Assembly: GCA_965263035.1 (NCBI GenBank)
Contig: OZ253580.1
Location: 5,344,001 to 5,408,000 of the forward strand
Length of the DNA: 64,000 nt
From: Acidobacteriota bacterium
GTDB lineage: Bacteria > Acidobacteriota > UBA6911 > RPQK01 > JAJDTT01
Direction of reading: 5' to 3'
Shown: positions 1 to 64,000 of the stretch, piece by piece
Numbering within the stretch: the first letter of the stretch is position 1
Layout: each line of letters begins with the position of its first letter
The notes under the pieces: generated by a model
Told to the model about the DNA's origin: nothing
Seen by the model: only the letters and a program-made list of their open reading frames with translations
Databases searched by the model: none
Program-made: the position numbers and the translations under genes

Positions 1-2
1 TT

Positions 3-1082
3 CGCCGGCGCGAGTTCGGTCAGGTTCTGGCTGCGACAGGGCTGGGGCTGGCGGCCGGATCGCCGCGTTCCGAGGCAGTGGTCACGAAGAAACGGCGCAT
101 TCCTCTGGGATTCGACAATTATTCGATTCGGGCGTTGGGATGGAAGGCGCCGCGTCTCATCCGGTACGCCTCCTCCCTGGGGTTGGACTCGTGCCTGCTC
201 TCGGACCTGCACGTCTACGAAAGCCACGACGAGTCCTATCTCAAGGAGATTCGGTCCCAGGCGCAGGGCGCGGGCATCCGACTTCACGTGGGGACGGGAA
301 GCATCTGTCCCACTTCCTCCAGCTTCAAGACCGACTTCGGCAGCGCGGAAGAACACCTGGAGCTCACCATCCGGATCGCCCGGGTTCTGGGATCGCCGGT
401 GGCCCGTTGCTTTCTGGGAACACGCCAGGATCGTCTGGGTCCGGACGGGATCGAGCCTCACATGAAGAGCACCATCCAGGTCTTTCGGAAACTGAGAAGC
501 CGGGCCGTTGAGGCGGGAGTTCGCATCGCCATCGAGAATCATGCCGGCGATATGCAGGCCCGGGAGACGGTTCGTGTGATCGAGGAGGCGGGGAGCGACT
601 TCGTGGGGGCGACGGTGGATTCGGGAAACGCCACCTGGAGTCTGGAGGACCCGGTCCGGAATCTGGAGATCCTGGGTCCCTACGCCGTTTCCAGCGGCAT
701 CCGGGATTCCATGGTCTGGGAGGACGCGGCCGGCGCCCGGGTCCAGTGGGCGGCCATGGGGGACGGCTGCGTCGACCTGGAGACCTACATGGATCGATTT
801 GCCCAGCTCTGTCCCGGCGTCCCCATCCAGTTGGAAACCATCTCCGGGGTGCAGAGATCCGTTCCCTATCTGAAGGAGGACTTCTGGAGTCCTTACCCGG
901 CCGCCCTGGCCCAGGACTTTGCCGCGTTCGTGGCCCTGGCCAAGCGGGGCTCGCCATTGACGCCTCTTACGGTTCTGGAGGGCGTCGACCCCGCGGAGGC
1001 GGCTGCCTCGTACCAGAAGGCGGAGTTGGAGCGTAGCGTCCACTATTGCAAGGAGGTCCTGGGGCTGGGCTTGAAGTCGTAG
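3..1082 (+). CDS. Sugar phosphate isomerase/epimerase (xylose isomerase-like TIM barrel) with probable Tat signal; 5' end lies outside the window
   Basis: The frame is open from base 3 (RRREFGQVLAATGLGLAAG, twin-arginine-like). Contains IAIENH, VDSGN and GDG motifs of the AP-endonuclease-2/TIM-barrel family. Confidence 0.8.
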   Translation, partial: RRREFGQVLAATGLGLAAGSPRSEAVVTKKRRIPLGFDNYSIRALGWKAPRLIRYASSLGLDSCLLSDLHVYESHDESYLKEIRSQAQGAGIRLHVGTGSICPTSSSFKTDFGSAEEHLELTIRIARVLGSPVARCFLGTRQDRLGPDGIEPHMKSTIQVFRKLRSRAVEAGVRIAIENHAGDMQARETVRVIEEAGSDFVGATVDSGNATWSLEDPVRNLEILGPYAVSSGIRDSMVWEDAAGARVQWAAMGDGCVDLETYMDRFAQLCPGVPIQLETISGVQRSVPYLKEDFWSPYPAALAQDFAAFVALAKRGSPLTPLTVLEGVDPAEAAASYQKAELERSVHYCKEVLGLGLKS

Positions 1083-1114
1083 CCTCGGGGCGTCGAGGAG
1101 GTTTGAACCGAAAA

Positions 1115-2296
1115 ATGCAGATCACGAAAGTCGATTCCTACATCGTGGAGAATCCTTGGAACCCCTGGTTCTTCGTGCGGGTGGAGACGGATACGGGGGT
1201 TGTGGGCGTCGGCGAAGGGATCGGGTACCACTGGTCCCTGGCCGCTCAAGCCTATCTGCGCCAGAACGGGGAGCATCTCTTCCTGGGCCGGGACCCCCAC
1301 GACATCGAGCGGATGGTCCTGGACACCCGCCAGATGCTGGGGATCGATCGGGGCCTGGGGATGGTGGAGAGGAGCGTTCTCTCGGCCGTGGAGCAGGCCT
1401 GTTGGGACATTCTGGGGAAACACTACGGAGTCCCGGTCTACAAGTTGCTGGGCGGCAAGGTACGGGACCGGATCCGGGTGTACGCCAACGGCTGGTACAA
1501 CAACTTCGACGTCCGAGACGTTCGCCAATGGGCCGCCAAGGCGAGAAAGCTGGTGGACGAGGGTTACACGGCGCTCAAGTTTGACCCCTTCGGAGCGGCG
1601 TACCGGCGCCTCGAGCCCTCCGAGTTCCGCTTGGCCGTGGAAATCGTCGCCGCCCTCCGCGAGGCCACGGGGCCCGACACCGGCCTGATCGTGGAGGCGC
1701 ACGCCCGGTTTCATCCCGAAGCCGCGATTCAGTTCGGCAAGGCCATCGAGCCGTACGACCTGCTCTGGTACGAGGCGCCGACCCTGGGGTACCTGGGTCC
1801 CGCTCCCCTCAAGGAAGTGGCGTCCCGGGTCAATATTCCCATCGGGACCGACGTGGCCGGAATCAGCGATCTGGTCCAGGCCAGCCAGTATCTGCCTGAC
1901 AGGGCGGCGGGCGTCTATCAGCCCGACGTGGGCTATTCCTGCGGAATCCTGGAGGTGAAGAAGATGGCGGCGCTGGCCGACGCCCTGGGCGTGTTCTTCG
2001 CTCCCCACCAGTCCCTGGGGCCCATCTGCATGGCGGCTTCGATCCAGGTCAGCTTCACCGCACCCGCCTTCCTGATCCAGGAGGCGTTCGCCGAGTTCGC
2101 GTATCCCTCCTGGACGCGGGATCTGGTCACCGGATCGGCCCCGATCCGGAACGGATATATCGAATTGCCGGAAAAACCGGGACTGGGTGTGGAACTGGAC
2201 GTCTCGGTGGCCCGCCAACATCCCCTCAAGGGAGACCGGGTGATCGATCTCCTGGCTGAAGGGTGGGAGGGGCGGTCGGACGTCTTGAAGGAATAA
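1115..2296 (+). CDS. Mandelate racemase/muconate lactonizing enzyme family (galactonate dehydratase-like)
   Basis: ATG at 1115 after GAGGAGG. Motifs WDILGK..GVPVYKLLGG, VYANGW, KFDPF, EAHARF, PGLGVE. Confidence 0.9.
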   Translation: MQITKVDSYIVENPWNPWFFVRVETDTGVVGVGEGIGYHWSLAAQAYLRQNGEHLFLGRDPHDIERMVLDTRQMLGIDRGLGMVERSVLSAVEQACWDILGKHYGVPVYKLLGGKVRDRIRVYANGWYNNFDVRDVRQWAAKARKLVDEGYTALKFDPFGAAYRRLEPSEFRLAVEIVAALREATGPDTGLIVEAHARFHPEAAIQFGKAIEPYDLLWYEAPTLGYLGPAPLKEVASRVNIPIGTDVAGISDLVQASQYLPDRAAGVYQPDVGYSCGILEVKKMAALADALGVFFAPHQSLGPICMAASIQVSFTAPAFLIQEAFAEFAYPSWTRDLVTGSAPIRNGYIELPEKPGLGVELDVSVARQHPLKGDRVIDLLAEGWEGRSDVLKE

Positions 2297-2401
2297 CTCT
2301 TGGACGAGAGGACGGGTAGCGGTGGATCAGAACTCGTTGTGGTCGCGCCTAAAAATAGTCTCCGAATAGAATTAGAATCCTATGGATAATATTATGGAAG
2401 C

Positions 2402-2605
2402 ATGAAGACTACAGTAGATATTCCCAGAAGGGAACTTGAGGATGCTATGAGGTTCACCAACGCGAAGACCAAGCGAGAAGCAATCGTCGGTGCCATCGCA
2501 GATTTCAATCGGCGCATGCGCACGGCAGAGCTCACACGATTCTCGGGAACCTGCACTGAACTGATCACCCCAGAAGAAATTCAGGCCAATCGTCGCAAAG
2601 GGTAA
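2402..2605 (+). CDS. vapB: VapB-type antitoxin
   Basis: MKTTVDI...TKREAI RHH-like N-terminus, directly upstream of a PIN-domain gene. Confidence 0.85.
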   Translation: MKTTVDIPRRELEDAMRFTNAKTKREAIVGAIADFNRRMRTAELTRFSGTCTELITPEEIQANRRKG

Positions 2606-2609
2606 CCCG

Positions 2610-2993
2610 GTGATCCTTGTCGATACGTCGTCTTGGATTCACATGCTGCGCCGGAACGGCGATCCAGCAGTTCGCGTCCGTGTCGAAATGGCGCTGAGGA
2701 CAGGCCAGGCCTGCTGGTGTCCTTTGGTCCAGTTGGAACTCTGGAACGGCGCGGGGGGCCAGCAGGAACAGAAGGCTCTGCGGGAATTCGCCCGGGTGCT
2801 ACCAGAACTTCGCATTGACGATGAGGTCTGGCGAATTGCGCATGATTTGGCGCGTCGAGCCAGAGCTCAAGGCATTACTGTGCCTGCTACGGACGTGATC
2901 GTGGCTGCCTGCGCCCGCCGTTACGGTGTTGTTCTCGAAACCGCCGATTCAGATTTCGAACGTTTGGCTTCCGTAATCAGACCAATGGGATAG
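2610..2993 (+). CDS. vapC: VapC PIN-domain toxin
   Basis: ILVDTSSWI, EL, D.IVAA and TADSDF PIN acidic motifs. Confidence 0.9.
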   Translation: MILVDTSSWIHMLRRNGDPAVRVRVEMALRTGQACWCPLVQLELWNGAGGQQEQKALREFARVLPELRIDDEVWRIAHDLARRARAQGITVPATDVIVAACARRYGVVLETADSDFERLASVIRPMG

Positions 2994-3063
2994 GCTGCCC
3001 TTGCCAACTGCCCAGTGCTCCTTGGGAGTTTGACGGCTAGGAAGCCGCCGCTCCCGATTACCT

Positions 3064-3122
3064 TTGACACGACAGTATTTTCTATCAATAGTAAATATCG
3101 AGCCATATTTTACTATTGATAG
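3064..3122 (+). promoter_or_regulatory. Putative sigma70 promoter overlapped by a 14-bp perfect inverted repeat (operator)
   Basis: TTGACA (3064-3069), 17-nt spacer, AATAGT. Inverted repeat CTATCAATAGTAAA (3082-3095) / TTTACTATTGATAG (3109-3122). Confidence 0.5.
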
Positions 3123-3431
3123 CGAACACATCGCCAAAAATACACAATCCGATCGCAAAACAAGAGTGACTTTGCCGGCTCCCGAATTCCCAAGAATTCG
3201 GCGGCTGGAAAGCAGTCCGCTCACCTGCTAACAGGACCGGACACTTCACGGACTAACGACACGGGATGGAAACACCAAATCAGAACCCACGATTTGCAAC
3301 ATGGATATTCCAAAGTGGCCACTACTTACGCCAATTCATGCCCGGGGCGGAAGCTCCTCGATCCTCATCTTGCTATCATCCGACAAACTAGATTCGGCGG
3401 ACTCAGTGTTCGACCAGCTGGAAGGATCGGC

Positions 3432-4445
3432 ATGCACAAGCTATTTCGCACGACGGTGACCGGGAGCTATCCGCGTCCGGTCCAGCCCCAGGACACTCTG
3501 CGCAAGCCGGAACTCAGCCGGGAGGAGGCCGACGAGATCATCCGGTGGGCGGTTCGGGACCAGGTGGACGCGGGGTTGGACATCGTGACCGACGGCGAGG
3601 GCCGGCGCGAGAACATGTACTACTTCGTCCAGAAGCGGGTCGAAGGCGTCAGCTTCGAAAAGATGACCTACCGCGAGTTCGGGACCGCCGGCTTCGGAAT
3701 CGAGTTGGCTCAGGTGGTCGGCCCCCTCACCAATCCCAACGTGGGACTGGCCCACGACTGGCGTGTGGCCCGGGACGCTGCTCCAGCAGGTGTCGAGGTC
3801 AAGATCACCTGCATCGGCCCGCATATGCTGGCCAAGTTCTCAGACAACCGCCGGCCCGACCTTTACCCGGACGACGCCGCGCTGGCGGCCGGGTACGCCC
3901 GGATCCTGAACCAGGAGTTTCGGGAAGCGGTCCGCGCCGGTTGCGAGTTCATCCAGTTCGACGAACCGGCCTGGACCGCATTCCCCGAAGACGCGGCCTG
4001 GGCGGCCGAAACCCTGAAATTGGCGACGGAGGGACTCGGCATACGATTCGGTCTGCATGTCTGTGGGGGAAATGCTTACCGTAAACGTGTCTACTTCGCC
4101 CGTTACACCGACATGGTCGAGGCCTTTCGCGCCGCTCCGGTCGACCAGATCTCCCTGGAGCATTGCACCCTGGAATACGACATGATGCCGCTCTGGGAGG
4201 AACTGGACTATCGGGGGGAGTTTGCCGTGGGAGTCCTGGATCAACGCAGCGACGAGATCGAGCCGCCGGATCTGATCGTCGAACGGATTCGGCCGGCCCT
4301 GGAGCATTTTCCTCCCGAACGCTTGCTGCTGACGTCCGAATGCGGCTTTCAGCACGTCCCGCTGGATGTCACCCGCTACAAGTTGAGGACCCTGGTGGCG
4401 GGCGCCGAACAGGCTCGAAGGGTCCTGGTCCGTCGATCCGGCTGA
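3432..4445 (+). CDS. Cobalamin-independent methionine synthase II family (MetE C-terminal/core-type)
   Basis: GSYPRP, DIVTDGEGRR, IQFDEP, LHVCGGN and SECGF Zn-binding motifs. ATG at 3432 after GAAGGA. Confidence 0.85.
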   Translation: MHKLFRTTVTGSYPRPVQPQDTLRKPELSREEADEIIRWAVRDQVDAGLDIVTDGEGRRENMYYFVQKRVEGVSFEKMTYREFGTAGFGIELAQVVGPLTNPNVGLAHDWRVARDAAPAGVEVKITCIGPHMLAKFSDNRRPDLYPDDAALAAGYARILNQEFREAVRAGCEFIQFDEPAWTAFPEDAAWAAETLKLATEGLGIRFGLHVCGGNAYRKRVYFARYTDMVEAFRAAPVDQISLEHCTLEYDMMPLWEELDYRGEFAVGVLDQRSDEIEPPDLIVERIRPALEHFPPERLLLTSECGFQHVPLDVTRYKLRTLVAGAEQARRVLVRRSG

Positions 4446-4460
4446 GGAAACGAGGAACCC

Positions 4461-4769
4461 GTGGGCACCGTCTTCACACCACTTGACGCGGGCGTCTTCT
4501 TCGCCGCCTTGGCTCTGGTGATGGCCATCGGCCTGCTGGCGTCCCGGCGCGAGAACACGGCGGAGGCCTATTTTCTGGCGGGCCGAAACATCCCTTGGTG
4601 GGGCGTGGCCGGTTCCATCTACGGCAGCAACGTCAGCGCCAATCACATGATCGGGATGATGGGCATCGGCTTCAGCGTCGGTTTCGCCCAGAGCCACTTC
4701 GAGCTGGGGGCCATCGCCGGCCTCATGCTCCTCTGCTACGGGTTCCTCCCGGTCTATCGAAAGTTGAAG
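4461..4769 (+). pseudogene. Sodium:solute symporter (SSS), 5' part, interrupted by the integrated element
   Basis: YFLAGRNIPWW, S.YGSNVS and FLPVYRKLK SSS motifs. Homology stops at TTGAAG (4764-4769), and the ORF runs 11 further codons into the insert to a stop at 4805. Confidence 0.9.
4764..4769 (+). repeat. attL core (TTGAAG)
   Basis: Duplicated at 14661-14666. Encodes Leu-Lys (codons 102-103) of the SSS gene. Confidence 0.85.
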
Positions 4770-4836
4770 GCTTGCACTGTCCGACCATGTATATTTCCAT
4801 TATAGGGGAACCCGGCTGACGGTCCAGCCCAAAGTG

Positions 4837-4921
4837 CCCCCGCTGGCGGAATTGGCAGACACGGGAGGCTTAAACCCTCCTGGCCGCAAGGCCGTGTGGG
4901 TTCGAATCCCCGCGCCGGGGA
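4837..4921 (+). tRNA. tRNA-Leu(TAA)-like gene, degenerate or atypical
   Basis: D-loop GGCGGAATTGGCAGAC, anticodon arm GGAGG-CTTAAAC-CCTCC, long variable arm GGCC-GCAA-GGCC, T-loop GGTTCGAATCC. Defects: C-A mismatch in D-stem, extra C in T-stem, C-C mismatch in acceptor stem, no encoded CCA. Confidence 0.75.
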
Positions 4922-4949
4922 CTCCTGAAGACTGTGCCTCCGCAGGACT

Positions 4950-5520
4950 CTACAACCCCAGGTCCTTAAGGTCACGGAGGCCAATTGCCTTCAGATCGAC
5001 ATTCCCTTCTTCGAGAGGATGGAGAGGGTCTAATTCGTAGTGTCTCTGAAACAAGTGAATCGTTTGACCGACAACTCGTGCGAGACTTCTCACTTGGGGG
5101 ATACGTTGCTGAGATTCATTTGCAGGCAGATCAAGCGCATCACCAAGAAGAATAGGGATGGTATCGAAGATAGTGAGCACGCTAGCAGCCGCATAGTGGT
5201 TCAAATCGCCTAGTCTTGGTAGTGCGGATTCAAAAACTCTTTTGCTGTTGACAGTCTCATATGCGGATCTTTCGTAGATTTTTCCTGGCCTCGATAATAT
5301 CGCGGCCAGAGCGACCAGTTTATTGTGGAGATCCGATCTGAGTAGCGAAGCAACTGCCTTTGCTTTAGCGCGGCGCCTTTCGGCCTGAAGCTTGCGAGCG
5401 TTCTTCATCGTCAAATAGGAGGAAAGGAACGCAGCACCCAAACCAATCACATACGGCCCCAGTGTCTTTAGGAAGTTGAGTATCGTTACGGCGCTTGGCG
5501 CTTGTCCCGGATCAGCCATT
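4950..5520 (-). CDS. Hypothetical cargo protein with one N-terminal TM helix (start uncertain; ORF open to 5672)
   Basis: Visibly AT-richer than the flanks. Hydrophobic YVIGLGAAFLSSYL followed by a basic helical segment. Confidence 0.6.
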
Positions 5521-5672
5521 TCAGACACTTCTAAGAGTAGCATGGCTACCAGCCTATCGATCCAGTGTGACACCCCCGGCGTGGTACTCTGGCGGGGCCT
5601 GGAGGCGTTATTCCGCTTGGTCCGTCTGGGAGTTTGGGCGGGAATCGTCAGGCTCACCAGGTCTCCAAGCAC

Positions 5673-6300
5673 CCCCGGAATTTATTCTGATGGCTCAGAA
5701 TCGCCGGGGAGCGGTCCTTCCAACGTGTGTCACCGGATTCTGGTAAACTGCACGGCAGAGTCGGGCAGGGAGCGACGGGCCACAATCACACGAGTCTCAT
5801 CCACTCGTGGCCAGGCACCCTGCCCTTTTTTCCCATCCACTGTCGTACCGTCCGTGATAAACTCCACAGCAGGATGAGGCTCGATCTCGCGGACCATTAC
5901 CAGATACCGCTCTCCAGTCTCGTCTTGCGTCCGTTTGCTGTGGGCTTATGCGCGGGCCGGACGCGATTTAAGACGATCTCCAACAGCGGGATCGGCGGTG
6001 CGGGACGGGACCTTCATACCGCACGCGGCAACCCCGAAGGAGCGGGCCAACCGGGCAACCGGCCCCGTTCTGGAGTCCAGGGCCGGAAGGGCGGGGAGTT
6101 CACAGCCTCCGCGGAAATGTGCTGGACTCCCGCTAGCAGGCGATCTCTGATCTAGCGGGTAGAAGATCTGCCAGGGAAAATCAGCGGGGTGGGTTCACGC
6201 GTACGCGCGCGAGGATCTGAATACCCCTCTGGTTTTTCCGATCCGCCGTAGGCGGGGAGGCCAAAGCAGATGGGGTTCCTACTTGCACCACACCCCTACC
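5673..6300. other. Hairpin-dense non-coding tract (candidate ncRNA and/or replication origin)
   Basis: Stems include GGGCAGGG/CCCTGCCC followed by T6 (5763-5831), GGAGTCCAG/CTGGACTCC (6072-6130) and CCCGCTAG/CTAGCGGG (6129-6159). No convincing ORF. Confidence 0.4.
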
Positions 6301-6414
6301 TAATCTTTAATTATCTTCAGTTTTGGTTTTAGGGGAAGAGAGAAAGTTAGAGGAGGAGTACCCATTACTACACCTTCCCGCCCCGCAGGGGTCTTACAGA
6401 CGAAATAGGAGGAA

Positions 6415-6702
6415 GTGATGCTACGAGGAAAGCGAACTCGATTTGCACTGTACGCGGTCACCGATGACCCGGATGTTCTGGTGGTGGATCGGAAAATGGC
6501 GGAGTGGATCGAGAAGCCCCCGCTTTGGACCTGGGACGACTTCCACGTCGTCGGGGTCTTCGAGTGCTCCGCCGATACTGCTATTGACTTGCTCAACGGC
6601 CAAGAGCTGATCTGTGGAGGATACGAGGAGAATCCGAATATCCCCGGCGTAGGGATCAAGACTATCTGGTCGCTCTGCGAAGTGCCTGACCCTGCTCGGT
6701 GA
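6415..6702 (+). CDS. Hypothetical protein (element)
   Basis: AGGAGG RBS upstream; 95-aa ORF with protein-like composition. Confidence 0.6.
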   Translation: MMLRGKRTRFALYAVTDDPDVLVVDRKMAEWIEKPPLWTWDDFHVVGVFECSADTAIDLLNGQELICGGYEENPNIPGVGIKTIWSLCEVPDPAR

Positions 6703-6756
6703 TTACACTTCTGATACCATGCCCCCGTTGGGTGTGGCCGACCCCCTCCTAAACTT

Positions 6757-6772
6757 CCCCCCCCCCCCCCCC
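6757..6772 (+). repeat. C16 homopolymer
   Basis: 16 consecutive C upstream of the morphogenesis operon. Confidence 0.85.
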
Positions 6773-6851
6773 AATCCCACCTTTGCTAGGCAATTTCGAC
6801 CCCCTGTATTTACGACTGAAATAGTCAGACCCTCCCTTCCATACTGCCTGC

Positions 6852-7100
6852 GTGACCGGATCTCGGACCTCTTACCGATTGATGATCAATGCTGAGTGGG
6901 ACGACGGACGTCCCTCGATCGACGTTTCTGTCCGGGAGATTCCAAGCGATGTCAGTCCTGCCGATGTCATCAAGCTGCTTCGCAACTGCTTGATCCTGGG
7001 TCCGCATCGTCTGGAATTCAGGGAATTGCAGGCGGGCGGTGCTTGCGGATTCCTAATCATAGGCTCCACCAAGCCACGGCGCGGGAGGCCCCCAAAATGA
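6852..7100 (+). CDS. Hypothetical protein with C-terminal AT-hook-like PRRGRPPK
   Basis: Stop codon overlaps the next ATG (ATGA at 7097-7100). Start uncertain. Confidence 0.45.
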   Translation: MTGSRTSYRLMINAEWDDGRPSIDVSVREIPSDVSPADVIKLLRNCLILGPHRLEFRELQAGGACGFLIIGSTKPRRGRPPK

Positions 7101-7345
7101 GGGCGCACAGATCCAGGCATCGCTGGGGACCGTCTCCTCTAAGCACCAGTTACTGGGCGGACATAGTACGTCCGGAGTGGGTGATCGCGTTGAAGCGCCA
7201 GAAGCTGGACGACACCATCCAACGGATGGCCTTGCCCTTCCTCGACAAAAACCGGCCGGGATCGCCGGGCCAGAAGTGCTCGGTTGACGCTGCATGGGAG
7301 ACGATTTTGCGGGCCAACGAGATCTACTTGAGGACTGGGCAATGA
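7097..7345 (+). CDS. Hypothetical protein (82 aa)
   Basis: GGGAGG RBS; ATGA overlaps at both ends. Confidence 0.6.
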   Translation: MRAHRSRHRWGPSPLSTSYWADIVRPEWVIALKRQKLDDTIQRMALPFLDKNRPGSPGQKCSVDAAWETILRANEIYLRTGQ

Positions 7346-7719
7346 CCATCAAGATCACCCTGCTCAACGAGCGGCAGATCCTCCAGGGCATCGACCAGTT
7401 GGAGACAGTCTTGGGCCGAGAGATGGTCACGGGCGTGAATCGAGCCACGAAGAAGATACTGTCCACCGCCAAGCGTAATGCTCCGGTAGATACGGGACAA
7501 CTTAGGGATAGCGGATCCAGAGATCCTGCTGCTGTGAAGAAGAGCGGGCTGGGTGGGACTTCTGTTGTAGGTGCTGTTGAATTTTCGGCTCCTTATGCTG
7601 TGGCCGTCGAGTACGGAAAAGGTCGAGGCAATCACTACTTGCGGTCGGCTATAGACAGGCACGAGGGTGGCCGGGATGACATCGCCGCCGCCATCGGGCG
7701 GGCAGTGGGGGCGGTATGA
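7342..7719 (+). CDS. HK97 gp10-family phage neck/tail-completion protein
   Basis: AKRNAPVDTGQLRDS, YAVAVEYG and YLRSA motifs. Confidence 0.8.
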   Translation: MTIKITLLNERQILQGIDQLETVLGREMVTGVNRATKKILSTAKRNAPVDTGQLRDSGSRDPAAVKKSGLGGTSVVGAVEFSAPYAVAVEYGKGRGNHYLRSAIDRHEGGRDDIAAAIGRAVGAV

Positions 7720-7816
7720 CGGCACCGGGGGCATGGGGAACCCCTGCTTCCCGTGATCCGGCCAGGGCGGCATACGTGGTGGGGGTCAGCCTTACGTCCG
7801 GCAAGAAGGATTCTGG

Positions 7817-9289
7817 ATGAGTTTGCAGACGAGAATCCTCCGATATTTGAAGGATCAGGCCGACCACCGGCTCTTGCCCTTCCACCGCGAGTTCATACGG
7901 GGCGCATACGATCCGAGCTGCCAGATCGCCGCTGCGAGCTATCCACGCGGCGCAGCGAAGACGTGGCTGTCGGCCCAGCTGCTCGCATGTTCCCTCAGAC
8001 CACGCTCCCCACTGTTCCGGGCCGGTATCGAGAATCTGGCGATTTCGGCCTCCTTGGAACAGTCGCGGGTCCTGGTGACGTTCGTCCGGCAGATCCTGGA
8101 GCCTTTGGGCGGATATGTTTTCGTCGATTCGAGCCAGCGATTGCAGGTCCGGCATAAGGCGACGAACACGAAATTGAGGGTGCTGAGTTCGAGTGGAAAG
8201 CGAGCACTCGGCCTCTCCCAATTCCAGGCGATTTATGGCGATGAGCCGGGATCGTGGGAATCGAGAAACGGCTTGCTGGTTTGGGATGCGTTGCGCACTT
8301 CATTGGGAAAACTTCCAGGACAGAAACTCATCCTGACCGGTACTCAGGCACCGGCTGATCTCGATTCATGGTGGCCCAATCTCCTTTCCCTGGGATCGGG
8401 ACCCGGGCGCTACGTCCAGGTGCTCGCTGCCGATCCATCCGAGCCCTGGGATGCGTGGCCAACCATCTACGGATGCAATCCCATGGTGTGGAGCAATCCG
8501 CACCTGAGAAAGACGATTTTGAGGGAGCGGGACGAGGCTCGGAAGGACGAAACGCTTAGGGCCTCCTTCAAGGCGTTCCGACTAAATCAGTTGGTGAACG
8601 TCAACGCCGACATGCTGCTCTCGGTGGCTGACTGGAAACGCGTCGAACAGCGTCCCGTTCCTCCACGGGAAGGCCGTCCGATCTGTGGCCTTGACCTCGG
8701 AGCGGAACGAAGTTGGTCCGCAGCCTTTTTGGTGTGGAAAAACGGGAGAAGCGAGTGCTACGCCCTCTGTCCTGGAATACCCAGCTTGTCTCGGAGAGAG
8801 CAGCAGGACGCACAACCCAGGGGTCTCTATCGGAGACTACATGCCGATGGGCATCTCTTGGTCGATGAGGGCCGCAGGGTCTCCCGTCCGAAGGTGTTGA
8901 CCGATCACCTCAAGAAGGTAGGCATCCGCCCCACGGTGGTCTTCTGCGACCGCTTCCAGCTCGGGACGCTGAAGGATGCCGTTACGTGGCCGATCCAGCC
9001 GCGAACGGCCCGATGGAGTGAAGCGACGGAAGACATTTCCTCGTTCCGGCGGATCGCCAAGGATGGACCCCTGGCCATCGAGAAGAAGTCCCGGCCACTG
9101 GCTCGGCTCGGACTGAGTCAGGCCACGGTCGAGACCGACTCCCAAGGTTCCATCCGCATGAAAAAACGGCGGGCGGACCGATCACGCGATGATGTGGCGG
9201 TCAGTGCCGTGCTGGCATCAGGCGGGCTCGTCCGGGCGCTGTCGCGTCCGCAGGCTCCACGGTGGAGATACCGGGGGCGAGTCCAATGA
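7817..9289 (+). CDS. terL: Phage terminase large subunit
   Basis: Walker A-like PRGAAKT, Walker B IYGDE, coupling motif LTGT, nuclease CGLDLG and C-terminal RDDVAVS. Confidence 0.85.
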   Translation: MSLQTRILRYLKDQADHRLLPFHREFIRGAYDPSCQIAAASYPRGAAKTWLSAQLLACSLRPRSPLFRAGIENLAISASLEQSRVLVTFVRQILEPLGGYVFVDSSQRLQVRHKATNTKLRVLSSSGKRALGLSQFQAIYGDEPGSWESRNGLLVWDALRTSLGKLPGQKLILTGTQAPADLDSWWPNLLSLGSGPGRYVQVLAADPSEPWDAWPTIYGCNPMVWSNPHLRKTILRERDEARKDETLRASFKAFRLNQLVNVNADMLLSVADWKRVEQRPVPPREGRPICGLDLGAERSWSAAFLVWKNGRSECYALCPGIPSLSRREQQDAQPRGLYRRLHADGHLLVDEGRRVSRPKVLTDHLKKVGIRPTVVFCDRFQLGTLKDAVTWPIQPRTARWSEATEDISSFRRIAKDGPLAIEKKSRPLARLGLSQATVETDSQGSIRMKKRRADRSRDDVAVSAVLASGGLVRALSRPQAPRWRYRGRVQ

Positions 9290-9573
9290 GGCGTCCTGGG
9301 GATCTTTCCAGTAGGCAGCTGGTCCGGACCAGGAGACGGTTGTGGGCCGAGCAGAAGTCCCGGTGCGGGAAGTGCGCCCGTCTGACCCGGCTCCAGGATA
9401 TGGAACTGCATCATAGGAAGATGCTTCGAGACGGCGGCACCAATGATCCGGGCAACCTGATTTTGTGGTGCAAGCCGTGCCATACGGAAGAAACACGATT
9501 CCAGAACACCTCTGCCGAGATTCGTGACGAGGCTCGGCGGTGGCGTCAATTCCTAACAGGAGAAAGAGCATGA
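9286..9573 (+). CDS. HNH endonuclease (phage packaging-associated)
   Basis: CGKC...HH...GG..D.GNL..WCKPCH; ATGA overlaps at both ends. Confidence 0.9.
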   Translation: MRRPGDLSSRQLVRTRRRLWAEQKSRCGKCARLTRLQDMELHHRKMLRDGGTNDPGNLILWCKPCHTEETRFQNTSAEIRDEARRWRQFLTGERA

Positions 9574-10778
9574 CCACGAAACAGAAATTGGAGTTGAGGC
9601 GTTCGGAACTTCGCTCCCGGCTGGCGGAGATCGCCGGTTTGGACAAACTGACGGATGAGGTCCGCACCGAGTCGAAACAGCTCGAAAGCGAGTTTGCAGA
9701 CTTGGAGACGAAATACCGCGCCGCCTTGCTTTCCGAGCAGGAGAAGGAGACCCGTGCGGCTGTCGATGATCCCGGCGGCGAGCAGAAGGCGCTCAGGCGG
9801 TTGCTGGAACGTGCCAATGTCGGCACGAAACTGGTGTCCATCGTCGAGGGGCGGTCGGTCGCCGGTGCGGAGGCGGAGGTGGATCAACATTTCAAGATCG
9901 AGGGTGATGGGCTGGCCATCGACTACCTTCGGGAGACCCGAGCCGTAACTCCCGGTCCGGCGGATGTCGGAGCCGTGCAGCAGCCCATCATCGGCCAGAT
10001 CTTCCCGGATGGAGTGGCCAGCTTCCTGGGTGTCTCGATGCCCACGGTCGGAGTCGGAGAGCAGACCTACACCGTCCTGACCACCGGCGCGGACGTGCGG
10101 ACCCCGGCAGAGAATGCCGCCGCAGCCGAGACCACCGGCGCATTCACGGCCAGCGTCTTGGCTCCCAAACGGGCGCAGGCGTCATTTTTCTGGAGCATCG
10201 AGGACGAGGCGAGGCTGGCGGGGATGGAAGCGGCACTCCGGCAGAATCTCCGGATGGCGTTGTCCAGCAAGTTCGACAACCTGTTGCTGAACGACACCAC
10301 GGCTGGATTGCTGGAAGGTGGTCTCACTCAGGCCGGCGATCCCTCATCCCAAGCGGATTACGGCGCTTACAAGTCGTCGGTCGTCAATCAGGTTGACGGG
10401 AAATTTGCGTCCATGCCGGATCAGGTTCGGCTGGTACTTGGCGCCAAAACTTACCAGCACGCCGACGGCCAATATCGAGGGACGACCTCGAACTGGAGCT
10501 CGGACGATTCCGGCTTCGAGGCGATCCAGAGAAAGTCCGGCGGCGTCCGGGTGTCCGATCATGTACCGGACCCGGCGTCCAACATCCAGAAGGCCGTGGC
10601 CGCTCGCCGGATCAACGCCATGCACGCCGTCATGCCGCTCTGGAGAAGGTTAACCGTGATTCCGGATCGCGTGACCAAGGCCAGCGCCGGGCAGGTTCTG
10701 GTAACGGTGGTGGCACTTTGGGCGCTGAAGGTGCTGCGCGCGGATGGATTCCAGGCGCTGAAATTCAAGCTGGCTTGA
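9570..10778 (+). CDS. Phage major capsid protein (HK97 fold, N-terminal delta/scaffold domain)
   Basis: Coiled-coil N-terminus, AEN...T and L...LR.ALSSKFD.LLL backbone-helix pattern, about 400 aa, module context. Confidence 0.8.
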   Translation: MTTKQKLELRRSELRSRLAEIAGLDKLTDEVRTESKQLESEFADLETKYRAALLSEQEKETRAAVDDPGGEQKALRRLLERANVGTKLVSIVEGRSVAGAEAEVDQHFKIEGDGLAIDYLRETRAVTPGPADVGAVQQPIIGQIFPDGVASFLGVSMPTVGVGEQTYTVLTTGADVRTPAENAAAAETTGAFTASVLAPKRAQASFFWSIEDEARLAGMEAALRQNLRMALSSKFDNLLLNDTTAGLLEGGLTQAGDPSSQADYGAYKSSVVNQVDGKFASMPDQVRLVLGAKTYQHADGQYRGTTSNWSSDDSGFEAIQRKSGGVRVSDHVPDPASNIQKAVAARRINAMHAVMPLWRRLTVIPDRVTKASAGQVLVTVVALWALKVLRADGFQALKFKLA

Positions 10779-10781
10779 GCG

Positions 10782-11207
10782 ATGCCAATCACAATTCTGC
10801 GAGGTCCAGCGGGAGCGGGGAAGTCACAATATCTGGAGGAAAATCTCCAGCCTGGTGAAATCACTATCGACATTACCCCGCTCCACGTGGCCCTCAATCA
10901 CCCCGTTTTGCGGCGAGGACCGGACGGCAAGTATCCGATCCGTCAGCCGGACGATCTGAGCCTGAACCTGGCCCGGATCGCCAAGCGGTTCCTGGTGGGA
11001 CGGGCGGAGGCGCTGGGCGTGAGTGGGTACGTGACCACCTCCGATTCCAGCCCGGAGGAGATCGAGAAGATCCGGGGTTGGGGAGCGACAGGTCGGGTTG
11101 TGACCGTTGACCCTGGCGAGGCCGTCGTTCGGCGCAGGCTGGCGGACTCGACCGGCGAGGTGCCCGACGCTTGTGAAGACTCGATTGTCCGGTGGTACAG
11201 CGTATGA
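10782..11207 (+). CDS. Small P-loop NTPase/kinase-like (AAA_33-like)
   Basis: ITILRGPAGAGKS Walker A. Confidence 0.75.
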   Translation: MPITILRGPAGAGKSQYLEENLQPGEITIDITPLHVALNHPVLRRGPDGKYPIRQPDDLSLNLARIAKRFLVGRAEALGVSGYVTTSDSSPEEIEKIRGWGATGRVVTVDPGEAVVRRRLADSTGEVPDACEDSIVRWYSV

Positions 11208-11656
11208 GAATCGTTGCGCGCGTTGAAATCCGGGAGGCGAAGGGCGTCAAGCGGTTGGAGCTGACCCTGATTCAGGAGGGTCGGGCAGCCGCCGGTGGAC
11301 GCGCGGAAGTATTCGCCCCAGGGTCTCTTTCCTGGCCCGATGAGGGAGTAGCAATTCGCTCCGTCCACCTGGGTCCCGCCATAGGCAGAGCCCATCCAGC
11401 ACGAAGGCCCGATGGGCGAATCCAGATTTCCACCAAGGCCAACGCAGCCATGGTCAAGGCCGTCGAGGTGGAAGGCAAGCGGGGCGCCAGTGTCGAGTTT
11501 GTCCCCATTCGGCAAACCACGACGCAGGGGGGTGTGACGGAGGTTCGGCGGGCCTTCGTCGATGGTGTCGCACTGGTGGTCAATCCGGAGTACTCACAGG
11601 GCCGGGCCGAGATCCGAAGCCGTGAGAAGGGGAGGAGCATCTTGTGGCGACTCTGA
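11204..11656 (+). CDS. HK97-type prohead protease-like protein
   Basis: EVFAPGSL, conserved His (SVH), GASVEF serine motif and GVALVVNPEY. Confidence 0.7.
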   Translation: MRIVARVEIREAKGVKRLELTLIQEGRAAAGGRAEVFAPGSLSWPDEGVAIRSVHLGPAIGRAHPARRPDGRIQISTKANAAMVKAVEVEGKRGASVEFVPIRQTTTQGGVTEVRRAFVDGVALVVNPEYSQGRAEIRSREKGRSILWRL

Positions 11657-12030
11657 GCCCGTGGCCCACGGACAGCGGACCAGCTCTGGACGAGATCCGG
11701 CGGCATCTGTACGCCCACGAGCTGGCGGGGGTTGACGACTCCCCAGACATGGTTCTGGAACTTCTGGGAGCGGCGAGTGCGGCCCTGGTCGAGAAATACG
11801 CTCCTGCCGCTCCGGCGGTGATCAAGAATCTTTCAGTGATCAGATGCGTCCAGTATCTCGTCGCACGTTCGGGCGGCAATCCTAGCCAGACGATCGAGTC
11901 CCTGGGCGACTACTCCGGCACCCGCGAGTTCGCGCCCTCTATGATCTCCTGTCTCCGCCATTCCGGAGCAATGGCCGTATTGAGTCCCTTCAAGATCAGG
12001 CGAGCCCGGCCGTGTGAGGTTTCCGAATGA
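11644..12030 (+). CDS. Putative head-tail connector/adaptor (gp6-like)
   Basis: GGAGGAG RBS. Helical pattern LLGAASAALVEKY..P..IK...IR.V.YL, then ESLGDYS and LSPFK. Confidence 0.55.
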   Translation: MATLSPWPTDSGPALDEIRRHLYAHELAGVDDSPDMVLELLGAASAALVEKYAPAAPAVIKNLSVIRCVQYLVARSGGNPSQTIESLGDYSGTREFAPSMISCLRHSGAMAVLSPFKIRRARPCEVSE

Positions 12031-13103
12031 GGTGGCAAGGCCGGGAAATCAGCATCGGACGCCGTGAGACCCGATCCGTTGGGTACACGGACCGGCTCAC
12101 CCAGTTGCTTATCTCGCAATCCACAACCGTGACCGAAACCGATCCTTCCCGGACTGCCGCTCTGGAGATCTGCGCCGGGATCTGGGGCCGCGCCTTCGCA
12201 AGCGCGAAACCGGAACCAGAAGCGGCAGCTCAGGTGCTCACCCCGTCCGTCTTGAACATGGTGGGGCGCGAGTTGATCCGGAAAGGTGAGATCCTGTTCC
12301 GGATATCCGTGGCGGACGGGCGGCGTGTCCTGACTCCGGCGAGTGCCTGGGACGTGACCGGCGGTTCGGACCCCTCCTCTTGGCAATTCGTCGCCTCCTT
12401 CTCCGGACCCGATACCGAGAGTGAGGCTACGCTCGATTGGGCTGAGACCGCGTTGTTGACCTGGGCCGTGGAGCCCGGACAGCCATTTAAGGGCCTGGGA
12501 CCGCTTGAAGTGGCCGATCTGACCGGGAGCTTATGCGGGAGCTTGGAGAAGAGCCTGAGCGACGAGGCGGCGACGCCACACGGATTCCTGATGCCGGTCC
12601 CGCAGGCCGACGAGGTGGACGATGATGAGGTCGATCCGCTAGCCGAGATGCGGGCGGATTTGAAGCAGCTGAACGGCGGCCTGAGTTTGGTAGAAACTAC
12701 GTATGGCGGCCACGGCGAAGGCCGTGGTGCTGCCCCTCAAAAGGACTGGGTGCCGAGTCGGCTCGGGCCTGCTGTTCCAGATTCCTTATGCAAGCTCCGG
12801 GAGGACGTACACCGTTCGGTCCTGAGCGCCTGCGGGATCTCCCCGGCGATGGTCGGCGGGCGTTCGGACGGAACTGCAAGGAGAGAAGCCTACAGAACCT
12901 TTGCTCACCTGAGCTTGACCCCAGTGGGCCGGATGGTCTCGGCTGAACTGGCCGACAAGCTGGACATCCCGGACCTGAAATTCGACTGGTCGGCGTTGAT
13001 GGCTGGAGACATCACCGGCAAGGCGCGGGCGTTCGCCAGTCTGGTCAAATCCGGCATGGACGTAACGAAAGCCGCCAGCCTCTCGGGGCTGATGGTGGAA
13101 TGA
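12027..13103 (+). CDS. Phage portal protein
   Basis: ELIRKGE, FKGLGPL, V..ACGISPAMVG and L.P....ELADKL portal-like motifs. Confidence 0.8.
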   Translation: MRWQGREISIGRRETRSVGYTDRLTQLLISQSTTVTETDPSRTAALEICAGIWGRAFASAKPEPEAAAQVLTPSVLNMVGRELIRKGEILFRISVADGRRVLTPASAWDVTGGSDPSSWQFVASFSGPDTESEATLDWAETALLTWAVEPGQPFKGLGPLEVADLTGSLCGSLEKSLSDEAATPHGFLMPVPQADEVDDDEVDPLAEMRADLKQLNGGLSLVETTYGGHGEGRGAAPQKDWVPSRLGPAVPDSLCKLREDVHRSVLSACGISPAMVGGRSDGTARREAYRTFAHLSLTPVGRMVSAELADKLDIPDLKFDWSALMAGDITGKARAFASLVKSGMDVTKAASLSGLMVE

Positions 13104-13110
13104 CGATAAA

Positions 13111-13421
13111 CCCGCAGACCAGGACAGGACGCTGGCAGCGGGCCTCTCGGTGAAACCTTTGGTTTTGTTAGGCCGAGAGGGAAACAGCCGAGCCCATTCG
13201 GTTCGGCTGGACGGTTGCCGGTGTTCAATTCCGCCGGTTGCCGCAGTCGGGGTTATGAGTTCGCCCCGGCGTCTTTGGGGCCGGTTTCTTACAGGGTTCC
13301 CGGCCCCACCTTCCTCCACCCCACACGCAAGGGTCCCAGTAGGGTCGTTGGGCCATCGGCTGCACACCGAAGCTGGACCTCACCCTCCGTCCGCTACCGA
13401 TTGCTCGGCCCTGGATGGCCC
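13111..13421. other. Tandem stem-loop array between the convergent portal and integrase genes (terminators or candidate ncRNA)
   Basis: Six back-to-back hairpins at 13111-13308 plus longer-range pairings at 13341-13421. Confidence 0.5.
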
Positions 13422-13467
13422 CGGATCGTCTGGCCGCGCCTACCCATACCTACCATCCTCCACACGC

Positions 13468-14565
13468 TCAGGCGCTCTTGACGGAGCGGAGTTGTGGGCG
13501 CTTGTCCAGGTATTGCAGGATGCCGTCCCGCTCGGAGTCTTCGGTCCCGACGTAGTGGGCGCACATGGAGGCGGACTTCCACCTGAGTATTCTTTGCACG
13601 CGTTGCAGGGGCATCCCGGAGGCTGTCAACTCCATGGCGAGTCCCCGGCGCAGTCCGTGGAATCTGACCCGGCCCGGAGAGGGCAGCCCCGCCTTCTTGG
13701 CCCATTTCTTGATCTGTAGTTGGATCTGATTCGTCCGAAGTCCGTCCGGCTGGACCCCACCGTTGATCACCTTCCGGAACAGGGGACCGTCGTCGATCCC
13801 GGCCACGTCCATCCAGCGCTGAATCCGCTTGGCGGTGCGGGACCGGACGATCTGCACGGCTCCGACCCCGGCCTGGTCCGTTTTGCTGGATCTGATCGTG
13901 ATCCGGGCATGACCCTCCGGCCGGAAATCCACGTCCTGGACCTGGAGCGCGGCAATTTCGCCGACTCTCAGCCCACCATCAAAGGCGGCGTAGAACATGG
14001 CGGCGTCCCTGAGTCCCCATAGGCTGAAGGCAGCGTCACACGCGGACACCAGCTGCTCCAGTTGGGACTCCCGTAGTCCCGGTGCTTGTCCCCGTCCCCG
14101 TCCCCGTCCCTTGGCGGAAATCTTCTTCATCGCATTCTTGACGTGACGGCCCGTGGGAATCGGCTGATCCATGGCTATGGCCCGGAACCGTGCGGCGAGC
14201 ACCACGTTCTTGAGCGTCGGCGGGGATGCCTTGCGGCGCAGCTTCGCCAGCCGGTACTTACCGTTGGCCTTGCGATATCTCCGGTGGATCGTAATCTGGC
14301 CGTTGTGTCGGAGCAGGAGATACCGGGAAAGTGTCACGTCCGTGAGTTCCCGGCCCGTCTCCTCCAGCCACCTGTCCAGGTGCCGGAGAGCGCTTTGGTA
14401 CTGCTTGCGGGTGGAATCCGCGACGGACATCCAGGCCATCTCCATCCCAAAGTCGGGCGCGGATTCCTCCGGGATCTCGATCAGGTCCGGGTCGGGTTCG
14501 GGCGACTGGCTCTGTTTGGGCATCGCGAACACCACGTTTTGAAATTGCGAGTTGACTCCGAGCAC
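13468..14565 (-). CDS. int: Tyrosine recombinase/integrase, Cre-like
   Basis: AAGGAGG RBS. Catalytic GLRVGE, SKTDQ, HGLRRG, LRW (Trp as in Cre) and AHY. Lies ~100 bp from attR. Confidence 0.92.
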   Translation of the reverse strand: MLGVNSQFQNVVFAMPKQSQSPEPDPDLIEIPEESAPDFGMEMAWMSVADSTRKQYQSALRHLDRWLEETGRELTDVTLSRYLLLRHNGQITIHRRYRKANGKYRLAKLRRKASPPTLKNVVLAARFRAIAMDQPIPTGRHVKNAMKKISAKGRGRGRGQAPGLRESQLEQLVSACDAAFSLWGLRDAAMFYAAFDGGLRVGEIAALQVQDVDFRPEGHARITIRSSKTDQAGVGAVQIVRSRTAKRIQRWMDVAGIDDGPLFRKVINGGVQPDGLRTNQIQLQIKKWAKKAGLPSPGRVRFHGLRRGLAMELTASGMPLQRVQRILRWKSASMCAHYVGTEDSERDGILQYLDKRPQLRSVKSA

Positions 14566-14660
14566 GGCGTAACCTCCTTGGCTCTAGTGCCAACCCTCTA
14601 CCCTCCTCTTTCGCAAGTTGCGCGGCGATCGATAGATAAAAATGCTGTCGCCGGTAATCC

Positions 14661-14666
14661 TTGAAG
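14661..14666 (+). repeat. attR core (TTGAAG)
   Basis: Second copy of the core, from which the SSS frame resumes LKLYTLSEYLERRY. Confidence 0.85.
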
Positions 14667-16289
14667 CTCTACACCCTCTCCGAATATCTGGAGCGCCGCT
14701 ACGATCAGCGCAGCCGCGCCGCCTACGCCGTCATTCTGGTCATCACCATGGCCGTGGTCCAACTGGTTCCGGCGCTCTACATCGGCGCCCGTTCCAGTTG
14801 CGTGCTCATGGGCGGAGCCGCGCTCGAGGTGATCGGTTCGGAATCGATTCCCGGAGAGATAGTGGACGCGGAGCCGGGATCGGGCGATTCGTCGGAGGCG
14901 CCGGCCAAGTCGAAGCTGGGCGTGAACCGTTTTCACTACAGCATCTTCGTTCTGATCCTGGCCGCTATCGCCACCAGCTACACCATCTTCGGCGGACTCA
15001 AGGCGGTGATCTGGACGGACGTGATCCAGTCGGTCCTGCTTCTGCTGGGCGGCATCCTCCTGGCGACCCTCACCTTTGACCGGCTGGGAGGTTGGAGTGC
15101 CCTGATGGAACTGGATCGAGCGGGTTCCGGCAAGATGCGCCTCTATTTGCCCAGCGATCATCCCGATCTGCCCTGGACCGGTGTCCTGACCGGTCTGATG
15201 GCGCTGCATATCTTCTATTGGGGGACGAACCAGTTCATCGTCCAGCGTGCACTGAGTGCCCGGAGCGACTCGCAAGCGCGTCTGGGAATCGTAGCGGCCG
15301 GGTTCCTCAAATTGCTGATCCCGTTCTTCTCCATCGCCAGCGGAGTGGCGGCCTTCTATCTCTTCCAGTCCGAGCTGCCGAATCGTTCCGTGGCCCCCGA
15401 TACCGCTTTCACCGAGTTGATCGTTCTGGTGATCCGGCCCCTCGGATTCGGACTCATCGGCGTGATCTCGGCCGGCGCCGTGGGAGCCATCCTGTCCTCC
15501 ATCGATTCCATGATGAACTCGGCCGCCACCATCGTCAGCATGGACCTCTACCGCCGGTACCTCAATCCTCAGGCCAGCGACGCCCAGATGATCCGGGTGG
15601 GACGATGGTCCATCCTGGGGTTAGTCTCGCTCGCCAGCCTGTTCGCTCTTTTCGTCATCGATCCCAACTCGGAAAAGAATTTCTTCCTGCAGATCGTCGA
15701 CTATCAGAGCTACCTCACGCCCGGGCTCCTGGTGGTCTTCCTGCTGGGGCTGTTCTGGCGGCGGACGACACCCACCGCGGCTTTTGTCACCATCTTCCTT
15801 GGCGTTTTCTATTCCTGGGTCGTGGAGTGGATCTACCTCGCGCACTTGGCACACTTACCCGGGGTGGCGTCGTTGACAGGGGAGGTGCTCAACTTCTTTC
15901 ACCGGGTCCTCGTGGTCGTGGTGCTGTGCACGTTGACGGCCGTCTTGGTGAGCCGCTTGGGCAGCTGCCCCGAGGAAAAAGCGAAGCTGACGTGGTCCGG
16001 CGTGCTCAACGTTTCAACGGAGGCAGTCAGGAATCTGCTCCTGGGACTGGCGGTATGGTTTGGAGTCCTGGTGGCCCTGGCCGCGGCTGTGGCCGGAGGC
16101 CGTCTGGCACCGGAGTCCGCGGCCGTTCTTGCTTCGGTCCTGACCCTGGGAATGTTCTGGATGCTGCTGAGGCGCCGCGCCCGGAGCCGGGGGCCCGCGA
16201 GTTTCGTGTCCTGGGTCATTCGCGAAGACCGATTCTGGGCCGGATGCCTCTGTGCGGCCGTCGTCTTCTTTCTCTTCTATTTCTATTGA
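14661..16289 (+). pseudogene. Sodium:solute symporter, 3' part (intact frame)
   Basis: YTLSEYLERRY, YTIFGGLKAVIWTDVIQ, YWGTNQFIVQRAL, SSIDSMMNS. Continues the 4461-4769 fragment exactly. Confidence 0.9.
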
Positions 16290-16359
16290 TCCGGACTCCG
16301 GACGCTTGCGGGAGGACGGACCCCGGTATCTGTTCGCGCCGGGAAATCTCTCGCGCTTA

Positions 16360-16416
16360 GCAGTCCGCCGGGATGCAGGGACGGTCGAATGCCGTGGCGA
16401 CTTTTGCCATGGGCTG
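16360..16416 (-). repeat. Partial copy of the 160-bp MITE-like repeat
   Basis: Reverse complement CAGCCCATGGCAAAAGTCGCCACGGCATTCGACCGTCCCTGCATCCCGGCGGACTGC matches the start of the 48692 copy. Confidence 0.85.
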
Positions 16417-17250
16417 TTAGGCCGCCCCATTGGTCTGTTTCCGGACGGCTCGCCGGATCCCGGCCCGGAGCAGCGACGGAAACAGGAGTTTGAACAGCGG
16501 GAGGAATCCCATGGCTCTGGGGATGTAGAGGTTCCCCCCCGGTCCCGGAAGCGAGTTCACAATTCGGCGGGAGCACTCCCGGACGCTCACGCCTCGCTCA
16601 CGCCGGGACCGATGTGCAGAGGATCCCAAGGGTGACCCGTCTGCGGAAAGGGCGCTAGCTCGGATTCCGGTGTTCCGGATCCATCCCGGCATCACATTCA
16701 AAATCCGGACTTCTCCGTGCAACTCGGTCCGCAGCGTCTCCAGGAGACCGTCCAAGGCGTGCTTGCTGGCGGTGTACCCGCTGTGAAACGGCACGCCGAC
16801 GCGGCCTTGGACGGAGGAGATGGCCACGATCATTCCTTGGTGCTCTTTCAAAGGCGCGAGAGCGGGGTGGATGCAGTGGACGGCGCCCAGGTAGTTCACT
16901 TCCATGAGCGTCCTGAAGATGTCGGTGTTGCGAACCTGGTCGAAGAGCGTCCACATGCTCACGCCGGCGCTGAGGATGAGATAGTCCAGAGTTCCGAATT
17001 CCGCGGTCACCGCCGATACCGTTTCACGGCATTGCCGGGCGTCGGTCACGTCGGTGGGAACAACGAGGCAGTCGGCTCCGATTCGCCGGACGCCGGCGGC
17101 CGTGTCAGCGAGGGTCCGCTCCGAGCGGGAAGCCAATCCCAGGCTCAATCCCTGGGCGGCCAGATCAAGGGCCAGTCTTTTCCCCAGCCCTGAGGAAGCG
17201 CCGGTGATGAGGGCCGTCTTGCCCTGGAGTTTGGAGTTCCGGTTTGGCAT
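16417..17250 (-). CDS. SDR oxidoreductase, DHRS7B/PexRAP-like
   Basis: TGASSGLG, MEVNYLG and IVAISSVQG...PFHSGYTASKHA (YxxxK). Confidence 0.85.
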   Translation of the reverse strand: MPNRNSKLQGKTALITGASSGLGKRLALDLAAQGLSLGLASRSERTLADTAAGVRRIGADCLVVPTDVTDARQCRETVSAVTAEFGTLDYLILSAGVSMWTLFDQVRNTDIFRTLMEVNYLGAVHCIHPALAPLKEHQGMIVAISSVQGRVGVPFHSGYTASKHALDGLLETLRTELHGEVRILNVMPGWIRNTGIRASALSADGSPLGSSAHRSRRERGVSVRECSRRIVNSLPGPGGNLYIPRAMGFLPLFKLLFPSLLRAGIRRAVRKQTNGAA

Positions 17251-17302
17251 GGATCAGCTGGTGCCGTGTCTCGTCCTGGCGCCGTCGCGCGCTTGTCGTT
17301 AA

Positions 17303-19063
17303 TCAGTCACCCAGGACGTTGTTTCGAATGCCGAAGATGTTGTGCGGATCGGTGGCCCGTTTGATCTCTTTCAGGAGCCGAATACCGCGGGAAGAGAGAG
17401 TATGTTTCATGAAATCACTACGGAGTTTTCCGACTCCGTGGTGGTGGGAAATGGACCCGCCCGCGTCGATGATGGACTGGCGTAGCGAGTGCTCGACCTG
17501 GCTGAAGATCGTTTCCGGGTCCCGCACCCCCTTGGCGTAGAAGCCGAACATGAAGTAAATGCAGACTCCCGTGTGGTAGACCTGGGTGATTCGATAGGAG
17601 ACGTAGGGCCGTCCCGGCAGGTCCAGTTCCTGGTGTCTGGCCAGAGCTCCAGCCACGACGGCGTCGCAGACCTGGTGGATGCGGTCCCAGGACACCGAGG
17701 TCTCGAACGTCTCTCCCAGAATGTGGAAATCCGACAGAAAGTCCCGGATGTAGGCGATGGCGAAGGTGAGCCGATAGCCGCGGCGCCCGTTTTCGGCTCC
17801 GCCCGGCAGACCTCCGTACTTCTTGGCCAGCTTGTAGAGGCCGCTCTCCTGAAAGGAGACCTCTTCGTGGGACCCTTCCATGAGGATGGTCGCGGCGGAC
17901 ATCTGATGGGGATCGAATCCCTTGACCTTGAGCAAAAAGAATTTCTTCAGCTTGTCCAACCAAGCCGCCGATCCGGTGGCCCTTGGCTTGAGCGCCTGGC
18001 CGAAACGGAATTGGACGTTGTCCACCAGACGGATGCTGGCAGGTACATAACTGGTTTCAGCCAGGCTCCGAAGGAAGGAAACCCCCTTGGCAAAGTCGGG
18101 AAAGACGAGGGAGCCGTACTTGCGGACCTGGGGCAGGGGATGGATCTTGATGACGGCGCTGGTGATGAGGCCCAGGTTGCCTTCGCTCCCAAAGAAAAGA
18201 TTCTGGGGCTGCATCCCCATGGAGACCCGCGGTGACGCCGTCAGATGCTCAACCCGGCCGGTGGGTGTGATCAGCATCACTTTTTCGACGATATCCTCGA
18301 TGTTGCCGTATCGATTTTTCTTCATGCCGCTGGCATGGGTGGCGATCCATCCGCCGAGAGTCGAGAGTTCGATGCTGTCGGGCTCGTGGCCGGAGACGTA
18401 ACCGGCCTCGCCGAGCCGGCGTTCCAGTTCCTCACCCGTGATTCCCGCCTGGACCAGGGCCCGTTGGTTCTCGCGATCGATCCACTCGACGCGATTCATC
18501 CGGCTCATGTCCACTGAAACGATCATGCGTTTTTCAGAAGCGGGAAGCTTCAGGGCACAACTGACGCTGGTGCCGCCTCCGTAGGGAACGAGGCAGACGT
18601 CGTTGGTCCGGGCCAGTGCCACCAGCATCGCGCAGTCCTTTTCCGCTTCGGGGTAGACGACCATGTCGGCGACGCGGTCGAGCCGGGAGTAGATGACCCG
18701 GAAGACTTCGTCGGCACTGGTCTGGCCGTGACTGTGGACCAGTCTCTCTCGATCGTCGAAGGTGAATTGGTTGGGACGGTAATACGTTGGCAGACGCCGG
18801 CAGAACCGGCCATTTTTAATGGGAGCGGGAACCGGTTTGGGGTTGACCTCCTGACGCTTTTCTTTGAAATCGGGATCGAGTCCCAGGACTTCTCTCACAT
18901 AGGGGAGGAAGTCGTGCATCTTGTATCCGCACAGTTCGTATCGATTACCGGTGAGCATCACGGAGTCGTCGTCGTTGCGGACGAATCGGGTGTCGGCAAA
19001 TCCCCAACGGTGTCCCCAAGTCGGATCGGTGCTCCGGCTGGCCATCACTATTTTCCGTTCCAT
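17303..19063 (-). CDS. Alkyl-dihydroxyacetonephosphate synthase (AGPS)-like FAD-linked enzyme
   Basis: GHEPDS.ELSTLGGW.AT.ASGMKKNRYGNIED, GSEGNLG, PASIRLVDN.QF.FGQALKP, GETFETS, C.YF and SHHHGVGKLR. Confidence 0.9.
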   Translation of the reverse strand: MERKIVMASRSTDPTWGHRWGFADTRFVRNDDDSVMLTGNRYELCGYKMHDFLPYVREVLGLDPDFKEKRQEVNPKPVPAPIKNGRFCRRLPTYYRPNQFTFDDRERLVHSHGQTSADEVFRVIYSRLDRVADMVVYPEAEKDCAMLVALARTNDVCLVPYGGGTSVSCALKLPASEKRMIVSVDMSRMNRVEWIDRENQRALVQAGITGEELERRLGEAGYVSGHEPDSIELSTLGGWIATHASGMKKNRYGNIEDIVEKVMLITPTGRVEHLTASPRVSMGMQPQNLFFGSEGNLGLITSAVIKIHPLPQVRKYGSLVFPDFAKGVSFLRSLAETSYVPASIRLVDNVQFRFGQALKPRATGSAAWLDKLKKFFLLKVKGFDPHQMSAATILMEGSHEEVSFQESGLYKLAKKYGGLPGGAENGRRGYRLTFAIAYIRDFLSDFHILGETFETSVSWDRIHQVCDAVVAGALARHQELDLPGRPYVSYRITQVYHTGVCIYFMFGFYAKGVRDPETIFSQVEHSLRQSIIDAGGSISHHHGVGKLRSDFMKHTLSSRGIRLLKEIKRATDPHNIFGIRNNVLGD

Positions 19064-19257
19064 TCGGTTTGCCCGGTCATTCGCCGAAGGACGCCAGCGG
19101 ATCGGGACGCCGATTCCGGTGTTTCCAAGTGTGATTGTTCACACTGAACGGGTGATGCGCAACTCCGGGCGTGTCGTTTCAGGAGAGACGGCCGGCATTC
19201 CACAGCAAAAACACTGCGACCGTCCGCAAAGCGGCCGGTTTGCCCAGCGCCGTCCGT

Positions 19258-20124
19258 TCAACGGACGAATCGGAACCGAACTTCCCGGCGGGAGTGCGCC
19301 TGCCACCAGGTCTGGAAGTCATCAGAGGGTCGAATCTCCAGGTTGAGGATACGGGCGCGAAGGGTGACTGTCAGCGGGTGCTGATCGAAGGGGTACGGGT
19401 CGATGACGACTCGGAATTCGGCCGCCGGACGGACCCTGAGCGAGACTCGATCGTTCCAGCTCGTGCGCGGAATCTCGCGGAGGGTTCGTTCCTTGTCTCC
19501 GCCGAAGCAGAGGTGGAGCGAGAGGGCGTCGCAGAGTTGCAGAAGGCGGAGGTGGGGGTACAGGTGCCACGGCTCGACGGCGGCGGCCCATTCGGGATCG
19601 CCTTTGATGCGATCCACGAGGAGCTCCTGCAGGACATGTTGTTCGGCAACGAACTGCTTGGCTTCTTCCAGCTCTCCACCGTCGGGTGAAGGCCAATCAG
19701 CAGGGCTGCCGAAGAGCGGGTGGAGGAACTCGGGTGAGTCCTCGGCTTGGACGCGGGGCGCGTGCAGCCAGTAGGCGTGCAAGCTGATGAGTAGCGCGAC
19801 GTAGGGATGGTCGCCCCCGAAGCGGGATACGCCCAGGCTCCAGCGTTGGAGACCGTCGGAATGCCTGAGGCTCATCAGATCCAAAGGGAGGCCGTCGGCG
19901 GGGTCGATCCGAGGGTCGGCCTCCCATTCCCACCAACCGTTGTCGTGCTCGGCGATGGCGAGGACGCTTTCGGCTCGCAGCCGTTCGGGATCGGGACAGG
20001 GTGCGAATCGGCCGGGGCGGGCGAATTCGTCGTTGCCCCAGTGAGCGGCCAGGTAACCGGCGGCGGCGGCGTGGTCGGGCTGCGAGATGCACCACAGTTC
20101 GTCGCCGACCGTGCGTTTCAGCAT
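19258..20124 (-). CDS. DUF3891 family protein
   Basis: ISQPDHA..AG.LA.HW, AIAEHDNGW, YVALLISLH and LQLCDALSL. Confidence 0.75.
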   Translation of the reverse strand: MLKRTVGDELWCISQPDHAAAAGYLAAHWGNDEFARPGRFAPCPDPERLRAESVLAIAEHDNGWWEWEADPRIDPADGLPLDLMSLRHSDGLQRWSLGVSRFGGDHPYVALLISLHAYWLHAPRVQAEDSPEFLHPLFGSPADWPSPDGGELEEAKQFVAEQHVLQELLVDRIKGDPEWAAAVEPWHLYPHLRLLQLCDALSLHLCFGGDKERTLREIPRTSWNDRVSLRVRPAAEFRVVIDPYPFDQHPLTVTLRARILNLEIRPSDDFQTWWQAHSRREVRFRFVR

Positions 20125-20160
20125 GGTTCCTCGGAACGGGTGATTCTCAACTCTGGGGGA

Positions 20161-20364
20161 TCAGGGTCTTGAGAGGCGGCCGGCCTTCCACAGTAGGAAG
20201 GTTGCCGTCGCCAGCAGAAACACGGTCAACAGCAGCTTCACCTCCCACAACGCGTAGGTGTAGTAAAAGGAAGCCAGCAGCAGGACGCCCACCAGTAACA
20301 GGAGCCATCCGCTGTAACGGTATTCGCCACGCAGTTTCCGCCGCTGGTTCTCTCCGGTTTCCAT
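20161..20364 (-). CDS. Small two-TM membrane protein
   Basis: Two hydrophobic segments. The ORF-track extension to 20406 reaches the edge of the repeat. Confidence 0.55.
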   Translation of the reverse strand: METGENQRRKLRGEYRYSGWLLLLVGVLLLASFYYTYALWEVKLLLTVFLLATATFLLWKAGRLSRP

Positions 20365-20408
20365 GTCTCTGGGAGCGTAGCAGCCTGAGGCCCAAGTCTC
20401 CACCACAC

Positions 20409-20568
20409 CAGCCCGTGGCGAAAGTCGTCACGGCATTCGACCGTCCCTGCATCGTGCGCGGACTGCGTTGCTATCGGCTCACATACTCCCGGTGTGCTCC
20501 CTCCGTTGCGCCTTGTCCGGCGGGCGCAGGACCGGTCTCGGTGCTCGCGGGACTTTCACCACGGACTG
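20409..20568 (+). repeat. 160-bp MITE-like/ERIC-like element, full copy 1
   Basis: Terminal inverted repeats CAGCCCGTGGCGAAAGTC / GACTTTCACCACGGACTG. Near-identical to 48692-48850. Confidence 0.9.
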
Positions 20569-20623
20569 GTACAGCCGGCGACGGCAGGTTGGCGCTGGTT
20601 ACCGGAACCAGGATTCCTCGGGG

Positions 20624-21514
20624 TCAGGATCCCGGAACCGGCTGCAGGTTTTCCTTGTCCGTATTGGAAATGAGAAGGCGATGCCGGAGTGAGGCCAGCG
20701 TCCGCTTCATGGACCTTCTGGCGATCGATCTCACGATGGGGGCTACGATCGGTTTGAAGATGACGGGATAGCCGCGGCTCAAGGACAGTGATTCGCACTC
20801 CACCACGACGCCGCCATCGACCTGCTGGTATCTCCAATAGGAATTGAGGCGCCAAAGGAATCCGCGATCCAGTCCGGGAATCTTCTCCCGTTCTTGAGGC
20901 GTGTGGAGTTTCTCCAACTCGGCGATTCGGGTGGCCATGCTACGACTGGAAGCCCGGAACGGGTCGTGCCAGCGGTAGCGGACCAGGTGTTCCGTGTTGT
21001 AGGCGACGGTGACGATCTTCTTGCGGACCAACTTCAGGTAGATGCGCAGAGAGTCCTGGTCCCGGTCCAAGATCCTCGTCTCCAACACGTCCTTCTGTGG
21101 AGGCACTCGGGGGTCCGGATAGCGTAGACGATGAATGACCTGTTCCAGCCGGACGGAGGGGATCAGAATGGTCCCCCGCCAGTGGTGGATCATTCCACCG
21201 GGGACTTTGATGGCTCGCCCCCGGGGATCCTCCGTTTCCATCCGGGAGACCATGACCTGACCCGAATGGACCGATTGCCAAGTCACATTCGCCTCGCTCG
21301 GTCTCCCGAATTCGTGAATGAAGAACCCTTTCTCGGATGCCAGCTCACTCCCGATTCTATCCTCGGTGAGTCGAACGTATCGGTCCCAGGCCAGCAGGGT
21401 TTCGGGTTTCAACTCGGCTCCCTGAACCGGTGAGTCCAAACCCAGGATGGAAACCGTGGCCAGGATCATGGCTGCCTGTGCCAGTCTGCTCTTGATCAAC
21501 GGATTCGGGTTCAT
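20624..21514 (-). CDS. Exported hypothetical protein (possible START/SRPBCC-like fold); paralog of 25066-25890
   Basis: Signal peptide. Shares LKPET, PGG.IH.W and DRGF.WRLN.YW...GG...EC..SLSR with the paralog. Confidence 0.75.
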   Translation of the reverse strand: MNPNPLIKSRLAQAAMILATVSILGLDSPVQGAELKPETLLAWDRYVRLTEDRIGSELASEKGFFIHEFGRPSEANVTWQSVHSGQVMVSRMETEDPRGRAIKVPGGMIHHWRGTILIPSVRLEQVIHRLRYPDPRVPPQKDVLETRILDRDQDSLRIYLKLVRKKIVTVAYNTEHLVRYRWHDPFRASSRSMATRIAELEKLHTPQEREKIPGLDRGFLWRLNSYWRYQQVDGGVVVECESLSLSRGYPVIFKPIVAPIVRSIARRSMKRTLASLRHRLLISNTDKENLQPVPGS

Positions 21515-21515
21515 T

Positions 21516-21926
21516 TCAGTCCTCCTCGGCGGCCTGTTTGAAGACCAGCCAATGGCTGGAAAAGTAGTTCAACGTGGAGCATGAGGCGATGGCCATCAGG
21601 TTGGCCGGAAGGTAGTGCAGATTCAGACCGGCCACCAGGAGCTCCATCAGAAACAGGTTCTGGACGATGGAGACGGTGCCGACCGTCATATTGAATCGTA
21701 GCAACCGGCTCAGAACGCTCGTATCCGCTGTTGCCGTGCGGTCCGACCAGGTCCAACGGTCGTGCCAACAGAAATTGTGAAGCACGGCGATTTCGACCGC
21801 CAGTGCAGTGGCCGGGAGATAGTGCAGGTTCCAGACTCCGCGCAGAAACATAAGCACGGCGATCTGAACCATCACTCCCATCAGACCGACGGTGTTGAAA
21901 CGAGCCCAGCGCATCAAATGTTCCAT
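21516..21926 (-). CDS. GtrA family membrane protein
   Basis: RF..VG, A..LAVE.A..HNF.W...WT and RLLRF; four TM helices. Confidence 0.85.
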   Translation of the reverse strand: MEHLMRWARFNTVGLMGVMVQIAVLMFLRGVWNLHYLPATALAVEIAVLHNFCWHDRWTWSDRTATADTSVLSRLLRFNMTVGTVSIVQNLFLMELLVAGLNLHYLPANLMAIASCSTLNYFSSHWLVFKQAAEED

Positions 21927-21937
21927 CTCAGGTGTCC

Positions 21938-22714
21938 TCAGGTCCGGTCGCGGTGAGATCCGGGGAAAGCCGATCCGATCGGACCAAATCCGGTCGAGGG
22001 GAACCGGGGCAAGCTGATGGGAAGGGACGGCTGCAACCGTGGCCGGGGTTCGGCGCGGTACAGCCTTCGAGTATGTCGGAGGGCCGAGACGGTGAACGTC
22101 AGGGCCAGTCCCAGGATACCGACCAGTCCCCCCACGTCGAAGAGGTTGAAGCTTCCCAGTTCTCCCAGTCCCACCACCGGCTTGTAGATGACGAAAATCG
22201 TACCCGTGGCCAGCAGGAGTCGCAGTTCCGTCGGTCCGACCTTCAGGAAGGAGAGCCGAAAAACGCCCAGGACATGGCTGGCGAGATAGATTTCGGCAGA
22301 GACCAGCAGATACGCGATCAGGAGACCGAGTCCGATGACAGGGCTCATGAATTCGGATGCAGCGAGGCCTCCCAGGAGAAACAGGGTGCCGACCAGATCC
22401 AGGACGTGATCGACGTAATAGCCGTAACGTGGCCGTTGCTGTTTACGGACGCGGGCCAGAGTGCCGTCCAGGCTGTCTCCGAACCAGTTCAGAACCAGGC
22501 CCGCTATGACCAGGACCAAGGCCCGCCGGTCCCAGGACGCCGCCCAGTAGGAGAGGCCCACTCCCAGCATTGCCAGGACTCCCAGCAGGCTCAGATGATC
22601 CGCGTTGACCCAGGCCGGAAGTCGCCGTGCGATCCAGACCAGAAGTCTTTTTTCGGCGGAGGCCAGGATGCTGTCGTGGTGCCGAACGTGTTTGAAACCC
22701 TTTTGTCTCTCCAT
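21938..22714 (-). CDS. CDP-alcohol phosphatidyltransferase family
   Basis: DSLDGTLAR...YGYYVDHVLD motif. GAGGAGG RBS before the ATG at 22714. Confidence 0.9.
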   Translation of the reverse strand: MERQKGFKHVRHHDSILASAEKRLLVWIARRLPAWVNADHLSLLGVLAMLGVGLSYWAASWDRRALVLVIAGLVLNWFGDSLDGTLARVRKQQRPRYGYYVDHVLDLVGTLFLLGGLAASEFMSPVIGLGLLIAYLLVSAEIYLASHVLGVFRLSFLKVGPTELRLLLATGTIFVIYKPVVGLGELGSFNLFDVGGLVGILGLALTFTVSALRHTRRLYRAEPRPRLQPSLPISLPRFPSTGFGPIGSAFPGSHRDRT

Positions 22715-22820
22715 GAAACCTCCTCTTTGGTTTTCGTCAGCAACCAGTGAACTGCCGGGTTGTTCGCCGGCAGTGATTGGGCGCACTGACAGGGAATGTG
22801 AGAAAGGCGGGGGAAAGGGC

Positions 22821-24362
22821 TCAGTCCAGGTGGGAGGATCGGTCGGATGAAGAGGGGGCTGGTGGCATTCCCGGCTTGAAAACGGCGTGCTCGGTGGCCG
22901 GCTCGACCACCAGGAAGACCACCGTGTAACTGATGGCAACCGCAGCCAGGCATCCGGCGAGGAGTTGTTCCTGGGTGACGATCAGGGCGGCTGCGAGGAG
23001 AAGACACAGAGAGAAGAGTCCATCGACCCGTTGTTTCCACCCGCCGACCCGGTCCAGTTCCGCTTCGATGGCGGATCGGTTGAACCGTGCGGTGAACAGG
23101 AGGTGGGTGCGGATGGTGCCGTTGCACAGGGCACATCCCAGCACCAGAAAGAAAAGGACCAGGGGCAATAACTGGACGCCGGGCGGCTGGGAGGCGGCCT
23201 GTTTGAATTCCCAGACCCCGTAGACCATCACGGCGTAAAGTAGGATCACGGCAGATTGGTGGAAGACCCACCAACCACCATGGAGCGATTCACGGGATTC
23301 GAAAGCTTCCTTGGGTTTGCCTCTGATCTCCGATTCCAGGCGCTGCACCTGCTCCAGGAGTTTCCCGGTGGATGGGAAACGGTCGGCGGGATCCTTTTCG
23401 AGACAACGCAAGAGGAGCGGTTCCAGCACGGAAGGCGGTCCGATGGCGTCCGAACGGCCGGGTCTGCTCTCCAGGATCCGGGCCACCGTTGCCAATGGCG
23501 TCTTACCTTCGAACGGATGACGTCCCGTGGCCAGCTCGTACAAGAGCACGCCGAACGAGAAAATGTCGGAGCGGAAGTCGGCTTCCTGACCCTCCAATTG
23601 TTCCGGAGCCATGTAGACGGGGGTTCCCAGAACGGTTCCGGTCTGGGTCAAACGTTGGCTCTGGGAGGGTTCCAGTGTGGGAAGAGCCAAACCGAAGTCG
23701 ACGATCTTCAGATTGCCTTCGACATCCAATAGCACGTTCTCAGGTTTGAGGTCTCGATGAATCACGCCGTTGGAGTGGGCGGCCACCAGACCCCTGCACA
23801 CCTGTATGGCCACCCGCAGGAGTTCGGCGAGGGGAAGAGGCCCCTGGTCGATTCGTGATCTCAGATTCTCTCCTTCGACGTACTCCCCCACAATGAATAG
23901 TCCATCATCGAATTCCTCCAAGGCGTAGACGGCTGCGATGGCGGGATGATTCAGGGAAGCCGCGACCTTGGCCTCACGGCGAAGCCGTCGGCGCTGTTCG
24001 TCATTGCGGCCCACCAGGGGAGAGACGGCCTTGAGAGCCACGGTGCGGTCCAGCCGGGTATCGATGGCACGGTAGACGACGCCCATGCCACCCCGCCCGG
24101 CCTCCCCGAGTATCCGGTACGGGCCCAAAGTGGTCCCCTCCGTCAGGAGACGTCCTGATGCTTCCAGGGAGTCCTCTTGAAACAGGTTCCCGTCGAGGAA
24201 GGTGGTGTTGGGGTCGTGGTGGGACAGGAGCGACAGGACCTCCCGGGTCAGGTCCGTGTCTGGAGAACATGCCCGCCGGACAAATTCCTCACGCGATTCC
24301 GAACCCTGTTCCAAGGCGGCTTGGAAGATCTCCTTGACTCGCCGAAACGTTTTCGGGTTCAC
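22821..24362 (-). CDS. Hanks-type Ser/Thr protein kinase with C-terminal TM helices
   Basis: GRGGMGVVY, VALK, HRDLKPEN, DFG and YMAPE. GTG start overlaps the sigma-factor stop codon. Confidence 0.95.
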   Translation of the reverse strand: MNPKTFRRVKEIFQAALEQGSESREEFVRRACSPDTDLTREVLSLLSHHDPNTTFLDGNLFQEDSLEASGRLLTEGTTLGPYRILGEAGRGGMGVVYRAIDTRLDRTVALKAVSPLVGRNDEQRRRLRREAKVAASLNHPAIAAVYALEEFDDGLFIVGEYVEGENLRSRIDQGPLPLAELLRVAIQVCRGLVAAHSNGVIHRDLKPENVLLDVEGNLKIVDFGLALPTLEPSQSQRLTQTGTVLGTPVYMAPEQLEGQEADFRSDIFSFGVLLYELATGRHPFEGKTPLATVARILESRPGRSDAIGPPSVLEPLLLRCLEKDPADRFPSTGKLLEQVQRLESEIRGKPKEAFESRESLHGGWWVFHQSAVILLYAVMVYGVWEFKQAASQPPGVQLLPLVLFFLVLGCALCNGTIRTHLLFTARFNRSAIEAELDRVGGWKQRVDGLFSLCLLLAAALIVTQEQLLAGCLAAVAISYTVVFLVVEPATEHAVFKPGMPPAPSSSDRSSHLD

Positions 24363-24919
24363 GCGCTCAACTCGCGTCGCAACCAGGCCCTGGAGAGGGC
24401 CCACCAACGTTTGGTGGTGGCGGGTGAGATGCCCATGACCTCGCTGGTTTCGGCCAGGGTCAGACCCCCGAAGAACCTGAGCTCGACCAGTTGGGCCTGC
24501 TTCGGGTCCAACTCGGCAAGAGCCCGGAGCGCCTGGTCCAGCGCCAGGAAATCGATGGATCGAGCGCTCTGGCCCAGGGTCTCGTCGATCAGGGTGACGG
24601 CATGCTGCCCGCCGCCCCGCTTCTGGGCGTTTCTCGCCCGCGCCCGCTCCACCAGAATCTGCCGCATGGAACGGGCCGCGATACCCAACAGGTGGGCTCT
24701 GTCCTTCCAATGCAACCTCTCTTCGCCGAGGAGACGAAGGTACGCTTCGTGGACCAGGGCCGTGGCGCGTAACGTCTGGCGGGCCTCCCGGCGCATGTAC
24801 ATCCCGGCCAGCCCTCTCAATTCCCGGTAGACGACAGGGAAGAGTCGAGCCAGCGCGTGCTCGTTTCCGGACCTGGATTCCCGGATCAGACCCGCCACCA
24901 TCTGGGAATTGTCGGGCAC
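24359..24919 (-). CDS. ECF sigma factor (TIGR02999/STK-associated type)
   Basis: VYRELR, TL.ATALVHEAYLRL, KRGG, VELRFFGGL and W...RAWL. Confidence 0.9.
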   Translation of the reverse strand: MPDNSQMVAGLIRESRSGNEHALARLFPVVYRELRGLAGMYMRREARQTLRATALVHEAYLRLLGEERLHWKDRAHLLGIAARSMRQILVERARARNAQKRGGGQHAVTLIDETLGQSARSIDFLALDQALRALAELDPKQAQLVELRFFGGLTLAETSEVMGISPATTKRWWALSRAWLRRELSA

Positions 24920-25065
24920 GAACTCACTCCTTGCCGCCGGGGAATCGCTTCCCGCGTCGCCCCGCAATACGGCGGCCGACGGCCATCATATCAGCCGCGG
25001 TTCTCATCGCGGTCGCAGGAATGCTCTCCTCGCTCCGTAAAGATTCCCAAGCATCCCTTCTTCTC

Positions 25066-25890
25066 TCACTCCTGACTTCCGATTCCCCTTCCGACCTTGT
25101 CCATCGCCGCCTGACGAGTGCCTCGGAGGGTGTTCCGGAGAGCCTGCTGGGGGACGCTTGACACGAGCGGTTTGAGCATCCATCGGAGCGCAAAGGGAAT
25201 CCTCCGGGAGAGGGACACGGCCCAACACTCGGCGACGATGCCTCCCTCCCTCTGTTCCAGGTGCCAATAGGCGTTCAAGCGCCACATGAAACCTCGGTCG
25301 TTGCCCACCGGCAGTTCTCGCTCCTTCGGCTTTCCCGCATCCTTGACCTCGGCGATTCTGGTGCTGTTCGACACCCCGCGCCAGCGTTTCGGGGACACCT
25401 GCGAATAGACGACTTCGTGCTCCGTGTTGAAGATCACAGTCAGGATCTTCTTCATCCTGAGACGCTGATACCCTCGAATCTTGTCGCCGTCACGTTCCAG
25501 GAGCCTGGAATCCAGAACCTCCGGGTACCATTCCTTGTGGCGTTCGAAATCCTTCAGCACCGAGAGCACGTCGGCGAATGCGGCGCCGGGGATGAATACT
25601 GCCCCCAGCCAGACGTGGATCCTTCCTCCCGGGATTTCAGGGAGATCCTTCAGTTCGTCGATCAGAATCCGTCCGTGCTTCAACGCGGACCAATGTGCAG
25701 GGTCCCGGTCGGACCAGAGGAAGGGCATCTCGCCTCTGAACCGCTTTCCGAAATTGGTCTCCAACTCCCGCACATACTGGTCGTATCCCTGAATGGTCTC
25801 CGGTTTCAGTTGGGCCGCGGCCTGCACCCACCCCCCCATGATCAACAGGAGAGTGGCGGCGGCGTGAATTCCAAGTCGGCTCGAAACCAA
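25066..25890 (-). CDS. Exported hypothetical protein; paralog of 20624-21514
   Basis: Signal peptide (AAAQ) and shared motifs with 20624-21514. Confidence 0.75.
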
Positions 25891-26127
25891 GGATTCTCGC
25901 TCCTGAATATTTCCCCGGCCCTTCCCCCGCCGCCGCCGGTGCGTGAGGGATGGGTCGTCCGGGAAAATAGTACGCTATTCTTCCAAATCGGGGATGCACG
26001 ATCGACGTTCGGCGTCGCGTCCATCCGGCTGCTGCAACTCCGGGTCCGCCGTTGGCACACTTCGATGGAGTGTGTGATGATTTCTTGCGGGTTCATGTCG
26101 CATCGGTGCCGGTTGTTCCCCAGCTTT

Positions 26128-26480
26128 GACCTGAAGCAACGATGGCTGTTGGAACGGACACTGGTGATCTGGGGAGGCGATTTCGGCCGGACTCCCATGG
26201 TGGAAAGCAACTTGGCGCTGGGCCGAAAGATGGGCCGGGATCATCATCCCCAGGCTTTGGCGATTTGAATTGCGGGGGGAGGCCTCAAGCTGGGTCAGAC
26301 GATCGCCGCAGCGACGATCCGGGATTCCACATCGTGGAGAATCCCATCCGCGTCCACGACCTTCAGGCCACGATTTTGCACCTCCCGGGGTTCGACCACA
26401 CGGGTTTGACGTTCCGTTTCAAGGGACGCGATTTTCGGCTGACGGACGTGGGAGGAAGAGTGATTCACGATATCCTGGAG
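26128..26480 (+). pseudogene. DUF1501 (sulfatase-like) C-terminal remnant
   Basis: [22 protein letters not shown]...GRDHH, in-frame TGA at 26266-26268, frameshift, then [27 protein letters not shown]. Confidence 0.8.
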
Positions 26481-26534
26481 CGAGCGTCCTTCTTCTCCTT
26501 AGCGCCGCCGAATCTGTCTTGAAGTGAGATCGGT

Positions 26535-27872
26535 ATGCCTCGAAAAACCTTGGTGATTATTTTTCTGCTCCTGTCCACTTCCTGGGCGGAGGACCGGAAA
26601 TCGGGAGAGGCGGTCAGATACTGGCCTCAATGGAGAGGGCCGCTGGGGACCGGCGTCGCGCCTGAGGCGGATCCTCCGGTGCACTGGAGCGAATCCAGGA
26701 ACCTTCTATGGAAGAAGGTCCTGCCGGGACTCGGGCACTCGACCCCCATTCTCTGGGGCCATCGGATATTCGTGACCGCAGCGGTCCCAACGGGCGATGC
26801 GCTGAAGCCCGTCTATGACGACGCACCCGGCTCCCACGGCAACCTTCCGGTCACCCACCGGCAGCGATTCGTGGTTCTGGCTCTCGACCGAGGCAGCGGG
26901 AAAGTCCTCTGGGAACGGACCGTACACACCCGCCTACCCCACGAAGGTGGGCACTACACCTCCAGTCTGGCCTCGGCCTCTCCGATCACCGACGGCGAGC
27001 ACCTTCTGGCTTACTTCGGCTCCCAGGGGATCTACTGTTTCAGTCTGGAGGGTGAGCTGCAGTGGGAAAAGCAGATGGGGACCATGCGGACCAAACACGG
27101 ACACGGAGAAGGGAGCTCTCCGGTCCTGTACGGGGAGACGCTGGTCATCAACTGGGACCACGAGGGTCAATCTTTCGTCGTCGCGCTGGACAAGAGAACC
27201 GGGAAGGAACTTTGGAAGATCCCCAGGAAAGAGGTGACCTCTTGGGCGACCCCCATAGCCGTCGAGCAGGACGGAGTGGCTCAGGTCATCGTCGCCGGTA
27301 CGAGCCGGGTCCGCGGATACCACCTGGGAACGGGCGAAGTGATCTGGGAATGTGGCGGGCTGGCGGCCAATATCGTGGCCTCTCCTGTGGCAGAAGATGG
27401 AATGGCGTTTGTGGGCAGCAGCTACGACAAGAGGGTTCTGCTCGCGATCCGTCTGTCCGGTGCGCGGGGAGACATCACGGGGACGGACCGGGTGCCGTGG
27501 ACCCGGAGACGCACCACACCGTACGTTCCTTCGCCCCTGCTGTATGACGGCGTCCTCTATTTCCTGGCGCACTACCAGAGCGTTTTGACCCGGGTTGACG
27601 CCCGGACCGGCCAGGAGCGGCCCGGACCCTTGCGTCTTCCCGGCATCGGCAACGTCTACGCCTCTCCAGTGGCCGCGGCAGAACGGATCTACGTCACGGA
27701 CCTCAGTGGGGCCACCCTGGTCCTGAGTCATTCCGAGACTCCGGAGGCGCTCGCGGTCAACCGGCTGGAAGACAGCTTCAGTGCTTCGGCGGCGCTGGCC
27801 GGCCGGCAACTGTATCTGCGGGGAGAAAAGAACCTCTACGCTATCGGACCCGCTCCCGTAACTGCCCCTTGA
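26535..27872 (+). CDS. PQQ-binding-like beta-propeller repeat protein (exported)
   Basis: WPQWRGP, repeated SP(I/V) and LD..TG..LW motifs, YVPSP. Confidence 0.9.
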   Translation: MPRKTLVIIFLLLSTSWAEDRKSGEAVRYWPQWRGPLGTGVAPEADPPVHWSESRNLLWKKVLPGLGHSTPILWGHRIFVTAAVPTGDALKPVYDDAPGSHGNLPVTHRQRFVVLALDRGSGKVLWERTVHTRLPHEGGHYTSSLASASPITDGEHLLAYFGSQGIYCFSLEGELQWEKQMGTMRTKHGHGEGSSPVLYGETLVINWDHEGQSFVVALDKRTGKELWKIPRKEVTSWATPIAVEQDGVAQVIVAGTSRVRGYHLGTGEVIWECGGLAANIVASPVAEDGMAFVGSSYDKRVLLAIRLSGARGDITGTDRVPWTRRRTTPYVPSPLLYDGVLYFLAHYQSVLTRVDARTGQERPGPLRLPGIGNVYASPVAAAERIYVTDLSGATLVLSHSETPEALAVNRLEDSFSASAALAGRQLYLRGEKNLYAIGPAPVTAP

Positions 27873-28047
27873 AGACCTCTCCAATTCACGGCAAGCGCTC
27901 TGCCGGATCGGAATCCAATCGGACCTCCACGGGCGATGTTGTCCTTTGGACAGCAGGGCGAACTCGCAGTTCCGGCCGAGAATTGGCGGAGTGCCGCGAG
28001 CTTCGGCTACACTGGCGGCCCACAAATCTCCAATCATCCGGAAGACC

Positions 28048-29322
28048 GTGAAGCCGTTTCGTTTCGTACACGCCGCTGATTTGCACCTCGACAGCCCTTT
28101 CACCGGCTTGAAGTCCAGTGTGCCGGAGCATGTTGCCACGAGCCTTCGGCAGGCGACCTTCAATGCCTATGACAACATCGTCGATCTCTGCGTCTCGGAA
28201 CGGGTGGACGCGCTTCTCATCGCGGGAGACGTCTACGACGGCGCCGACCGCAGCCTGCGGGCGCAGCGCCGGTTCATCGACGGTCTCGACAGGCTCCACC
28301 AAGCCGGTATCCGTTCGTTCGTCTGCCATGGCAATCACGATCCCCTGGACGGTTGGGAGGCACGACTGGCGTATCCCCCGAGCTGTCATCGGTTCGGGTC
28401 CGAGTTCCAGGCAGTTCCGGTCTTCGAGGACGATCCCGGGGCCGCCGTCGTGCACGGTGTGAGTTACCCGACCCGCAATGTCCGAAGGAACCTGGTCCGC
28501 CGGCTGGGCCAAGTGGATTCCCGATCCTTCAACCTCGGTCTGCTTCACGCCAACGTGGACAACGATTCGAACCACAGGGCGTATGCTCCCTGCTCCCTGA
28601 GCGACCTGGTGGAGACGGGAGTCGACTACTGGGCCCTGGGACATGTCCACACTCGACGGGTGCTGAATCTACAGAGCCCGACCGTCGTCTACCCGGGAAA
28701 CCCACAGGGTCGGCACCTGAATGAAACCGGGCCCCGCGGAGTTTATCTGGTCATGGTCGACGAATCGGGTCGGACCGAACTCGATTTTCGGCCCGTGGAC
28801 ACCGTTCGCTGGGAGCGGATGATTCTCGATATCGCCGGGACCAAAACGGAACAGAATCTGTTGGATGAGCTGCACCGGCGTATCGGCGAAGCTCTCGAGC
28901 ACGGAGAGGGCCGTTCGCTGGTGATGCGGATGACTCTGTCCGGACGAGGAGAGCTGCACCGTTTCCTGCGTCAACCCGGCTCCGTCGACGACTTGGCGGA
29001 TGAATTGAATCGGGCCTCGGCCAACCTGCACCCCTTCGCCTGGTGTGAGCGGATCGAAGACCGCACGGCAGGGCCGTTCGATCGGAGGGAGCGCCTTCAG
29101 GGATCCGATTTCGTGGCGGATCTGCTCCGTCTCTGCGACGAATCGAAGCAGGATCCCGAGCTGCTGGAAAAGCTTCGGGAAAGCCTCTCCGACCTCTTTC
29201 ATCATTGGAAGTACAGACGGTACTTGAAGGACGCGATTCCGGACGATCCCGCCCTGTGCTCGCTTTTGGACGAGGCCGAATCCCTGGCCTTGAACCTGCT
29301 GATCGAGGACGATTCGTCGTGA
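28048..29322 (+). CDS. SbcD/Mre11-family DNA repair exonuclease (YhaO-like)
   Basis: HAADLHLDSP, AGDVYD, GNHD, ALGHVH and YPGNPQGR. Confidence 0.9.
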   Translation: MKPFRFVHAADLHLDSPFTGLKSSVPEHVATSLRQATFNAYDNIVDLCVSERVDALLIAGDVYDGADRSLRAQRRFIDGLDRLHQAGIRSFVCHGNHDPLDGWEARLAYPPSCHRFGSEFQAVPVFEDDPGAAVVHGVSYPTRNVRRNLVRRLGQVDSRSFNLGLLHANVDNDSNHRAYAPCSLSDLVETGVDYWALGHVHTRRVLNLQSPTVVYPGNPQGRHLNETGPRGVYLVMVDESGRTELDFRPVDTVRWERMILDIAGTKTEQNLLDELHRRIGEALEHGEGRSLVMRMTLSGRGELHRFLRQPGSVDDLADELNRASANLHPFAWCERIEDRTAGPFDRRERLQGSDFVADLLRLCDESKQDPELLEKLRESLSDLFHHWKYRRYLKDAIPDDPALCSLLDEAESLALNLLIEDDSS

Positions 29323-32300
29323 GAATTCAGGGGCTCCAGGTCGAAGGTTTCGGCCCATTCGCCGACCACGCCGTCGGGCCTCTCGAAAATCCCGTCACGC
29401 TGATCTACGGTCCCAACGAGGCGGGGAAGAGCACTTACCTGGCATTCATCCGCACCATCCTCTTCGGGTTTCCCCGTCGCCTCGGACACCAGCATTACCC
29501 GCCGCTGTCGGGTGGCCGCCACGGTGGACGAATCGACCTTGTCAGCGGCGATGGCAGTCGCTACTCGGTGCATCGAATCCAAGGCCGAGGTGCCGGCCGC
29601 GTCACTACCACAGGCGCCGGCGGAGAAAATCTCGACGAGAGATTTCTGGCCCAACTTCTGGGACACCACAGCCGCGACGTCTTCGAGAGTGTCTTCGCTT
29701 TCACTCTCGAAGAACTACACAGCGGCGACCTGCTGGGGAAATCGAGCGTAAACCGCCAGATCTACAGTGCCGGCATGGGAGTCACGAAGCTCCCGGCGGT
29801 GATGAGGACGCTCCAGGCGGAGCGGGAAGCTCTGTTCCGCAAGGGGGGGAGCGTCAACCGGATCGCCCGTACGGCCCGAAAATTGGACGAGATCGAGGCG
29901 AGGCTCCGAGGCATCGTGACCAACGCCGCAGAGTACGGTCGCCTCACGACACGTCTCCAAGAGGTCGAGGCCAGACTGGAGGCCCTGAATCAGATCCGCC
30001 GGCACGGCCAGAATCGGCTCGACCGCCGTCGCCAGCTTCAGGATGCCTGGGAAGATTGGAATGACCTGATCACTATCGAGAGGCAGTTGTCCGAACTTCC
30101 GGTGATAGACGGCTTCCCAGCCGACGGCATACGCCGGCTGGAGGCCTTGGAGGAGCGGTTGAGGGGGGCAAGGCGGGAATACGATTCCGCCCGCACCAGC
30201 GTCGAGGAGGCCAAGGCAAAGACGACCGTCCGAATTGAGCATGATGGCATCGTCGACAGAACTGGCGAGATCCGGAACCTGGAGCGCCTGCGAGGGGCAT
30301 TCGACCAGTCGGTGCGAGATCTTCCCAAGCGCCGAGCGGAACTCGAGAACTACCAGAATGATCTGGCCAAGACGCTCCGGGAGTTGGGACCGGATTGGGA
30401 CGAACAGCGGCTGGACCACTTCGACCTCTCGCTGGCTGTCCGCGAGGAGATATCACGGCACGAGGAACGGCTGCGGCAGGCGCGGGAGGGGTTGGGGCGC
30501 AGCGAGTCGGCTTTGGAGCAGGCACAAGCCCGGCTGAACGAGGCGTCCCAATCGGTGGAAAGAGCGAAAGAGGAGTTGGAATCTGCGCCCAGGCCGAAGT
30601 ATGACGCAGCCGGAATCAGGCGGCGGCGAAATCAGATCCGAATGGCCAGAGTCCAGTTGGACCGGTATGCCCGAGAGGCCCAGCGTGCATCGGATCTGAA
30701 GCGGCAACTGGACGGTGTCTACCAGGCGGGTTCTCCAGAGGCAGGGAGCGACATGAAGTGGCTTCCCGTTCTGTGCGCTGCGTTCGGCATCGCCCTGGCC
30801 GTGGCCGGAACCATGGTCGGCGGGACGGTCATGGCCATGGGCATTGTCACGAGCTTGTTCGTGATCGGCTTGGCGGTCTACCTCCATGTCCGAAACCGTT
30901 CCGATTCCGCAATGGCGGAATCGCCGATTGCAGGTCCGATCCGCCGGTCGCTCGAAGTTGCGCGTCGGCGACTCGTGACCATACGATCCGAACTGGATGA
31001 GGCTGCCGCCGAGATGAACCTCCGGGGGATCAATGAGTCGATCGTCACCGGCGCCGAGGAGACGTTGGATGCGGAGAACTTGCGTCTCGTACAGTGGGAA
31101 CGGCTGCGGGACGTCTTGGAGCGGGGCATGGGGTCCCTGCAACGGCGAGCGGCCAGAAAAGACGAAATGGCCGAGAACGTCGAGCGGGCGTTGCGGCGGG
31201 TCGACTCCGCGAAGCAGGCGTGGGAGGCCTGGCTCGGAGAGCGCAGTTTGCGGACGAGCTTCAACCCGGAGGCCATGGGCGAGCTTCGAGGGCAGGTCGA
31301 ACTGGGAAGAAACCAATTCTCCGAGATTCGAAACTGGCGCCAACGGATCACGGCGATTCAAGAAGATATCGATTCCTACACGGCGATGGTGGCGTCGCTG
31401 GCTTCGTCCTTCGATGTCGAATTCGATACCGGTGATGGACAAGCGGTCGCCGCCGCGGCCGACTCTTTGAGCGATCTGCATGAACGGGTGGCGCAAAGGG
31501 TGAGGGATCGATCCAACGCAGCTGACGAGCTCCAGATGGCCGAGCGGGAGTTGCAGGAGCGGTACAAGCAACTGTCCGACGCCGAGGCCGAGATGGCTCG
31601 TCTTTTGCAGTCGGGCGGCGCCACGGACGCCGAGCACTTCAGGAGACGAGCCGAACGGTTCCGCCAGCGCACCGAACTCGGCCAGCGGCAGCGCGAGGTC
31701 GGGGGGCGGCTCCAGCGAATCAGTGGTCCGGGCGAGCATCAGCAATTGCTGGTGGAGAGACTCGAAAACACGGACCTTCAGTCGATCCTCGCCCGTATCA
31801 ACGAGGTGCGCGACGAACTCGGCGAAGCCGACGAAGAGATCCAGGCCCTCTCCACCGAACGCGGCGGTATCCGTAGCGATCTGGACCGGCTCATCGGAGA
31901 GGAAGAGTCATCAGGATGGCGAATGGAACGTCATCTGCTCCTGGAACAGATCGGGGGTCATGCCCGGGATTGGGTGATTCGCACGCTGGTCCACCGGCTG
32001 TTGGAAACGGCCCAGAACAAGTTCGAGAGGGAACGGCAGCCTGGCGTCGTTCGTCACGCCGAACGATTTTTCGAGCGGATCACCGGGGGCCGATACCCAC
32101 AGGTGTACGCCCCCCTGGGAGAACGGACGATCATCGTCACCGACGATACCGGTCGCCGGAAGTCGCCGGACGAGTTGAGCCGGGGAACCCGGGAGCAGTT
32201 GTTCCTGTCGTTGCGTTTCGGACTGATCCGGGAACTGGGCCAGCGGACGGAACCGTTGCCCGTGGTCGTGGACGAGGTCCTGGTGAATTTCGATCCGGAC

Positions 32301-32441
32301 CGTGCATTGCGGGCGGCCCGCGCCTTTGTTGAGTTGTCTCGGACCAACCAGGTCCTGGTCTTTACCTGTCACCCGACGGTGGTTGAATTATTCCAAGAGG
32401 CAGCGGGAGAGAAGAGCCCGGATTTGATCCGCGTTGGGTAG
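29319..32441 (+). CDS. YhaN-like SMC/AAA_27 ATPase with internal TM hairpin
   Basis: GPNEAGKST, long coiled coils, LSRGTREQ, VVVDEVLVNFD and FTCH. Confidence 0.9.
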   Translation: MRIQGLQVEGFGPFADHAVGPLENPVTLIYGPNEAGKSTYLAFIRTILFGFPRRLGHQHYPPLSGGRHGGRIDLVSGDGSRYSVHRIQGRGAGRVTTTGAGGENLDERFLAQLLGHHSRDVFESVFAFTLEELHSGDLLGKSSVNRQIYSAGMGVTKLPAVMRTLQAEREALFRKGGSVNRIARTARKLDEIEARLRGIVTNAAEYGRLTTRLQEVEARLEALNQIRRHGQNRLDRRRQLQDAWEDWNDLITIERQLSELPVIDGFPADGIRRLEALEERLRGARREYDSARTSVEEAKAKTTVRIEHDGIVDRTGEIRNLERLRGAFDQSVRDLPKRRAELENYQNDLAKTLRELGPDWDEQRLDHFDLSLAVREEISRHEERLRQAREGLGRSESALEQAQARLNEASQSVERAKEELESAPRPKYDAAGIRRRRNQIRMARVQLDRYAREAQRASDLKRQLDGVYQAGSPEAGSDMKWLPVLCAAFGIALAVAGTMVGGTVMAMGIVTSLFVIGLAVYLHVRNRSDSAMAESPIAGPIRRSLEVARRRLVTIRSELDEAAAEMNLRGINESIVTGAEETLDAENLRLVQWERLRDVLERGMGSLQRRAARKDEMAENVERALRRVDSAKQAWEAWLGERSLRTSFNPEAMGELRGQVELGRNQFSEIRNWRQRITAIQEDIDSYTAMVASLASSFDVEFDTGDGQAVAAAADSLSDLHERVAQRVRDRSNAADELQMAERELQERYKQLSDAEAEMARLLQSGGATDAEHFRRRAERFRQRTELGQRQREVGGRLQRISGPGEHQQLLVERLENTDLQSILARINEVRDELGEADEEIQALSTERGGIRSDLDRLIGEEESSGWRMERHLLLEQIGGHARDWVIRTLVHRLLETAQNKFERERQPGVVRHAERFFERITGGRYPQVYAPLGERTIIVTDDTGRRKSPDELSRGTREQLFLSLRFGLIRELGQRTEPLPVVVDEVLVNFDPDRALRAARAFVELSRTNQVLVFTCHPTVVELFQEAAGEKSPDLIRVG

Positions 32442-32687
32442 ATTCCGGTCAAGTTTCCACGAAGGTTGGACAAGACCAGTTTCGGCAATCAGTAGAGGGT
32501 ACCGGAAATGCTCATTAAACCCGTCCCCCTTGCATCGGCTTGGCGTACGACTCACACCGCTGTTTCTGGCCGCATGCTGTTGTTTCGGGAGGTATTGGTT
32601 CAGGAAGGGGGAAGCGCCCGGCAGGAGCTCGGTGGCAAGTGGCTCACGGACACGGACGTAAGCATTCGGATAGGGGAAAAAACATAG

Positions 32688-32885
32688 TTGACACTGGGCG
32701 TTCACAACCTGTTCAATGTCGTTCCCGACGAGAACACGGTTGGACAGTCGCGGAGTGGGCGACTCGAAGATTCCGCTGGTAATATGATCATCGACTCGCC
32801 GGGTATCTTCGTCTTCTCGCGCCGGTCTACCCCGTTCGGCCTCAACGGTGGATTTCTCTACGCTCGCTATAGTGTTCGATGGTAA
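32688..32885 (+). pseudogene. TonB-dependent receptor extreme C-terminal remnant
   Basis: LTLGVHNLFN..PD and PFGLNGGFLYARYSVRW; no upstream coding body. Confidence 0.65.
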
Positions 32886-32923
32886 CCAATTGCAGATGTG
32901 AACGTGGAACGGAGTTGAAGCAG

Positions 32924-33757
32924 ATGAAGAAGAAGATCGTATCTCTCGCCATTTTCGTGTTCGGTTTCCAGGGAATGGCAGCAGCCCAGGATTCCATCTA
33001 TTCGGCATCCGGAGACCTCGTCTTCGCCACCAAGTACATTTGGCGCGGGCTGCGAGCGACCAATGACTGGAGCCTGCAGCCGGCGATGACCCTGGGAATC
33101 GGCGGCTTCTCGGCCAATGTCTGGGGGACGATGGACTTGACCGCCGTAAACCCGGGCGATTCCTTGCCGATCCAGCCTGGTGACGGCCTGAAGGGAAAGT
33201 TTTCCGAGGTCAATTACGTCTTTTCCTACGATCATTCTTTTGAAGGCGCTACGGTCAGCGCCGGCACCATAATCTATGCCTTTCCCGATCGGTCGGATTC
33301 GCTGCCTTCCACCACCGAGATCTACGGGGGAGTGAGCCTGGATTCCGCGCCTCTGGCTCCTTCGTTCACCCTCCATGTGGATCTGGACGAGAGCCAAGCC
33401 GGCGGTGGAAGCGCCGGAATGTACTTTCTAATCGCAGCCGGGCACAGTTTCCCCCTCCAGCACGACGTCCTGACCAGTTTCGACCTGTCCGCCACCGTAG
33501 CGCTGGTAAACGCCGGATACACCGATTTCTTTTATGGTGTCAGTGCCGGCGGATTCCACGATGCCAGCCTCACGGCGACCCTTCCCATCACCATCAACGA
33601 CAACTGGTCCGCCGGGTTCTTCGTTACCTATAGTGCCCTCCTGGGCCAGCAGATTCGCGACAGCCAGCTTCAGGATCCGCGGGAACCGCCCAAACCCACC
33701 GGCGCCGATCTGGCGGACACGCTCTGGGGTGGCTTTAGCCTGAGCGTCTCTTTCTAG
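32924..33757 (+). CDS. Outer-membrane beta-barrel protein (TorF/TIGR02001-like)
   Basis: Signal peptide, TKYIWRG, LQP and terminal LSVSF. Confidence 0.7.
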   Translation: MKKKIVSLAIFVFGFQGMAAAQDSIYSASGDLVFATKYIWRGLRATNDWSLQPAMTLGIGGFSANVWGTMDLTAVNPGDSLPIQPGDGLKGKFSEVNYVFSYDHSFEGATVSAGTIIYAFPDRSDSLPSTTEIYGGVSLDSAPLAPSFTLHVDLDESQAGGGSAGMYFLIAAGHSFPLQHDVLTSFDLSATVALVNAGYTDFFYGVSAGGFHDASLTATLPITINDNWSAGFFVTYSALLGQQIRDSQLQDPREPPKPTGADLADTLWGGFSLSVSF

Positions 33758-33778
33758 CCGTTCGGTATCGAGCCGAAT

Positions 33779-34654
33779 TTGATTTCAATGCAGTCGTCAG
33801 CGGTAGATCTGTGCGCCTTCAGGGGTCTCCTGGGAGGTGTGCTTCTCTTGCTGGCGATGGGAGAATCCGCGGCGCAATCACGCCCATCTCAATGGTACGT
33901 GGGCGGCGGGGCCGGGGTGAACTGGCCGTCCAGGATGGAGCAGGAAGGGCACAATCTGGATACCACCTGCTATCCGGACGAGGACTGCGGTCTCTTGCCC
34001 GGCGGGGGACCGCCCGGGTATCGATGGCGCTACGATGTCGAAGGAAAGAGGGGAACAGCGTACGAGTTTTCCGTCGGCCGCATGTTCAGCCACCTCCGGG
34101 TGGAACTTTCGGTCACCCAGCAGAAGAACGACCTCGAATCGGACTTTTCCGGGATCAGCTACGTGGACGGGTCACCCATCCTCTCCATCGAAACCGACCT
34201 TCAGGCGGAAGGAAGTGCCTCGGTCGGGGATCTGATCGCCCGCACGCTGTCGTTGAACCTCTACTATGACTTCCCGATGGCGTCGAATCACGTTACTCCT
34301 TATGTCGGCGCCGGACTGGGGGTTTCCTTTGTCGAAGTGACCGATCTTTTTTACGAGAGCTCCTATAGCGGTCCCGGCGGCCCCTACGACCCGCCGTTGG
34401 AGTTTTACTCCGGTCGGACCAACGAGGACCTGTCCGATCAGATTCTGGCGAAACACCTGTACGCCGGCGTCGACTTCGGATTGAGTGAAAGGACGTTGTT
34501 GGGCGTGAAGTTGTCCCACACTCGGATGGGGGACTTCGCGGCCACGGGGGGCTACGACCTCCATCCGATCCCGGGATTGACCAGCGAGACCCGCTTCAGC
34601 GGCATGGACCACTGGTTGCTGGGCCTCACCGTCAAGTTGTGGCTCGGCCGCTGA
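33779..34654 (+). CDS. Outer-membrane beta-barrel (opacity/OmpA-like)
   Basis: WYVGGGAG, LRVELS, NLYYDF and PYVGAGLG. Confidence 0.8.
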   Translation: MISMQSSAVDLCAFRGLLGGVLLLLAMGESAAQSRPSQWYVGGGAGVNWPSRMEQEGHNLDTTCYPDEDCGLLPGGGPPGYRWRYDVEGKRGTAYEFSVGRMFSHLRVELSVTQQKNDLESDFSGISYVDGSPILSIETDLQAEGSASVGDLIARTLSLNLYYDFPMASNHVTPYVGAGLGVSFVEVTDLFYESSYSGPGGPYDPPLEFYSGRTNEDLSDQILAKHLYAGVDFGLSERTLLGVKLSHTRMGDFAATGGYDLHPIPGLTSETRFSGMDHWLLGLTVKLWLGR

Positions 34655-34719
34655 TCCCCTCTTTCCGCTGGCCGGCAAACACCGATCTGGAATCAATCCG
34701 GGCCGTGCCAGACCCGTGG

Positions 34720-35532
34720 TCAGAGTTCCAGCTTGCCCTCGAAGACCATGTCCTTGAGCTTGAACTTCTTGGAGACCTTACGACCCATGAGCCGGGTGAT
34801 GAACTCGATGTTCTTTTCCTTCACGGTGATGGGGTTCGATGTGGGGCGGGGAAAGACGAAGATCATCTCGACGCCGGACTGGCCGGTTCGTGCGTTCAGA
34901 AGGTGAACCTGTTCCTTTCTCATCTGGACGGTATGGAGAGCAATGGGTTCGCGGCCCTTGACCTTGAGGAAAGTCTCGGACCTGAGCCGTTCGACCACCG
35001 CCTGCCGCCGATCGGGGGGAATCCTCGTCATGCGGGCGGGGACTCCGGAGATGCCGATGATGAAGTAGTTCTCTTCCGGAGCCAGGAGTTCGGCCAACCC
35101 GGCTGCCGTCTCGGCCTGATCGCCGAACTGGGCCCGGGCGAAGGCCTGCTTGATGGGCAGGGCACTGTACCATCGCAGCGTCAGAATCATCGCCGGGGGG
35201 AAACCTCTGGTTAAGCCACCACCTCCACGCCCTCGACCACCGCCCCGGCCACCGCCTCGACCACCGCCTCGACCACCGCCACCGGAACCAATGCCCCGTC
35301 CCGACCGGTTGGGCCCGTCCCGACGGCCCGTTCGCATGGTGGTCCCAGTGACTCCCCGGGGTCGCTGCAAGCTCACGGTCATCTCCTTCGCCCAGGGGGA
35401 TTTGTTGAGCATCCGCATCACTTCCTTCTCGGACCAGTCGGAGTACCCGGATTCCTTCCAGAATTTACGGGGCCAGACCGGGGTCGTGGTCAGCAACAGG
35501 ATGCAGGAGACAAGCAGGAACGGTTTCCTCAT
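34720..35532 (-). CDS. Exported hypothetical protein with GGGR repeats
   Basis: Signal peptide, W..WSEKEV..ML.KSPWA and KFKLKDM...GKLEL. Confidence 0.75.
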   Translation of the reverse strand: MRKPFLLVSCILLLTTTPVWPRKFWKESGYSDWSEKEVMRMLNKSPWAKEMTVSLQRPRGVTGTTMRTGRRDGPNRSGRGIGSGGGGRGGGRGGGRGGGRGRGGGGLTRGFPPAMILTLRWYSALPIKQAFARAQFGDQAETAAGLAELLAPEENYFIIGISGVPARMTRIPPDRRQAVVERLRSETFLKVKGREPIALHTVQMRKEQVHLLNARTGQSGVEMIFVFPRPTSNPITVKEKNIEFITRLMGRKVSKKFKLKDMVFEGKLEL

Positions 35533-35567
35533 GGGCGAACCTCGTTTCTCAGGCGACAGCTACGATT

Positions 35568-37661
35568 TCAGACCCCGTCCGGAACGATCTGGAAATCCTC
35601 AGCCAGACGGTGCTGCTGGGATTCGGCGAAGCGCACCTCCACCACGATTCGATACTTGCCGTGGCCGAGTTGTTGCAACGGAAGCCGTGCATTGACGCTG
35701 GCCGCACTTTCCAATCCCCCAGGAAGGGCCTTCCAAACTCCTTCGTATATGTTCGTCCCCCCGGCGTTCAGAATCAAGATCCTGTATTCCCCGCCACCGT
35801 TGTCGGCGGTTTCCACCTGACCGTGCACGTAGAGGGTCTCGTGCCGGTGGAAGCGACCGCCGACCCGAGGAATGATCACCCGGCTTCCAATTTCCAGGGG
35901 ATTGGCGATCTCGGTCACCTGCTTGCCCGTCTTGATCCGGTAGCGGGATTTAGACGCCGATTCCTCCAGCTTTCCTGCCAACACCAGGGAGCTGGACTGA
36001 ATTCTCCCGCGCGTCGGAAGGTCCAACCGATGGTCCATTTGGGACAAATGTCCCGACCGGTTGTCCCGGAGCAGCACCCGGAGCACATACTGACCCGGTC
36101 CCAGGACCAGAAGATTCTGGTAGACGAAGCGGGTGTCCTTCTCCCCCTCCTGGCGCCGGCGGATTTCCACTCGGTCCCGGAGCCCGGACCGGGCCACGTC
36201 CTTCAGGTCGCGCGCCAAGATGATCACCTCCAGGTTGAGCCGTCCTGATTCGTCGAAGGAGGGGAAATCGGCGCGATCGAACGCCGCCAGGATGGGAACC
36301 CGGTACTGCCCCGTGAAATCGGGGAAGTATTCCGCCGAGATCTCCAACGGGAATTCGATCTTGGGGGCGCCCTCCAGAACGACCTGAAGCAGCTTGAATT
36401 CCTTCTCCGGAGTGCTCAGAGCGGCGTACGGCTTATCCGCGTAGAAGCCTTGCCGGTAGGCGACACGGAGGTCCTGACCCCTGATCGCCACCTCGACTCT
36501 TCGAAAACGGCCGTCGCTGGGAGGCGTGGGAGCGTAGTAGCCCAGCAGGTAATAGTGGCTCGAATCTTCCTGGGCCTTGCGGAAGATCTTTCCCAGGTCG
36601 TTGTCGTCCAGGAGCACCGCACCGCCGGTTTCGGCCGCCAGCGTGATCAGTCCCTCGCGGGACTGACTGAGGCGAACCAACTGGTTGAGATCTCCTCGAC
36701 CCGTGAAGATGCCCTGTCCCCCTCCCGAGCGGTGGGCGCCACCCCCGGGAGAGAGGGCCACCAAGCCCCGGGCATCGACGGAATAGATGCTGATGTTGGC
36801 CCGATTGCAGAGATCCGTGGTCCAGCGGAGTTGGTCGTCGTTTTCGATTCCCCGGCTGGTGAGGCCGGCCGAGAAGTAGACCAGCGCCTTGCGGCCGGGG
36901 ACATCCCGGAAGGCGTCGGCGATGGCCTGGATGGCGCTGAGCTGGTGATTGCTCTCGAAGAGGGCGAACTCGGTTTCGTCCGCCAGAAACTCCCCGTCGG
37001 AAGCCGCCTCCGAATCCTCATCCGGCAATGAGACGCCGCTTTCCCGATCCTGTTGGGAGAGTCGTCCCAGAGCCCGGGACAGTTCCCCAGGATCGGAGGT
37101 GAAATCCACGAGAAGCTCCAATCCCTGATCGTACGCCAGCACCGCAACGGCATCTTGCGGAGTCAGTTGCCGGTCCAGAAATCGAAGCGCCGACTCCCGC
37201 ATCATCCGAGAGTCCTGGATGCTGGCGTTGGAGAAATTGAAGAGGAGGATCAGGTACCGTTTCTCAGGCGTCGACGGAAAACCGGCCTCGGGTCCGGAGG
37301 GTGAGGAAGGGCGGGGAGTCTCGGGCACGGTCCGGGGGACGGTGAGGCGCTCGCTGTCGAGCGGCAGGGAAACCTCTCGGAAATACCCGAGCTTCTGGCG
37401 GACTCCCTCCTCCAGAAGGGTGAAGTCCTCCACCTTCAGACCGCGGACCGGGCGGCCTGCCGAATCCCGGACCTGGACATCCACCAGAATCAGATTCGTC
37501 CGCACGCGGAAGCGGATGGGGGAGTCCTGGCTCCACAGGCAGTTCCAGGCCAAAACGCAGACCATGGCGGACAAGACCATCCGGGCCGGGACGCGGCCTG
37601 GGGGCGTACGCCGGCTCGGAAGATCCCTGTTTCCGGTTTTGGGGAATAGCTTTATGGACAC
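35568..37661 (-). CDS. Acidobacterial-type VWA-domain protein (TIGR03436-like)
   Basis: LVDVQVRD..GRPV.GL...DF.L.E.G..Q, PGRKALVYFS, YSVDARGL, LAAETGG and YYLLGYY. Confidence 0.85.
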   Translation of the reverse strand: MSIKLFPKTGNRDLPSRRTPPGRVPARMVLSAMVCVLAWNCLWSQDSPIRFRVRTNLILVDVQVRDSAGRPVRGLKVEDFTLLEEGVRQKLGYFREVSLPLDSERLTVPRTVPETPRPSSPSGPEAGFPSTPEKRYLILLFNFSNASIQDSRMMRESALRFLDRQLTPQDAVAVLAYDQGLELLVDFTSDPGELSRALGRLSQQDRESGVSLPDEDSEAASDGEFLADETEFALFESNHQLSAIQAIADAFRDVPGRKALVYFSAGLTSRGIENDDQLRWTTDLCNRANISIYSVDARGLVALSPGGGAHRSGGGQGIFTGRGDLNQLVRLSQSREGLITLAAETGGAVLLDDNDLGKIFRKAQEDSSHYYLLGYYAPTPPSDGRFRRVEVAIRGQDLRVAYRQGFYADKPYAALSTPEKEFKLLQVVLEGAPKIEFPLEISAEYFPDFTGQYRVPILAAFDRADFPSFDESGRLNLEVIILARDLKDVARSGLRDRVEIRRRQEGEKDTRFVYQNLLVLGPGQYVLRVLLRDNRSGHLSQMDHRLDLPTRGRIQSSSLVLAGKLEESASKSRYRIKTGKQVTEIANPLEIGSRVIIPRVGGRFHRHETLYVHGQVETADNGGGEYRILILNAGGTNIYEGVWKALPGGLESAASVNARLPLQQLGHGKYRIVVEVRFAESQQHRLAEDFQIVPDGV

Positions 37662-37676
37662 TTGGGGACCTTGACG

Positions 37677-40600
37677 TCAGAACATGAATCTCAGGCGAAG
37701 CTGGATCCGCCGCATCTCGGAGATCGATGTGATCTGTCCAAACCCGCGGGAGTTCACGATTGTGTTCAGTCCGGTGTAGTTGACATGATTCAGCAGGTTG
37801 GTGGCATCGGCCTGCAGGATCAGCCGCATGCCTTCGCCTCCCAGCGGGATGGATCGCGCCAAGCTCAAGTCGACGGTCCAGGATCCGGGACCCGGGATGG
37901 TGTTGCGGCCCGCGTCCCCGAAATTTCCCGGATCGGGGAGACGGAACGCCGAGGTATTGAACCAGCTTCCGGTGGATCGCTCCGCTGCGGGCAGCGAGAC
38001 AGGAAGTCCGGTCACGCTGGCCCGTTCGCTGGCCTGGGAGGCGCTACCGCTATTGTTGATCTGGTTGCCCAACACGCGGGCCGTCAGGAAGCGGCCGCTG
38101 TTGACCGTGAGACTCGTGTTCAGAAACCAGTTGGCGAAGATGGAACTGAGGACTCCCCGGTCTCGAAGCCAACGGTGCCGGTCGCCGAAGGGGAGTTCGT
38201 AGAAACCGCCCAGCCGCAGGCTGTGGCGCCGGTCCAAGTTGGAGGGTCCCCACTCGGAGCTCAAATTGTCGTCGTTCTGGGCCACCACTCGTCCTCCCCC
38301 TGAGAGCGTGGCCGCGTTGTCCAGCGACTTGCCGTACTCGTAGCGGAGATTCAGCGTGAAGCCGGATCGGACCCGTCTCATCGCCAACGCCTGGAGGCCG
38401 TGGAAATAGGAGGAGGCCCCCGGAGTCAGGAACAGGAACTGGGCCGTGTCACTGATCCGCAGGATACCGTCCTGGAGCCGGTTGGGTGCTCGCAACAGTT
38501 CCAGACCCGTCCCCCGGGAGCCGGCATATCCCAGGCTCAGGAAGAAGTTGCGGGGGAGCGCCTGTTGCAGAGACAGGTTCCAGGTCTGAACCGTTGCCAG
38601 CCGGAAGTGGGGGTCCACGGCGTAGGTGTTTGGGACCTCCTCCTCGAGATTTCCGGAAAACGCCGATTCGATGGGAAGAAAATCCTGTCCGGCCACCGTT
38701 TCTTGAATCGCGAATCCGAAGGGGGGCTGCGAGATCAGCTCTCCGGCCAGGGCGGTGTAGGATTCGTGGGGATAGAAGACTCCGTAGTTGGCCCGAAGGA
38801 CCGACGCCGATCGGCCTGATCTGAGGCGGAGGGCCAGCGCGACTCGCGGGGCCAGGTTGTTGCGGTCATCCCGGATCAGCCCTCGCGGAACGATTCCCGA
38901 ATAGGGTCCCCGGCTTCCTGGAAATACGGTCGCCGCCGCCTGGAACCCGGGCGCCACGTCCAGATTGGCCATCCGGTCGTACAACTCTTCCCACGGCGCC
39001 ACGTATTCATAGCGGAGACCCCACTGGAGCGTCAGCCTGGAATGAATCCTCCAGTTGTCGTTGAGAAAGAGGGAATACTCGGGAGCCCGCAGGTAGTGGT
39101 CGCTGTTGCCGTACTGAATCCGGCTGCTCTGGGCCAGACCCAGCAGGAAGTCGGCCAAGTCGTAACCGGTCCCTGCCAGGGGCCGGCGCGACTGGTAGGC
39201 GCTGGTGGCCACTCCGGCGAAAACCTGGACCCCGGCGCCTTCCGGGTTGCCCAGTTGATTCCTCCGGTTCCAGGCCACTTCGCCGCCGATACGGAAATGA
39301 TGGCCCCCCAGGGTCAGCTGGAGGGAGTCGCTCAAGGAATGGGTCTCCCGAATGTTCAACGAGGAGCTGCCGTCCGACAGCGGGCTATAGTTGGTGAACT
39401 GGATCTGGGGAAGGCCGAAGTCGATGGGAGCGGACGAGGTGTTCCCGATTCCCAACTCGGAACTCACGTTGGTTTCGTAGGCGAAGGGGTTGAGGCGCCG
39501 GTTCCGGTTGCGGTTCCAGCGGACGCGCAGGTTGTGGATCAGGCCGCCCGCAGTGGTTTGGACCAGGTTCAGGGAAAGGTTCTGTCTCCGGGCGCTCCGT
39601 TGTCCGTAAAGCGCTGGAAACGCATTGAATTCATCCCGGTCATTGCGGTCAAGGTTGTAGCCCCCCGTCAGTCGCAGGGAATCTGACAGGGAGTAGAAAA
39701 CCCTTGAGTTGAGACGGTTTCCGGCAACCCGCAGGGGGTCCAGGTTCAAATAGTTGAGATAAGGATCGGCGCGGTTGGGAAGGGGATAGAACCCGAGCAG
39801 AGACTGGGAGACGGGATTGAGCCGGCCAGCGGGAAGCGATGCCTCCGGGTAGGCCTGGCCGCTCGAGGGATCGAAGATTCTCACCGATTCTCCGGCCAGA
39901 GGACCGGAGCGATAGACGGTCCGGGAGAAGTCGCCCCGCCGCTCGGCAGCCGTGGGCACCGATGCATACTGCGATCGCAGCTCGTCTCCCCAATTGGTGT
40001 TGAAGTCGACGAAGAAGAAGGAACGGCGGCGCCGGAAGAAGGACCCTCTCGAGGAATTGTCCTGACGGGTCAGGGGTCCGCCGGCCGACACCCCGGTGTT
40101 CCAGGAAACGTATTCCGGGTCCGGTGTGTCGCGGCCGTCCAGGGAATAGGGCTTCGCGTCCAGTGCCGAGCCGGAGAGTCCCATGGAGACGCTGCCCTGG
40201 ACCCGATTGACTCGGCCCCCGGCGATGCGGGCTCCCCGGAATCCCCCGCGTCTGCCACCTGCACCACGACCCATGACCGCACCCATGATCTGGCTCTCGC
40301 TGGCTCCGAATCCGCCTCCCTGGCGGAGCGATGCCCCTTGAATCAGCACTTCGTCGGTGGTCTCCCCGAGACCTCCGTCCTGGGCCCCGGCGCTCTGCCG
40401 ATCACCGATACGGATTTCCTCGAAGGGGTCGTCCTCCAGAGTATTCCGGCCACGCTGACGGCGTTGCCTGGGAGGGGGAGGGGCCGCTTCGGCCTGGAAA
40501 AAGTCCCTCTCGAACTCGAGACCCCACTGGTAGCCCTTCCACGACTGGGAGGTTTCGATTTCGAATCCTCCTCCAAACCCCATTCTTCCGCCCCCGCCTC

Positions 40601-41306
40601 GGCCGCCGGGGCGATTCCCCCTTCCGAAACCGCCGCCTCGGCCGAAGCCACCCATCGTAACGGTGGCCGTTTGAAATCGAGGAACCGCGATCCCTTGATT
40701 CGGGTCGAGGGCCAGGTCCAGGGTCAGGCGGGCTTCGCTGATGAAGACACCGGCCGAGAATCGCATCTGAACTCGCAGCGGCATGGCGGTTTCAGGATCG
40801 ATCCAGATCCGGGCTTCCTTCACCTTCAAACCACGGATCTTGGGCTCCGTCTTCACCTCGACGGCGGATCGTTCGTCGACCTCGGCCGGGCCTACGACCT
40901 CCGCCTTCCTCAGGAAGCCCTGAGAGGTCAGAATGTCGAGCCCCTCCAGCGGACCGAGAACATTCATGAAACGTCCGCCCCGGCCGCGTCGGGAGGAGGG
41001 GTCCAGGGGTCGGCCATTCCGTCTCAGGCTCAGGATCTCTTTCTTGAACTCCTTCGTGCCGCCCAGATAGTGGCGTTCCCGAGAATCGAACCGCTGATTC
41101 CCGAATGGCGTGTTGGCCACGGTGCGGCCTTCGACCTCCACCGAATAGCCCGTCAGAAGTTCCTTTCTGAGCTCGAGCACGCGGGCGAGACGCTGCAGGA
41201 GATCCGGGTCCGGAGATCCGGAGCAGGGAATCGAGGCAATCAGCAGCGCCACTGCCGGAATCGTCCAACGGTGGCGCCGCGTCCTGGATAAAGGGTGTCG
41301 GCTCAT
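37677..41306 (-). CDS. Oar-like TonB-dependent receptor barrel with atypical N-terminal domain
   Basis: VPT.AERRGDFS, NDNWR...LTL.WGLRYE, NNLAPR, FGDAGRN and RRIQLRLRFMF. Confidence 0.8.
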   Translation of the reverse strand: MSRHPLSRTRRHRWTIPAVALLIASIPCSGSPDPDLLQRLARVLELRKELLTGYSVEVEGRTVANTPFGNQRFDSRERHYLGGTKEFKKEILSLRRNGRPLDPSSRRGRGGRFMNVLGPLEGLDILTSQGFLRKAEVVGPAEVDERSAVEVKTEPKIRGLKVKEARIWIDPETAMPLRVQMRFSAGVFISEARLTLDLALDPNQGIAVPRFQTATVTMGGFGRGGGFGRGNRPGGRGGGGRMGFGGGFEIETSQSWKGYQWGLEFERDFFQAEAAPPPPRQRRQRGRNTLEDDPFEEIRIGDRQSAGAQDGGLGETTDEVLIQGASLRQGGGFGASESQIMGAVMGRGAGGRRGGFRGARIAGGRVNRVQGSVSMGLSGSALDAKPYSLDGRDTPDPEYVSWNTGVSAGGPLTRQDNSSRGSFFRRRRSFFFVDFNTNWGDELRSQYASVPTAAERRGDFSRTVYRSGPLAGESVRIFDPSSGQAYPEASLPAGRLNPVSQSLLGFYPLPNRADPYLNYLNLDPLRVAGNRLNSRVFYSLSDSLRLTGGYNLDRNDRDEFNAFPALYGQRSARRQNLSLNLVQTTAGGLIHNLRVRWNRNRNRRLNPFAYETNVSSELGIGNTSSAPIDFGLPQIQFTNYSPLSDGSSSLNIRETHSLSDSLQLTLGGHHFRIGGEVAWNRRNQLGNPEGAGVQVFAGVATSAYQSRRPLAGTGYDLADFLLGLAQSSRIQYGNSDHYLRAPEYSLFLNDNWRIHSRLTLQWGLRYEYVAPWEELYDRMANLDVAPGFQAAATVFPGSRGPYSGIVPRGLIRDDRNNLAPRVALALRLRSGRSASVLRANYGVFYPHESYTALAGELISQPPFGFAIQETVAGQDFLPIESAFSGNLEEEVPNTYAVDPHFRLATVQTWNLSLQQALPRNFFLSLGYAGSRGTGLELLRAPNRLQDGILRISDTAQFLFLTPGASSYFHGLQALAMRRVRSGFTLNLRYEYGKSLDNAATLSGGGRVVAQNDDNLSSEWGPSNLDRRHSLRLGGFYELPFGDRHRWLRDRGVLSSIFANWFLNTSLTVNSGRFLTARVLGNQINNSGSASQASERASVTGLPVSLPAAERSTGSWFNTSAFRLPDPGNFGDAGRNTIPGPGSWTVDLSLARSIPLGGEGMRLILQADATNLLNHVNYTGLNTIVNSRGFGQITSISEMRRIQLRLRFMF

Positions 41307-41923
41307 TCCTTTTCGAAGACCAAAGTATGGTCCATCTCACCCCGGGGGGTGCTTAGAGTGATCTTTTGAGTCAAGGTCCTGCCGTCGTCCGAGAGACTCC
41401 AGAGTGCCTTCTGCTCAAGCTTGAAGGATCCTCGGGAAGTCTCCCGTTCCTGGACCTGCTTGACTTCCAGTTTCGAGCCCTTCCATTTGGCCTCCACGGT
41501 TGCGACACCCATGAAGGAGGAGATCTCCTGGGGGCCGGCTCCAGGCTTGAGAGTGATCTCCCGGGAACCGCCGCGGCGGCTCTCTTGGGTGACGGTCAGG
41601 GTATCGCTCTGCTGGCTCACCGACAGCTGACCGGAGATCAGTCCCCTTCCTCGACCGCCACCTCGCCGGCCTCTCCCAAATCCACCGCCACGACCTCCTT
41701 CGCCGCGGCCGCCACCGCCGCGGCCGCCGCCCCGAAATCCGCCCTCTCGATCGCCGCCGCGGCCGCCTCCACCGCGGCCGAAACTCGGCAGCTCGCTCTT
41801 TTCCTCGTTGAGGGTCCAGTTGCCCGAGAAGTCCGGGGTCTTCTCGGCCAGGCTGAAGCTGCCGGCCCAAACCAGGACCAGAAGCGCAGGAAACCATCCC
41901 CTGATCCGTCCCAATCGAGACAT
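41303..41923 (-). CDS. Exported RGG-rich hypothetical protein (lipocalin-like barrel possible)
   Basis: PDFSGNWTLN.EKS, WSLSDDGRTLT and LVFEK. Confidence 0.7.
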   Translation of the reverse strand: MSRLGRIRGWFPALLVLVWAGSFSLAEKTPDFSGNWTLNEEKSELPSFGRGGGGRGGDREGGFRGGGRGGGGRGEGGRGGGFGRGRRGGGRGRGLISGQLSVSQQSDTLTVTQESRRGGSREITLKPGAGPQEISSFMGVATVEAKWKGSKLEVKQVQERETSRGSFKLEQKALWSLSDDGRTLTQKITLSTPRGEMDHTLVFEKE

Positions 41924-42073
41924 ATCGAATCTACCTCCCGTGTCCGTCCGTTATCGTGACTGGCTCTGCCAGTTTCACCCAATCAGTACGGTAACCGTTC
42001 CCAGTTGTTTCGTCGCGGTTCTACGAGGGCCGTTGACCGTTTCCAAGGCCCGGTGTTATAGACTGCGGCACCT

Positions 42074-44407
42074 ATGACCCCGGAAATAGGCTTCCTCTTT
42101 GTTCTTCTGGCGGTCATGGCCTACCTGTTCCTGACCGAAAAGCTTCCTGTCGATCTGACGGCCTTCCTGGGCCTCGTGGTCCTCACGCTGGCGGGATACG
42201 TCACGCCGGCGGAGGCTTTCACCGGATTCTCCTCGCCGGCGGTCATCACCATGATGTCCGTCTTCATCGTCAGTGCTGCCCTTTTGCACACCGGTGTGGC
42301 CGATCGTGCCGGGGGGGTCATCTATACGCTCGTGGGGAGCCGGGAGATCCCTCTCATAGTGATCCTGATGGCGATCGCGGGTTTGCTTTCCGCCTTCATG
42401 AACAACATAGCGGCGACGGCCGTTCTCATGCCTGCCGTCGGCAGTATCGCCTACCGGAGCGGGATTCCTGCGTCCAGGCTTTTCATGCCCCTGGCCTTCG
42501 GAGCCATACTGGGAGGGACCACGACGCTGGTCGGGACGCCTCCCAATATCCTGGCGGGGACCATCATGCGGGAACGCGGCCTGGAGCCCTTCGGGCTCTT
42601 CGATTTCACCCCCGTCGGCTTGGTCCTCCTGGCGGCCGGGATCCTGTTCATGGTGACCCTGGGCCGAAAGTTGCTTCCGCGGCGCGAGGTGGGACCCGTC
42701 ACCAGCGAGTCGTCTCATTTGAGCCAGGTCTATCAGTTGCACGAACGGTTGTTCTCAATCCGGATTCCACCCCAATCCCGGCTGGATGGAATCTCCCTGG
42801 GAGAGTCACGGCTCGGGACCGCCCTGGGGATCCAGGTCGTCGCCATTTTGCGGCGCGGCAGAAAACGGCTCGCACTGGAACCTGGCACGCTCCTTAGAGG
42901 TGGGGACGTGCTGCTGGTGGAGGGAGACCGGTCGGATCTGCGAGATCTGATGAGAGTTCGGGACTTGACGATTCAGGAGACCACGGCAGGCCAGCTGCCG
43001 CGGCCGGTCAAGGGGGTGACGGGGGTTCGGCTCCGATTGTCGAACGATTCCGAGCTGCTGGGACGGAGTCTGCGGGAAGTTCGTTTCCGGAAACGCTTCG
43101 GTGCCGTGGTGGTGGCCATCCATCGGGGTGACGAGTATCTGAGAGATGACTTGGCGAAGAGGACGCTCCGCAAAGGCGACGAGTTGTTGGCGTTGGGGGC
43201 TCGAGCCCAGCTGGAACGACTGCGGTCCCAAAGTGACCTGCGGGTCAAGGAAGTGGGATTGTCCGTGCTGAAAAACGTATGGGAGCACCTCTTTGTGATC
43301 CGGGTTCCAAAGGGGTCCGCCTTGGTGGGCTCAACGGTCGGCAATAGCCGGATCGGCGAGTTGGCGGGTGTCACCGTGGGCGCCATCATCCGGGGAGGCA
43401 TGACCCATCTGGGGGTGTTCGCAGATGCCGAGATCCGGGAAGGCGACGGGTTGTTGGTTTCGGGGAATGCGGAGGAGTTCGTGCGCCGTCTAGGGACGGG
43501 GGACGTGGAGCTCGATCCGGGAATCGGGGGAATCTCCCTTGAAACGGACGACGTCGGCGTTGCCGAAGCCGCACTCGCGCCGCGCTCGTCTCTGGTGGGC
43601 CGTACCCTCAAGGAAGTGAAATTCCGGGATCGATTCGGCCTTCAGATCCTGGCCGTCTGGCGGGAAGGCCGGCCCGTCCATTCGGGATTGGCGAATCTTT
43701 CCTTCCGTTTTGGAGACGCCCTGCTGCTACAAGGACCCTGGGACCGGATTCGCAATCTGGGAATGGACCCCGACCTGGTCCTTTTCTCCAGGGTAGAACG
43801 CCGGCTTCGGCGAACCCACAAGGCGCCGTTCGCCCTGGGCGGACTGCTGGTGATGGTCGCCATGGTGGTCAGCGGTTTCCAGCCCATCCACGTGGCAGCT
43901 TTCACGGCGGCGAGCCTGGTTCTCCTGTTCCGCACTCTGACCATGGAGGAGGCCTACCGTGCTATCGAGTGGAGAGCCATCTTTCTGGTGGCGTCGGTGC
44001 TGGCCTTCGGGTCGGCCATGGAACAAACGGGAGCGGCGCTGTTGCTGGCCGATACGGTGACCGGATTGGCGGGTCCCTGGGGCGAATATGGGGTTCTGGC
44101 TGCGTTGGTGTTGCTGACGAGTCTGATGAGCCAGTGTCTCGACGGAGCCCCCGCGGTCGTGCTCCTGGCGCCCGTGGCGTTGCAGGCGGGCGGCCAGTTG
44201 GGACTTGACCCGCATACGGTCATGATGAGCGTCAGTTTGGCCGCATCGGCTGCCTTCATGACGCCGTTCAGCCACAAGGCCAACCTCCTGGTGATGGGGG
44301 CAGGCGGGTATCGAAGCATCGACTACATCCGGGTTGGGACCCCTCTCACTCTGGTGGTTTTGATTCTCCTGGTCCTGCTGGTACCCCTCGTTACTCCCGG
44401 AGGATAG
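42074..44407 (+). CDS. SLC13/CitMHS-type permease with four TrkA-C (RCK_C) domains
   Basis: SAFMNN, TTLVGTPPN, four S.L.G..L repeats and FMTP.SH.ANLLVMG.GGY. Confidence 0.9.
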   Translation: MTPEIGFLFVLLAVMAYLFLTEKLPVDLTAFLGLVVLTLAGYVTPAEAFTGFSSPAVITMMSVFIVSAALLHTGVADRAGGVIYTLVGSREIPLIVILMAIAGLLSAFMNNIAATAVLMPAVGSIAYRSGIPASRLFMPLAFGAILGGTTTLVGTPPNILAGTIMRERGLEPFGLFDFTPVGLVLLAAGILFMVTLGRKLLPRREVGPVTSESSHLSQVYQLHERLFSIRIPPQSRLDGISLGESRLGTALGIQVVAILRRGRKRLALEPGTLLRGGDVLLVEGDRSDLRDLMRVRDLTIQETTAGQLPRPVKGVTGVRLRLSNDSELLGRSLREVRFRKRFGAVVVAIHRGDEYLRDDLAKRTLRKGDELLALGARAQLERLRSQSDLRVKEVGLSVLKNVWEHLFVIRVPKGSALVGSTVGNSRIGELAGVTVGAIIRGGMTHLGVFADAEIREGDGLLVSGNAEEFVRRLGTGDVELDPGIGGISLETDDVGVAEAALAPRSSLVGRTLKEVKFRDRFGLQILAVWREGRPVHSGLANLSFRFGDALLLQGPWDRIRNLGMDPDLVLFSRVERRLRRTHKAPFALGGLLVMVAMVVSGFQPIHVAAFTAASLVLLFRTLTMEEAYRAIEWRAIFLVASVLAFGSAMEQTGAALLLADTVTGLAGPWGEYGVLAALVLLTSLMSQCLDGAPAVVLLAPVALQAGGQLGLDPHTVMMSVSLAASAAFMTPFSHKANLLVMGAGGYRSIDYIRVGTPLTLVVLILLVLLVPLVTPGG

Positions 44408-44441
44408 GGGACTGATTTCCGATACGGATCGGCGAACAAGA

Positions 44442-44954
44442 TTGGCATGGCTGCTCCTGGCTCTGCTCGCGGCACTGTGCCTGGTGCTGGTTCTGCTTAT
44501 CCTGCGTGGCGGCGGACGCGTCTGGGGGCCCGTTGACCATCCTCAGTTTCCGACGGTGCAGCGGAGTGGGTGGAGTTGGGACGACGCTGACCCCCTGCTG
44601 GCCTGGGTCTGGATCGTGGGGGTGCTGCAGATTGCCCTGTACCTCTGTCTCCTGAGCCTGGGGCTGGCCGGGCGGGCGGGCTTGGGCCGTCTGCGAAGTC
44701 CCGTCTTGTTGGGAGGCCTCCTCCACGCCGGAATCTTCTCCTGGTTGATTCTGGCTCACCTCTTTCCGGTCGCGCCTGCTCTCTGGTCCTTGCCACCGCC
44801 CACGGTGGTGATGCTGTTTTTTTTCTGGATTCTGCCGCCCATCTACTTCGTGATCCTGTACGTCGTCGGTTTCGACCGGTGGATACTGACGGATGAGAAC
44901 CACCGGAGCTTTCTTGAGTCGGTTCAATCCCGGCGAGGGAAGGGATCGGGGTGA
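44442..44954 (+). CDS. Membrane protein, probable SSS accessory subunit
   Basis: Four TM helices; overlaps the start of the downstream symporter. Confidence 0.6.
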   Translation: MAWLLLALLAALCLVLVLLILRGGGRVWGPVDHPQFPTVQRSGWSWDDADPLLAWVWIVGVLQIALYLCLLSLGLAGRAGLGRLRSPVLLGGLLHAGIFSWLILAHLFPVAPALWSLPPPTVVMLFFFWILPPIYFVILYVVGFDRWILTDENHRSFLESVQSRRGKGSG

Positions 44955-46435
44955 TGGATCCATCCCGAAGCACGGTGATCCTGGTCTTCGTGGGCTTGTA
45001 CATGGGGATGTGCGTCGCCGTCGGGCTTTGGGCCCTGAGCCGGACACGTTCCACCCGGGATTTCTTCATGGCCGGCCGCGATCTCGGCGTCTGGGTCACC
45101 GGCCTGGCCGTCTTCTCCAGCACCATGAGCGGGTTCGGGTTCGTGGGCGGGCCCGGGCTGGTCTATCGAATGGGGATGACGTCCGTCTGGATGGTGATGT
45201 GCATTCCCCTCGGATACGTCCTTTGTTTCGCATTGCTGGCCAAGCGGATCCGGCTTCTCGCGGAGCTCAGGGAACCGATCTCGCTTCCCGACGCCGTGGC
45301 GGCCCGGTACGGGAGCGAGGGGTGCCGTTTCCTCGCCGCCCTCGCCATTCTTCTGGGGGTGATGGGGTATCTGGCGACTCAGATCCTGGCGATGGCCACG
45401 GTGCTCAGGGACTTGGTGGCCGGCGCCGGGTTGGGAGACTTCAGCATGGAGGCGTGCGTGGCCTTTTCCTGCGCTGTCCTGGTCTTCTACTGCGTGACGG
45501 GCGGCATCATCGCCTCGGTCTACACGGATCTGGTGCAGGGACTGGTGATGGTGGCCGCCGCCGTCCTGGTCTTCCTGGCCACGGCCAACGTGGCGCCCGG
45601 GGGTTGGAGCGGGATCGTCTCGACCATCGCGGCCGACGACGCCGGATCCATGAGCCCGTGGGGCACGATGGGGGCATTTCAGGCCCTCTCCTGGTACCTG
45701 CTCTTCATGCTGGGGGTTGCCGGCCAGCCTCACGTCGTCACCAAGATGATGATGACCCGGCGGATCCGGGACGCCAAGTACATCCTGCCGGTCGCGGCCC
45801 TGGGATACGCCGTCTCGGCGCTGCTCTGGATCAGCATCGGGCTGGCGATGCGGGCACTCGTGATTCGGGGGATGCATCCGGAACTCGCGGGAGCCGATTC
45901 GGCTGCTCCTCAATTCCTCGCTCACTACGTTCCCCCGGTTCTGGCCGGGCTCGTTTTCGCCGCGCTCTTCGCGGCCATCATGTCGACGGCCGACGGCTTT
46001 CTGAACATCGGCGCGGCGGCCGTCGTCCATGACATCCCCCGGGCTCTCCGGGGCCGGTCGTTGAGAGGGGAACTCTTCTGGGCCCGGACAGCTACCGTGA
46101 TCATTGCCGCCGTGGCTTCCGTTTTCGCCCTCTACAGCGGTGATCTCGTGGCCATTCTGGGAGCATTCGGTTGGGGGACGTTCGCGGCGGCACTGTTTCC
46201 GGTTGTGGCTCTGGGATTGAACTGGAAGCGGGCCACGGCGCTGGCGGCCAAGACGGCCATTCTGGTCAGTCTGTCCATCAATTTCGCGTTTCGCCTGCTG
46301 GACGTCGAAATCCCCTGGGGCATCGATGCGGGTGCGATCTCCCTGCTGGTCTCCGTCACCCTCTTCGTCGGGATCTCTCTTGCCTCGCGGCCTCCGGTAC
46401 TGGACCCGGACATCGAGCTGCTACTGGACACGTAG
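44951..46435 (+). CDS. Sodium:proline/solute symporter (PutP-like SSS)
   Basis: DFFMAGR, SGFGFVGGPG, YTDLVQG, GQPHV and AAIMSTAD. Confidence 0.9.
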   Translation: MMDPSRSTVILVFVGLYMGMCVAVGLWALSRTRSTRDFFMAGRDLGVWVTGLAVFSSTMSGFGFVGGPGLVYRMGMTSVWMVMCIPLGYVLCFALLAKRIRLLAELREPISLPDAVAARYGSEGCRFLAALAILLGVMGYLATQILAMATVLRDLVAGAGLGDFSMEACVAFSCAVLVFYCVTGGIIASVYTDLVQGLVMVAAAVLVFLATANVAPGGWSGIVSTIAADDAGSMSPWGTMGAFQALSWYLLFMLGVAGQPHVVTKMMMTRRIRDAKYILPVAALGYAVSALLWISIGLAMRALVIRGMHPELAGADSAAPQFLAHYVPPVLAGLVFAALFAAIMSTADGFLNIGAAAVVHDIPRALRGRSLRGELFWARTATVIIAAVASVFALYSGDLVAILGAFGWGTFAAALFPVVALGLNWKRATALAAKTAILVSLSINFAFRLLDVEIPWGIDAGAISLLVSVTLFVGISLASRPPVLDPDIELLLDT

Positions 46436-46542
46436 GAGGAGGAGAAATGAGGAGTGGGAGAAGAGGATGCATCGACAGGAATAGAAGGGGCTCGGGGCTC
46501 CGCCTTGACCGGTCGCGGGAGGGCGGCTAGGCTCCCGGTATC

Positions 46543-48690
46543 ATGAACAAAACGCTCGGAAAAGCATCACTCGCTATCATTTTATGCCTCTTGACGGTTT
46601 CTCTGGACGGGCACGAGGGTCCCCCCACCACTCTGGTTCCGTTCACAGCCCCTGACTTTATCGGAGATCCCGTCATAGGCCGCCAGCTCTCCGATCTGGC
46701 CGAGTTCTCCATCCATCTGCTGCAATGGACCGAAACCGACCGGAGCGTGGCGAAGCTGCAGCGAACCCTCAAGGGCAAGGTCGGAGGATTCTACCGGCGC
46801 TGGAATGGCACCGCCACCGAGGCTCCGGAGTTGGAGGAGATTGTCCGGTTCACGACCGAGAGTTACGAATCCCTCACCTGTCCCCAGCTCACCAAGATTG
46901 AAGTCGGCTCCGCCGTGACCCTGTTGGAGGCTCCCGCGAAACTGGATCTATTGGGGTTCGCGGGAACGGAAGTTCCTGTGATCATTCGAAACTCCAGCCC
47001 CAAAGAGGTGGCCGTGACCATCGGTTCCGGATCCCAGGATGTGGAAGTGGAGCCGCGGATCGTCCGGCTCAGCGGAGGAGAGACCCAGGGCGCCTGGCTG
47101 ATCGTCTCCCCGATCCGGCCGGAGGCCTCGGCGCTTGTGCTCACGGTGGATGCGGGCGCCGTCAAGGGACGGGTATCGGTCCCGGCGCGGGTCAGAAATA
47201 TGAGTCTGCTGCGGGTCAAGGTGGTGGATGAATCTGGTCTCGCGACGCCCGCCCGAGTTTATCTCACCGGTGCCGACGGGAGGCGTCACACACCGGACGA
47301 CATCATTCCCCGCATCACCAGCGCCGACTACGGTCAGCCCTATGGCGGCGAATACTACTTCTACACCGACGGTGGTTTCTCCTTGAAGCTGCCCGCGGGC
47401 GAGACCCATCTGGAGGTGATCAAGGGATTGGAATACGCGCCGCTCAGAAAGACCTTTCAGATGCCGGCGTCCGGTCAGAAGGAGATCGTGGCCCGTTTGG
47501 ATCGGCCCTACAACATGGCGTCCAAGGGCTGGTTCTCGGGGGACATCCATATCCACCCCAACCTCTTTTCCGACACCCGGATTGGGCCTCAGGACGTGCT
47601 GCGGATCACCAAGGCCGAAGATCTCAACGTACCCCACCTGCTGGCCTGCAACGACACCGACGGATTCATCACGGACCTGGTTTATTTCGAAGGGAAACCC
47701 AACCGTCTCTCGGAGAAGAATTACATCCTCTACTGGAACCAGGAGATGAGGAACCTGAGGGTCTACGGTCACATGGCTTTCCTGAAGCTCAAGGAGTTCG
47801 TGCATCCCTCCTACGTCGGATGGCCCCGGACCGATCATCCTTACGACTATCCACCCAATCACGATCTGGCGGCCGCCGCCAAGCAGCAGGGAGCGGCCGT
47901 CGTCTACGTCCATCCGGGGTTGCCCCAGGAATACCCGGTGGACATCGCCCTGGGAGTGGCCGACACCATCGATGTCATGTGCCAAGGGAACGAGGAGAAG
48001 AACACGGCGGACTGGTACCGGCTTCTCAATTCCGGATTCAGGTGTGGGATCTCGGCGGGGACGGACTGTTTTCTGAATGTCCCCTATCACTTGCTGGCGG
48101 GAGCGGGCCGGGTCTACGTCAAGACCGGGACCCGGCTGACCTATGACAAGTGGATCCAGGCCTATCTGGAGGGCAGGAGCTTCGCATCCAACGCTCCCCT
48201 CCTCGATTTCAGCGTCGACGGCAAGGGGGCAGGGGAGGAGATCCGCTGGAGTTCCGGGTCCCGGACGGTGCGGGTCGAGGCCCAAGCGGTATCCCACGTC
48301 GCCATGCAGAGCATGGAGGTGGTGGTCAACGGAAAGCCGGTCTTTACGGTGGAGGCCACCGATGAGGGCACGCGGGCGAGCCTGTCACGGGAGGTCCAAC
48401 TGGACGAAAGCGCCTGGATCGCCATTCGGGTCCGGGGTGAAGCCCATCGCCTGGTGCCCAACGACACCGAACTCTACGCCCACACCAGCCCGGTCTACTG
48501 CTATCGGGACGGGTCCCGCATCCATTTTCGGGAGGATGCGCTCTATTTCGTGGAGCAGATCGACCGTCTGGTGGAGCGAGTCGACCGCAACGGGGTCTTC
48601 AAGGATGCGGTCCAGAAACAGAAGGTCGTGGACCTGTTTCGCAAGGGTCAGGACGTCTACCGAAAAATCGCCCGCGAGGCGACGCGGTAA
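46543..48690 (+). CDS. CehA/McbA family metallohydrolase (PHP-like), exported
   Basis: GW.SGDIHIH, WYRLLNSG, AGTD, GRVYV and AHTSPVY. Confidence 0.8.
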   Translation: MNKTLGKASLAIILCLLTVSLDGHEGPPTTLVPFTAPDFIGDPVIGRQLSDLAEFSIHLLQWTETDRSVAKLQRTLKGKVGGFYRRWNGTATEAPELEEIVRFTTESYESLTCPQLTKIEVGSAVTLLEAPAKLDLLGFAGTEVPVIIRNSSPKEVAVTIGSGSQDVEVEPRIVRLSGGETQGAWLIVSPIRPEASALVLTVDAGAVKGRVSVPARVRNMSLLRVKVVDESGLATPARVYLTGADGRRHTPDDIIPRITSADYGQPYGGEYYFYTDGGFSLKLPAGETHLEVIKGLEYAPLRKTFQMPASGQKEIVARLDRPYNMASKGWFSGDIHIHPNLFSDTRIGPQDVLRITKAEDLNVPHLLACNDTDGFITDLVYFEGKPNRLSEKNYILYWNQEMRNLRVYGHMAFLKLKEFVHPSYVGWPRTDHPYDYPPNHDLAAAAKQQGAAVVYVHPGLPQEYPVDIALGVADTIDVMCQGNEEKNTADWYRLLNSGFRCGISAGTDCFLNVPYHLLAGAGRVYVKTGTRLTYDKWIQAYLEGRSFASNAPLLDFSVDGKGAGEEIRWSSGSRTVRVEAQAVSHVAMQSMEVVVNGKPVFTVEATDEGTRASLSREVQLDESAWIAIRVRGEAHRLVPNDTELYAHTSPVYCYRDGSRIHFREDALYFVEQIDRLVERVDRNGVFKDAVQKQKVVDLFRKGQDVYRKIAREATR

Positions 48691-48691
48691 A

Positions 48692-48850
48692 CAGCCCGTG
48701 GCAAAAGTCGCCACGGCATTCGACCGTCCCTGCATCCCGGCGGACTGCGTTGCGACTCGGTCACATACTCCCGGTATGCTCCCTCCGTTGCGCCTGGTCC
48801 GGCGGGCGCAGGAACGGTCTCGGTGCTCGCGGGACTTTCACCACGGACTG
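48692..48850 (+). repeat. 160-bp MITE-like/ERIC-like element, full copy 2
   Basis: Same termini and core as 20409-20568; lies between convergent genes. Confidence 0.9.
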
Positions 48851-48868
48851 TAAAGGGTTATGGAAGGC

Positions 48869-49264
48869 TCAACCCTTCTTGTCGAGGCTCCAGATTCCGG
48901 CGCCCTTGGCCGCGATGTACAGAAAGACAAAGGCGTAGATGGCGGCCAACTCGCCCTTGTTCTGGATCGGCCACAATCCGTGAGGCTGATGGGCCACGAA
49001 GTAGGCCACGGCCATCTGACCGCTGGAGATGAAGGCGGCCCAACTGGTCAGCAGTCCTACGGCGATCAGAAGGCCCCCCACCAACTCGACGATTCCGGCC
49101 AGGCCCATCAGGCTGATCAGAGGCGCCGCCGCACCGGATTCCCCCCCGACGCCGCCGAACAGGCCGAGGACCTTCTGAGCCCCGTGGAAGGCGAAAAGAA
49201 AGCCGGAGACGATCCGGACCAGAGCATACGTCTCATTCGAGTACTTCGACAGGATACCTTTCAT
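48869..49264 (-). CDS. DoxX family membrane protein
   Basis: RIVSG.LF..HG.QK, ELVGGLL, MAVAYF..H and GAG.WSLD. Confidence 0.9.
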   Translation of the reverse strand: MKGILSKYSNETYALVRIVSGFLFAFHGAQKVLGLFGGVGGESGAAAPLISLMGLAGIVELVGGLLIAVGLLTSWAAFISSGQMAVAYFVAHQPHGLWPIQNKGELAAIYAFVFLYIAAKGAGIWSLDKKG

Positions 49265-49456
49265 AACTCCCCCGTTAATTAGGACAAATTAGTGTAACCA
49301 GATGACGGCTTCGGCACCCGGCGCCGATCAAGGTCGAATCATACCAAATCGGGGAAATGAGGTAATAGCAGTCAGAAGAGAGCGCGGGACAGAAACGGAC
49401 CTCGGGCGGGGGACCGCAATGACCGGGGGGTGGGCGACACCGGGTTCCTCAAGCCT

Positions 49457-49486
49457 GAATGCCGTGGCGACTTTTTCCGTGGACTG
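49457..49486 (-). repeat. Short terminal remnant of the MITE-like repeat
   Basis: Reverse complement CAGTCCACGGAAAAAGTCGCCACGGCATTC. Confidence 0.65.
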
Positions 49487-49563
49487 TTATAGTGCGCGCC
49501 CTATCGGGGGGCCGGATGGAAGCCGCTCGTTGAGGCCCTCTGGTTGACGGGGCCGGAAAGGAC

Positions 49564-50346
49564 GTGATGTTGGAGAATCGGGTCAAGAGACTGCTGGCAG
49601 AGGGCAAGGCGGCTTGGGGGTCGGCCCTCTCGGACGCTTCCGAGTTGATGGCGAAGGCAACCCTCAATCAAGGCATCGACTTCCTCTGGATCGACACGGA
49701 ACATCGACCCTTCGGGATCAACGAGGTCCAGTTGGTGCCCATGATCTGCCGGCTCGAGGGCCGGGACGCCCTGTTGCGGGTCCCCAATCTGGATCCGGGC
49801 CTCATCAAGAAGGGCTTGGACATGGGCTGCAGCTGCATCATGGTGCCGCAGGTGGACAATGCGGAGCAGGCCCGGCTGGCCGTGCAGTATTGCAAGTATC
49901 CCCCCGAGGGGAATCGGGGAGTGGGTCCGGTCTGGCCGATGCTGTTGGATGTGGATATCAACGACTATCTGGAGTCGGCCAACCGGGAGACCTGCGTCGT
50001 CGTTCAGGTGGAGACGGCGGAGGGCTTGGCCAACCTGGAGCGGATCGCCGAGGTCGAGGGGGTGGACGTGGTTTTCGCCGGCCCCGCCGACATTTCGGCA
50101 TCGTTGGGTCATCTGGGCAACATCGGTCATCCCGAAGTTCAGAAATGCCTGGAGAGCTTTCCTGCCCGCGCAGCCGCCTGCGGCAAGCCCAGCGGCATCA
50201 CGTTCAGCGACTTCGACGCCTGTTGGAGAGCGTACGAACAGGGTTACCGCTTCATCAACGCCGGCAACCTCATGCACTTCGGCCAGGTCGCCATGAGAAA
50301 GTGCCTGAACAGACTGCGGGAACTGGAACGCTCCGCCTCCAGCTGA
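49564..50346 (+). CDS. HpcH/HpaI aldolase family
   Basis: WIDTEH, LDMG...IMVP, YPPEGNRG, QVET and GPAD. Confidence 0.9.
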   Translation: MMLENRVKRLLAEGKAAWGSALSDASELMAKATLNQGIDFLWIDTEHRPFGINEVQLVPMICRLEGRDALLRVPNLDPGLIKKGLDMGCSCIMVPQVDNAEQARLAVQYCKYPPEGNRGVGPVWPMLLDVDINDYLESANRETCVVVQVETAEGLANLERIAEVEGVDVVFAGPADISASLGHLGNIGHPEVQKCLESFPARAAACGKPSGITFSDFDACWRAYEQGYRFINAGNLMHFGQVAMRKCLNRLRELERSASS

Positions 50347-50367
50347 ACCCCACGGTTCCGGAATCCT

Positions 50368-51450
50368 CTACCAAGTCCGGGTGGTTGGCGCAGGGCTGGT
50401 TTCGGTCCCAGTCTGCGGATGAGAATCGGCAAATGCGGGCGCCTCGGACACTTCGACAGTTCGTCCGGACTGGGTCGCTGAATCGAAGAACCCCTGTTGC
50501 AACCCGCGGTCCAAGACGGGCAGTCCGATCGCCAGCACGACGCTGACCGCCAGCCCGATGGCCGCCTTCCCCACGTCCTTGCCGGCGAGAAGGATCGATT
50601 CGGAAATCGTGCGGTGTTTGAGCCGGAAGGCCAATGCCAGCTCGCGGCCCGCCAACAATCCCAGAAAGACCCACGTCGTGCTCATGGGGATATTGGACAT
50701 CTCCTTGAAATACAGGAGGATGGACGCATAGATGAAATCGATGAGGGTGGCCACGCGGATATCGGTGGTATTGGTCTTGGAGGTGACGATCCCCTGAATC
50801 CGGCCCCCCCGATTCTTGAAGATTATGGCGTGCAGCACCACCATCACGATTGCGGCAAAAACAAGGATCTCGATATCTGCCGTGCGCGGCAGATAGACGA
50901 AGATATTGGCCAGGTCCTGGATCAGCCACTGGCTCCACAAAAAAGCGGTCGCGGCCCACTGCAAGGCGACGAAGTAGGGTCTGGGTGGACGGTCTTTCGT
51001 CGCCATGAAACGGGACTCGAGGAGGTTGGCGACGATCAGGTAGATGACGAAACCGACTCCGATGGCAACCCCGTAACCGAGCAGAGATTTCGTCAGAATC
51101 TTCAGCAGGTTCGTAGGAGCGAACACCGTGAGCACGAGAAACGTGGTGCTGACCGGCACTCCGAATCGGGTGAGCAACAGGATGAATACGGGAGGAATGG
51201 CATGTAGCCACGTGATGCCGCCCACAGGCACGGGGAACTGCTCGAGGCGCCCGTAGGCGATGTCGCCGTCGTTCGCCAACCATCCGTACACCAGAACCGC
51301 CAGGAGAATCAGGCAGGCGTAGATCCACAACACCCACCAGGGACGGCGAGAGTTGGAACTGAGAAACGTCCCCAGGGTCTGGATGGCGTCGTTGGCCACG
51401 ATGGAATAGGCCGCCAGGACAAACCCGACGAGCATGAACAGTTCCGTCAA
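50368..51450 (-). CDS. Conserved membrane protein, PiT/PHO4-like transporter
   Basis: ANDAIQTLGTF, GVPVSTT, QDLAN and IPMSTT repeat signatures. AAGGAG precedes TTG at 51450. Confidence 0.65.
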   Translation of the reverse strand: MTELFMLVGFVLAAYSIVANDAIQTLGTFLSSNSRRPWWVLWIYACLILLAVLVYGWLANDGDIAYGRLEQFPVPVGGITWLHAIPPVFILLLTRFGVPVSTTFLVLTVFAPTNLLKILTKSLLGYGVAIGVGFVIYLIVANLLESRFMATKDRPPRPYFVALQWAATAFLWSQWLIQDLANIFVYLPRTADIEILVFAAIVMVVLHAIIFKNRGGRIQGIVTSKTNTTDIRVATLIDFIYASILLYFKEMSNIPMSTTWVFLGLLAGRELALAFRLKHRTISESILLAGKDVGKAAIGLAVSVVLAIGLPVLDRGLQQGFFDSATQSGRTVEVSEAPAFADSHPQTGTETSPAPTTRTW

Positions 51451-51677
51451 AAGAAACGCTCCTTTCCCCGCCTTCCGGTTTCTCCATCGAGGGCCATTCT
51501 TTCGTTCATCATCGGGTCCACAGCACCGATAGTAGCGGAGACTCACCCAAGAATTCACCGGGGGGCGCACCCGTGGACCTGGCAAAACGATCCCCAACGA
51601 ATGGATGCCGGTGATTCGCCGGTTGAGTATGCGCGTTTCGGTGTGTCAGTCTGAGATTTTCCTGGAGGAGACCGGAA

Positions 51678-52790
51678 GTGCCTGAAACAGTCGTACTCTG
51701 GGGGCCGCCGGACCTGGACGGATCCCCCGAAGGGACCGAGGACAGCCGTCTGTTGTCGGGATGGATGAAGAAATGCGCCAATGCCGGCGTCACCAAGATC
51801 ATCGACGGCAGCGCCAGGGTCCTGCCGGCAGGCGAGCGGACGTTGGCGCGTCCCCGGGCCGCGCACCAGGCCGGAATGGAGTTCGATACCTATGTCGACT
51901 ACAACGGCTTTCCCCGGCACGGTAGCGCGCGGATGACGTACGGGTGGTCCCTCGACTTTCTGCGGCCGCCCGTGACTTCGGTTCAGGCTCGAGAGCTTCT
52001 CGACCGGCACCGGCCCGTCTATCACGGCCCCTATGTCACCACCGAGATGTCCGATTTCGCAGTCCGGCATCCGGAATTCCGGAGTCTGACCCGCAGCCGG
52101 TCCTATGTGCTCGAGCCCGGGCAGGATCTCTACCTGAGCGCCGCTTTTCCCGAGGTGCGGGATCACCAGGCGCATCTGTTCGTCGAGGCTCTGGAGGTGA
52201 CCCGCGCCGACGGGCTTCAGGTCGAGTTCGTGTTGGGGAACGAAGATGAGAACGGTGTCGTCCCCTACGGCTACGAGGACCGGACCGTATCCGAGTTTCG
52301 CGCCAAGTTCGGCAAGGATCCGTTCGACTTGCCCAACAACGGCCCGGAATGGATGCAGTTCCGCGCCGGCTACGTCACATTGTTCCTCTCGGAAGTCCGG
52401 GCGAGGATCAAAGGGTCCTCACCCCAGGCGGTTCTTTCGACCACCATCATCGCCGGCGAGCCGGAGGACTACATCAAGGTGTTGCAGGACTGGCCGGCGT
52501 GGATCGAGAGGGGTCTTCTGGATGAATTCTACCTCTGGTTCAGGACCGACTCGGATCTGAAGGCGGTGGAGCGGCAGGTCAAGCACGCCGTGGAGGTGGC
52601 AGCCGGCCGCGTTCCCGTGATCGTCGAGCTCTCGTGCTATCACCCGGGGAGCTTTCAGGATCCGGACACCATGTTGACTGCCGGCAAGATCGCCGTCGGC
52701 AACGGAGCTTCGGGGATCGGCATCTACCGGAGCCATGCCGTCCAGCAACTGAACTTCTGGCCGGTCCTGGAAGCCTTGAGCAAGATCTGA
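51678..52790 (+). CDS. Glycoside hydrolase-like TIM barrel (GHL10/DUF187-like)
   Basis: HPE, PEVR, DGLQ.E, W.QFR and QDW..W..GLLD. Confidence 0.65.
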   Translation: MPETVVLWGPPDLDGSPEGTEDSRLLSGWMKKCANAGVTKIIDGSARVLPAGERTLARPRAAHQAGMEFDTYVDYNGFPRHGSARMTYGWSLDFLRPPVTSVQARELLDRHRPVYHGPYVTTEMSDFAVRHPEFRSLTRSRSYVLEPGQDLYLSAAFPEVRDHQAHLFVEALEVTRADGLQVEFVLGNEDENGVVPYGYEDRTVSEFRAKFGKDPFDLPNNGPEWMQFRAGYVTLFLSEVRARIKGSSPQAVLSTTIIAGEPEDYIKVLQDWPAWIERGLLDEFYLWFRTDSDLKAVERQVKHAVEVAAGRVPVIVELSCYHPGSFQDPDTMLTAGKIAVGNGASGIGIYRSHAVQQLNFWPVLEALSKI

Positions 52791-52791
52791 A

Positions 52792-54402
52792 ATGGGGAGA
52801 CATCGACCGGGGCCCCGGCATTTCAGGCGCGCGGCGGGTCCGGAACCGTTCCTCCGGAGTCCCTTTGGGCGGTTCGGCGTCCGGGTCCGGACCCGCCGGC
52901 TCTTCGGTCCCCTGGTATCGCTTTTCCTGGTCTTTGTTTCTCTCCTCGGGGAAGGGAACCATCCTGTCGAGCTGGGCACCCGGCGCGAATTGATGCTGGA
53001 CGACACCCTGTTCGAGACGATCCGAGACCTGGAGTTCCGTCAGCACTCCCCCCGCGACGCCGAAAAGATCCTGGATCTGGATGCTCCATGGGAGGGCCGG
53101 AAATACCATGGGTTCACCGTCTGCGGTTACCCGGTGGTGTTGGAGGACGGGGGCGGATTTCGTCTCTATTACGCCTCCTACCTGGGACTGCGTTTCGAAC
53201 CCAGGGACCCCGAGACTCAGTTCACCTGCTACGCCGAGAGCAACGACGGCGTGACCTGGAGTCGGGTCCGCCTGGGCCGGGTTGAATTCGAGGGATCGAC
53301 CGACAACAACATACTGCTCAAGGGGAAGACCTCACATAATTTCGCTCCCTTCATTGACGCGCGCCCTGGTACGCCGGCATCGGAACGATACAAGGCCGTC
53401 GGGGGAAACTCGCAGGCCTATGTCTTCGCCTCCGCCGATGGACTCGAATGGCGCAAGCTCAAGGAGGAGCCCGTCCTGAATGGTGAGGAGCCGGCCTTCG
53501 ACCGCCATGGAGCGATCCGTTGGGGAATGGATCCAAGCCGCAGGAGGGCGATCCTGGATTCTCTCAACGTCAGCTTCTGGGATCCGGCGAACCGCCGGTA
53601 TGTCCTGTTCTTTCGGGCCTATCTGCCCTGTTGGTCCCGGGATGGAAGGCGCCGGCTTCCCGAGACCCGATCGGTGATGCGCGCCACTTCACGGGACTTC
53701 CTGAAATGGGAGAACATCGAGCCCATCGAGTATGGGGAGCCGCGTCGAGAATGGCGGCACTCCCTCTACACCAGCGGCCTGAAACCATACCATCGGGCGC
53801 CCCACCTGATACTTGGGTTCCCGCTGCGTACGGCTCCCCGGAAGCCCTTCCACGGCACCTCCTACGGTCTGAGCGAGACGGCCTTCATGTACAGTCGGGA
53901 CACGCGAAACTTCGTCCTGGTGGACGAGCCTTTCCTGCGCCCGGGGCGCGATCCCGGGAACTGGAGCAAACACGGGAACCTCATGGCTTGGGGCATGCTG
54001 CAGACGGCGCCCGACGAGCTCTCCTTCTACTACCTGCAGCACGACCATCAGCCGGACACCTTCATTCGGCGGGGTGTGCTCCGGCTCGACGGCTTCCGGT
54101 CCCTTCACGGCGGCGGCTATCCGGGCGGGACGGCGATCACTCGTCCTCTCGTCTTCCAGGGAACCCGGTTGGAGATCAATGCCGCCACCGGAGCCGGAGG
54201 CGGTATCCGGATCGCCGTTCTGGATGCGGCCACGAAGCGGCCGGTCGCCGGGTACGAGTCCAGCAAGGAGTTTTTTGGCGACGAGGTTCAGCACTTCGTC
54301 GAGTTCGGCGACGGCAGGAATCTGGCGCCCCTGTCAGGAAAACCGGTCCGGCTCCGCCTCGAGATGTACGAAGCGGATCTTTACTCCTTGAAGTTTCATT
54401 GA
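52792..54402 (+). CDS. Five-bladed beta-propeller glycosidase-like protein (start probably downstream)
   Basis: YAES.DGVTW, S.DGLEW, DS.N..FWD and LRLDGF. Confidence 0.65.
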   Translation: MGRHRPGPRHFRRAAGPEPFLRSPFGRFGVRVRTRRLFGPLVSLFLVFVSLLGEGNHPVELGTRRELMLDDTLFETIRDLEFRQHSPRDAEKILDLDAPWEGRKYHGFTVCGYPVVLEDGGGFRLYYASYLGLRFEPRDPETQFTCYAESNDGVTWSRVRLGRVEFEGSTDNNILLKGKTSHNFAPFIDARPGTPASERYKAVGGNSQAYVFASADGLEWRKLKEEPVLNGEEPAFDRHGAIRWGMDPSRRRAILDSLNVSFWDPANRRYVLFFRAYLPCWSRDGRRRLPETRSVMRATSRDFLKWENIEPIEYGEPRREWRHSLYTSGLKPYHRAPHLILGFPLRTAPRKPFHGTSYGLSETAFMYSRDTRNFVLVDEPFLRPGRDPGNWSKHGNLMAWGMLQTAPDELSFYYLQHDHQPDTFIRRGVLRLDGFRSLHGGGYPGGTAITRPLVFQGTRLEINAATGAGGGIRIAVLDAATKRPVAGYESSKEFFGDEVQHFVEFGDGRNLAPLSGKPVRLRLEMYEADLYSLKFH

Positions 54403-54418
54403 GTCGCAGAGGTCAGGC

Positions 54419-56839
54419 CTATCGCTCCAGGACCATGGCCTTTCGGACCAGTTGGACGAACTCGCCTCTGTGGCCGTGAGGATCGTCTCCGGTGGAGTCC
54501 AAAGCCCAGCCCAGGACCCGTTCCAAGGTGGCGGTTCCCCGGTGGGGCGAGTCGCGCAGGATCATGCCGAAGGCAGCCACGGCGGAGGCGAACCTGAAAT
54601 CGGGGGAGGCTTCCTTGAAGCCGGCGGCGGATCCGCTGTGGGTGAACTCCAGAAGCCGGCTCTCGGCCTGATCCGGCGGCTTGGACCGGATCTTCAGCGT
54701 GAGCCACTCATCGGCATTGCCGGCTTGATTCGGTTCGGGGGGAGTCTGGTACTTGAGGGGATCGACGCCGGCGGCCGGAGATGCGCTCCCGGCGGGAACG
54801 ACCTCGTACAGGACAGTGACCTGATGGCCGGCTCCGATCTCTCCGCCATCCCGGCTGTCGTCGTTGAACTCTTCGTCGCGTAGCGCCCGGTTCTCGTACC
54901 CGATGAGACGGTAGGAATCGACCCGGGCCGGATTGAATTCGATCTGGATCTTGGCGTCCTTGGCGACGGTGACCAGGGTGGCTCCTATTTCCCGGACCAG
55001 CACTTTCCGTGCTTCCTCCAAGCTGTCGAGATAGGAGAAGTTGCCGTTTCCCCGGTTGGCCAGGGACTCGAGGACGGCGTCCTTGTAGTTGCCCATTCCG
55101 AGACCCAGCACACTCAGGAAGATTCCGCTTCGAGACTGCTTCCGGATCAATCGGATCAGGCTGCCCTCATCCGTCATGCCCAGGTTGAAGTCCCCGTCCG
55201 TCGCCAGGATCACCCGGTTGGTGCCGCCGGGGATGAAGTGGGCTGCGGCGGTGGCGTAAGCGTCGCGGATACCGGCCTCCCCGTTGGTGGGACCGCCGGC
55301 CATGATCTGCTCCAGGGCCCGGAATATCTCCTCTTTCCGATCACACGGCGTCGAGGGAAGGACCACCACGGACTCTCCGGCGTAGGTGATGAAGGCGACC
55401 CGGTCCTTTTCTCCCAAGTGTTTGATCAGGAGCCTCATGGCCCGTTTCAAAAGGGGCAGTTTGTTGGCGGGCCGCATCGACCCGGAGACGTCCAGGAGGA
55501 ACACGAGATTGCTGGGAGGCCGCTGCCCGGGATCGATTTCCTTGGTTTGGATCCCGATGCGCAGCAGCAGATGTTCCTGCTTCCAGGGAGCCTGGGCCAG
55601 TTCCATGAGGGCGGAGACGGGATTCTCTCCGCTGGGCGCGTCGTAGGCGTAAGAGAAATAGTTGACCATCTCCTCGATGCGGACGGCATCCCTCGGAGGA
55701 AGCGAGCCCTGGCGGAGAAAACGGCGGAGGTTGGCGTAGGATGCCGTATCCACGTCGATTCCGAAGGTGGAAAGGGGGGCCCGGCTCACCTTTTGGAACG
55801 GGTTCTCCTCCTGATAGCGGTAGTCCTCGGTGCTGGACCGGCTGGGGACGGGTGCCGGTGCGGCCGGCAACTCGTCGAGGCTGGCGCGAACTTCCACCGA
55901 TGGAGAAAAGGGAATCGACGGCGCCATTCGCGATCTTTCCCGGAGAGAGAATCGCCTCTCAACGATTCCCTCGGGGAGCCCGCCGGGATTGATGATCCTC
56001 AGTCCCGGGATTTCCCCGGGTTCGATGATCCTTGAGCCCGGGATCTCCCCGGGCTCTATTACCCTTCCTCCCGCGGTGGAGACCAGGGAAGGGCCGGAAT
56101 TGGAACTGTCGGCCACGGGCTCCGAAACCGGAGCGGTCTCGGTCAGGGGGGCGAGACCCCGCTCGGAGCGCGACGAACGAAGGAGTTCCTCTTCGTTCGA
56201 CTGGACGGGGTCCGACGGCGAAGTGGTCGGCCGATCAGCCGCCTCGGAAGGGACTGGGAGCGAGGACCCGGAGGTATCCTTGTCGACAGGAGGCGCCGGA
56301 GACACATCCTGCTGGAGCGTGCGAACACTTTGGATCCGTCCTGGCGGGGGAGTGATGGCATCAGGAGCGGGGCTGGTCGTGTCGTAGGCTTTCTTCGTGA
56401 GTCCTCGCATTTCAGCCGGGGCTTCGCCGACGGTAGATTTCGGCCGCTGGAGAAGGGCAGAGAGAGGTGACTCTTCCGTCTCCTGAAGGAAGAAGATCGC
56501 AGTGGAAACAACAACGGTTGCCGCGGCGGCCGTCGCCAAGCCCACGGGAAACCACCAGGACGGGTTCCGAGGAGGACCCGATCGCCGCAGGTTCCACCAG
56601 CGTGGCTGCTTGCCAAGATTGGCCAGTTGGTGGGGACTGAGGGAGGGAACAGGTTCCTGCTCCAACTCGAACCGGATCAGCTCCGCTGTTGCTCGCAGCG
56701 ATTCCACTTCCCGTCTGAGTTCGGGAGACCCTCGCAACAGGGTCTCCACCGCCTCGATTTCCTTGGCGTCGGTGAGTTCCCCCAGGGCATAGGCCGTCAG
56801 TCTGGGATCTTGGGCCGGGTCTTGGAAATCTGATTTCAT
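54419..56839 (-). CDS. Anti-sigma-like N-terminus + TM + YfbK-type VWA/DUF3520 protein
   Basis: LTAYALGEL, TM helix, STFGIDVDTASY, VRIEEMVNYF, DVSGSM MIDAS and YRLIGYENR. ATG overlaps the sigma-factor stop. Confidence 0.85.
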   Translation of the reverse strand: MKSDFQDPAQDPRLTAYALGELTDAKEIEAVETLLRGSPELRREVESLRATAELIRFELEQEPVPSLSPHQLANLGKQPRWWNLRRSGPPRNPSWWFPVGLATAAAATVVVSTAIFFLQETEESPLSALLQRPKSTVGEAPAEMRGLTKKAYDTTSPAPDAITPPPGRIQSVRTLQQDVSPAPPVDKDTSGSSLPVPSEAADRPTTSPSDPVQSNEEELLRSSRSERGLAPLTETAPVSEPVADSSNSGPSLVSTAGGRVIEPGEIPGSRIIEPGEIPGLRIINPGGLPEGIVERRFSLRERSRMAPSIPFSPSVEVRASLDELPAAPAPVPSRSSTEDYRYQEENPFQKVSRAPLSTFGIDVDTASYANLRRFLRQGSLPPRDAVRIEEMVNYFSYAYDAPSGENPVSALMELAQAPWKQEHLLLRIGIQTKEIDPGQRPPSNLVFLLDVSGSMRPANKLPLLKRAMRLLIKHLGEKDRVAFITYAGESVVVLPSTPCDRKEEIFRALEQIMAGGPTNGEAGIRDAYATAAAHFIPGGTNRVILATDGDFNLGMTDEGSLIRLIRKQSRSGIFLSVLGLGMGNYKDAVLESLANRGNGNFSYLDSLEEARKVLVREIGATLVTVAKDAKIQIEFNPARVDSYRLIGYENRALRDEEFNDDSRDGGEIGAGHQVTVLYEVVPAGSASPAAGVDPLKYQTPPEPNQAGNADEWLTLKIRSKPPDQAESRLLEFTHSGSAAGFKEASPDFRFASAVAAFGMILRDSPHRGTATLERVLGWALDSTGDDPHGHRGEFVQLVRKAMVLER
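55983..56066 (-). repeat. ~2.5 copies of a 33-bp in-frame repeat (R(I/V)I(E/N)PG(E/G)(I/L)PG)
   Basis: Protein reads RVIEPGEIPGS RIIEPGEIPGL RIINPGGLP. Confidence 0.8.
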
Positions 56840-57408
56840 CGGATCGTCCTCGATGCGGCGGCGGCCGGCTCGGAGTGCCTCTCCAGCTCGGCGCGCACCT
56901 TTTTCACAGCGGTATGAATGAGATAACCGACGTTGCTCACCGAGATGCCGACGGTGGCGGCGATCTCCCGGTAGCTGAGTCCGTTTTGAAACTTCAGCCG
57001 CAACACCTCCTGCTCCCGGGGGGACAGGCATTCCAATGCCAGGAGAACACGGCTCATGGTCTCCCGGCGCTCCAGCAGTGTCGCGGGCCCGGGCGCGGTG
57101 CTGGCCGGTTCCAGGTTCCCGGTCCCCGTCATCCGGTTCATCCGGTTCATCCGGTTTTCCTTGCGTAGCAGGTCCAGTGCCCGGTTCCGGCATACCGTGA
57201 AGAGCCACTGGGCCAAGTGTCCTTCGACCCGTTGCTTCTTCTGTTTCCAGAGGCGCAGAAAAGTGTCCTGGACCACGTCCCGGGCGAGGTCCAGATCACC
57301 GGTGAGGTGCGTGGCGTAACGGACCAACGGACCCTGATAGGCGTCGAGAACGGATCGCATCCAATCGGCCTCCTCCAGCGTTCGAGAATTGGTCCCGGAA
57401 TTGGTCAT
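56836..57408 (-). CDS. ECF sigma-70 factor
   Basis: A.DVVQDTFLRL, WLFTVCRN and LSYREIA. Confidence 0.9.
   Translation of the reverse strand: MTNSGTNSRTLEEADWMRSVLDAYQGPLVRYATHLTGDLDLARDVVQDTFLRLWKQKKQRVEGHLAQWLFTVCRNRALDLLRKENRMNRMNRMTGTGNLEPASTAPGPATLLERRETMSRVLLALECLSPREQEVLRLKFQNGLSYREIAATVGISVSNVGYLIHTAVKKVRAELERHSEPAAAASRTIR
57130..57156 (-). repeat. 3 x 9-bp tandem repeat (NRM x3) inside the sigma factor
   Basis: CATCCGGTT x3. Confidence 0.9.
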
Positions 57409-57480
57409 CCTCTATGAGGGTAACGCTCGAGTCGGGATTTTCTTAGAAAAATGCGGCGAAACGACGGCTTGCGGCGGCAA

Positions 57481-57603
57481 TCAGTGACCGGTCCGGCCCT
57501 GAAGGAGGTCCACGGCGTGGGGAAGCAGTTTGAGGACGGCGTCCAGAGATTCGACGGCGCCTTTGGGGCTGCCCGGGAGTCCGATGAGGACCAGCGTCCG
57601 GGG
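57481..57603 (-). pseudogene. MogA/MoaB C-terminal remnant
   Basis: LPGSPKGAVESLDAVL.LLPHA..LL; no N-terminal part. Confidence 0.6.
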
Positions 57604-58074
57604 CCTCATCGGTCGACCACCCTTCCTGGAAGGATCGCTGGCCGGGAACGACCCACCGGCAGAGGGTGGGATGGGCGTGCCCATCGGAAGGGCGATTTCG
57701 TGTCCACCCACCCCCGATGCCCGATGGGCACCCGCGGATCGGCATCGGCGCCGGCGGGGTTAGCCGCGGAGGAAGGGCCGGAGAAGGCGGGCGTCTCCGT
57801 CCAGTTGCCGAGGTTTGTCTGCGCGCTCCATCTCCCTGCGCGTTTGTACGGCGGCAACGATCTCGACGGACCGGCTGCGGTCCCCAAGTGCTTCCCGGAG
57901 TCCCCAGTGAGCATGGCCGCACGAGCGGAGCGCGGTCGAGGCCGCGCGGAAACGGGTCGGCGGGTTCGTTCTCTGTTCGATCGGTTGTTCAGTCATCACT
58001 CTGCTCCTCCTCGTTCTCCTCGTTGGAGACGAAAGCCTGCGGCCCCGCCTGCGCCGGGACGAGTCCCGAGTGCC

Positions 58075-58197
58075 GCCCGCCTGCGGTCCGCAATCAAGAG
58101 GCTCCGCCGCAAACTCGGCGATCACGCCGCCGGACCCGCCTACATCTTTAACCAGCACGGTGTCGATTACCGTGTCCCGGAGCAGGAGGAGAGATAG
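58075..58197 (+). pseudogene. KdpE/OmpR winged-helix C-terminal remnant
   Basis: LRSAIKRLRRKLGD.AA.PAYI....GVDYR. Confidence 0.65.
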
Positions 58198-58350
58198 GAG
58201 ACCACCCGGTTACGATAGGCGGGATGAGGCGTCGCATCGAAGAGCAATCATTGCTTCTGGTTGGAGTTGCCCGCTATGACGGACATCTTTCCATTTGGGC
58301 TAACAAGGGAGGTGAATCATGGCGGAGAGCAGAGGCGGTATCCGCCCGAG

Positions 58351-58570
58351 TAGAACCTGTCTCAAAACCCCCGTTGACCTTGTGCTAAGCGACGGCAGGG
58401 CTTAAATATAGAATGTTTTGAAGCTCACGGATGTACAGTGGAACCGGATCCGCCATCTCTTCCCGGAGGAACACCGGCCGAAGCGGCAGCGTAGGCGTCC
58501 TCCGGTGCCTGCCCGGCGGGTCCTTGAAGCCGCCCTATGGATACTGAAGACCGGGACGCAGTGGCGGATT
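58351..58570 (+). mobile_element. IS5-family transposase remnant (left end + N-terminus)
   Basis: LTD.QW.RI...P...RR.P...R.V..A..WIL.TG.QWR, then homology is lost. End-like TAGAACCTGTCTCAAAA at 58351. Confidence 0.7.
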
Positions 58571-58689
58571 CGGATTCGTCCAGTTCGCGGCTCTACGCCT
58601 GTTGCTAAAGCCGCTTTATTATTTAGATAGGTGCTAGCCAGCAAGCTCTGTCCCACCCATTTTCTGCCCCTCCTCAACCCAACGACTCA

Positions 58690-61644
58690 ATGCCCTTCTT
58701 GACTACCCTATCCCCCCCACTTCCCGGTACCCGCATCGTAGTCCGTGACGCCGAGTGGGTGGTACGCCGCGTCGACCCCATGCGCGACGGCGGTTCACAG
58801 CTCACCTGCACCGGTGTCTCTGAACTGGTGCGGGAGCGCGAAGCCGTCTTCCTGACCCGCCTCGAGAATCAGATCAAGGTCCTGGACCCGGCCACAACCA
58901 CCCTCGTCCCCGACACGTCGCCCCGATTCACCCGTAGCCTTCTCTACATGGAGAGCCTGCTACGCCGCGCGGTGCCCAACGACCAGCGCATCCGGGTGGC
59001 CCGTAGCGCCGCCATGGACCAGGTGCCATACCAGCTCGATCCGGCCCGCCAGGCGCTCCGGCAGCCGCGCCAGAGGATCCTGATCGCCGACGACGTGGGC
59101 CTTGGTAAGACCATCGAAGCGGGTATTCTCGTGAGCGAACTCATTGTCCGGGGACGGGGCCAGCGCATATTGGTGGTCGCCGTCAAGAGCATGCTCACGC
59201 AGTTCCAGAAAGAGTTCTGGAACCGGTTCACCATCCCACTCACGCGCTTGGACTCGGTGGGCATCCAGCGGGTACGGCGCCGGATTCCGTCGAACCACAA
59301 TCCGTTCCACTACTACGACAAGTCGATCATCTCGATCGACACGCTCAAGCAGGATCGTGAGTACCGGACCTACGTGGAGAACGCCTGGTGGGACATCATC
59401 GTGATCGACGAGGCTCACAACGTGGCGGAACGGGGATCACGGTCGCTGCGCAGCAAGCTCGCGAAACGGCTCGCCAAGAGGTCTGACACGCTCATCATGC
59501 TGTCGGCCACCCCACACGACGGAAAGGCGCGCAGCTTCGCCAGCCTGATGAACATGCTCGATCCGACCGCAATCGGGGATCCGGACGACTTCACGCGCGA
59601 GGACTTCCAACACAAGGGCCTGGTGATCCGCCGCTTCAAGAAGGACGTGCGTGAGCAGGTGAAGCAGTCTTTTCGGGATCGCAAGATCTTCCCCGAATCG
59701 TTCCCGCTCTCAACCGAGGAGGAGACCGCCAACAATGTACTTCTGGCTGTAAGGGTGCGCGGCCAGGCCACTGGCGGCGGGCGGAAACTGTTCTCCGTGA
59801 CGCTAGAGAAAGCCCTGTTCTCAAGCCCCGCCGCCTGCCTTGAGACCGTGGAGAGACGCCGAAATCAACTAGAGCGGGAGCTTGCCGATCAACACAAACC
59901 GGAAAGCTGCGACATCATTCGCCGTGAGCTTGAAGGACTCGGAGCGCTGACCGACGCACTCAAAGCCATCCGGCCTGTCAACTTCGCCAAGTACCAGGCA
60001 CTCCTCCGTGCCATCCGCGGAGACGAGCCCTTCCGCTGGAAACCCGGGAACCGGCGGGACCGGCTGGTCGTTTTCAGCGAGCGCATCGCGACCTTGCGCT
60101 GGCTTCGAGAACGTCTAACGCATGATCTGCGGCTCCGGCGAAATCAAGTCGGCCTGCTTCACGGCGGCCTCTCTGACACCGACCAGCAGGAGATCGTCGA
60201 GGCGTTTGGCAACGAAACGACGCCGCTCCGGCTTCTCTTGGCGTCGGACGTGGCGTCCGAGGGGATCAACCTGCACCATCAGTGCCACCGGCTCATCCAC
60301 TTTGACATCCCCTGGTCGCTCATGGTGTTCGCCCAACGCAACGGACGGGTGGATCGCTACGGGCAGCGTCGGGACCCCCAGATCGTGTACCTGTTGTCCG
60401 AGAGCGTCAACCAGACGATCCGAGGCGACGCGCGCGTTCTGGAGGTGCTGATCGAGAAAGACGAACAGGCTCACCGAAATATTGGTGACCCGTCGATCTT
60501 CATGAACCAGTACGACGTGGATGCCGAAGAGGACGTAACCCGGCGTGCGATCGCGGCTGGCGAGAGCGCCGAGGACTTCGACACGCGTCTGACTCCCAAA
60601 ACGAGTGAAGGCGACGACTTGATGGCGCTGTTCCTGGGGAGGGGACCGACAACCACAGAGGAGCCGACCAACGACCGGGTTGCCTTGGGGCAGTTACGCA
60701 GACTGGACAGTAACGGCCGGGGCGGATCGGCCAACGACTCCATCCCCGAGTCAATCTTTGCCAGCGACCTGACCTACGTGGAAGCGGCCCTCGAACACCT
60801 GCGCGAGTCACATCCGGAGCTCGACTCCCGTGTTGACCATGCATCGCAGACACTAACCCTGGACGCGCCGACCGATCTGCGCGCGCGTTTCCGTCAGGCG
60901 CCGCCCGAGATCAGGCCTAAGGCTTGGCGCTTCGTGCTCACCGCCGATCGGACGGCTATGGAAGCGCAGATCACCGAGAGTCGGCGCCAAGAGTCCCACT
61001 GGTCGCGGGTTCACTACCTGTGGCGGCTGAACCCTATCGTACAGTGGCTCAACGACCGCATGCTTGCCTCATTCGGGAGGCACGAGGCCCCGATCCTCGC
61101 CGGTGTCCCGGGGTTGGAGCTAGGCGAGGCCGTATTCGTCTTGGCGGGACACGTCGCCAACCGGAAGGGTCAGCCCCTCGTGTCGGATTGGATTGCGGTC
61201 CCGTTCCGAGGAAGCGAAGCGATGGATGTGGAACCGTTCGCCGCATACGCAAAGAGCATCGGGCTGGGCCGCACGCTATTCGCCAATGTGGGAGCCGATG
61301 TGGACGTGGAGCAGTTGAAGGCGGTACTCCCCGAGGCGGTGGAGCTTGCCCAGATGTGGGTGGGAGACGAAGCGCGCAAGTTCGGGACGCGCATGGAAGC
61401 CGAGCGCCACAAGGAACTCGAGGCGTTGGCAGCACTCCAGACCCGCCGAAGGGAACAGATCGAATCCAGGTGGAAAATCTCCTACCAACTGCCGATCGCC
61501 GGAATAGACAACTGGCGCGCCAAGAACGAGTTGCAAGAAGCGGAAGAAGCGTTTGCCGATTACTGCATCTGGGTCGAGGATACGATGACGATCGCGGGCC
61601 CGCCGCAGATGTCCGTCGTGGCCGTCCTCACCGGAAAGAGCTGA
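58690..61644 (+). CDS. SNF2-family helicase (DrmD-like, defence-associated)
   Basis: LIADDVGLGKT, DEAH, LSATPH, SEGINL and QRNGRVDRYGQ. Confidence 0.9.
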   Translation: MPFLTTLSPPLPGTRIVVRDAEWVVRRVDPMRDGGSQLTCTGVSELVREREAVFLTRLENQIKVLDPATTTLVPDTSPRFTRSLLYMESLLRRAVPNDQRIRVARSAAMDQVPYQLDPARQALRQPRQRILIADDVGLGKTIEAGILVSELIVRGRGQRILVVAVKSMLTQFQKEFWNRFTIPLTRLDSVGIQRVRRRIPSNHNPFHYYDKSIISIDTLKQDREYRTYVENAWWDIIVIDEAHNVAERGSRSLRSKLAKRLAKRSDTLIMLSATPHDGKARSFASLMNMLDPTAIGDPDDFTREDFQHKGLVIRRFKKDVREQVKQSFRDRKIFPESFPLSTEEETANNVLLAVRVRGQATGGGRKLFSVTLEKALFSSPAACLETVERRRNQLERELADQHKPESCDIIRRELEGLGALTDALKAIRPVNFAKYQALLRAIRGDEPFRWKPGNRRDRLVVFSERIATLRWLRERLTHDLRLRRNQVGLLHGGLSDTDQQEIVEAFGNETTPLRLLLASDVASEGINLHHQCHRLIHFDIPWSLMVFAQRNGRVDRYGQRRDPQIVYLLSESVNQTIRGDARVLEVLIEKDEQAHRNIGDPSIFMNQYDVDAEEDVTRRAIAAGESAEDFDTRLTPKTSEGDDLMALFLGRGPTTTEEPTNDRVALGQLRRLDSNGRGGSANDSIPESIFASDLTYVEAALEHLRESHPELDSRVDHASQTLTLDAPTDLRARFRQAPPEIRPKAWRFVLTADRTAMEAQITESRRQESHWSRVHYLWRLNPIVQWLNDRMLASFGRHEAPILAGVPGLELGEAVFVLAGHVANRKGQPLVSDWIAVPFRGSEAMDVEPFAAYAKSIGLGRTLFANVGADVDVEQLKAVLPEAVELAQMWVGDEARKFGTRMEAERHKELEALAALQTRRREQIESRWKISYQLPIAGIDNWRAKNELQEAEEAFADYCIWVEDTMTIAGPPQMSVVAVLTGKS

Positions 61645-61650
61645 CCGAGA

Positions 61651-64000
61651 ATGAGCGTTAGCGCACCTGGCGTTTTAGCCGGAATCTCAAACGAGAACGA
61701 GTTCTTCAGCCACCACTACCTGTCTGAGCTCTTTCAGGGCGATATCAGGGAGACGGTGAATCGGTGGAACGAGGCCGAGGCCGCCGACTCGGAACGCACC
61801 TCCCCGCACAAACGGCTGTGGGCCCTACGTAAAACGCACACCCAGTTGCTGCGCCGAGCCCAGAATGCCAGGGATCACGCCGCCCAGTTGGCGCACCAAC
61901 GGGAATGGCACCGAGAGCTTCTGGGCGCGCTCGGCTACGATTTCCGCCCCGCGAACCACCGCCTCGAAGACGGCGACGAGATCCCGGTTCTTTGCACAGC
62001 CGGAGGCCAAGGACCGGACGGGGGCGGCACAGCCGCAGGCAAAGCGCAGCGTTCCCCAAGCCTGCTGGCCTTCGCGGCCTTTGCCGGGAATGTTGGTTCG
62101 ACTGAAGACCCGCTCACCGCCCGTCCCTCGGCCCTACAGTTCCACGGCGAGGTGCCGCCGCCCGAAGATCTCCTCGACGAGAACTGGGAGCATATTGTTA
62201 CCCGTCGGGTCTTTGCCCAGAATCGTCCGCCCCGCTGGCTGCTCCTGCTCTCATTCAGTCAGCTCGTTTTGATCGAGCGTGGCAAGTGGGCGCACAGCCG
62301 CCTCCTCCGCTTCGACTTCGAGGAGATAATGGGGCGCGCCCAACGCGCCGAGGACGCCACACTCAAGGCAACCGCCGCTCTGCTTCACCGCTTCTCGCTC
62401 CTCCCGGACGAGGGTGCCCAGCCGCTGCTGGACGGCTTGGACGAGAACAGCCATCGCCACGCCTTCGCGGTCTCTACCGATCTGAAGTACGCCATGCGTG
62501 AGTCGATCGAGCTCGTCGGCAACGAGGCGATCCGCTACCTGCGCGAGGTGAGCCGCGAGCGCGTTTACAACCTCGACGACCGCCTGGCGGGCGAATTGGG
62601 CTTGGAGTGCGTCCGATACATGTACCGGTTGCTATTCCTTTTCTATATCGAGGCGCGGCCAGAGCTGGGCTACGCCCCGGTCAACTCCGACGCTTATCGT
62701 GCGGGGTACAGCCTCGAACGGCTGCGGGATCTGGAGCTGGTCGAGCTCGCCACGGAGGAATCGCGCAACGGTTTCCACCTTCACGAGAGTATCCAGACTC
62801 TTTTCCGCCTGATTCGGGACGGGTTCGACGGGCACCACTGGGGTGGGAGCGTAGACCTCTTCGCCTCTCCCACCCTCCTACGGCACGGCTTCCGCATCCG
62901 CGCGCTGGACAGCGCACTATTTCGCGAGGGCTCCACCCCCCTTCTGGACCGCGTGAAGCCGCGCAACCACGTACTGCAGCGCGTGATCGAGCTGATGTCG
63001 CTGAGCCGCCCCGTGAAGGGCCGTGGACGCAAGCGCCGGGGCCGCATCTCGTATGCGCAGCTCGGTGTCAACCAGTTGGGCGCGGTCTACGAGTCGCTCC
63101 TGTCGTACCGCGGCTTCTTCGCCGAGACCGATCTGTACGAGGTAAAGAAGGCAAAGGACAAGCAGGACGACTTGGCGGGAGCATGGTTCGTGCGAGCCGA
63201 GGAGCTTGACCGCTACGCCGAAAACGAGCGCGTCTACGATACCGACGAGAACGGACACAAGCGGCTGCGCAGGCACGCCAAGGGATCGTTCATCTACCGG
63301 TTGCGGGGGCGGGATCGCGAAAAGTCGGCCAGCTACTACACCCCAGAGTCGCTCACGCGATGTCTTATTAGACATAGTATGCGCGAGTTGATATCGAATT
63401 CGACATCAGCAGACGAGATCCTGGACCTGACGGTATGCGAGCCGGCGATGGGGTCGGCCGCTTTCCTGAACGAGGCCGTCAACCAGTTGGCCGAGCTGTA
63501 CTTGGAACGCAAGCAGAAGGAGCGGGGCGAACGGATCCCACACGAGCAGTACCCCGACGAGCTTCAGCGCACTAAGCGCTTCATCGCCGACCGCAATGTG
63601 TATGGTGTGGACCTGAACCCGGTGGCGGTGGAGCTAGCTGAGGTATCCCTCTGGCTCAACGCCATTCATAGGGACGGGCATGTGCCGTGGTTCGGGTACC
63701 AGTTGGCGTGCGGCAATTCACTGGTAGGGGCTCGGCGGCAGGTGTACCCGAGGGCGCGACTGCGGGGCCGGAAGAAGGCCGATCTGTGGTTTGACAAGGC
63801 TCCAGAGCGGGTGGCGCCGGGACCGGAGGGGCCGGAGCTGAAGCGGCCGCGGGAGACCATCTACCACTTCCTGCTACCCGATCCGGGAATGGCGCACTAC
63901 GGCAACAACCTGGCAAGGAAGCTGGAGCCCGGGAACTTCAAGCGGTTGAAGAAGTGGCGGCGTACCTTCTTTCAGGCGTTTGCGCCCGACGACACCGCCG
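61651..64000 (+). CDS. Large type IIG-like DNA adenine methyltransferase/RM protein, runs off the window
   Basis: Not in the ORF track (no stop). Translates MSVSAPGVLAGISNENEFFSHHYL...QLGAVYESLL...REKSASYYTP...EPAMGSAAFL...YGVDLNPVAVELA.VSLWL. Confidence 0.85.
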   Translation, partial: MSVSAPGVLAGISNENEFFSHHYLSELFQGDIRETVNRWNEAEAADSERTSPHKRLWALRKTHTQLLRRAQNARDHAAQLAHQREWHRELLGALGYDFRPANHRLEDGDEIPVLCTAGGQGPDGGGTAAGKAQRSPSLLAFAAFAGNVGSTEDPLTARPSALQFHGEVPPPEDLLDENWEHIVTRRVFAQNRPPRWLLLLSFSQLVLIERGKWAHSRLLRFDFEEIMGRAQRAEDATLKATAALLHRFSLLPDEGAQPLLDGLDENSHRHAFAVSTDLKYAMRESIELVGNEAIRYLREVSRERVYNLDDRLAGELGLECVRYMYRLLFLFYIEARPELGYAPVNSDAYRAGYSLERLRDLELVELATEESRNGFHLHESIQTLFRLIRDGFDGHHWGGSVDLFASPTLLRHGFRIRALDSALFREGSTPLLDRVKPRNHVLQRVIELMSLSRPVKGRGRKRRGRISYAQLGVNQLGAVYESLLSYRGFFAETDLYEVKKAKDKQDDLAGAWFVRAEELDRYAENERVYDTDENGHKRLRRHAKGSFIYRLRGRDREKSASYYTPESLTRCLIRHSMRELISNSTSADEILDLTVCEPAMGSAAFLNEAVNQLAELYLERKQKERGERIPHEQYPDELQRTKRFIADRNVYGVDLNPVAVELAEVSLWLNAIHRDGHVPWFGYQLACGNSLVGARRQVYPRARLRGRKKADLWFDKAPERVAPGPEGPELKRPRETIYHFLLPDPGMAHYGNNLARKLEPGNFKRLKKWRRTFFQAFAPDDTA

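What the first reader, a model, noticed from the sequence alone, without database searches (positions are those of the whole stretch)
4461..16289. Transporter gene split cleanly by an excisable element: candidate phage-satellite gene switch
Seen: the SSS gene breaks at ...CGA AAG TTG AAG (RKLK, 4769) and resumes 9.9 kb later at TTG AAG CTC TAC (LKLYTLSEY, 14661). Recombination between the two TTGAAG copies gives a continuous 643-aa ORF (101 + 542 codons). Neither half shows stops or frameshifts, and the recombinase has all catalytic residues. Known: gene-interrupting elements such as the Bacillus skin element and the Listeria comK prophage restore host genes on excision. Inference: this is either a very recent insertion or a reversible switch on a transporter downstream of a MetE-like gene.
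Basis: partly seen in the sequence, partly recalled or inferred. Interest (0 to 1): 0.85.

Follow-up and report, generated by a model that had tools for sequence, protein, structure and literature searches.

The report
Capsid-encoding mobile island splitting a transporter gene
A 9.9-kb mobile element that carries its own virus-head and DNA-packaging genes but no tail genes has recently landed inside a transporter gene of an acidobacterium; it looks like a phage satellite of a kind not yet described in this phylum, not a programmed gene switch.

Summary
An SSF-family transporter gene is cut after codon 103 (window 4769) and resumes at 14661. The 9,897-bp insert is flanked by the 6-bp repeat TTGAAG. 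All 8 same-genus genomes hold an uninterrupted 643-codon gene. The insertion is therefore recent and strain-specific.

The insert encodes a Cre-like tyrosine integrase with all catalytic residues. It also encodes TerL, HNH, an HK97-type capsid protein, an S78-like protease, a portal, neck proteins and a decaying tRNA-Leu(UAA). No tail, lysis or replication gene was recognised.

It belongs to a family with at least 7 copies in this genome. Two other copies (9.3 and 10.5 kb) are also absent from all 8 congeners. No tail or other terminase family was found anywhere in the genome.

Best reading: a capsid-forming, helper-dependent satellite-like element. It resembles cf-PICIs and the Streptomyces satellite MulchRoom but has not been reported in Acidobacteriota. 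Nothing supports a regulated switch. The site is empty in every other genome and strain contig examined, and other family members use unrelated sites. An outward promoter-like box suggests that integration separates the integrase from its promoter.

The parts
3294..4445 (+). MetE-like gene (cobalamin-independent synthase catalytic domain) directly upstream of the transporter gene; context only
   Evidence: Pfam Meth_synt_2 1.8e-21. The MetE-like then transporter order is kept in 8 of 8 congeners.
4461..4769 (+). N-terminal 103 codons of the SSF (sodium:solute symporter family) transporter gene, ending in the left TTGAAG copy. The open frame runs on to 4805 in element DNA.
   Evidence: Pfam SSF 6.7e-14, profile positions 1-71. 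It is 98-102 of 103 identical to the 8 orthologues.
4764..4769 (.). Left copy of the 6-bp crossover core TTGAAG (attL)
   Evidence: 6 letters fit both sides of the joint in empty-site contigs.
4770..14660 (.). The inserted element. It is 9,891 bp between the two cores, or 9,897 bp counted with one core.
   Evidence: Flank homology to the orthologues stops at 4767 and restarts at 14661. The joint 4763 to 14661 is present in 3 runs.
4797..4836 (-). Conserved box beside the tRNA. It contains a sigma-70-like promoter (TGGACC-16-TATAAT, 4826 to 4799) that points out of the element's left end.
   Evidence: The box is conserved in the 4 places of the genome that match within 6 mismatches. It is the only promoter-like site found in 4400-7900. 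Function is inferred.
4837..4922 (+). tRNA-Leu(UAA)-like gene, probably decaying
   Evidence: ARAGORN calls it. It fails Rfam tRNA, with a best score of 20.3 bits to tRNA-Sec. Its paralogues score 41.6 and 37.8 bits. The sequence shows a C5:C68 acceptor mismatch and no encoded CCA.
4950..5672 (-). orf240: membrane-anchored helical protein of unknown function (accessory gene)
   Evidence: No Pfam or PHROG hit. Only 21 relatives among 1.84 billion representatives. AF2 gives pLDDT 81.4, all-helical. No Foldseek match at E<=0.001. Homologues sit at the same position in L035 and in loci A and C.
5483..6241 (.). Stretch conserved at DNA level with another island end in the same genome. It overlaps the doubtful ORF 5727-6155. 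Its role is unknown (regulatory or packaging site?).
   Evidence: 74% identical over 768 nt to G000 2100471-2101187, and 88% over 198 nt to 2915681-2915878. It is 38% identical over 104 aa to an ORF of the G007 relative. No family hit.
6896..7345 (+). ORF whose C-terminal ~70 residues (7121-7324) are conserved upstream of the head genes; function unknown (small terminase candidate, untested)
   Evidence: tblastn of the G007 99-aa ORF gives 41% over 68 aa, E 2e-20. No Pfam or PHROG hit.
7294..7719 (+). HK97 gp10-like tail-completion / Neck1 protein
   Evidence: Pfam HK97-gp10_like 7.9e-08 and PHROG 5 4.3e-15.
7817..9289 (+). Large terminase subunit
   Evidence: PHROG 9 9.7e-29. Six paralogues in the genome at 31-44% identity.
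9262..9573 (+). HNH endonuclease next to the terminase
   Evidence: Pfam HNH 1.5e-09 and PHROG 589 5.5e-13.
9540..10778 (+). HK97-type major capsid protein with a coiled N-terminal extension
   Evidence: PHROG 10 3.3e-05. Pfam Phage_capsid 0.003, below its cut-off. Many of its 118 database relatives carry PF05065.
10782..11207 (+). Small P-loop protein (Walker A GPAGAGKS) conserved in the family; role unknown
   Evidence: Pfam AAA_33 0.0017 (below cut-off) and PHROG 4581 3.1e-06. Alignment A3. Only weak kinase-like PDB hits.
11192..11656 (+). Prohead protease candidate (S78-like)
   Evidence: His59 and Ser100 are invariant in 6 of 6 paralogues. 1 of 6 paralogues hits Pfam Peptidase_S78 at 6.4e-05; the window copy itself has no hit.
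11644..12030 (+). orf128: conserved small protein between protease and portal (head-tail connector candidate, not shown)
   Evidence: Conserved in 4 elements. No PDB profile hit. The AF2 model is too poor to use, pLDDT 53.9.
12027..13103 (+). Portal protein
   Evidence: Pfam Phage_portal 4.2e-10, 39.8 bits against a cut-off of 39.1.
13468..14565 (-). Cre-like tyrosine integrase, reading inward from the right end
   Evidence: Pfam Phage_integrase 1.8e-23. The nearest solved structure is Cre, E 2.8e-09, with all seven catalytic or conserved positions kept.
14661..14666 (.). Right copy of the core TTGAAG (attR)
14661..16289 (+). C-terminal 542 codons of the transporter gene
   Evidence: Pfam SSF 2.9e-38, profile positions 119-406. 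It is 482-495 of 540 identical to the 8 orthologues, without gaps or stops.

Best explanation
A 9.9-kb integrative element has inserted recently, and in this strain only, into codons 102-103 of an SSF transporter gene. Insertion was by site-specific recombination at a 6-bp core (TTGAAG), catalysed by the element's own Cre-like tyrosine recombinase.

The element is one member of a family of small (9-10.5 kb) islands in this Acidobacteriota genome. Each encodes an integrase and a complete-looking phage head and DNA-packaging set: TerL with an adjacent HNH, an HK97-type capsid protein, an S78-like protease, a portal and neck proteins. None has a recognisable tail, lysis or replication gene.

The most likely way of life is that of a capsid-forming phage satellite. 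The element makes its own small heads and packages itself, and it depends on a helper phage for tails and lysis, and perhaps for induction and replication. No such helper is resident in this genome.

The gene interruption is a side effect of where the element landed. Precise excision would restore the 643-codon gene, but this is not a programmed switch.

Shown: the insertion, its exact ends, the empty allele in near-identical strains, the gene content, and the family with its other strain-specific insertions. Inferred: helper dependence, self-packaging, and the idea that integration separates the integrase gene from an outward-facing promoter at the other end of the element.
For: Insertion and recency:
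- 8 of 8 congeners have the intact 643-codon gene.
- One contig in each of 3 other runs (3 studies) joins 4763 to 14661. These contigs show only 2-3 other letters in 464 nt and 3 in 1727 nt.
- Both junctions are spanned by the source sample's own contigs.

Gene content:
- Integrase, gp10-like, TerL, HNH, capsid and portal have family hits.
- The protease rests on invariant His and Ser and on 1 of 6 paralogues hitting Peptidase_S78.
- None of the 10 main ORFs hits a tail, holin, lysin, primase or replicase family.
- The further small ORFs tried are also without such hits: window 5727-6155, 6415-6702 and 6896-7345 in both Pfam and PHROGs, window 13215-13481 in both, and window 6852-7100 in PHROGs only.
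- The Replicase gene of a G004 relative has no counterpart in the element.

Family:
- tblastn finds integrase, TerL, capsid, P-loop, protease and portal clusters at six other places in the genome, plus fragments.
- The same gene order occurs in G001, G007 and G003. Blocks of TerL (one on the opposite strand, one of another terminase family), capsid and portal, with the protease recognised in 2 of the 4 loci, occur in three distant genomes of the phylum.
- Two sister elements are delimited by empty sites in 8 of 8 congeners: R4 at 9,301 bp and R1 at 10,537 bp, with imperfect 11-19-bp repeats.
- G000 has 8 capsid matches against 0-2 in each congener.

No resident helper:
- PF10145, PF04984, PF04865, PF05709, PF03354 and PF03237 give 0 matches in the genome. 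PF04860 matches only this family.

Recombinase:
- It is Cre-like with all catalytic residues. A 6-bp core equals the stagger of Cre cleavage (recalled knowledge).

Promoter split:
- The only promoter-like site in 4400-7900 lies in a box conserved in 4 of 4 copies and points out of the left end.
- No promoter-like site was found in 13000-14900, which includes the 95 bp between the integrase start and attR.
- At locus C the same box directly faces an integrase gene.
Against: - No helper phage is known, and no virion, circle or packaged form was seen. IMG/VR gave a single 7-kb contig with a 38% capsid relative, and two scans of JGI metagenome contigs gave nothing.
- No small terminase, regulator (AlpA, CI or Cro type), excisionase or replicase was recognised. 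Part of a satellite's usual toolkit is therefore either missing or too divergent to see.
- The element's tRNA looks degenerate. Three sister copies are visibly decayed, with stops, fragments or IS-like insertions. Decay is thus common in this family.
- No inverted-repeat arms around the core could be read: 5-7 of 13 matches, about chance.
- The promoter scan uses an E. coli-type consensus and may not apply to this phylum.
- The connector role of orf128 is not shown.
Confidence: 0.6

Rival explanations
1. Programmed reversible gene switch ('active lysogeny'). The element is kept in the transporter gene, and regulated excision and re-integration turn the transporter on and off.
For: The insertion is in frame-exact register, and recombination between the cores would restore a full 643-codon gene. 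The integrase is intact. Cre-type recombinases are reversible without accessory factors (recalled knowledge). Host genes on the - strand downstream (16417-19063) could in principle read through into the integrase gene (inference).
Against: The site is empty in the one contig laid across it in each of 3 other runs of near-identical strains, and in 8 of 8 congeners. Occupancy is therefore not conserved, unlike in known switches. Sister elements sit at unrelated sites with different cores. The nearest integrase relative (44%, G001) lies about 110 kb from that genome's intact orthologue. The target is one of 35 SSF matches in the genome. On the carrier's own branch the split gene has 2 amino-acid changes at positions invariant in the 8 congeners against 1 synonymous change. 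The empty-site alleles have 0 and 2; the numbers are too small for a test. Integration appears to cut the integrase off from its promoter.
Confidence: 0.07
2. Cryptic remnant of a once complete prophage that has lost its tail, lysis and replication genes and can no longer move. The split gene is simply a dead gene.
For: No tail, lysis or replication gene was recognised. The tRNA is degenerate. Several sister copies in the genome are clearly decayed.
Against: All ten recognisable ORFs are intact. The same tail-less 9-10.5-kb layout recurs in copies only 30-45% identical within the genome, and in other genera. Independent deletions would not produce this. Three family members are absent from all 8 congeners. 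This one is also absent from strains about 99.7% identical in the flanks, so it arrived at its present size very recently.
Confidence: 0.15
3. A domesticated or autonomous head-only particle system: gene-transfer-agent-like, or a tail-less self-transmitting element that needs no helper.
For: No tail gene family and no other terminase family was found anywhere in the genome. The genome nevertheless keeps at least four intact-looking head modules.
Against: Each copy has its own diverged integrase and its own insertion site, and is strain-specific. This is the mark of selfish mobile elements, not of one domesticated locus. Neck and tail-completion genes (PHROG 5, 4.3e-15) make sense only if a tail is attached.
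Confidence: 0.08
4. Assembly artefact: the element was wrongly placed inside the gene.
For: None found.
Against: Logan contigs of the source sample run across both junctions at the same depth as the flanks, 22.4-24.5.
Confidence: 0.01

Closest known systems
[quoted passage not shown] EcCIEDL933), as defined for SatelliteFinder (PMC10085698; passages read)
   Same: A small integrative island with integrase, HNH, TerL, portal, protease, capsid and head-tail joining genes, and without tail or holin genes. Several copies can occur in one genome.
   Different: No AlpA-type regulator, primase-replicase or small terminase was recognised. The gene order differs: the portal comes last and the integrase sits at the far end on the opposite strand. 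The integrase is Cre-like and the core is 6 bp inside a coding sequence. The host phylum is Acidobacteriota; the paper reports cfPICI in Proteobacteria and Firmicutes. SatelliteFinder itself could not be run, and its models (supplements and Docker package) were not seen.
Streptomyces satellite phage MulchRoom (and MiniFlayer) (PMC10690885; abstract and section 12 read)
   Same: Encodes its own terminase, portal, capsid, head-to-tail adapter, HNH and (in MulchRoom) a tyrosine integrase. It lacks any primase or replication gene and depends on a helper.
   Different: Those satellites are linear genomes with ~1-kb terminal repeats, 20-26 genes and no tRNA, with a recognisable small terminase and scaffold. 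They belong to a different phylum. No sequence relationship was tested or seen here.
Gene-interrupting excisable elements acting as switches: Bacillus/Clostridioides skin in sigK, the Listeria comK prophage, S. aureus phiSa3 in hlb (PMC5025042, PMC7397523, PMC6597384; search listing and abstract starts only)
   Same: An integrase-borne phage-like element inside a coding sequence, whose precise excision would rebuild the gene.
   Different: In those systems the occupied state is widespread and excision is cue-dependent. Here the site is empty in every other genome or strain contig examined and nothing shows regulated excision.
Cre recombinase of phage P1 (solved structures such as 1xns and 1nzb)
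   Same: It is the nearest solved relative of the integrase (E 2.8e-09), with R, E, K, H, R, W and Y at the catalytic positions. A 6-bp exchange region matches the 6-bp core (recalled).
   Different: The relationship is distant. No loxP-like 13-bp inverted arms could be read around the core. The enzyme here serves chromosomal integration.
Gene transfer agents (RcGTA type; recalled, no paper read)
   Same: A head and packaging gene cluster in a bacterial chromosome without a replication module.
   Different: GTAs encode tails, have no integrase, sit at one conserved locus and package host DNA. Here there are many diverged, integrase-bearing, strain-specific copies.

Membership tests
cf-PICI (SatelliteFinder definition, PMC10085698) | Integrase at one end | tested here: met
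   Pfam Phage_integrase 1.8e-23.
cf-PICI (SatelliteFinder definition, PMC10085698) | Regulator of AlpA, MerR or Stl type next to the integrase | tested here: not met
   No Pfam or PHROG hit for any small ORF of the element. Only a G007 relative has an HTH_23 protein.
cf-PICI (SatelliteFinder definition, PMC10085698) | Primase-replicase | tested here: not met
   No such family hit. The PF03090 Replicase of the G004 relative has no tblastn match in the element.
cf-PICI (SatelliteFinder definition, PMC10085698) | HNH, TerL, portal and capsid genes | tested here: met
   The capsid is supported by PHROG 10 and by PF05065 in its relatives.
cf-PICI (SatelliteFinder definition, PMC10085698) | Small terminase | tested here: inconclusive
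   The only pointer is a weak PHROG 4581 match ('terminase small subunit', 3.1e-06) on the P-loop protein. A conserved small ORF upstream of TerL has no family.
cf-PICI (SatelliteFinder definition, PMC10085698) | Head maturation protease | tested here: inconclusive
   The window copy has no hit. 1 of 6 paralogues hits Peptidase_S78 at 6.4e-05, and His and Ser are invariant.
cf-PICI (SatelliteFinder definition, PMC10085698) | Head-tail connector and adaptor | tested here: inconclusive
   The gp10-like / Neck1 gene is present. orf128 is unassigned.
cf-PICI (SatelliteFinder definition, PMC10085698) | No tail or holin genes (forbidden components) | tested here: met
   None among the hits. The unassigned DNA (5.7-7.3 kb) is too short for a tail module.
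cf-PICI (SatelliteFinder definition, PMC10085698) | Induction by, and packaging with tails of, a helper phage | not testable with these tools
   Needs experiments. No resident helper was found.
Tyrosine recombinases (Cre-like) | Catalytic R-K-H-R-(H/W)-Y set | tested here: met
   R200, K228, H303, R306, W329 and Y338 align to Cre R173, K201, H289, R292, W315 and Y324.
Phage/element regulatory switch ('active lysogeny') | Insertion in a coding sequence that precise excision restores | tested here: met
Phage/element regulatory switch ('active lysogeny') | The occupied state is the common, maintained state of the species | tested here: not met
   The site is empty in the contig across it in each of 3 other runs laid, and in 8 of 8 congeners.
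Phage/element regulatory switch ('active lysogeny') | Cue-dependent excision and re-integration in the carrier | not testable with these tools
   Only contigs, not raw reads, were available for the carrier.
SSF, sodium:solute symporter family (host gene) | Match to PF00474 over the whole length | tested here: met
   The N part covers profile positions 1-71 and the C part 119-406. The orthologues are 643 aa.

The most novel reading that the evidence does not exclude
These islands are an undescribed lineage of capsid-forming phage satellites in Acidobacteriota. They are 9-10.5-kb units that build and fill their own HK97-type heads, carry no replication, tail or lysis genes, and use Cre-like integrases. 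The integrase promoter lies at the opposite end of the element, so integration switches the integrase off (a one-way latch). They persist as several diverged lineages in one genome while their helper is a non-resident, possibly virulent, phage. The copy in the transporter gene would be a currently mobile member caught just after arrival.
Probability: 0.35. Interest if true: 0.7.

Novelty: new variant of a known kind. Interest (0 to 1): 0.5.

Why it matters
A mobile element landing in a gene is ordinary, and the switch idea does not hold up. The element itself is the more interesting result.

Capsid-forming satellites have so far been catalogued mainly in Proteobacteria and Firmicutes (PMC10085698). 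The two papers on acidobacterial prophages and viruses that I checked by passages do not describe them.

This genome holds at least seven copies of a minimal 'integrase plus head plus packaging motor' unit. With the six tail and terminase families I searched, no tail gene or other terminase was found in it. Three copies have ends defined exactly by empty sites. That gives a clean, small system in which to ask three questions: how little a satellite needs, who its helper is in a poorly studied soil and marine phylum, and whether splitting the integrase from its promoter is used to lock integration.

For the host, the practical consequence is the loss of one of about 35 SSF transporters in this strain.

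Tried and rejected
- **Protein atlas.** The protein-atlas search did not hold orf240.
- **Carrier reads.** The carrier's contigs (run X1) show no joint for attB (4763 to 14661) or for a circle. Contigs drop rare forms, so this says nothing either way.
- **Element cover in other runs.** In runs X13, X18 and X21 the element has almost no cover. I use only the contigs that join across it. Scattered low-depth pieces there are 90-95% relatives or a poly-C match. One 151-nt piece in X18 (12894-13044, depth 2, no differences) is left unexplained.
- **Runs not laid.** Three further runs of the source sample hold the whole stretch. Sixteen further runs held 0.29 or less of the sampled words. None was laid, and none is used as evidence.
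- **Core arms.** Inverted-repeat arms around the core gave 5-7 of 13 matches, so there is no signal.
- **Second sites.** No attB-like or attP-like 26-mer with fewer than 6 mismatches exists elsewhere in the genome.
- **Codon usage.** TTA makes up 6 of 268 Leu codons in the element and 2 of 252 in neighbouring host genes, too few to explain the tRNA.
- **Profile searches against solved structures.** The protease profile gave only a capsid-fusion protein at E 0.35. The orf128 profile gave nothing. The P-loop profile gave only Walker-A-level kinase hits.
- **Structure models.** The AF2 model of orf128 has pLDDT 53.9 and was not searched. The orf240 model (pLDDT 81.4) has no Foldseek PDB match at E<=0.001, only generic four-helix-bundle sensor domains.
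- **Rfam.** Nothing at E<=0.1 over 4400-15000.
- **Phage records.** The best TerL match is 25% identity, to Pseudomonas phage PAJU2.
- **Collection scans.** Genome contigs found G001 again plus one weak archaeal match. Viral contigs gave one contig with the capsid alignment and none with the portal alignment. Metagenome contigs gave none in two scans.
- **Substitution test.** I did not attempt dN/dS between the halves and the congeners beyond counting lineage-specific changes. G000 has 15, and each congener has between 1 and 5. This may only reflect branch length.
- **Literature.** Searches, and passages of PMC5900883 and PMC11924767, turned up no capsid-forming satellites in Acidobacteriota. 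Subscription journals and supplements were not searchable.
- **Recalled, not read.** The original cf-PICI paper, the role of HNH in cos packaging and the 6-bp stagger of Cre are recalled, not read.

Full report
**What is in the sequence**

The + strand frame that starts at GTG 4461 encodes the first 103 residues of a sodium:solute symporter family (SSF) protein and ends ...FLPVYRKLK at 4769. It then runs 12 codons into unrelated sequence and stops at 4805.

At 14661 the same protein resumes with LKLYTLSEYLERRY and runs 542 codons to 16289. An in-frame TAA lies two codons upstream of 14661.

TTGAAG stands at 4764-4769 and at 14661-14666, and nothing longer is shared by the two junctions. Pfam places the N part on SSF profile positions 1-71 and the C part on 119-406.

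**Comparison with relatives**

All 8 other genomes of the genus hold one uninterrupted gene of 643 codons, which equals 101 + 542. The two halves align to it without a gap. The N part is 98-102 of 103 identical and the C part 482-495 of 540.

The relatives' DNA runs straight through the site as cgaaagTTGAGG(a/g)tctac. The neighbouring genes are also conserved. The MetE-like gene lies upstream in 8 of 8 genomes and a short-chain dehydrogenase downstream in 7 of 8.

One congener carries the record title 'Acidobacteriota bacterium', which places the genus in that phylum.

**Comparison with near-identical strains**

Four runs of one sample hold the whole stretch searched (window 4500-5300, across attL), and many others hold a part of it. 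I laid one source run and three runs from three other studies on 4300-16400.

- The source contigs run across attL (4300-5606) and attR (10201-16389) at even depth, 22-25.
- Each of the other three runs has one contig that joins 4763 directly to 14661. The joint skips 9,897 bases and 6 letters fit both sides. Depths are 10, 82 and 28.
- These contigs differ from the window at only 2-3 positions in the 464 nt on the left and 3 in the 1,727 nt on the right.

The insertion is a recent, strain-level event.

**What the insert encodes**

From left to right:

| Window position | Strand | Feature |
|---|---|---|
| 4837-4922 | + | tRNA-Leu(UAA)-like gene |
| 4950-5672 | - | 240-residue membrane-anchored helical protein of unknown function |
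| about 5.7-7.3 kb | . | about 1.6 kb without a convincing gene |
| 7294-7719 | + | HK97 gp10-like tail-completion / Neck1 protein |
| 7817-9289 | + | large terminase |
| 9262-9573 | + | HNH endonuclease |
| 9540-10778 | + | HK97-type major capsid protein |
| 10782-11207 | + | small P-loop protein |
| 11192-11656 | + | 154-residue protein |
| 11644-12030 | + | conserved 128-residue protein |
| 12027-13103 | + | portal |
| 13468-14565 | - | tyrosine integrase |

The 154-residue protein has invariant His59 and Ser100. One of its six paralogues hits Peptidase_S78, so it is probably the prohead protease.

None of these proteins, nor the small ORFs tried, hits a tail, holin, lysin, primase, replicase, repressor or excisionase family. 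The unassigned DNA is too short for a tail module.

The head and packaging set looks complete apart from a small terminase. The rest of a phage is missing.

**A family, not a one-off**

tblastn with the element's proteins finds the same set at six other places in the genome, plus fragments. The set is integrase, TerL, HNH, capsid, P-loop, protease, orf128 and portal.

- Three of these copies look intact at 30-45% identity: near 0.36, 1.79 and 4.88 Mb. The copy near 1.79 Mb also carries an IS-like ORF pair inside it.
- Three are decayed, with stops, fragments or IS-like insertions.

For two intact copies I searched the 20-kb neighbourhoods in the 8 congeners. In 8 of 8 the flanks are present without the island. 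They abut or overlap by 13-19 bp in all 8 for R1 and in 7 of 8 for R4; in G007 they lie 178 bp apart. This gives island sizes of 9,301 bp and 10,537 bp, with imperfect repeats at the ends. The core is AAATCGGATTG for one of them.

The genome has 8 capsid matches against 0-2 in each congener. None was found in 32 genomes of other genera of the order at E<=1e-10.

Relatives with the same layout as the window's element sit at other sites in G001 and G007. In both, the integrase lies at the far end on the opposite strand.

In a sample of 401 genomes of the phylum the capsid family turns up in 6, from 4 of 227 genera. In the three distant genomes the capsid lies beside a terminase and a portal. One terminase is on the opposite strand and one is of the gpA family. 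The protease was recognised in 2 of the 4 loci and HNH in 1.

The capsid has 118 relatives in the 5.8-billion-protein library. Almost all are unnamed and come from metagenome assemblies.

A layout that is kept across such divergence, together with three strain-specific insertions, speaks for a self-maintaining kind of mobile element. Independent prophage wrecks would not give this pattern.

**The recombinase and its site**

The integrase's nearest solved relative is Cre (E 2.8e-09). R200, E203, K228, H303, R306, W329 and Y338 align with Cre's R173, E176, K201, H289, R292, W315 and Y324.

From general knowledge (not from a call), Cre exchanges strands across 6 bp. This fits a core of exactly 6 bp.

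I could not read inverted binding arms around the core. In 401 genomes of the phylum only one integrase passes E 1e-50: the G001 element's, at 44% identity. The target preference of this enzyme therefore cannot be learned from relatives.

**An outward promoter at the other end**

Five tRNA-Leu(UAA) genes exist in the genome. Four of them, including the window's, are preceded by the same ~30-40-nt box.

On the opposite strand the box reads TGGACC-16-TATAAT and points out of the element's left end. It is the only promoter-like site found in 4400-7900. None is found in 13000-14900, which includes the 95 bp between the integrase start and attR.

In a circular form the box would lie about 125 bp upstream of the integrase gene, with the core between them. 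At another locus the same box directly faces an integrase gene.

I infer that integration separates the integrase from its promoter. That would stabilise the integrated state and would not favour easy switching. This is an inference from an E. coli-type consensus.

The window's tRNA copy itself looks damaged. It has an acceptor-stem C:C mismatch and no CCA. It scores below Rfam's tRNA threshold, while two paralogues pass.

**No helper in the genome**

These family models give no match in the 6.2-Mb genome:
- tape-measure protein (PF10145)
- tail sheath (PF04984)
- baseplate J (PF04865)
- siphovirus tail (PF05709)
- two other large-terminase families (PF03354, PF03237)

The portal model matches only members of this family. 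If the elements need tails and lysis, these must come from a phage that is not resident.

**Comparison with what is known**

The nearest described kinds are two.
- Capsid-forming PICIs have integrase, AlpA, primase-replicase, HNH, TerS, TerL, portal, protease, capsid, connector and adaptor, with tails and holins excluded. They are reported in Proteobacteria and Firmicutes (PMC10085698, passages).
- The Streptomyces satellite MulchRoom encodes terminases, portal, capsid, adapter, HNH and a tyrosine integrase, and lacks any primase (PMC10690885, section 12).

The present element works like these on paper. It fails the cf-PICI definition on the regulator and the primase-replicase, and it has a different order and a different integrase. 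I file it as a new variant, not as a member.

Papers on acidobacterial prophages and viruses that I checked by passages do not describe such elements.

**The switch idea**

Known gene-interrupting switches keep the element in place across strains and excise on cue (abstract starts only). Here the evidence runs the other way.
- Every other genome or strain contig examined has the empty site.
- Sister elements use other sites.
- The target is one of 35 SSF matches in the genome.
- Of the five coding differences between the carrier and the empty-site strains, the carrier's own branch has two amino-acid changes (F422L and V621I) at positions invariant in the 8 congeners, plus one synonymous change. 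The empty alleles have two synonymous changes.

The substitution numbers are far too small for a test, but they do not suggest a gene kept in working order. Raw reads of the carrier were not available, so excision at low frequency cannot be excluded.

**Limits**

Helper dependence, self-packaging and the promoter latch are inferences. No small terminase, regulator or excisionase was recognised.

Noticed in passing
G000 2101850-2101936(-), 2801586-2801672(-), 2914932-2915018(+), window 4837-4922(+), G000 5672126-5672212(-): There are five tRNA-Leu(UAA) genes in a 62% G+C genome. Four of them are preceded by the same ~30-nt box, and three are followed by an orf240-like gene. The fifth (2801586) is different and is probably the host's own. 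tRNA-Leu(UAA) also lies beside related elements in G001 and G004.
   Followed up: partly
window 16358-16416, 20409-20466, 48690-48748; G000 376140-376309; G000 4874310-4874460: Three families of short dispersed repeats, of about 60, 165 and 120 bp, give 155, 185 and 55 blastn hits in the genome. They are also abundant in congeners at 83-99% identity (REP- or MITE-like). One copy lies in the gap between the transporter gene and the convergent dehydrogenase gene.
   Followed up: partly
G000 2913450-2914424(-) and at least 7 further places (e.g. 5708240, 5656903, 2088271, 3684098, 5547356): A second tyrosine-integrase family (325 aa, Pfam Phage_integrase 1e-24) is present in many copies at 59-85% identity. 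It points to another multi-copy mobile element.
   Followed up: no
G000 22789-24399, 1791081-1792500(-), 5145448-5147058: The same 470-aa plus 63-aa ORF pair (IS-like) sits inside or beside three of the capsid-encoding islands (R2, R3, R6).
   Followed up: no
window 2402-2993: A PIN-domain gene (Pfam 2.8e-14) is preceded by a 67-codon ORF. This is a likely VapBC-type toxin-antitoxin pair between the enolase-superfamily gene and the MetE-like gene.
   Followed up: no
window about 6758-6773: A run of 16 C lies in the unassigned part of the element. It probably caused spurious cover in two runs laid on the region.
   Followed up: partly
L036 (G004:C1:3003000-3022999) 13826-15804: A related element in a congener carries a plasmid-type Replicase gene (PF03090, 1.2e-20) next to a 238-aa ORF and a tRNA-Leu(UAA). 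Some family members therefore do have a replication gene.
   Followed up: partly
L052 (G389:C1:1452500-1472499) 6734-14391: A distant relative has two capsid-family genes flanking TerL, with a SIR2_2-domain gene (possible defence gene) directly after the portal block.
   Followed up: no
window 12894-13044 in run X18: One 151-nt contig at depth 2 is identical to the element, in a run whose main strain has the empty site at depth 82. It could be a trace of a carrier subpopulation, carry-over or a shared fragment.
   Followed up: no
window 15621-15623: One of the two amino-acid changes specific to the split gene turns a Phe codon (TTT in all others) into TTA. That is the rare Leu codon read by the tRNA type the element carries. 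It is probably coincidence.
   Followed up: no

Follow-up and report, generated by a model that had tools for sequence, protein, structure and literature searches.

Acidobacteriota locus pairing a bacterial AGPS gene with a conserved classical SDR gene, a probable two-step segment of the DHAP route to ether lipids

In animals, peroxisomal AGPS is followed by the acyl/alkyl-DHAP reductases DHRS7B (PexRAP) and DHRS7 (sections of PMC9131029 and PMC13200781). The locus described here raises the question of whether an uncultured Acidobacteriota bacterium (genome size, 6.198 Mb) encodes two consecutive steps of the same kind in neighboring genes. The window, i.e., the whole stretch of DNA that was analyzed, is 64,000 nucleotides long (genome positions 5344001-5408000). 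The first-pass annotation had placed an SDR gene 52 bp downstream of a co-oriented gene for a FAD enzyme, and the open reading frames bear this out: both genes are on the minus strand and exactly 52 nt separate the TGA codon of the first (17305-17303) from the ATG codon of the second (17250). The features, in window coordinates, are the following:

17303..19063, minus strand: AGPS (alkyl-dihydroxyacetonephosphate / alkylglycerone-phosphate synthase) gene, defined by its ORF and translation, 586 aa from the first ATG
17251..17302, minus strand: spacer from the AGPS stop codon to the SDR start codon, 52 nt, read directly
16417..17250, minus strand: classical SDR (277 aa; Pfam adh_short) whose C-terminal tail is amphipathic and conserved; candidate 1-alkyl-DHAP reductase using NADPH

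Its sequence identifies the FAD enzyme as an authentic AGPS and not as a GlcD/YgcU-type oxidase. All the motifs that had originally called attention to it (GHEPDS, ASGMKKNRYGNIED, PASIRLVDNVQFRFGQALKP, AYIRD and SHHHGVGKLR) are present in the translation, and the likeness to animal AGPS claimed on their basis goes far beyond chance. A phmmer comparison with PDB sequences aligned residues 15-581 of the query with residues 92-656 of guinea-pig AGPS (4bby; E 9.4e-165, 552.9 bits), at about 45% identity (257 of 567 aligned columns, counted by hand). Dictyostelium AGPS (2uuu) was matched at E 2.9e-86, and the next family, D-lactate dehydrogenase, at E 9.6e-22 (80.7 bits) over residues 132-351 only. 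Since the guinea-pig alignment starts at residue 15, the AGPS-specific N-terminal part is covered; the alignment of other FAD oxidases begins only at about residue 130. The GlcD equivalog model reached 144.7 bits, compared with its cut-off of 567.9 and with 553 bits for AGPS. The two Pfam domains found were FAD_binding_4 (PF01565) at 133-274 (E 5.5e-35) and the cap domain, FAD-oxidase_C (PF02913), at 310-577 (E 1e-36). The gene is single copy in the genome. Database relatives of 580 aa start at the second Met (residue 7), and P0006, of that length, is 99% identical to the window AGPS.

The residues expected of an active AGPS are in place. The Tyr in CIYF, the Arg in PASIRL, the Arg in AYIRD and the SHHHG sequence are kept, and the window enzyme has Tyr and Arg at the positions where the PDB mutants 4bca (Tyr to Phe) and 4bc7 (Arg to His) depart from the wild type. 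Its HHH aligns with that of 4bby, in a loop that we take to be an active-site feature with a role in catalysis. The Arg/Tyr/Arg triad of Dictyostelium AGPS is important for catalysis according to a figure legend in a review, and the mechanism is described there as non-redox, through a flavin adduct (PMC3509576, in part).

The first-pass annotation had called the pair eukaryote-like. For AGPS this label is overstated and misleading: the enzyme nests among bacterial sequences, its nearest relatives being hundreds of bacterial AGPS proteins from across phyla (56-91% identity), and the animal enzyme is much farther off at the identity given above. A 69-row group holds the window AGPS and leaves all four named eukaryotic AGPS proteins outside, and because of this placement, a recent transfer of the gene from host to bacterium was rejected. 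The distribution of AGPS is patchy: when 200 other Acidobacteriota genomes were sampled, matches at E <= 1e-60 turned up in only 12, and one of these matches was no more than 30% identical. Bacterial agps genes, including some from sponge-associated Acidobacteriota, are already in print, and the locus is a solid, ordinary new example. As such homologues have been widely reported, the overall picture is unchanged.

On comparative genomic grounds, the SDR is functionally tied to AGPS, a conclusion drawn from conserved adjacency, presence and absence in relatives, and its place in fuller operons. Among the 75 related loci whose flank downstream of AGPS extends for 900 nt or more, an orthologous SDR gene lies directly downstream in 37, from at least four phyla, and any SDR gene starting within 400 nt on the same strand is found in 38. 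Counts were high in Acidobacteriota (25/27), Fidelibacterota (8/8), Poribacteria (1/1), Deinococcota (1/1) and unclassified genomes (2/2), and low in Cyanobacteriota (1/7), Pseudomonadota (0/3) and others (0/2). The Chloroflexota AGPS genes (0/24 with an SDR neighbor) run counter to a general coupling. The 22 AGPS-linked SDRs sampled from outside the cyanobacteria group in a single clade (SH-aLRT 96), and the SDR of cyanobacterial operons belongs to a different lineage. Synteny is kept in four of four genomes of the same genus. At the level of the order, a full-length SDR orthologue (45-51% identity) directly follows AGPS in all four other AGPS-bearing genomes, and none was found in five relatives lacking AGPS, where the best match was 32% identical over part of the length.

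The fuller operons show the pair in a lipid context. The gene order in Planktothrix is acyl-activating/reductase megaprotein, acyltransferase, AGPS, SDR, CdsA-type cytidylyltransferase and CDP-alcohol phosphatidyltransferase (locus L024); in Poribacteria it is ElbD-like, AGPS and SDR (L069), and in Fidelibacterota HMGR-like reductase, acyltransferase, AGPS, SDR and SDR (L077). In three further proteins (P0127, P0145, P0198) an acyltransferase, or a reductase plus an acyltransferase, is fused to AGPS in one polypeptide. Within 6 kb of AGPS, neither a FAR nor an acyltransferase gene was found at any of the 27 Acidobacteriota loci. A search for longer proteins fusing the SDR to AGPS or to an acyltransferase found PF01565 or PF02913 in none of the 120 matches listed out of 184, which is weak evidence.

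The SDR belongs to the classical type. It matched Pfam adh_short (E 7.1e-45), also adh_short_C2 and KR, but not PF01370, and scored 252.1 bits with NCBIfam NF004825 (PRK06181; cut-off 215); NCBIfam PRK07201 was matched over positions 365-541 of 657. The sequence includes the cofactor motif TGASSGLG and YTASK, and R42, N119, Y159 and K163 are invariant among 29 AGPS-linked SDRs. The catalytic Asn-Ser-Tyr-Lys set occurs in classical SDRs generally and marks no particular subfamily. An Arg after strand 2 is typical of SDRs that use NADP(H), and the invariant R42 at this place suggests that the cofactor is probably NADPH. The basic-hydrophobic pattern of the C-terminal tail is conserved, and in the AlphaFold model (pLDDT 92) this region consists of helices 245-256 and 258-274, a predicted arrangement that fits an enzyme acting at the membrane surface. 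The closest solved folds are clavulanate dehydrogenase and then the lipid-handling 11beta-HSD1 and HSD17B13. The closest paralogue in its own genome aligns over only part of the length, at 37% identity, and a sequence search of the ESM Atlas returned generic bacterial SDR clusters only.

The motif that had been read as DHRS7B-like, IVAISSVQGRVGVPFHSGYTASKHA, is present in the translation, but it is the Ser-Tyr-Lys signature that classical SDRs share at large and does not point to DHRS7B in particular. A quick tree of 51 rows showed no specific sister relation: the SDR, nematode DHRS7-like proteins, a plant 11beta-HSD1-like protein and SDR domains of bacterial FAR-SDR fusions fell in one broad unresolved group (SH-aLRT 91). 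This grouping is biased, as similarity to the query decided which rows went in, and the DHRS7 family was represented by the nematode DHRS7-like proteins. The nematode DHRS7-like proteins P0324 and P0326 are 32-37% identical to the SDR. Similarity to the FAR-SDR fusion domains and to fungal A-T-R-SDR enzymes is on a par with that to the DHRS7-like proteins, and the sequence singles out no ketone-on-DHAP substrate. With the linkage taken into account, the SDR is most likely an alkyl-DHAP reductase.

The two substrates probably come from elsewhere in the genome. The genome has seven PF07993 and five PF01553 matches and none of them lies inside the window, in agreement with the initial remark that it holds no acyltransferase or fatty acyl reductase. 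A search of the genome for the supplying enzymes, as the first-pass annotation had suggested, found a single protein with the domain order FAR-Sterile-AMP-binding-PP-binding-Acyltransferase. This ElbD-like protein of 1456 aa (genome 2855789-2860159, about 2.5 Mb from the pair) consists of NAD_binding_4 (15-356), Sterile (450-533), AMP-binding (562-968), PP-binding (1138-1203) and Acyltransferase (1255-1388) domains. It probably supplies both the fatty alcohol and the acyl-DHAP. One relative (G112) has the orthologue about 1 kb upstream of its AGPS-SDR pair on the same strand. The gene was found in five of five AGPS-bearing genomes; it is also full-length in five of five AGPS-lacking genomes of the same order (four of four without the unpublished genome G049), and thus has no specific link with the pair. 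Its candidacy as an AGPS-specific partner by co-occurrence was rejected on the same observation. No stand-alone PlsB/GNPAT was found, the 810-aa acyltransferase at 5.72 Mb of the genome being of the LplT-Aas type and not PlsB, and PEDS1/CarF (PF10520) was not found in the genome, a weak blank since the control was positive in none of 14 reference genomes.

Taken together, the identity of AGPS, the linkage of the SDR to it, the presence/absence pattern and the fuller operons make the DHAP route to 1-O-alkyl-glycerol-3-phosphate the best reading. The proposal of a DHAP route to alkyl-glycerol lipids thus stands, and the DHRS7B-like and eukaryote-like labels attached to it are not supported in the form given. 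We put the probability at roughly 0.7 that AGPS and the SDR catalyze consecutive steps of this peroxisome-type route to ether glycerolipids, with substrates supplied from elsewhere in the genome. In the proposed pathway, 1-acyl-DHAP and fatty alcohol would come most plausibly from the ElbD-like protein through its fatty acyl reductase, acyl-activating, carrier and acyltransferase domains. AGPS, an FAD enzyme that would act with no net redox change and no need for oxygen, would swap the acyl chain of 1-acyl-DHAP for the fatty alcohol to give 1-O-alkyl-DHAP. The SDR would then reduce the C2 ketone, probably with NADPH, and the resulting 1-O-alkyl-sn-glycerol-3-phosphate would enter ordinary phospholipid assembly. 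As no PEDS1/CarF desaturase was found, we infer that the final products would be saturated alkyl (plasmanyl) lipids and not plasmalogens. Speaking against the preferred reading, part of a sponge-symbiont preprint (10.64898/2026.06.23.733905) reports no short-chain plasmalogens in sponges and considers that bacterial agps was perhaps not expressed at sampling.

The stretch is present in metatranscriptome runs of two studies, in which contigs cover both genes at 95-100% identity. In one study, contigs of two of the three runs cross the spacer (X1 record 6, 17107-19109; X3 record 22, 16876-19104), although such contigs may include DNA and are no proof that the two genes share one transcript. Positions 19188-19341, between the DUF3891 gene and AGPS, are covered by no run, and the contigs of one study end at 19066-19109; a transcript might thus begin separately here, but a gap in contig cover proves nothing, and the pattern is seen in one study only. 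The upstream genes for DUF3891, GtrA and a CDP-alcohol transferase are syntenic only within the genus and were left out of the system for this reason; among 80 loci, DUF3891 was confined to the seven whose AGPS is about 90% identical. There is a mobile element 2 kb from the pair, and a dispersed repeat flanks the block. Nothing in 16200-16500 matched Rfam at E <= 1, the 57-nt repeat that follows the SDR stop codon folds no more stably than shuffled sequences (z 0.29), and a promoter/terminator scan of 16000-20600 was uninformative (one promoter-like and five terminator-like sites, with 0.5 and 3.6 expected from shuffles).

An unlikely alternative keeps AGPS as proposed and makes the SDR a fatty-aldehyde reductase that tops up the fatty alcohol, the ketone of alkyl-DHAP being reduced by another, unlinked enzyme. 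The SDR domains of FAR-SDR fusions and the fungal A-T-R-SDR enzymes carry out aldehyde reduction; the window SDR is 37-42% identical to those of the ~590-aa bacterial NAD_binding_4 (fatty-acyl-reductase) proteins P0305-P0313, which fall in its tree group, and 32-38% identical to the fungal proteins. The PRK07201 profile that it matches was used for the acyl-CoA reductase AcrB in a section of the FcrA paper (PMC11948995), and the two SDR genes after AGPS in some Fidelibacterota operons (L076, L077) leave room for both roles. Nonetheless, the SDR goes with AGPS and not with the reductase gene: the Acidobacteriota pair sits apart from the only FAR-bearing gene, and none of the five AGPS-lacking relatives has the SDR while at least four of the same order retain the ElbD-like FAR. 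The ElbD-like FAR also has a C-terminal Sterile domain, the mark of alcohol-forming FARs, so a separate aldehyde reductase would not be needed. FcrA, the reductase of the Fidelibacterota-type operon, likewise gives the alcohol directly, as stated in the same section (PMC11948995).

It is quite unlikely that the pair works as proposed but its product is diverted from bulk phospholipids to alkylglycerols and alkyl-diacylglycerols as neutral or signaling ether lipids, or to a minor pool made only under certain conditions. In Myxococcus xanthus, disruption of the AGPS gene lowered ether lipids only slightly, which suggests that bacterial AGPS may be a minor route, and the ether lipids of this organism include neutral alkyl-diacylglycerol (passages of PMC9131029). 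The patchy occurrence of AGPS in Acidobacteriota suits an accessory role better than a core membrane one, and outside the genus the pair has no conserved CdsA or head-group gene as a neighbor. On the other hand, cyanobacterial operons have CdsA-type and CDP-alcohol transferase genes directly after AGPS-SDR, pointing to phospholipids there, and the window's genome offers no direct sign of neutral lipids. It is very improbable that the adjacency to the SDR is historical and that AGPS acts on another substrate or was acquired and is decaying without function, the nearby mobile element and flanking repeat being outweighed by the intact reading frame, the catalytic positions, the identity to relatives across phyla, the same-genus synteny and the RNA-library contigs.

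The preferred reading, consecutive AGPS and reductase steps, supplies a concrete candidate for a bacterial alkyl-DHAP reductase, in the form of a clean, minimal and conserved pair from a sponge-metatranscriptome-associated Acidobacteriota lineage. It is a speculative and rather unlikely extension that the AGPS-linked classical SDR clade of Acidobacteriota, Fidelibacterota, Poribacteria and Deinococcota represents a bacterial acyl/alkyl-DHAP reductase that is the sister or source of eukaryotic DHRS7B/DHRS7. Were it true, a bacterial origin would extend to the reductase step of ether-lipid synthesis in animals, and the source could be a non-myxobacterial lineage, as the myxobacterial operon uses a different reductase family. 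A 2026 study reportedly traced FAR, GNPAT and PEDS1 to myxobacteria and left the reductase step out. More generally, bacterial non-isoprenoid ether lipids bear on the "lipid divide", on sediment biomarkers and on the puzzle of why sponges are so rich in ether lipids.

Comparison with known systems places the locus among several relatives. The proposed pair resembles animal AGPS and DHRS7B in its two consecutive reactions, AGPS identity, catalytic positions and classical-SDR reductase. It differs in being bacterial and operon-encoded and in lacking a peroxisomal targeting extension (the animal chain begins 77 residues earlier). DHRS7B is anchored N-terminally, whereas the window SDR has a C-terminal amphipathic tail. 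The M. xanthus-type AGPS-FARAT-reductase operon shares a bacterial homologue of animal AGPS with a nucleotide-dependent reductase gene alongside, a presumed DHAP route to alkyl ether lipids, and an ElbD-type multidomain enzyme in the genome. [quoted passage not shown] The myxobacterial ElbD (Lorenzen et al. 2014, as summarized in part of PMC9131029) has the same domain order as the ElbD-like protein, i.e., FAR, acyl-activating, carrier and acyltransferase, but the gene found here is far from the pair and is shared with AGPS-lacking relatives. In the Fidelibacterota (Marinimicrobia)-type operon (FcrA-like reductase, acyltransferase, AGPS and SDR, as in L077), the alcohol-forming reductase and the acyltransferase are next door and the window lineage keeps only the last two genes together; the AGPS clade, the SDR clade, the gene order and the tight spacing are the same.

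Two ORFs were called on the reverse strand, exactly 52 nt apart as the first-pass annotation had placed them, and all the motifs it quoted were found in their translations.

17303-19063, reverse strand: 586-aa ORF, alkyl-DHAP synthase (AGPS)
16417-17250, reverse strand: 277-aa ORF, classical short-chain dehydrogenase/reductase (SDR), downstream of AGPS

The AGPS would make alkyl-DHAP, and the SDR, a candidate alkyl-DHAP reductase, would take the next step of the DHAP route. The earlier reading of consecutive steps in ether-lipid synthesis was thus correct in substance; its AGPS and DHAP-route part stood, while the DHRS7B label was over-specific and "eukaryote-like" was overstated. The genome that holds the pair is a single contig of 6.198 Mb, 97% complete, and the window is its positions 5344001-5408000.

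Judged by its sequence, the FAD enzyme is a true AGPS. Pfam FAD_binding_4 and FAD-oxidase_C domains are present, and the top match among all PDB sequences was guinea-pig peroxisomal AGPS 4bby (E 9.4e-165, 552.9 bits; query 15-581 against chain 92-656), with about 45% identity to the animal enzyme (about 257 of 567 aligned columns, counted by hand). Dictyostelium AGPS was second (E 2.9e-86); the next family, D-lactate dehydrogenase, reached 9.6e-22 and was limited to residues 132-351. A generic GlcD/YgcU-type oxidase, the alternative named in the first-pass annotation, does not apply because the NCBIfam glycolate-oxidase GlcD model scored 144.7 bits against a cut-off of 567.9. The PDB mutants 4bca (Tyr to Phe) and 4bc7 (Arg to His) each depart from the wild type at one residue; at these positions the window AGPS has Tyr and Arg, and it also retains the SHHHG loop and the AYIRD arginine. 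A figure legend in the review PMC3509576 describes the corresponding Arg, Tyr and Arg residues of the Dictyostelium enzyme as important in catalysis, and the review gives the reaction as a non-redox exchange via a flavin-DHAP adduct. The genome has a single AGPS copy, the runner-up match being 30% identical over partial length.

Scanning the prokaryotes with each species represented by a single genome yielded 569 stretches that encode AGPS relatives. The best 80 of the 569 are 56-91% identical to the window AGPS and come from Acidobacteriota, Fidelibacterota (Marinimicrobia), Chloroflexota, Cyanobacteriota, Poribacteria, Deinococcota and others, Acidobacteriota MAGs being the closest named relatives. 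A large protein collection yielded 5943 scored relatives; the best 120 of these are 60-99% identical and are named "FAD-binding oxidoreductase" (NCBI) or "alkyldihydroxyacetonephosphate synthase" (JGI). Among 930 representatives of 50%-identity clusters at E ≤ 1e-30, four were nameable as eukaryotic: Pharyngomonas (45% identical), Lagenidium, Chromera and Acaulospora. A quick maximum-likelihood tree, with SH-aLRT as its sole support measure, took in 59 full-length representatives and 15 named bacterial loci beside the window AGPS, plus 6 distant rows as outgroup (81 rows in all). It placed the window AGPS with Acidobacteriota in a 13-row clade (95) within a 69-row group (99); the four named eukaryotic proteins fell outside this group, at the base of the tree without resolved order. 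Recent transfer from a eukaryotic host was rejected, since the 69-row bacterial group excludes the four eukaryotes. The tree is sufficient for that purpose but not for the origin of eukaryotic AGPS, and a 2026 PNAS study (PMC13012113) likewise considers the phylogenetic signal of AGPS sequences insufficient. Nested among bacterial sequences, the window AGPS is no more eukaryote-like than other bacterial AGPS. When the phylum was sampled evenly, matches to it at E ≤ 1e-60 turned up in 12 of the 200 other Acidobacteriota genomes: four of four in the genus, six of 11 in the rest of the order, and two outside the order (one only 30% identical). The trait is patchy and centred on this order.

The downstream protein is a classical SDR (Pfam adh_short, E 7.1e-45). 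It passes one NCBIfam cut-off, that of the uninformative model PRK06181 "SDR family oxidoreductase" (252.1 against 215), and the motif formerly taken as DHRS7B-like is the generic Ser-Tyr-Lys signature of SDRs. PDB sequence matches were weak throughout and of mixed kind (clavulanate dehydrogenase, FabG and 11beta-HSD1, 1e-21 to 1e-23). The solved folds closest to an AlphaFold model from 29 AGPS-linked SDRs (pLDDT 92) were clavulanate dehydrogenase, followed by many 11beta-HSD1 entries and HSD17B13. Among the longer proteins listed as matches, nematode "DHRS7-like" proteins were 32-37% identical, a plant 11beta-HSD1-like protein was 37% identical and fungal A-T-R-SDR enzymes were at 32-38%; bacterial proteins of ~590 aa with FAR and SDR domains (37-42%) were also among these matches. 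In a quick 51-row tree, one clade (SH-aLRT 96) united the window SDR with 21 further AGPS-linked SDRs, drawn from Acidobacteriota, Fidelibacterota, Poribacteria and Deinococcota. This clade lies within an unordered group (SH-aLRT 91) with DHRS7-like, 11beta-HSD1-like and FAR-SDR fusion domains; four SDR paralogues of the same genome fell outside that group, and SDRs of cyanobacterial AGPS clusters formed a distinct lineage. Because the comparison rows were picked by similarity to the query, the tree gives a broad subgroup only, short of orthology, and kinship with DHRS7B is no more than possible.

The functional argument for the SDR rests on genomic context. An SDR starting within 400 nt downstream of AGPS on the same strand was found in 38 of the 75 loci (out of 80) with at least 900 nt 3′ of AGPS: Acidobacteriota 25/27, Fidelibacterota 8/8, Poribacteria 1/1, Deinococcota 1/1, unclassified 2/2, Cyanobacteriota 1/7, Chloroflexota 0/24, Pseudomonadota 0/3 and two more phyla 0/2. 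Leaving out the one cyanobacterial case, 37 loci carry the orthologous type. In each of the four same-order genomes searched that bear AGPS, a full-length orthologue (45-51% identity) starts 18-67 nt past AGPS, and none was present in five AGPS-lacking genomes, of which four belong to the order and one to the class (best match 32% over residues 8-198). In the genomes searched, therefore, the SDR comes and goes with AGPS; the more distant AGPS-bearing genome G125 (AGPS 49% identical) lacks the orthologue. Alkyl-DHAP reduction is the sole step of the DHAP route with no other candidate in the operon layouts, and the SDR lies directly after AGPS. Arg42, invariant in AGPS-linked SDRs, is consistent with NADPH use by textbook SDR rules, and the conserved basic-hydrophobic C-terminal tail would fit an enzyme of the membrane surface.

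As first claimed, profile searches of the genome placed no acyltransferase or fatty acyl reductase (FAR) within the 64-kb window. Elsewhere (genome 2855789-2860159), one 1456-aa protein combines FAR, Sterile, AMP-binding, carrier and acyltransferase domains, the architecture that PMC9131029 gives for myxobacterial ElbD; the other large acyltransferase is of the LplT-Aas type. An ElbD-like orthologue lies ~1 kb upstream of AGPS-SDR in a same-order genome, G112 (L101:2673-10821), with a lipoprotein-like ORF between, and an ElbD-type gene lies directly upstream in Poribacteria. The gene is also full-length in all five AGPS-lacking same-order genomes (four of four without the unpublished G049) and is therefore not a specific AGPS partner; the protein is a plausible substrate supplier. 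For Myxococcus xanthus, ElbD and AGPS are regarded as alternative routes; linkage in Poribacteria and G112 suggests that in some bacteria the two can be joined in a single pathway. PF10520 (PEDS1/CarF) matched nothing in the genome, a weak negative because the control also matched nowhere; should PEDS1/CarF really be missing, the lipids made would be alkyl rather than alkenyl.

Fuller operons occur elsewhere. In Planktothrix (L024:228-10110) the order begins with an AMP-binding-ACAD-carrier-reductase megaprotein and a small acyltransferase, continues with AGPS and an SDR, and ends with a CdsA-type cytidylyltransferase and a CDP-alcohol phosphatidyltransferase; the last two also occur in six other cyanobacteria-type loci. 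Five such loci add a further ORF of cluster c9, in which Pfam identifies the L036 member as a fatty-acid desaturase, and one locus labelled "Rhizobium sp." clusters with cyanobacteria in both trees. In the Poribacteria locus (L069:1767-8592), AGPS and an SDR come after a FAR-AMP-binding-carrier-acyltransferase protein. In Fidelibacterota an HMG-CoA-reductase-like protein and an acyltransferase stand before AGPS, and one or two SDRs follow it; the HMGR-like gene precedes acyltransferase-AGPS-SDR in L077:4056-9411 and in 11 further loci, from Fidelibacterota, a Trueperaceae MAG and others (12 ORFs, cluster c3, of which the one in L077 was scanned with Pfam). PMC11948995 characterises this enzyme type as the fatty acyl-CoA reductase FcrA and already remarks on AGPS genes in FcrA-bearing genomes. 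Anaerolineae-type Chloroflexota loci (L045:2280-8589 and six others) have AGPS without an SDR neighbour; a conserved 257-aa ORF follows AGPS in 7/7, the L045 member having no Pfam family, and in L045 a thiolase and a FadB-like hydratase/dehydrogenase precede AGPS. About 20 AGPS representatives exceed 1000 aa and form two clades in the AGPS tree. The metagenomic single chain P0145 (2247 aa) has acyl-CoA-binding, aminotransferase-like, fatty-acyl reductase, acyltransferase and AGPS domains in that order; P0198 (2146 aa) resembles it, but has no acyl-CoA-binding match. P0127 (810 aa, Gammaproteobacteria MAG) and P0146 (1324 aa) are acyltransferase-AGPS fusions.

Bacterial AGPS is already known, and the pair is a further example of such systems. 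PMC9131029 and PMC13012113 describe the M. xanthus AGPS-FARAT-reductase operon and ElbD pathway, and report only a minor effect of disrupting that AGPS gene. PMC11868695 reports agps homologues, found by BLAST, in many Black Sea water-column phyla and elb or agps in some Acidobacteria, and a preprint (bioRxiv 10.64898/2026.06.23.733905) reports homologues in sponge Poribacteria, Acidobacteriota and Latescibacterota MAGs. No description of an AGPS-linked classical SDR was found in the titles, abstracts and papers examined on DHRS7B/PexRAP and AGPS in bacteria, bacterial ether lipids and AGPS residues. Three points are modestly new: the partner is a classical SDR, it strictly co-occurs with AGPS, and in this lineage the layout is reduced to two genes.

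Seventeen public runs contain at least part of the window, eight of them, from two studies, recorded as RNA: four metatranscriptomes of one study with 71-86% of sampled words present, and four runs labelled "sponge metagenome" with 22-27%. Contigs of 95-100% identity covered AGPS and SDR in 4/4 RNA runs compared, and one contig spanned the spacer in two of three runs of the first study (17107-19109 and 16876-19104). RNA libraries may include DNA, and a contig over two genes does not prove one transcript; the contigs support presence in RNA libraries, not an operon transcript. A 57-nt dispersed repeat begins directly after the SDR stop (16360-16416, forward; also 20409-20453 and 48692-48748, reverse), and two copies in opposite orientation bracket the DUF3891-AGPS-SDR block. 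Genome-wide it has 170 blastn matches, which lie on both strands and of which 56 are at least 50 nt long at 91-98% identity; it has no Rfam match and a fold no better than shuffles. In the RNA-library contigs its bin had a word depth of 2404-3396 against ~8-19 in adjacent bins, with many contigs diverging at its edge.

Beside the SDR, a sodium:solute symporter gene (4461-16289) is split by a ~9.9-kb insertion (~4768-14661) into its first 107 codons (4461-4781) and the remainder (14658-16286); the L001 counterpart, at a related locus, is intact (643 aa). The insertion carries:

13468-14565, reverse strand: tyrosine integrase
12027-13103: portal-like ORF
9540-10778: weak capsid-like ORF

These ORFs mark the insertion as a phage-like element that has integrated; its ends showed no clear direct repeats. 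Upstream of the pair, after a Ser/Thr kinase gene, lie three reverse-strand ORFs (20624-22939). One is a weak match to CDP-alcohol phosphatidyltransferase (25.5 bits with Pfam; 35 bits with the archaetidylinositol-phosphate-synthase model, whose cut-off is 180), one encodes a GtrA-like membrane protein, and one, of 296 aa, has no family. This trio, possibly linked to lipid head groups, is syntenic only in near relatives, with all three present in five of the seven loci (of 80) at ~90% AGPS identity.
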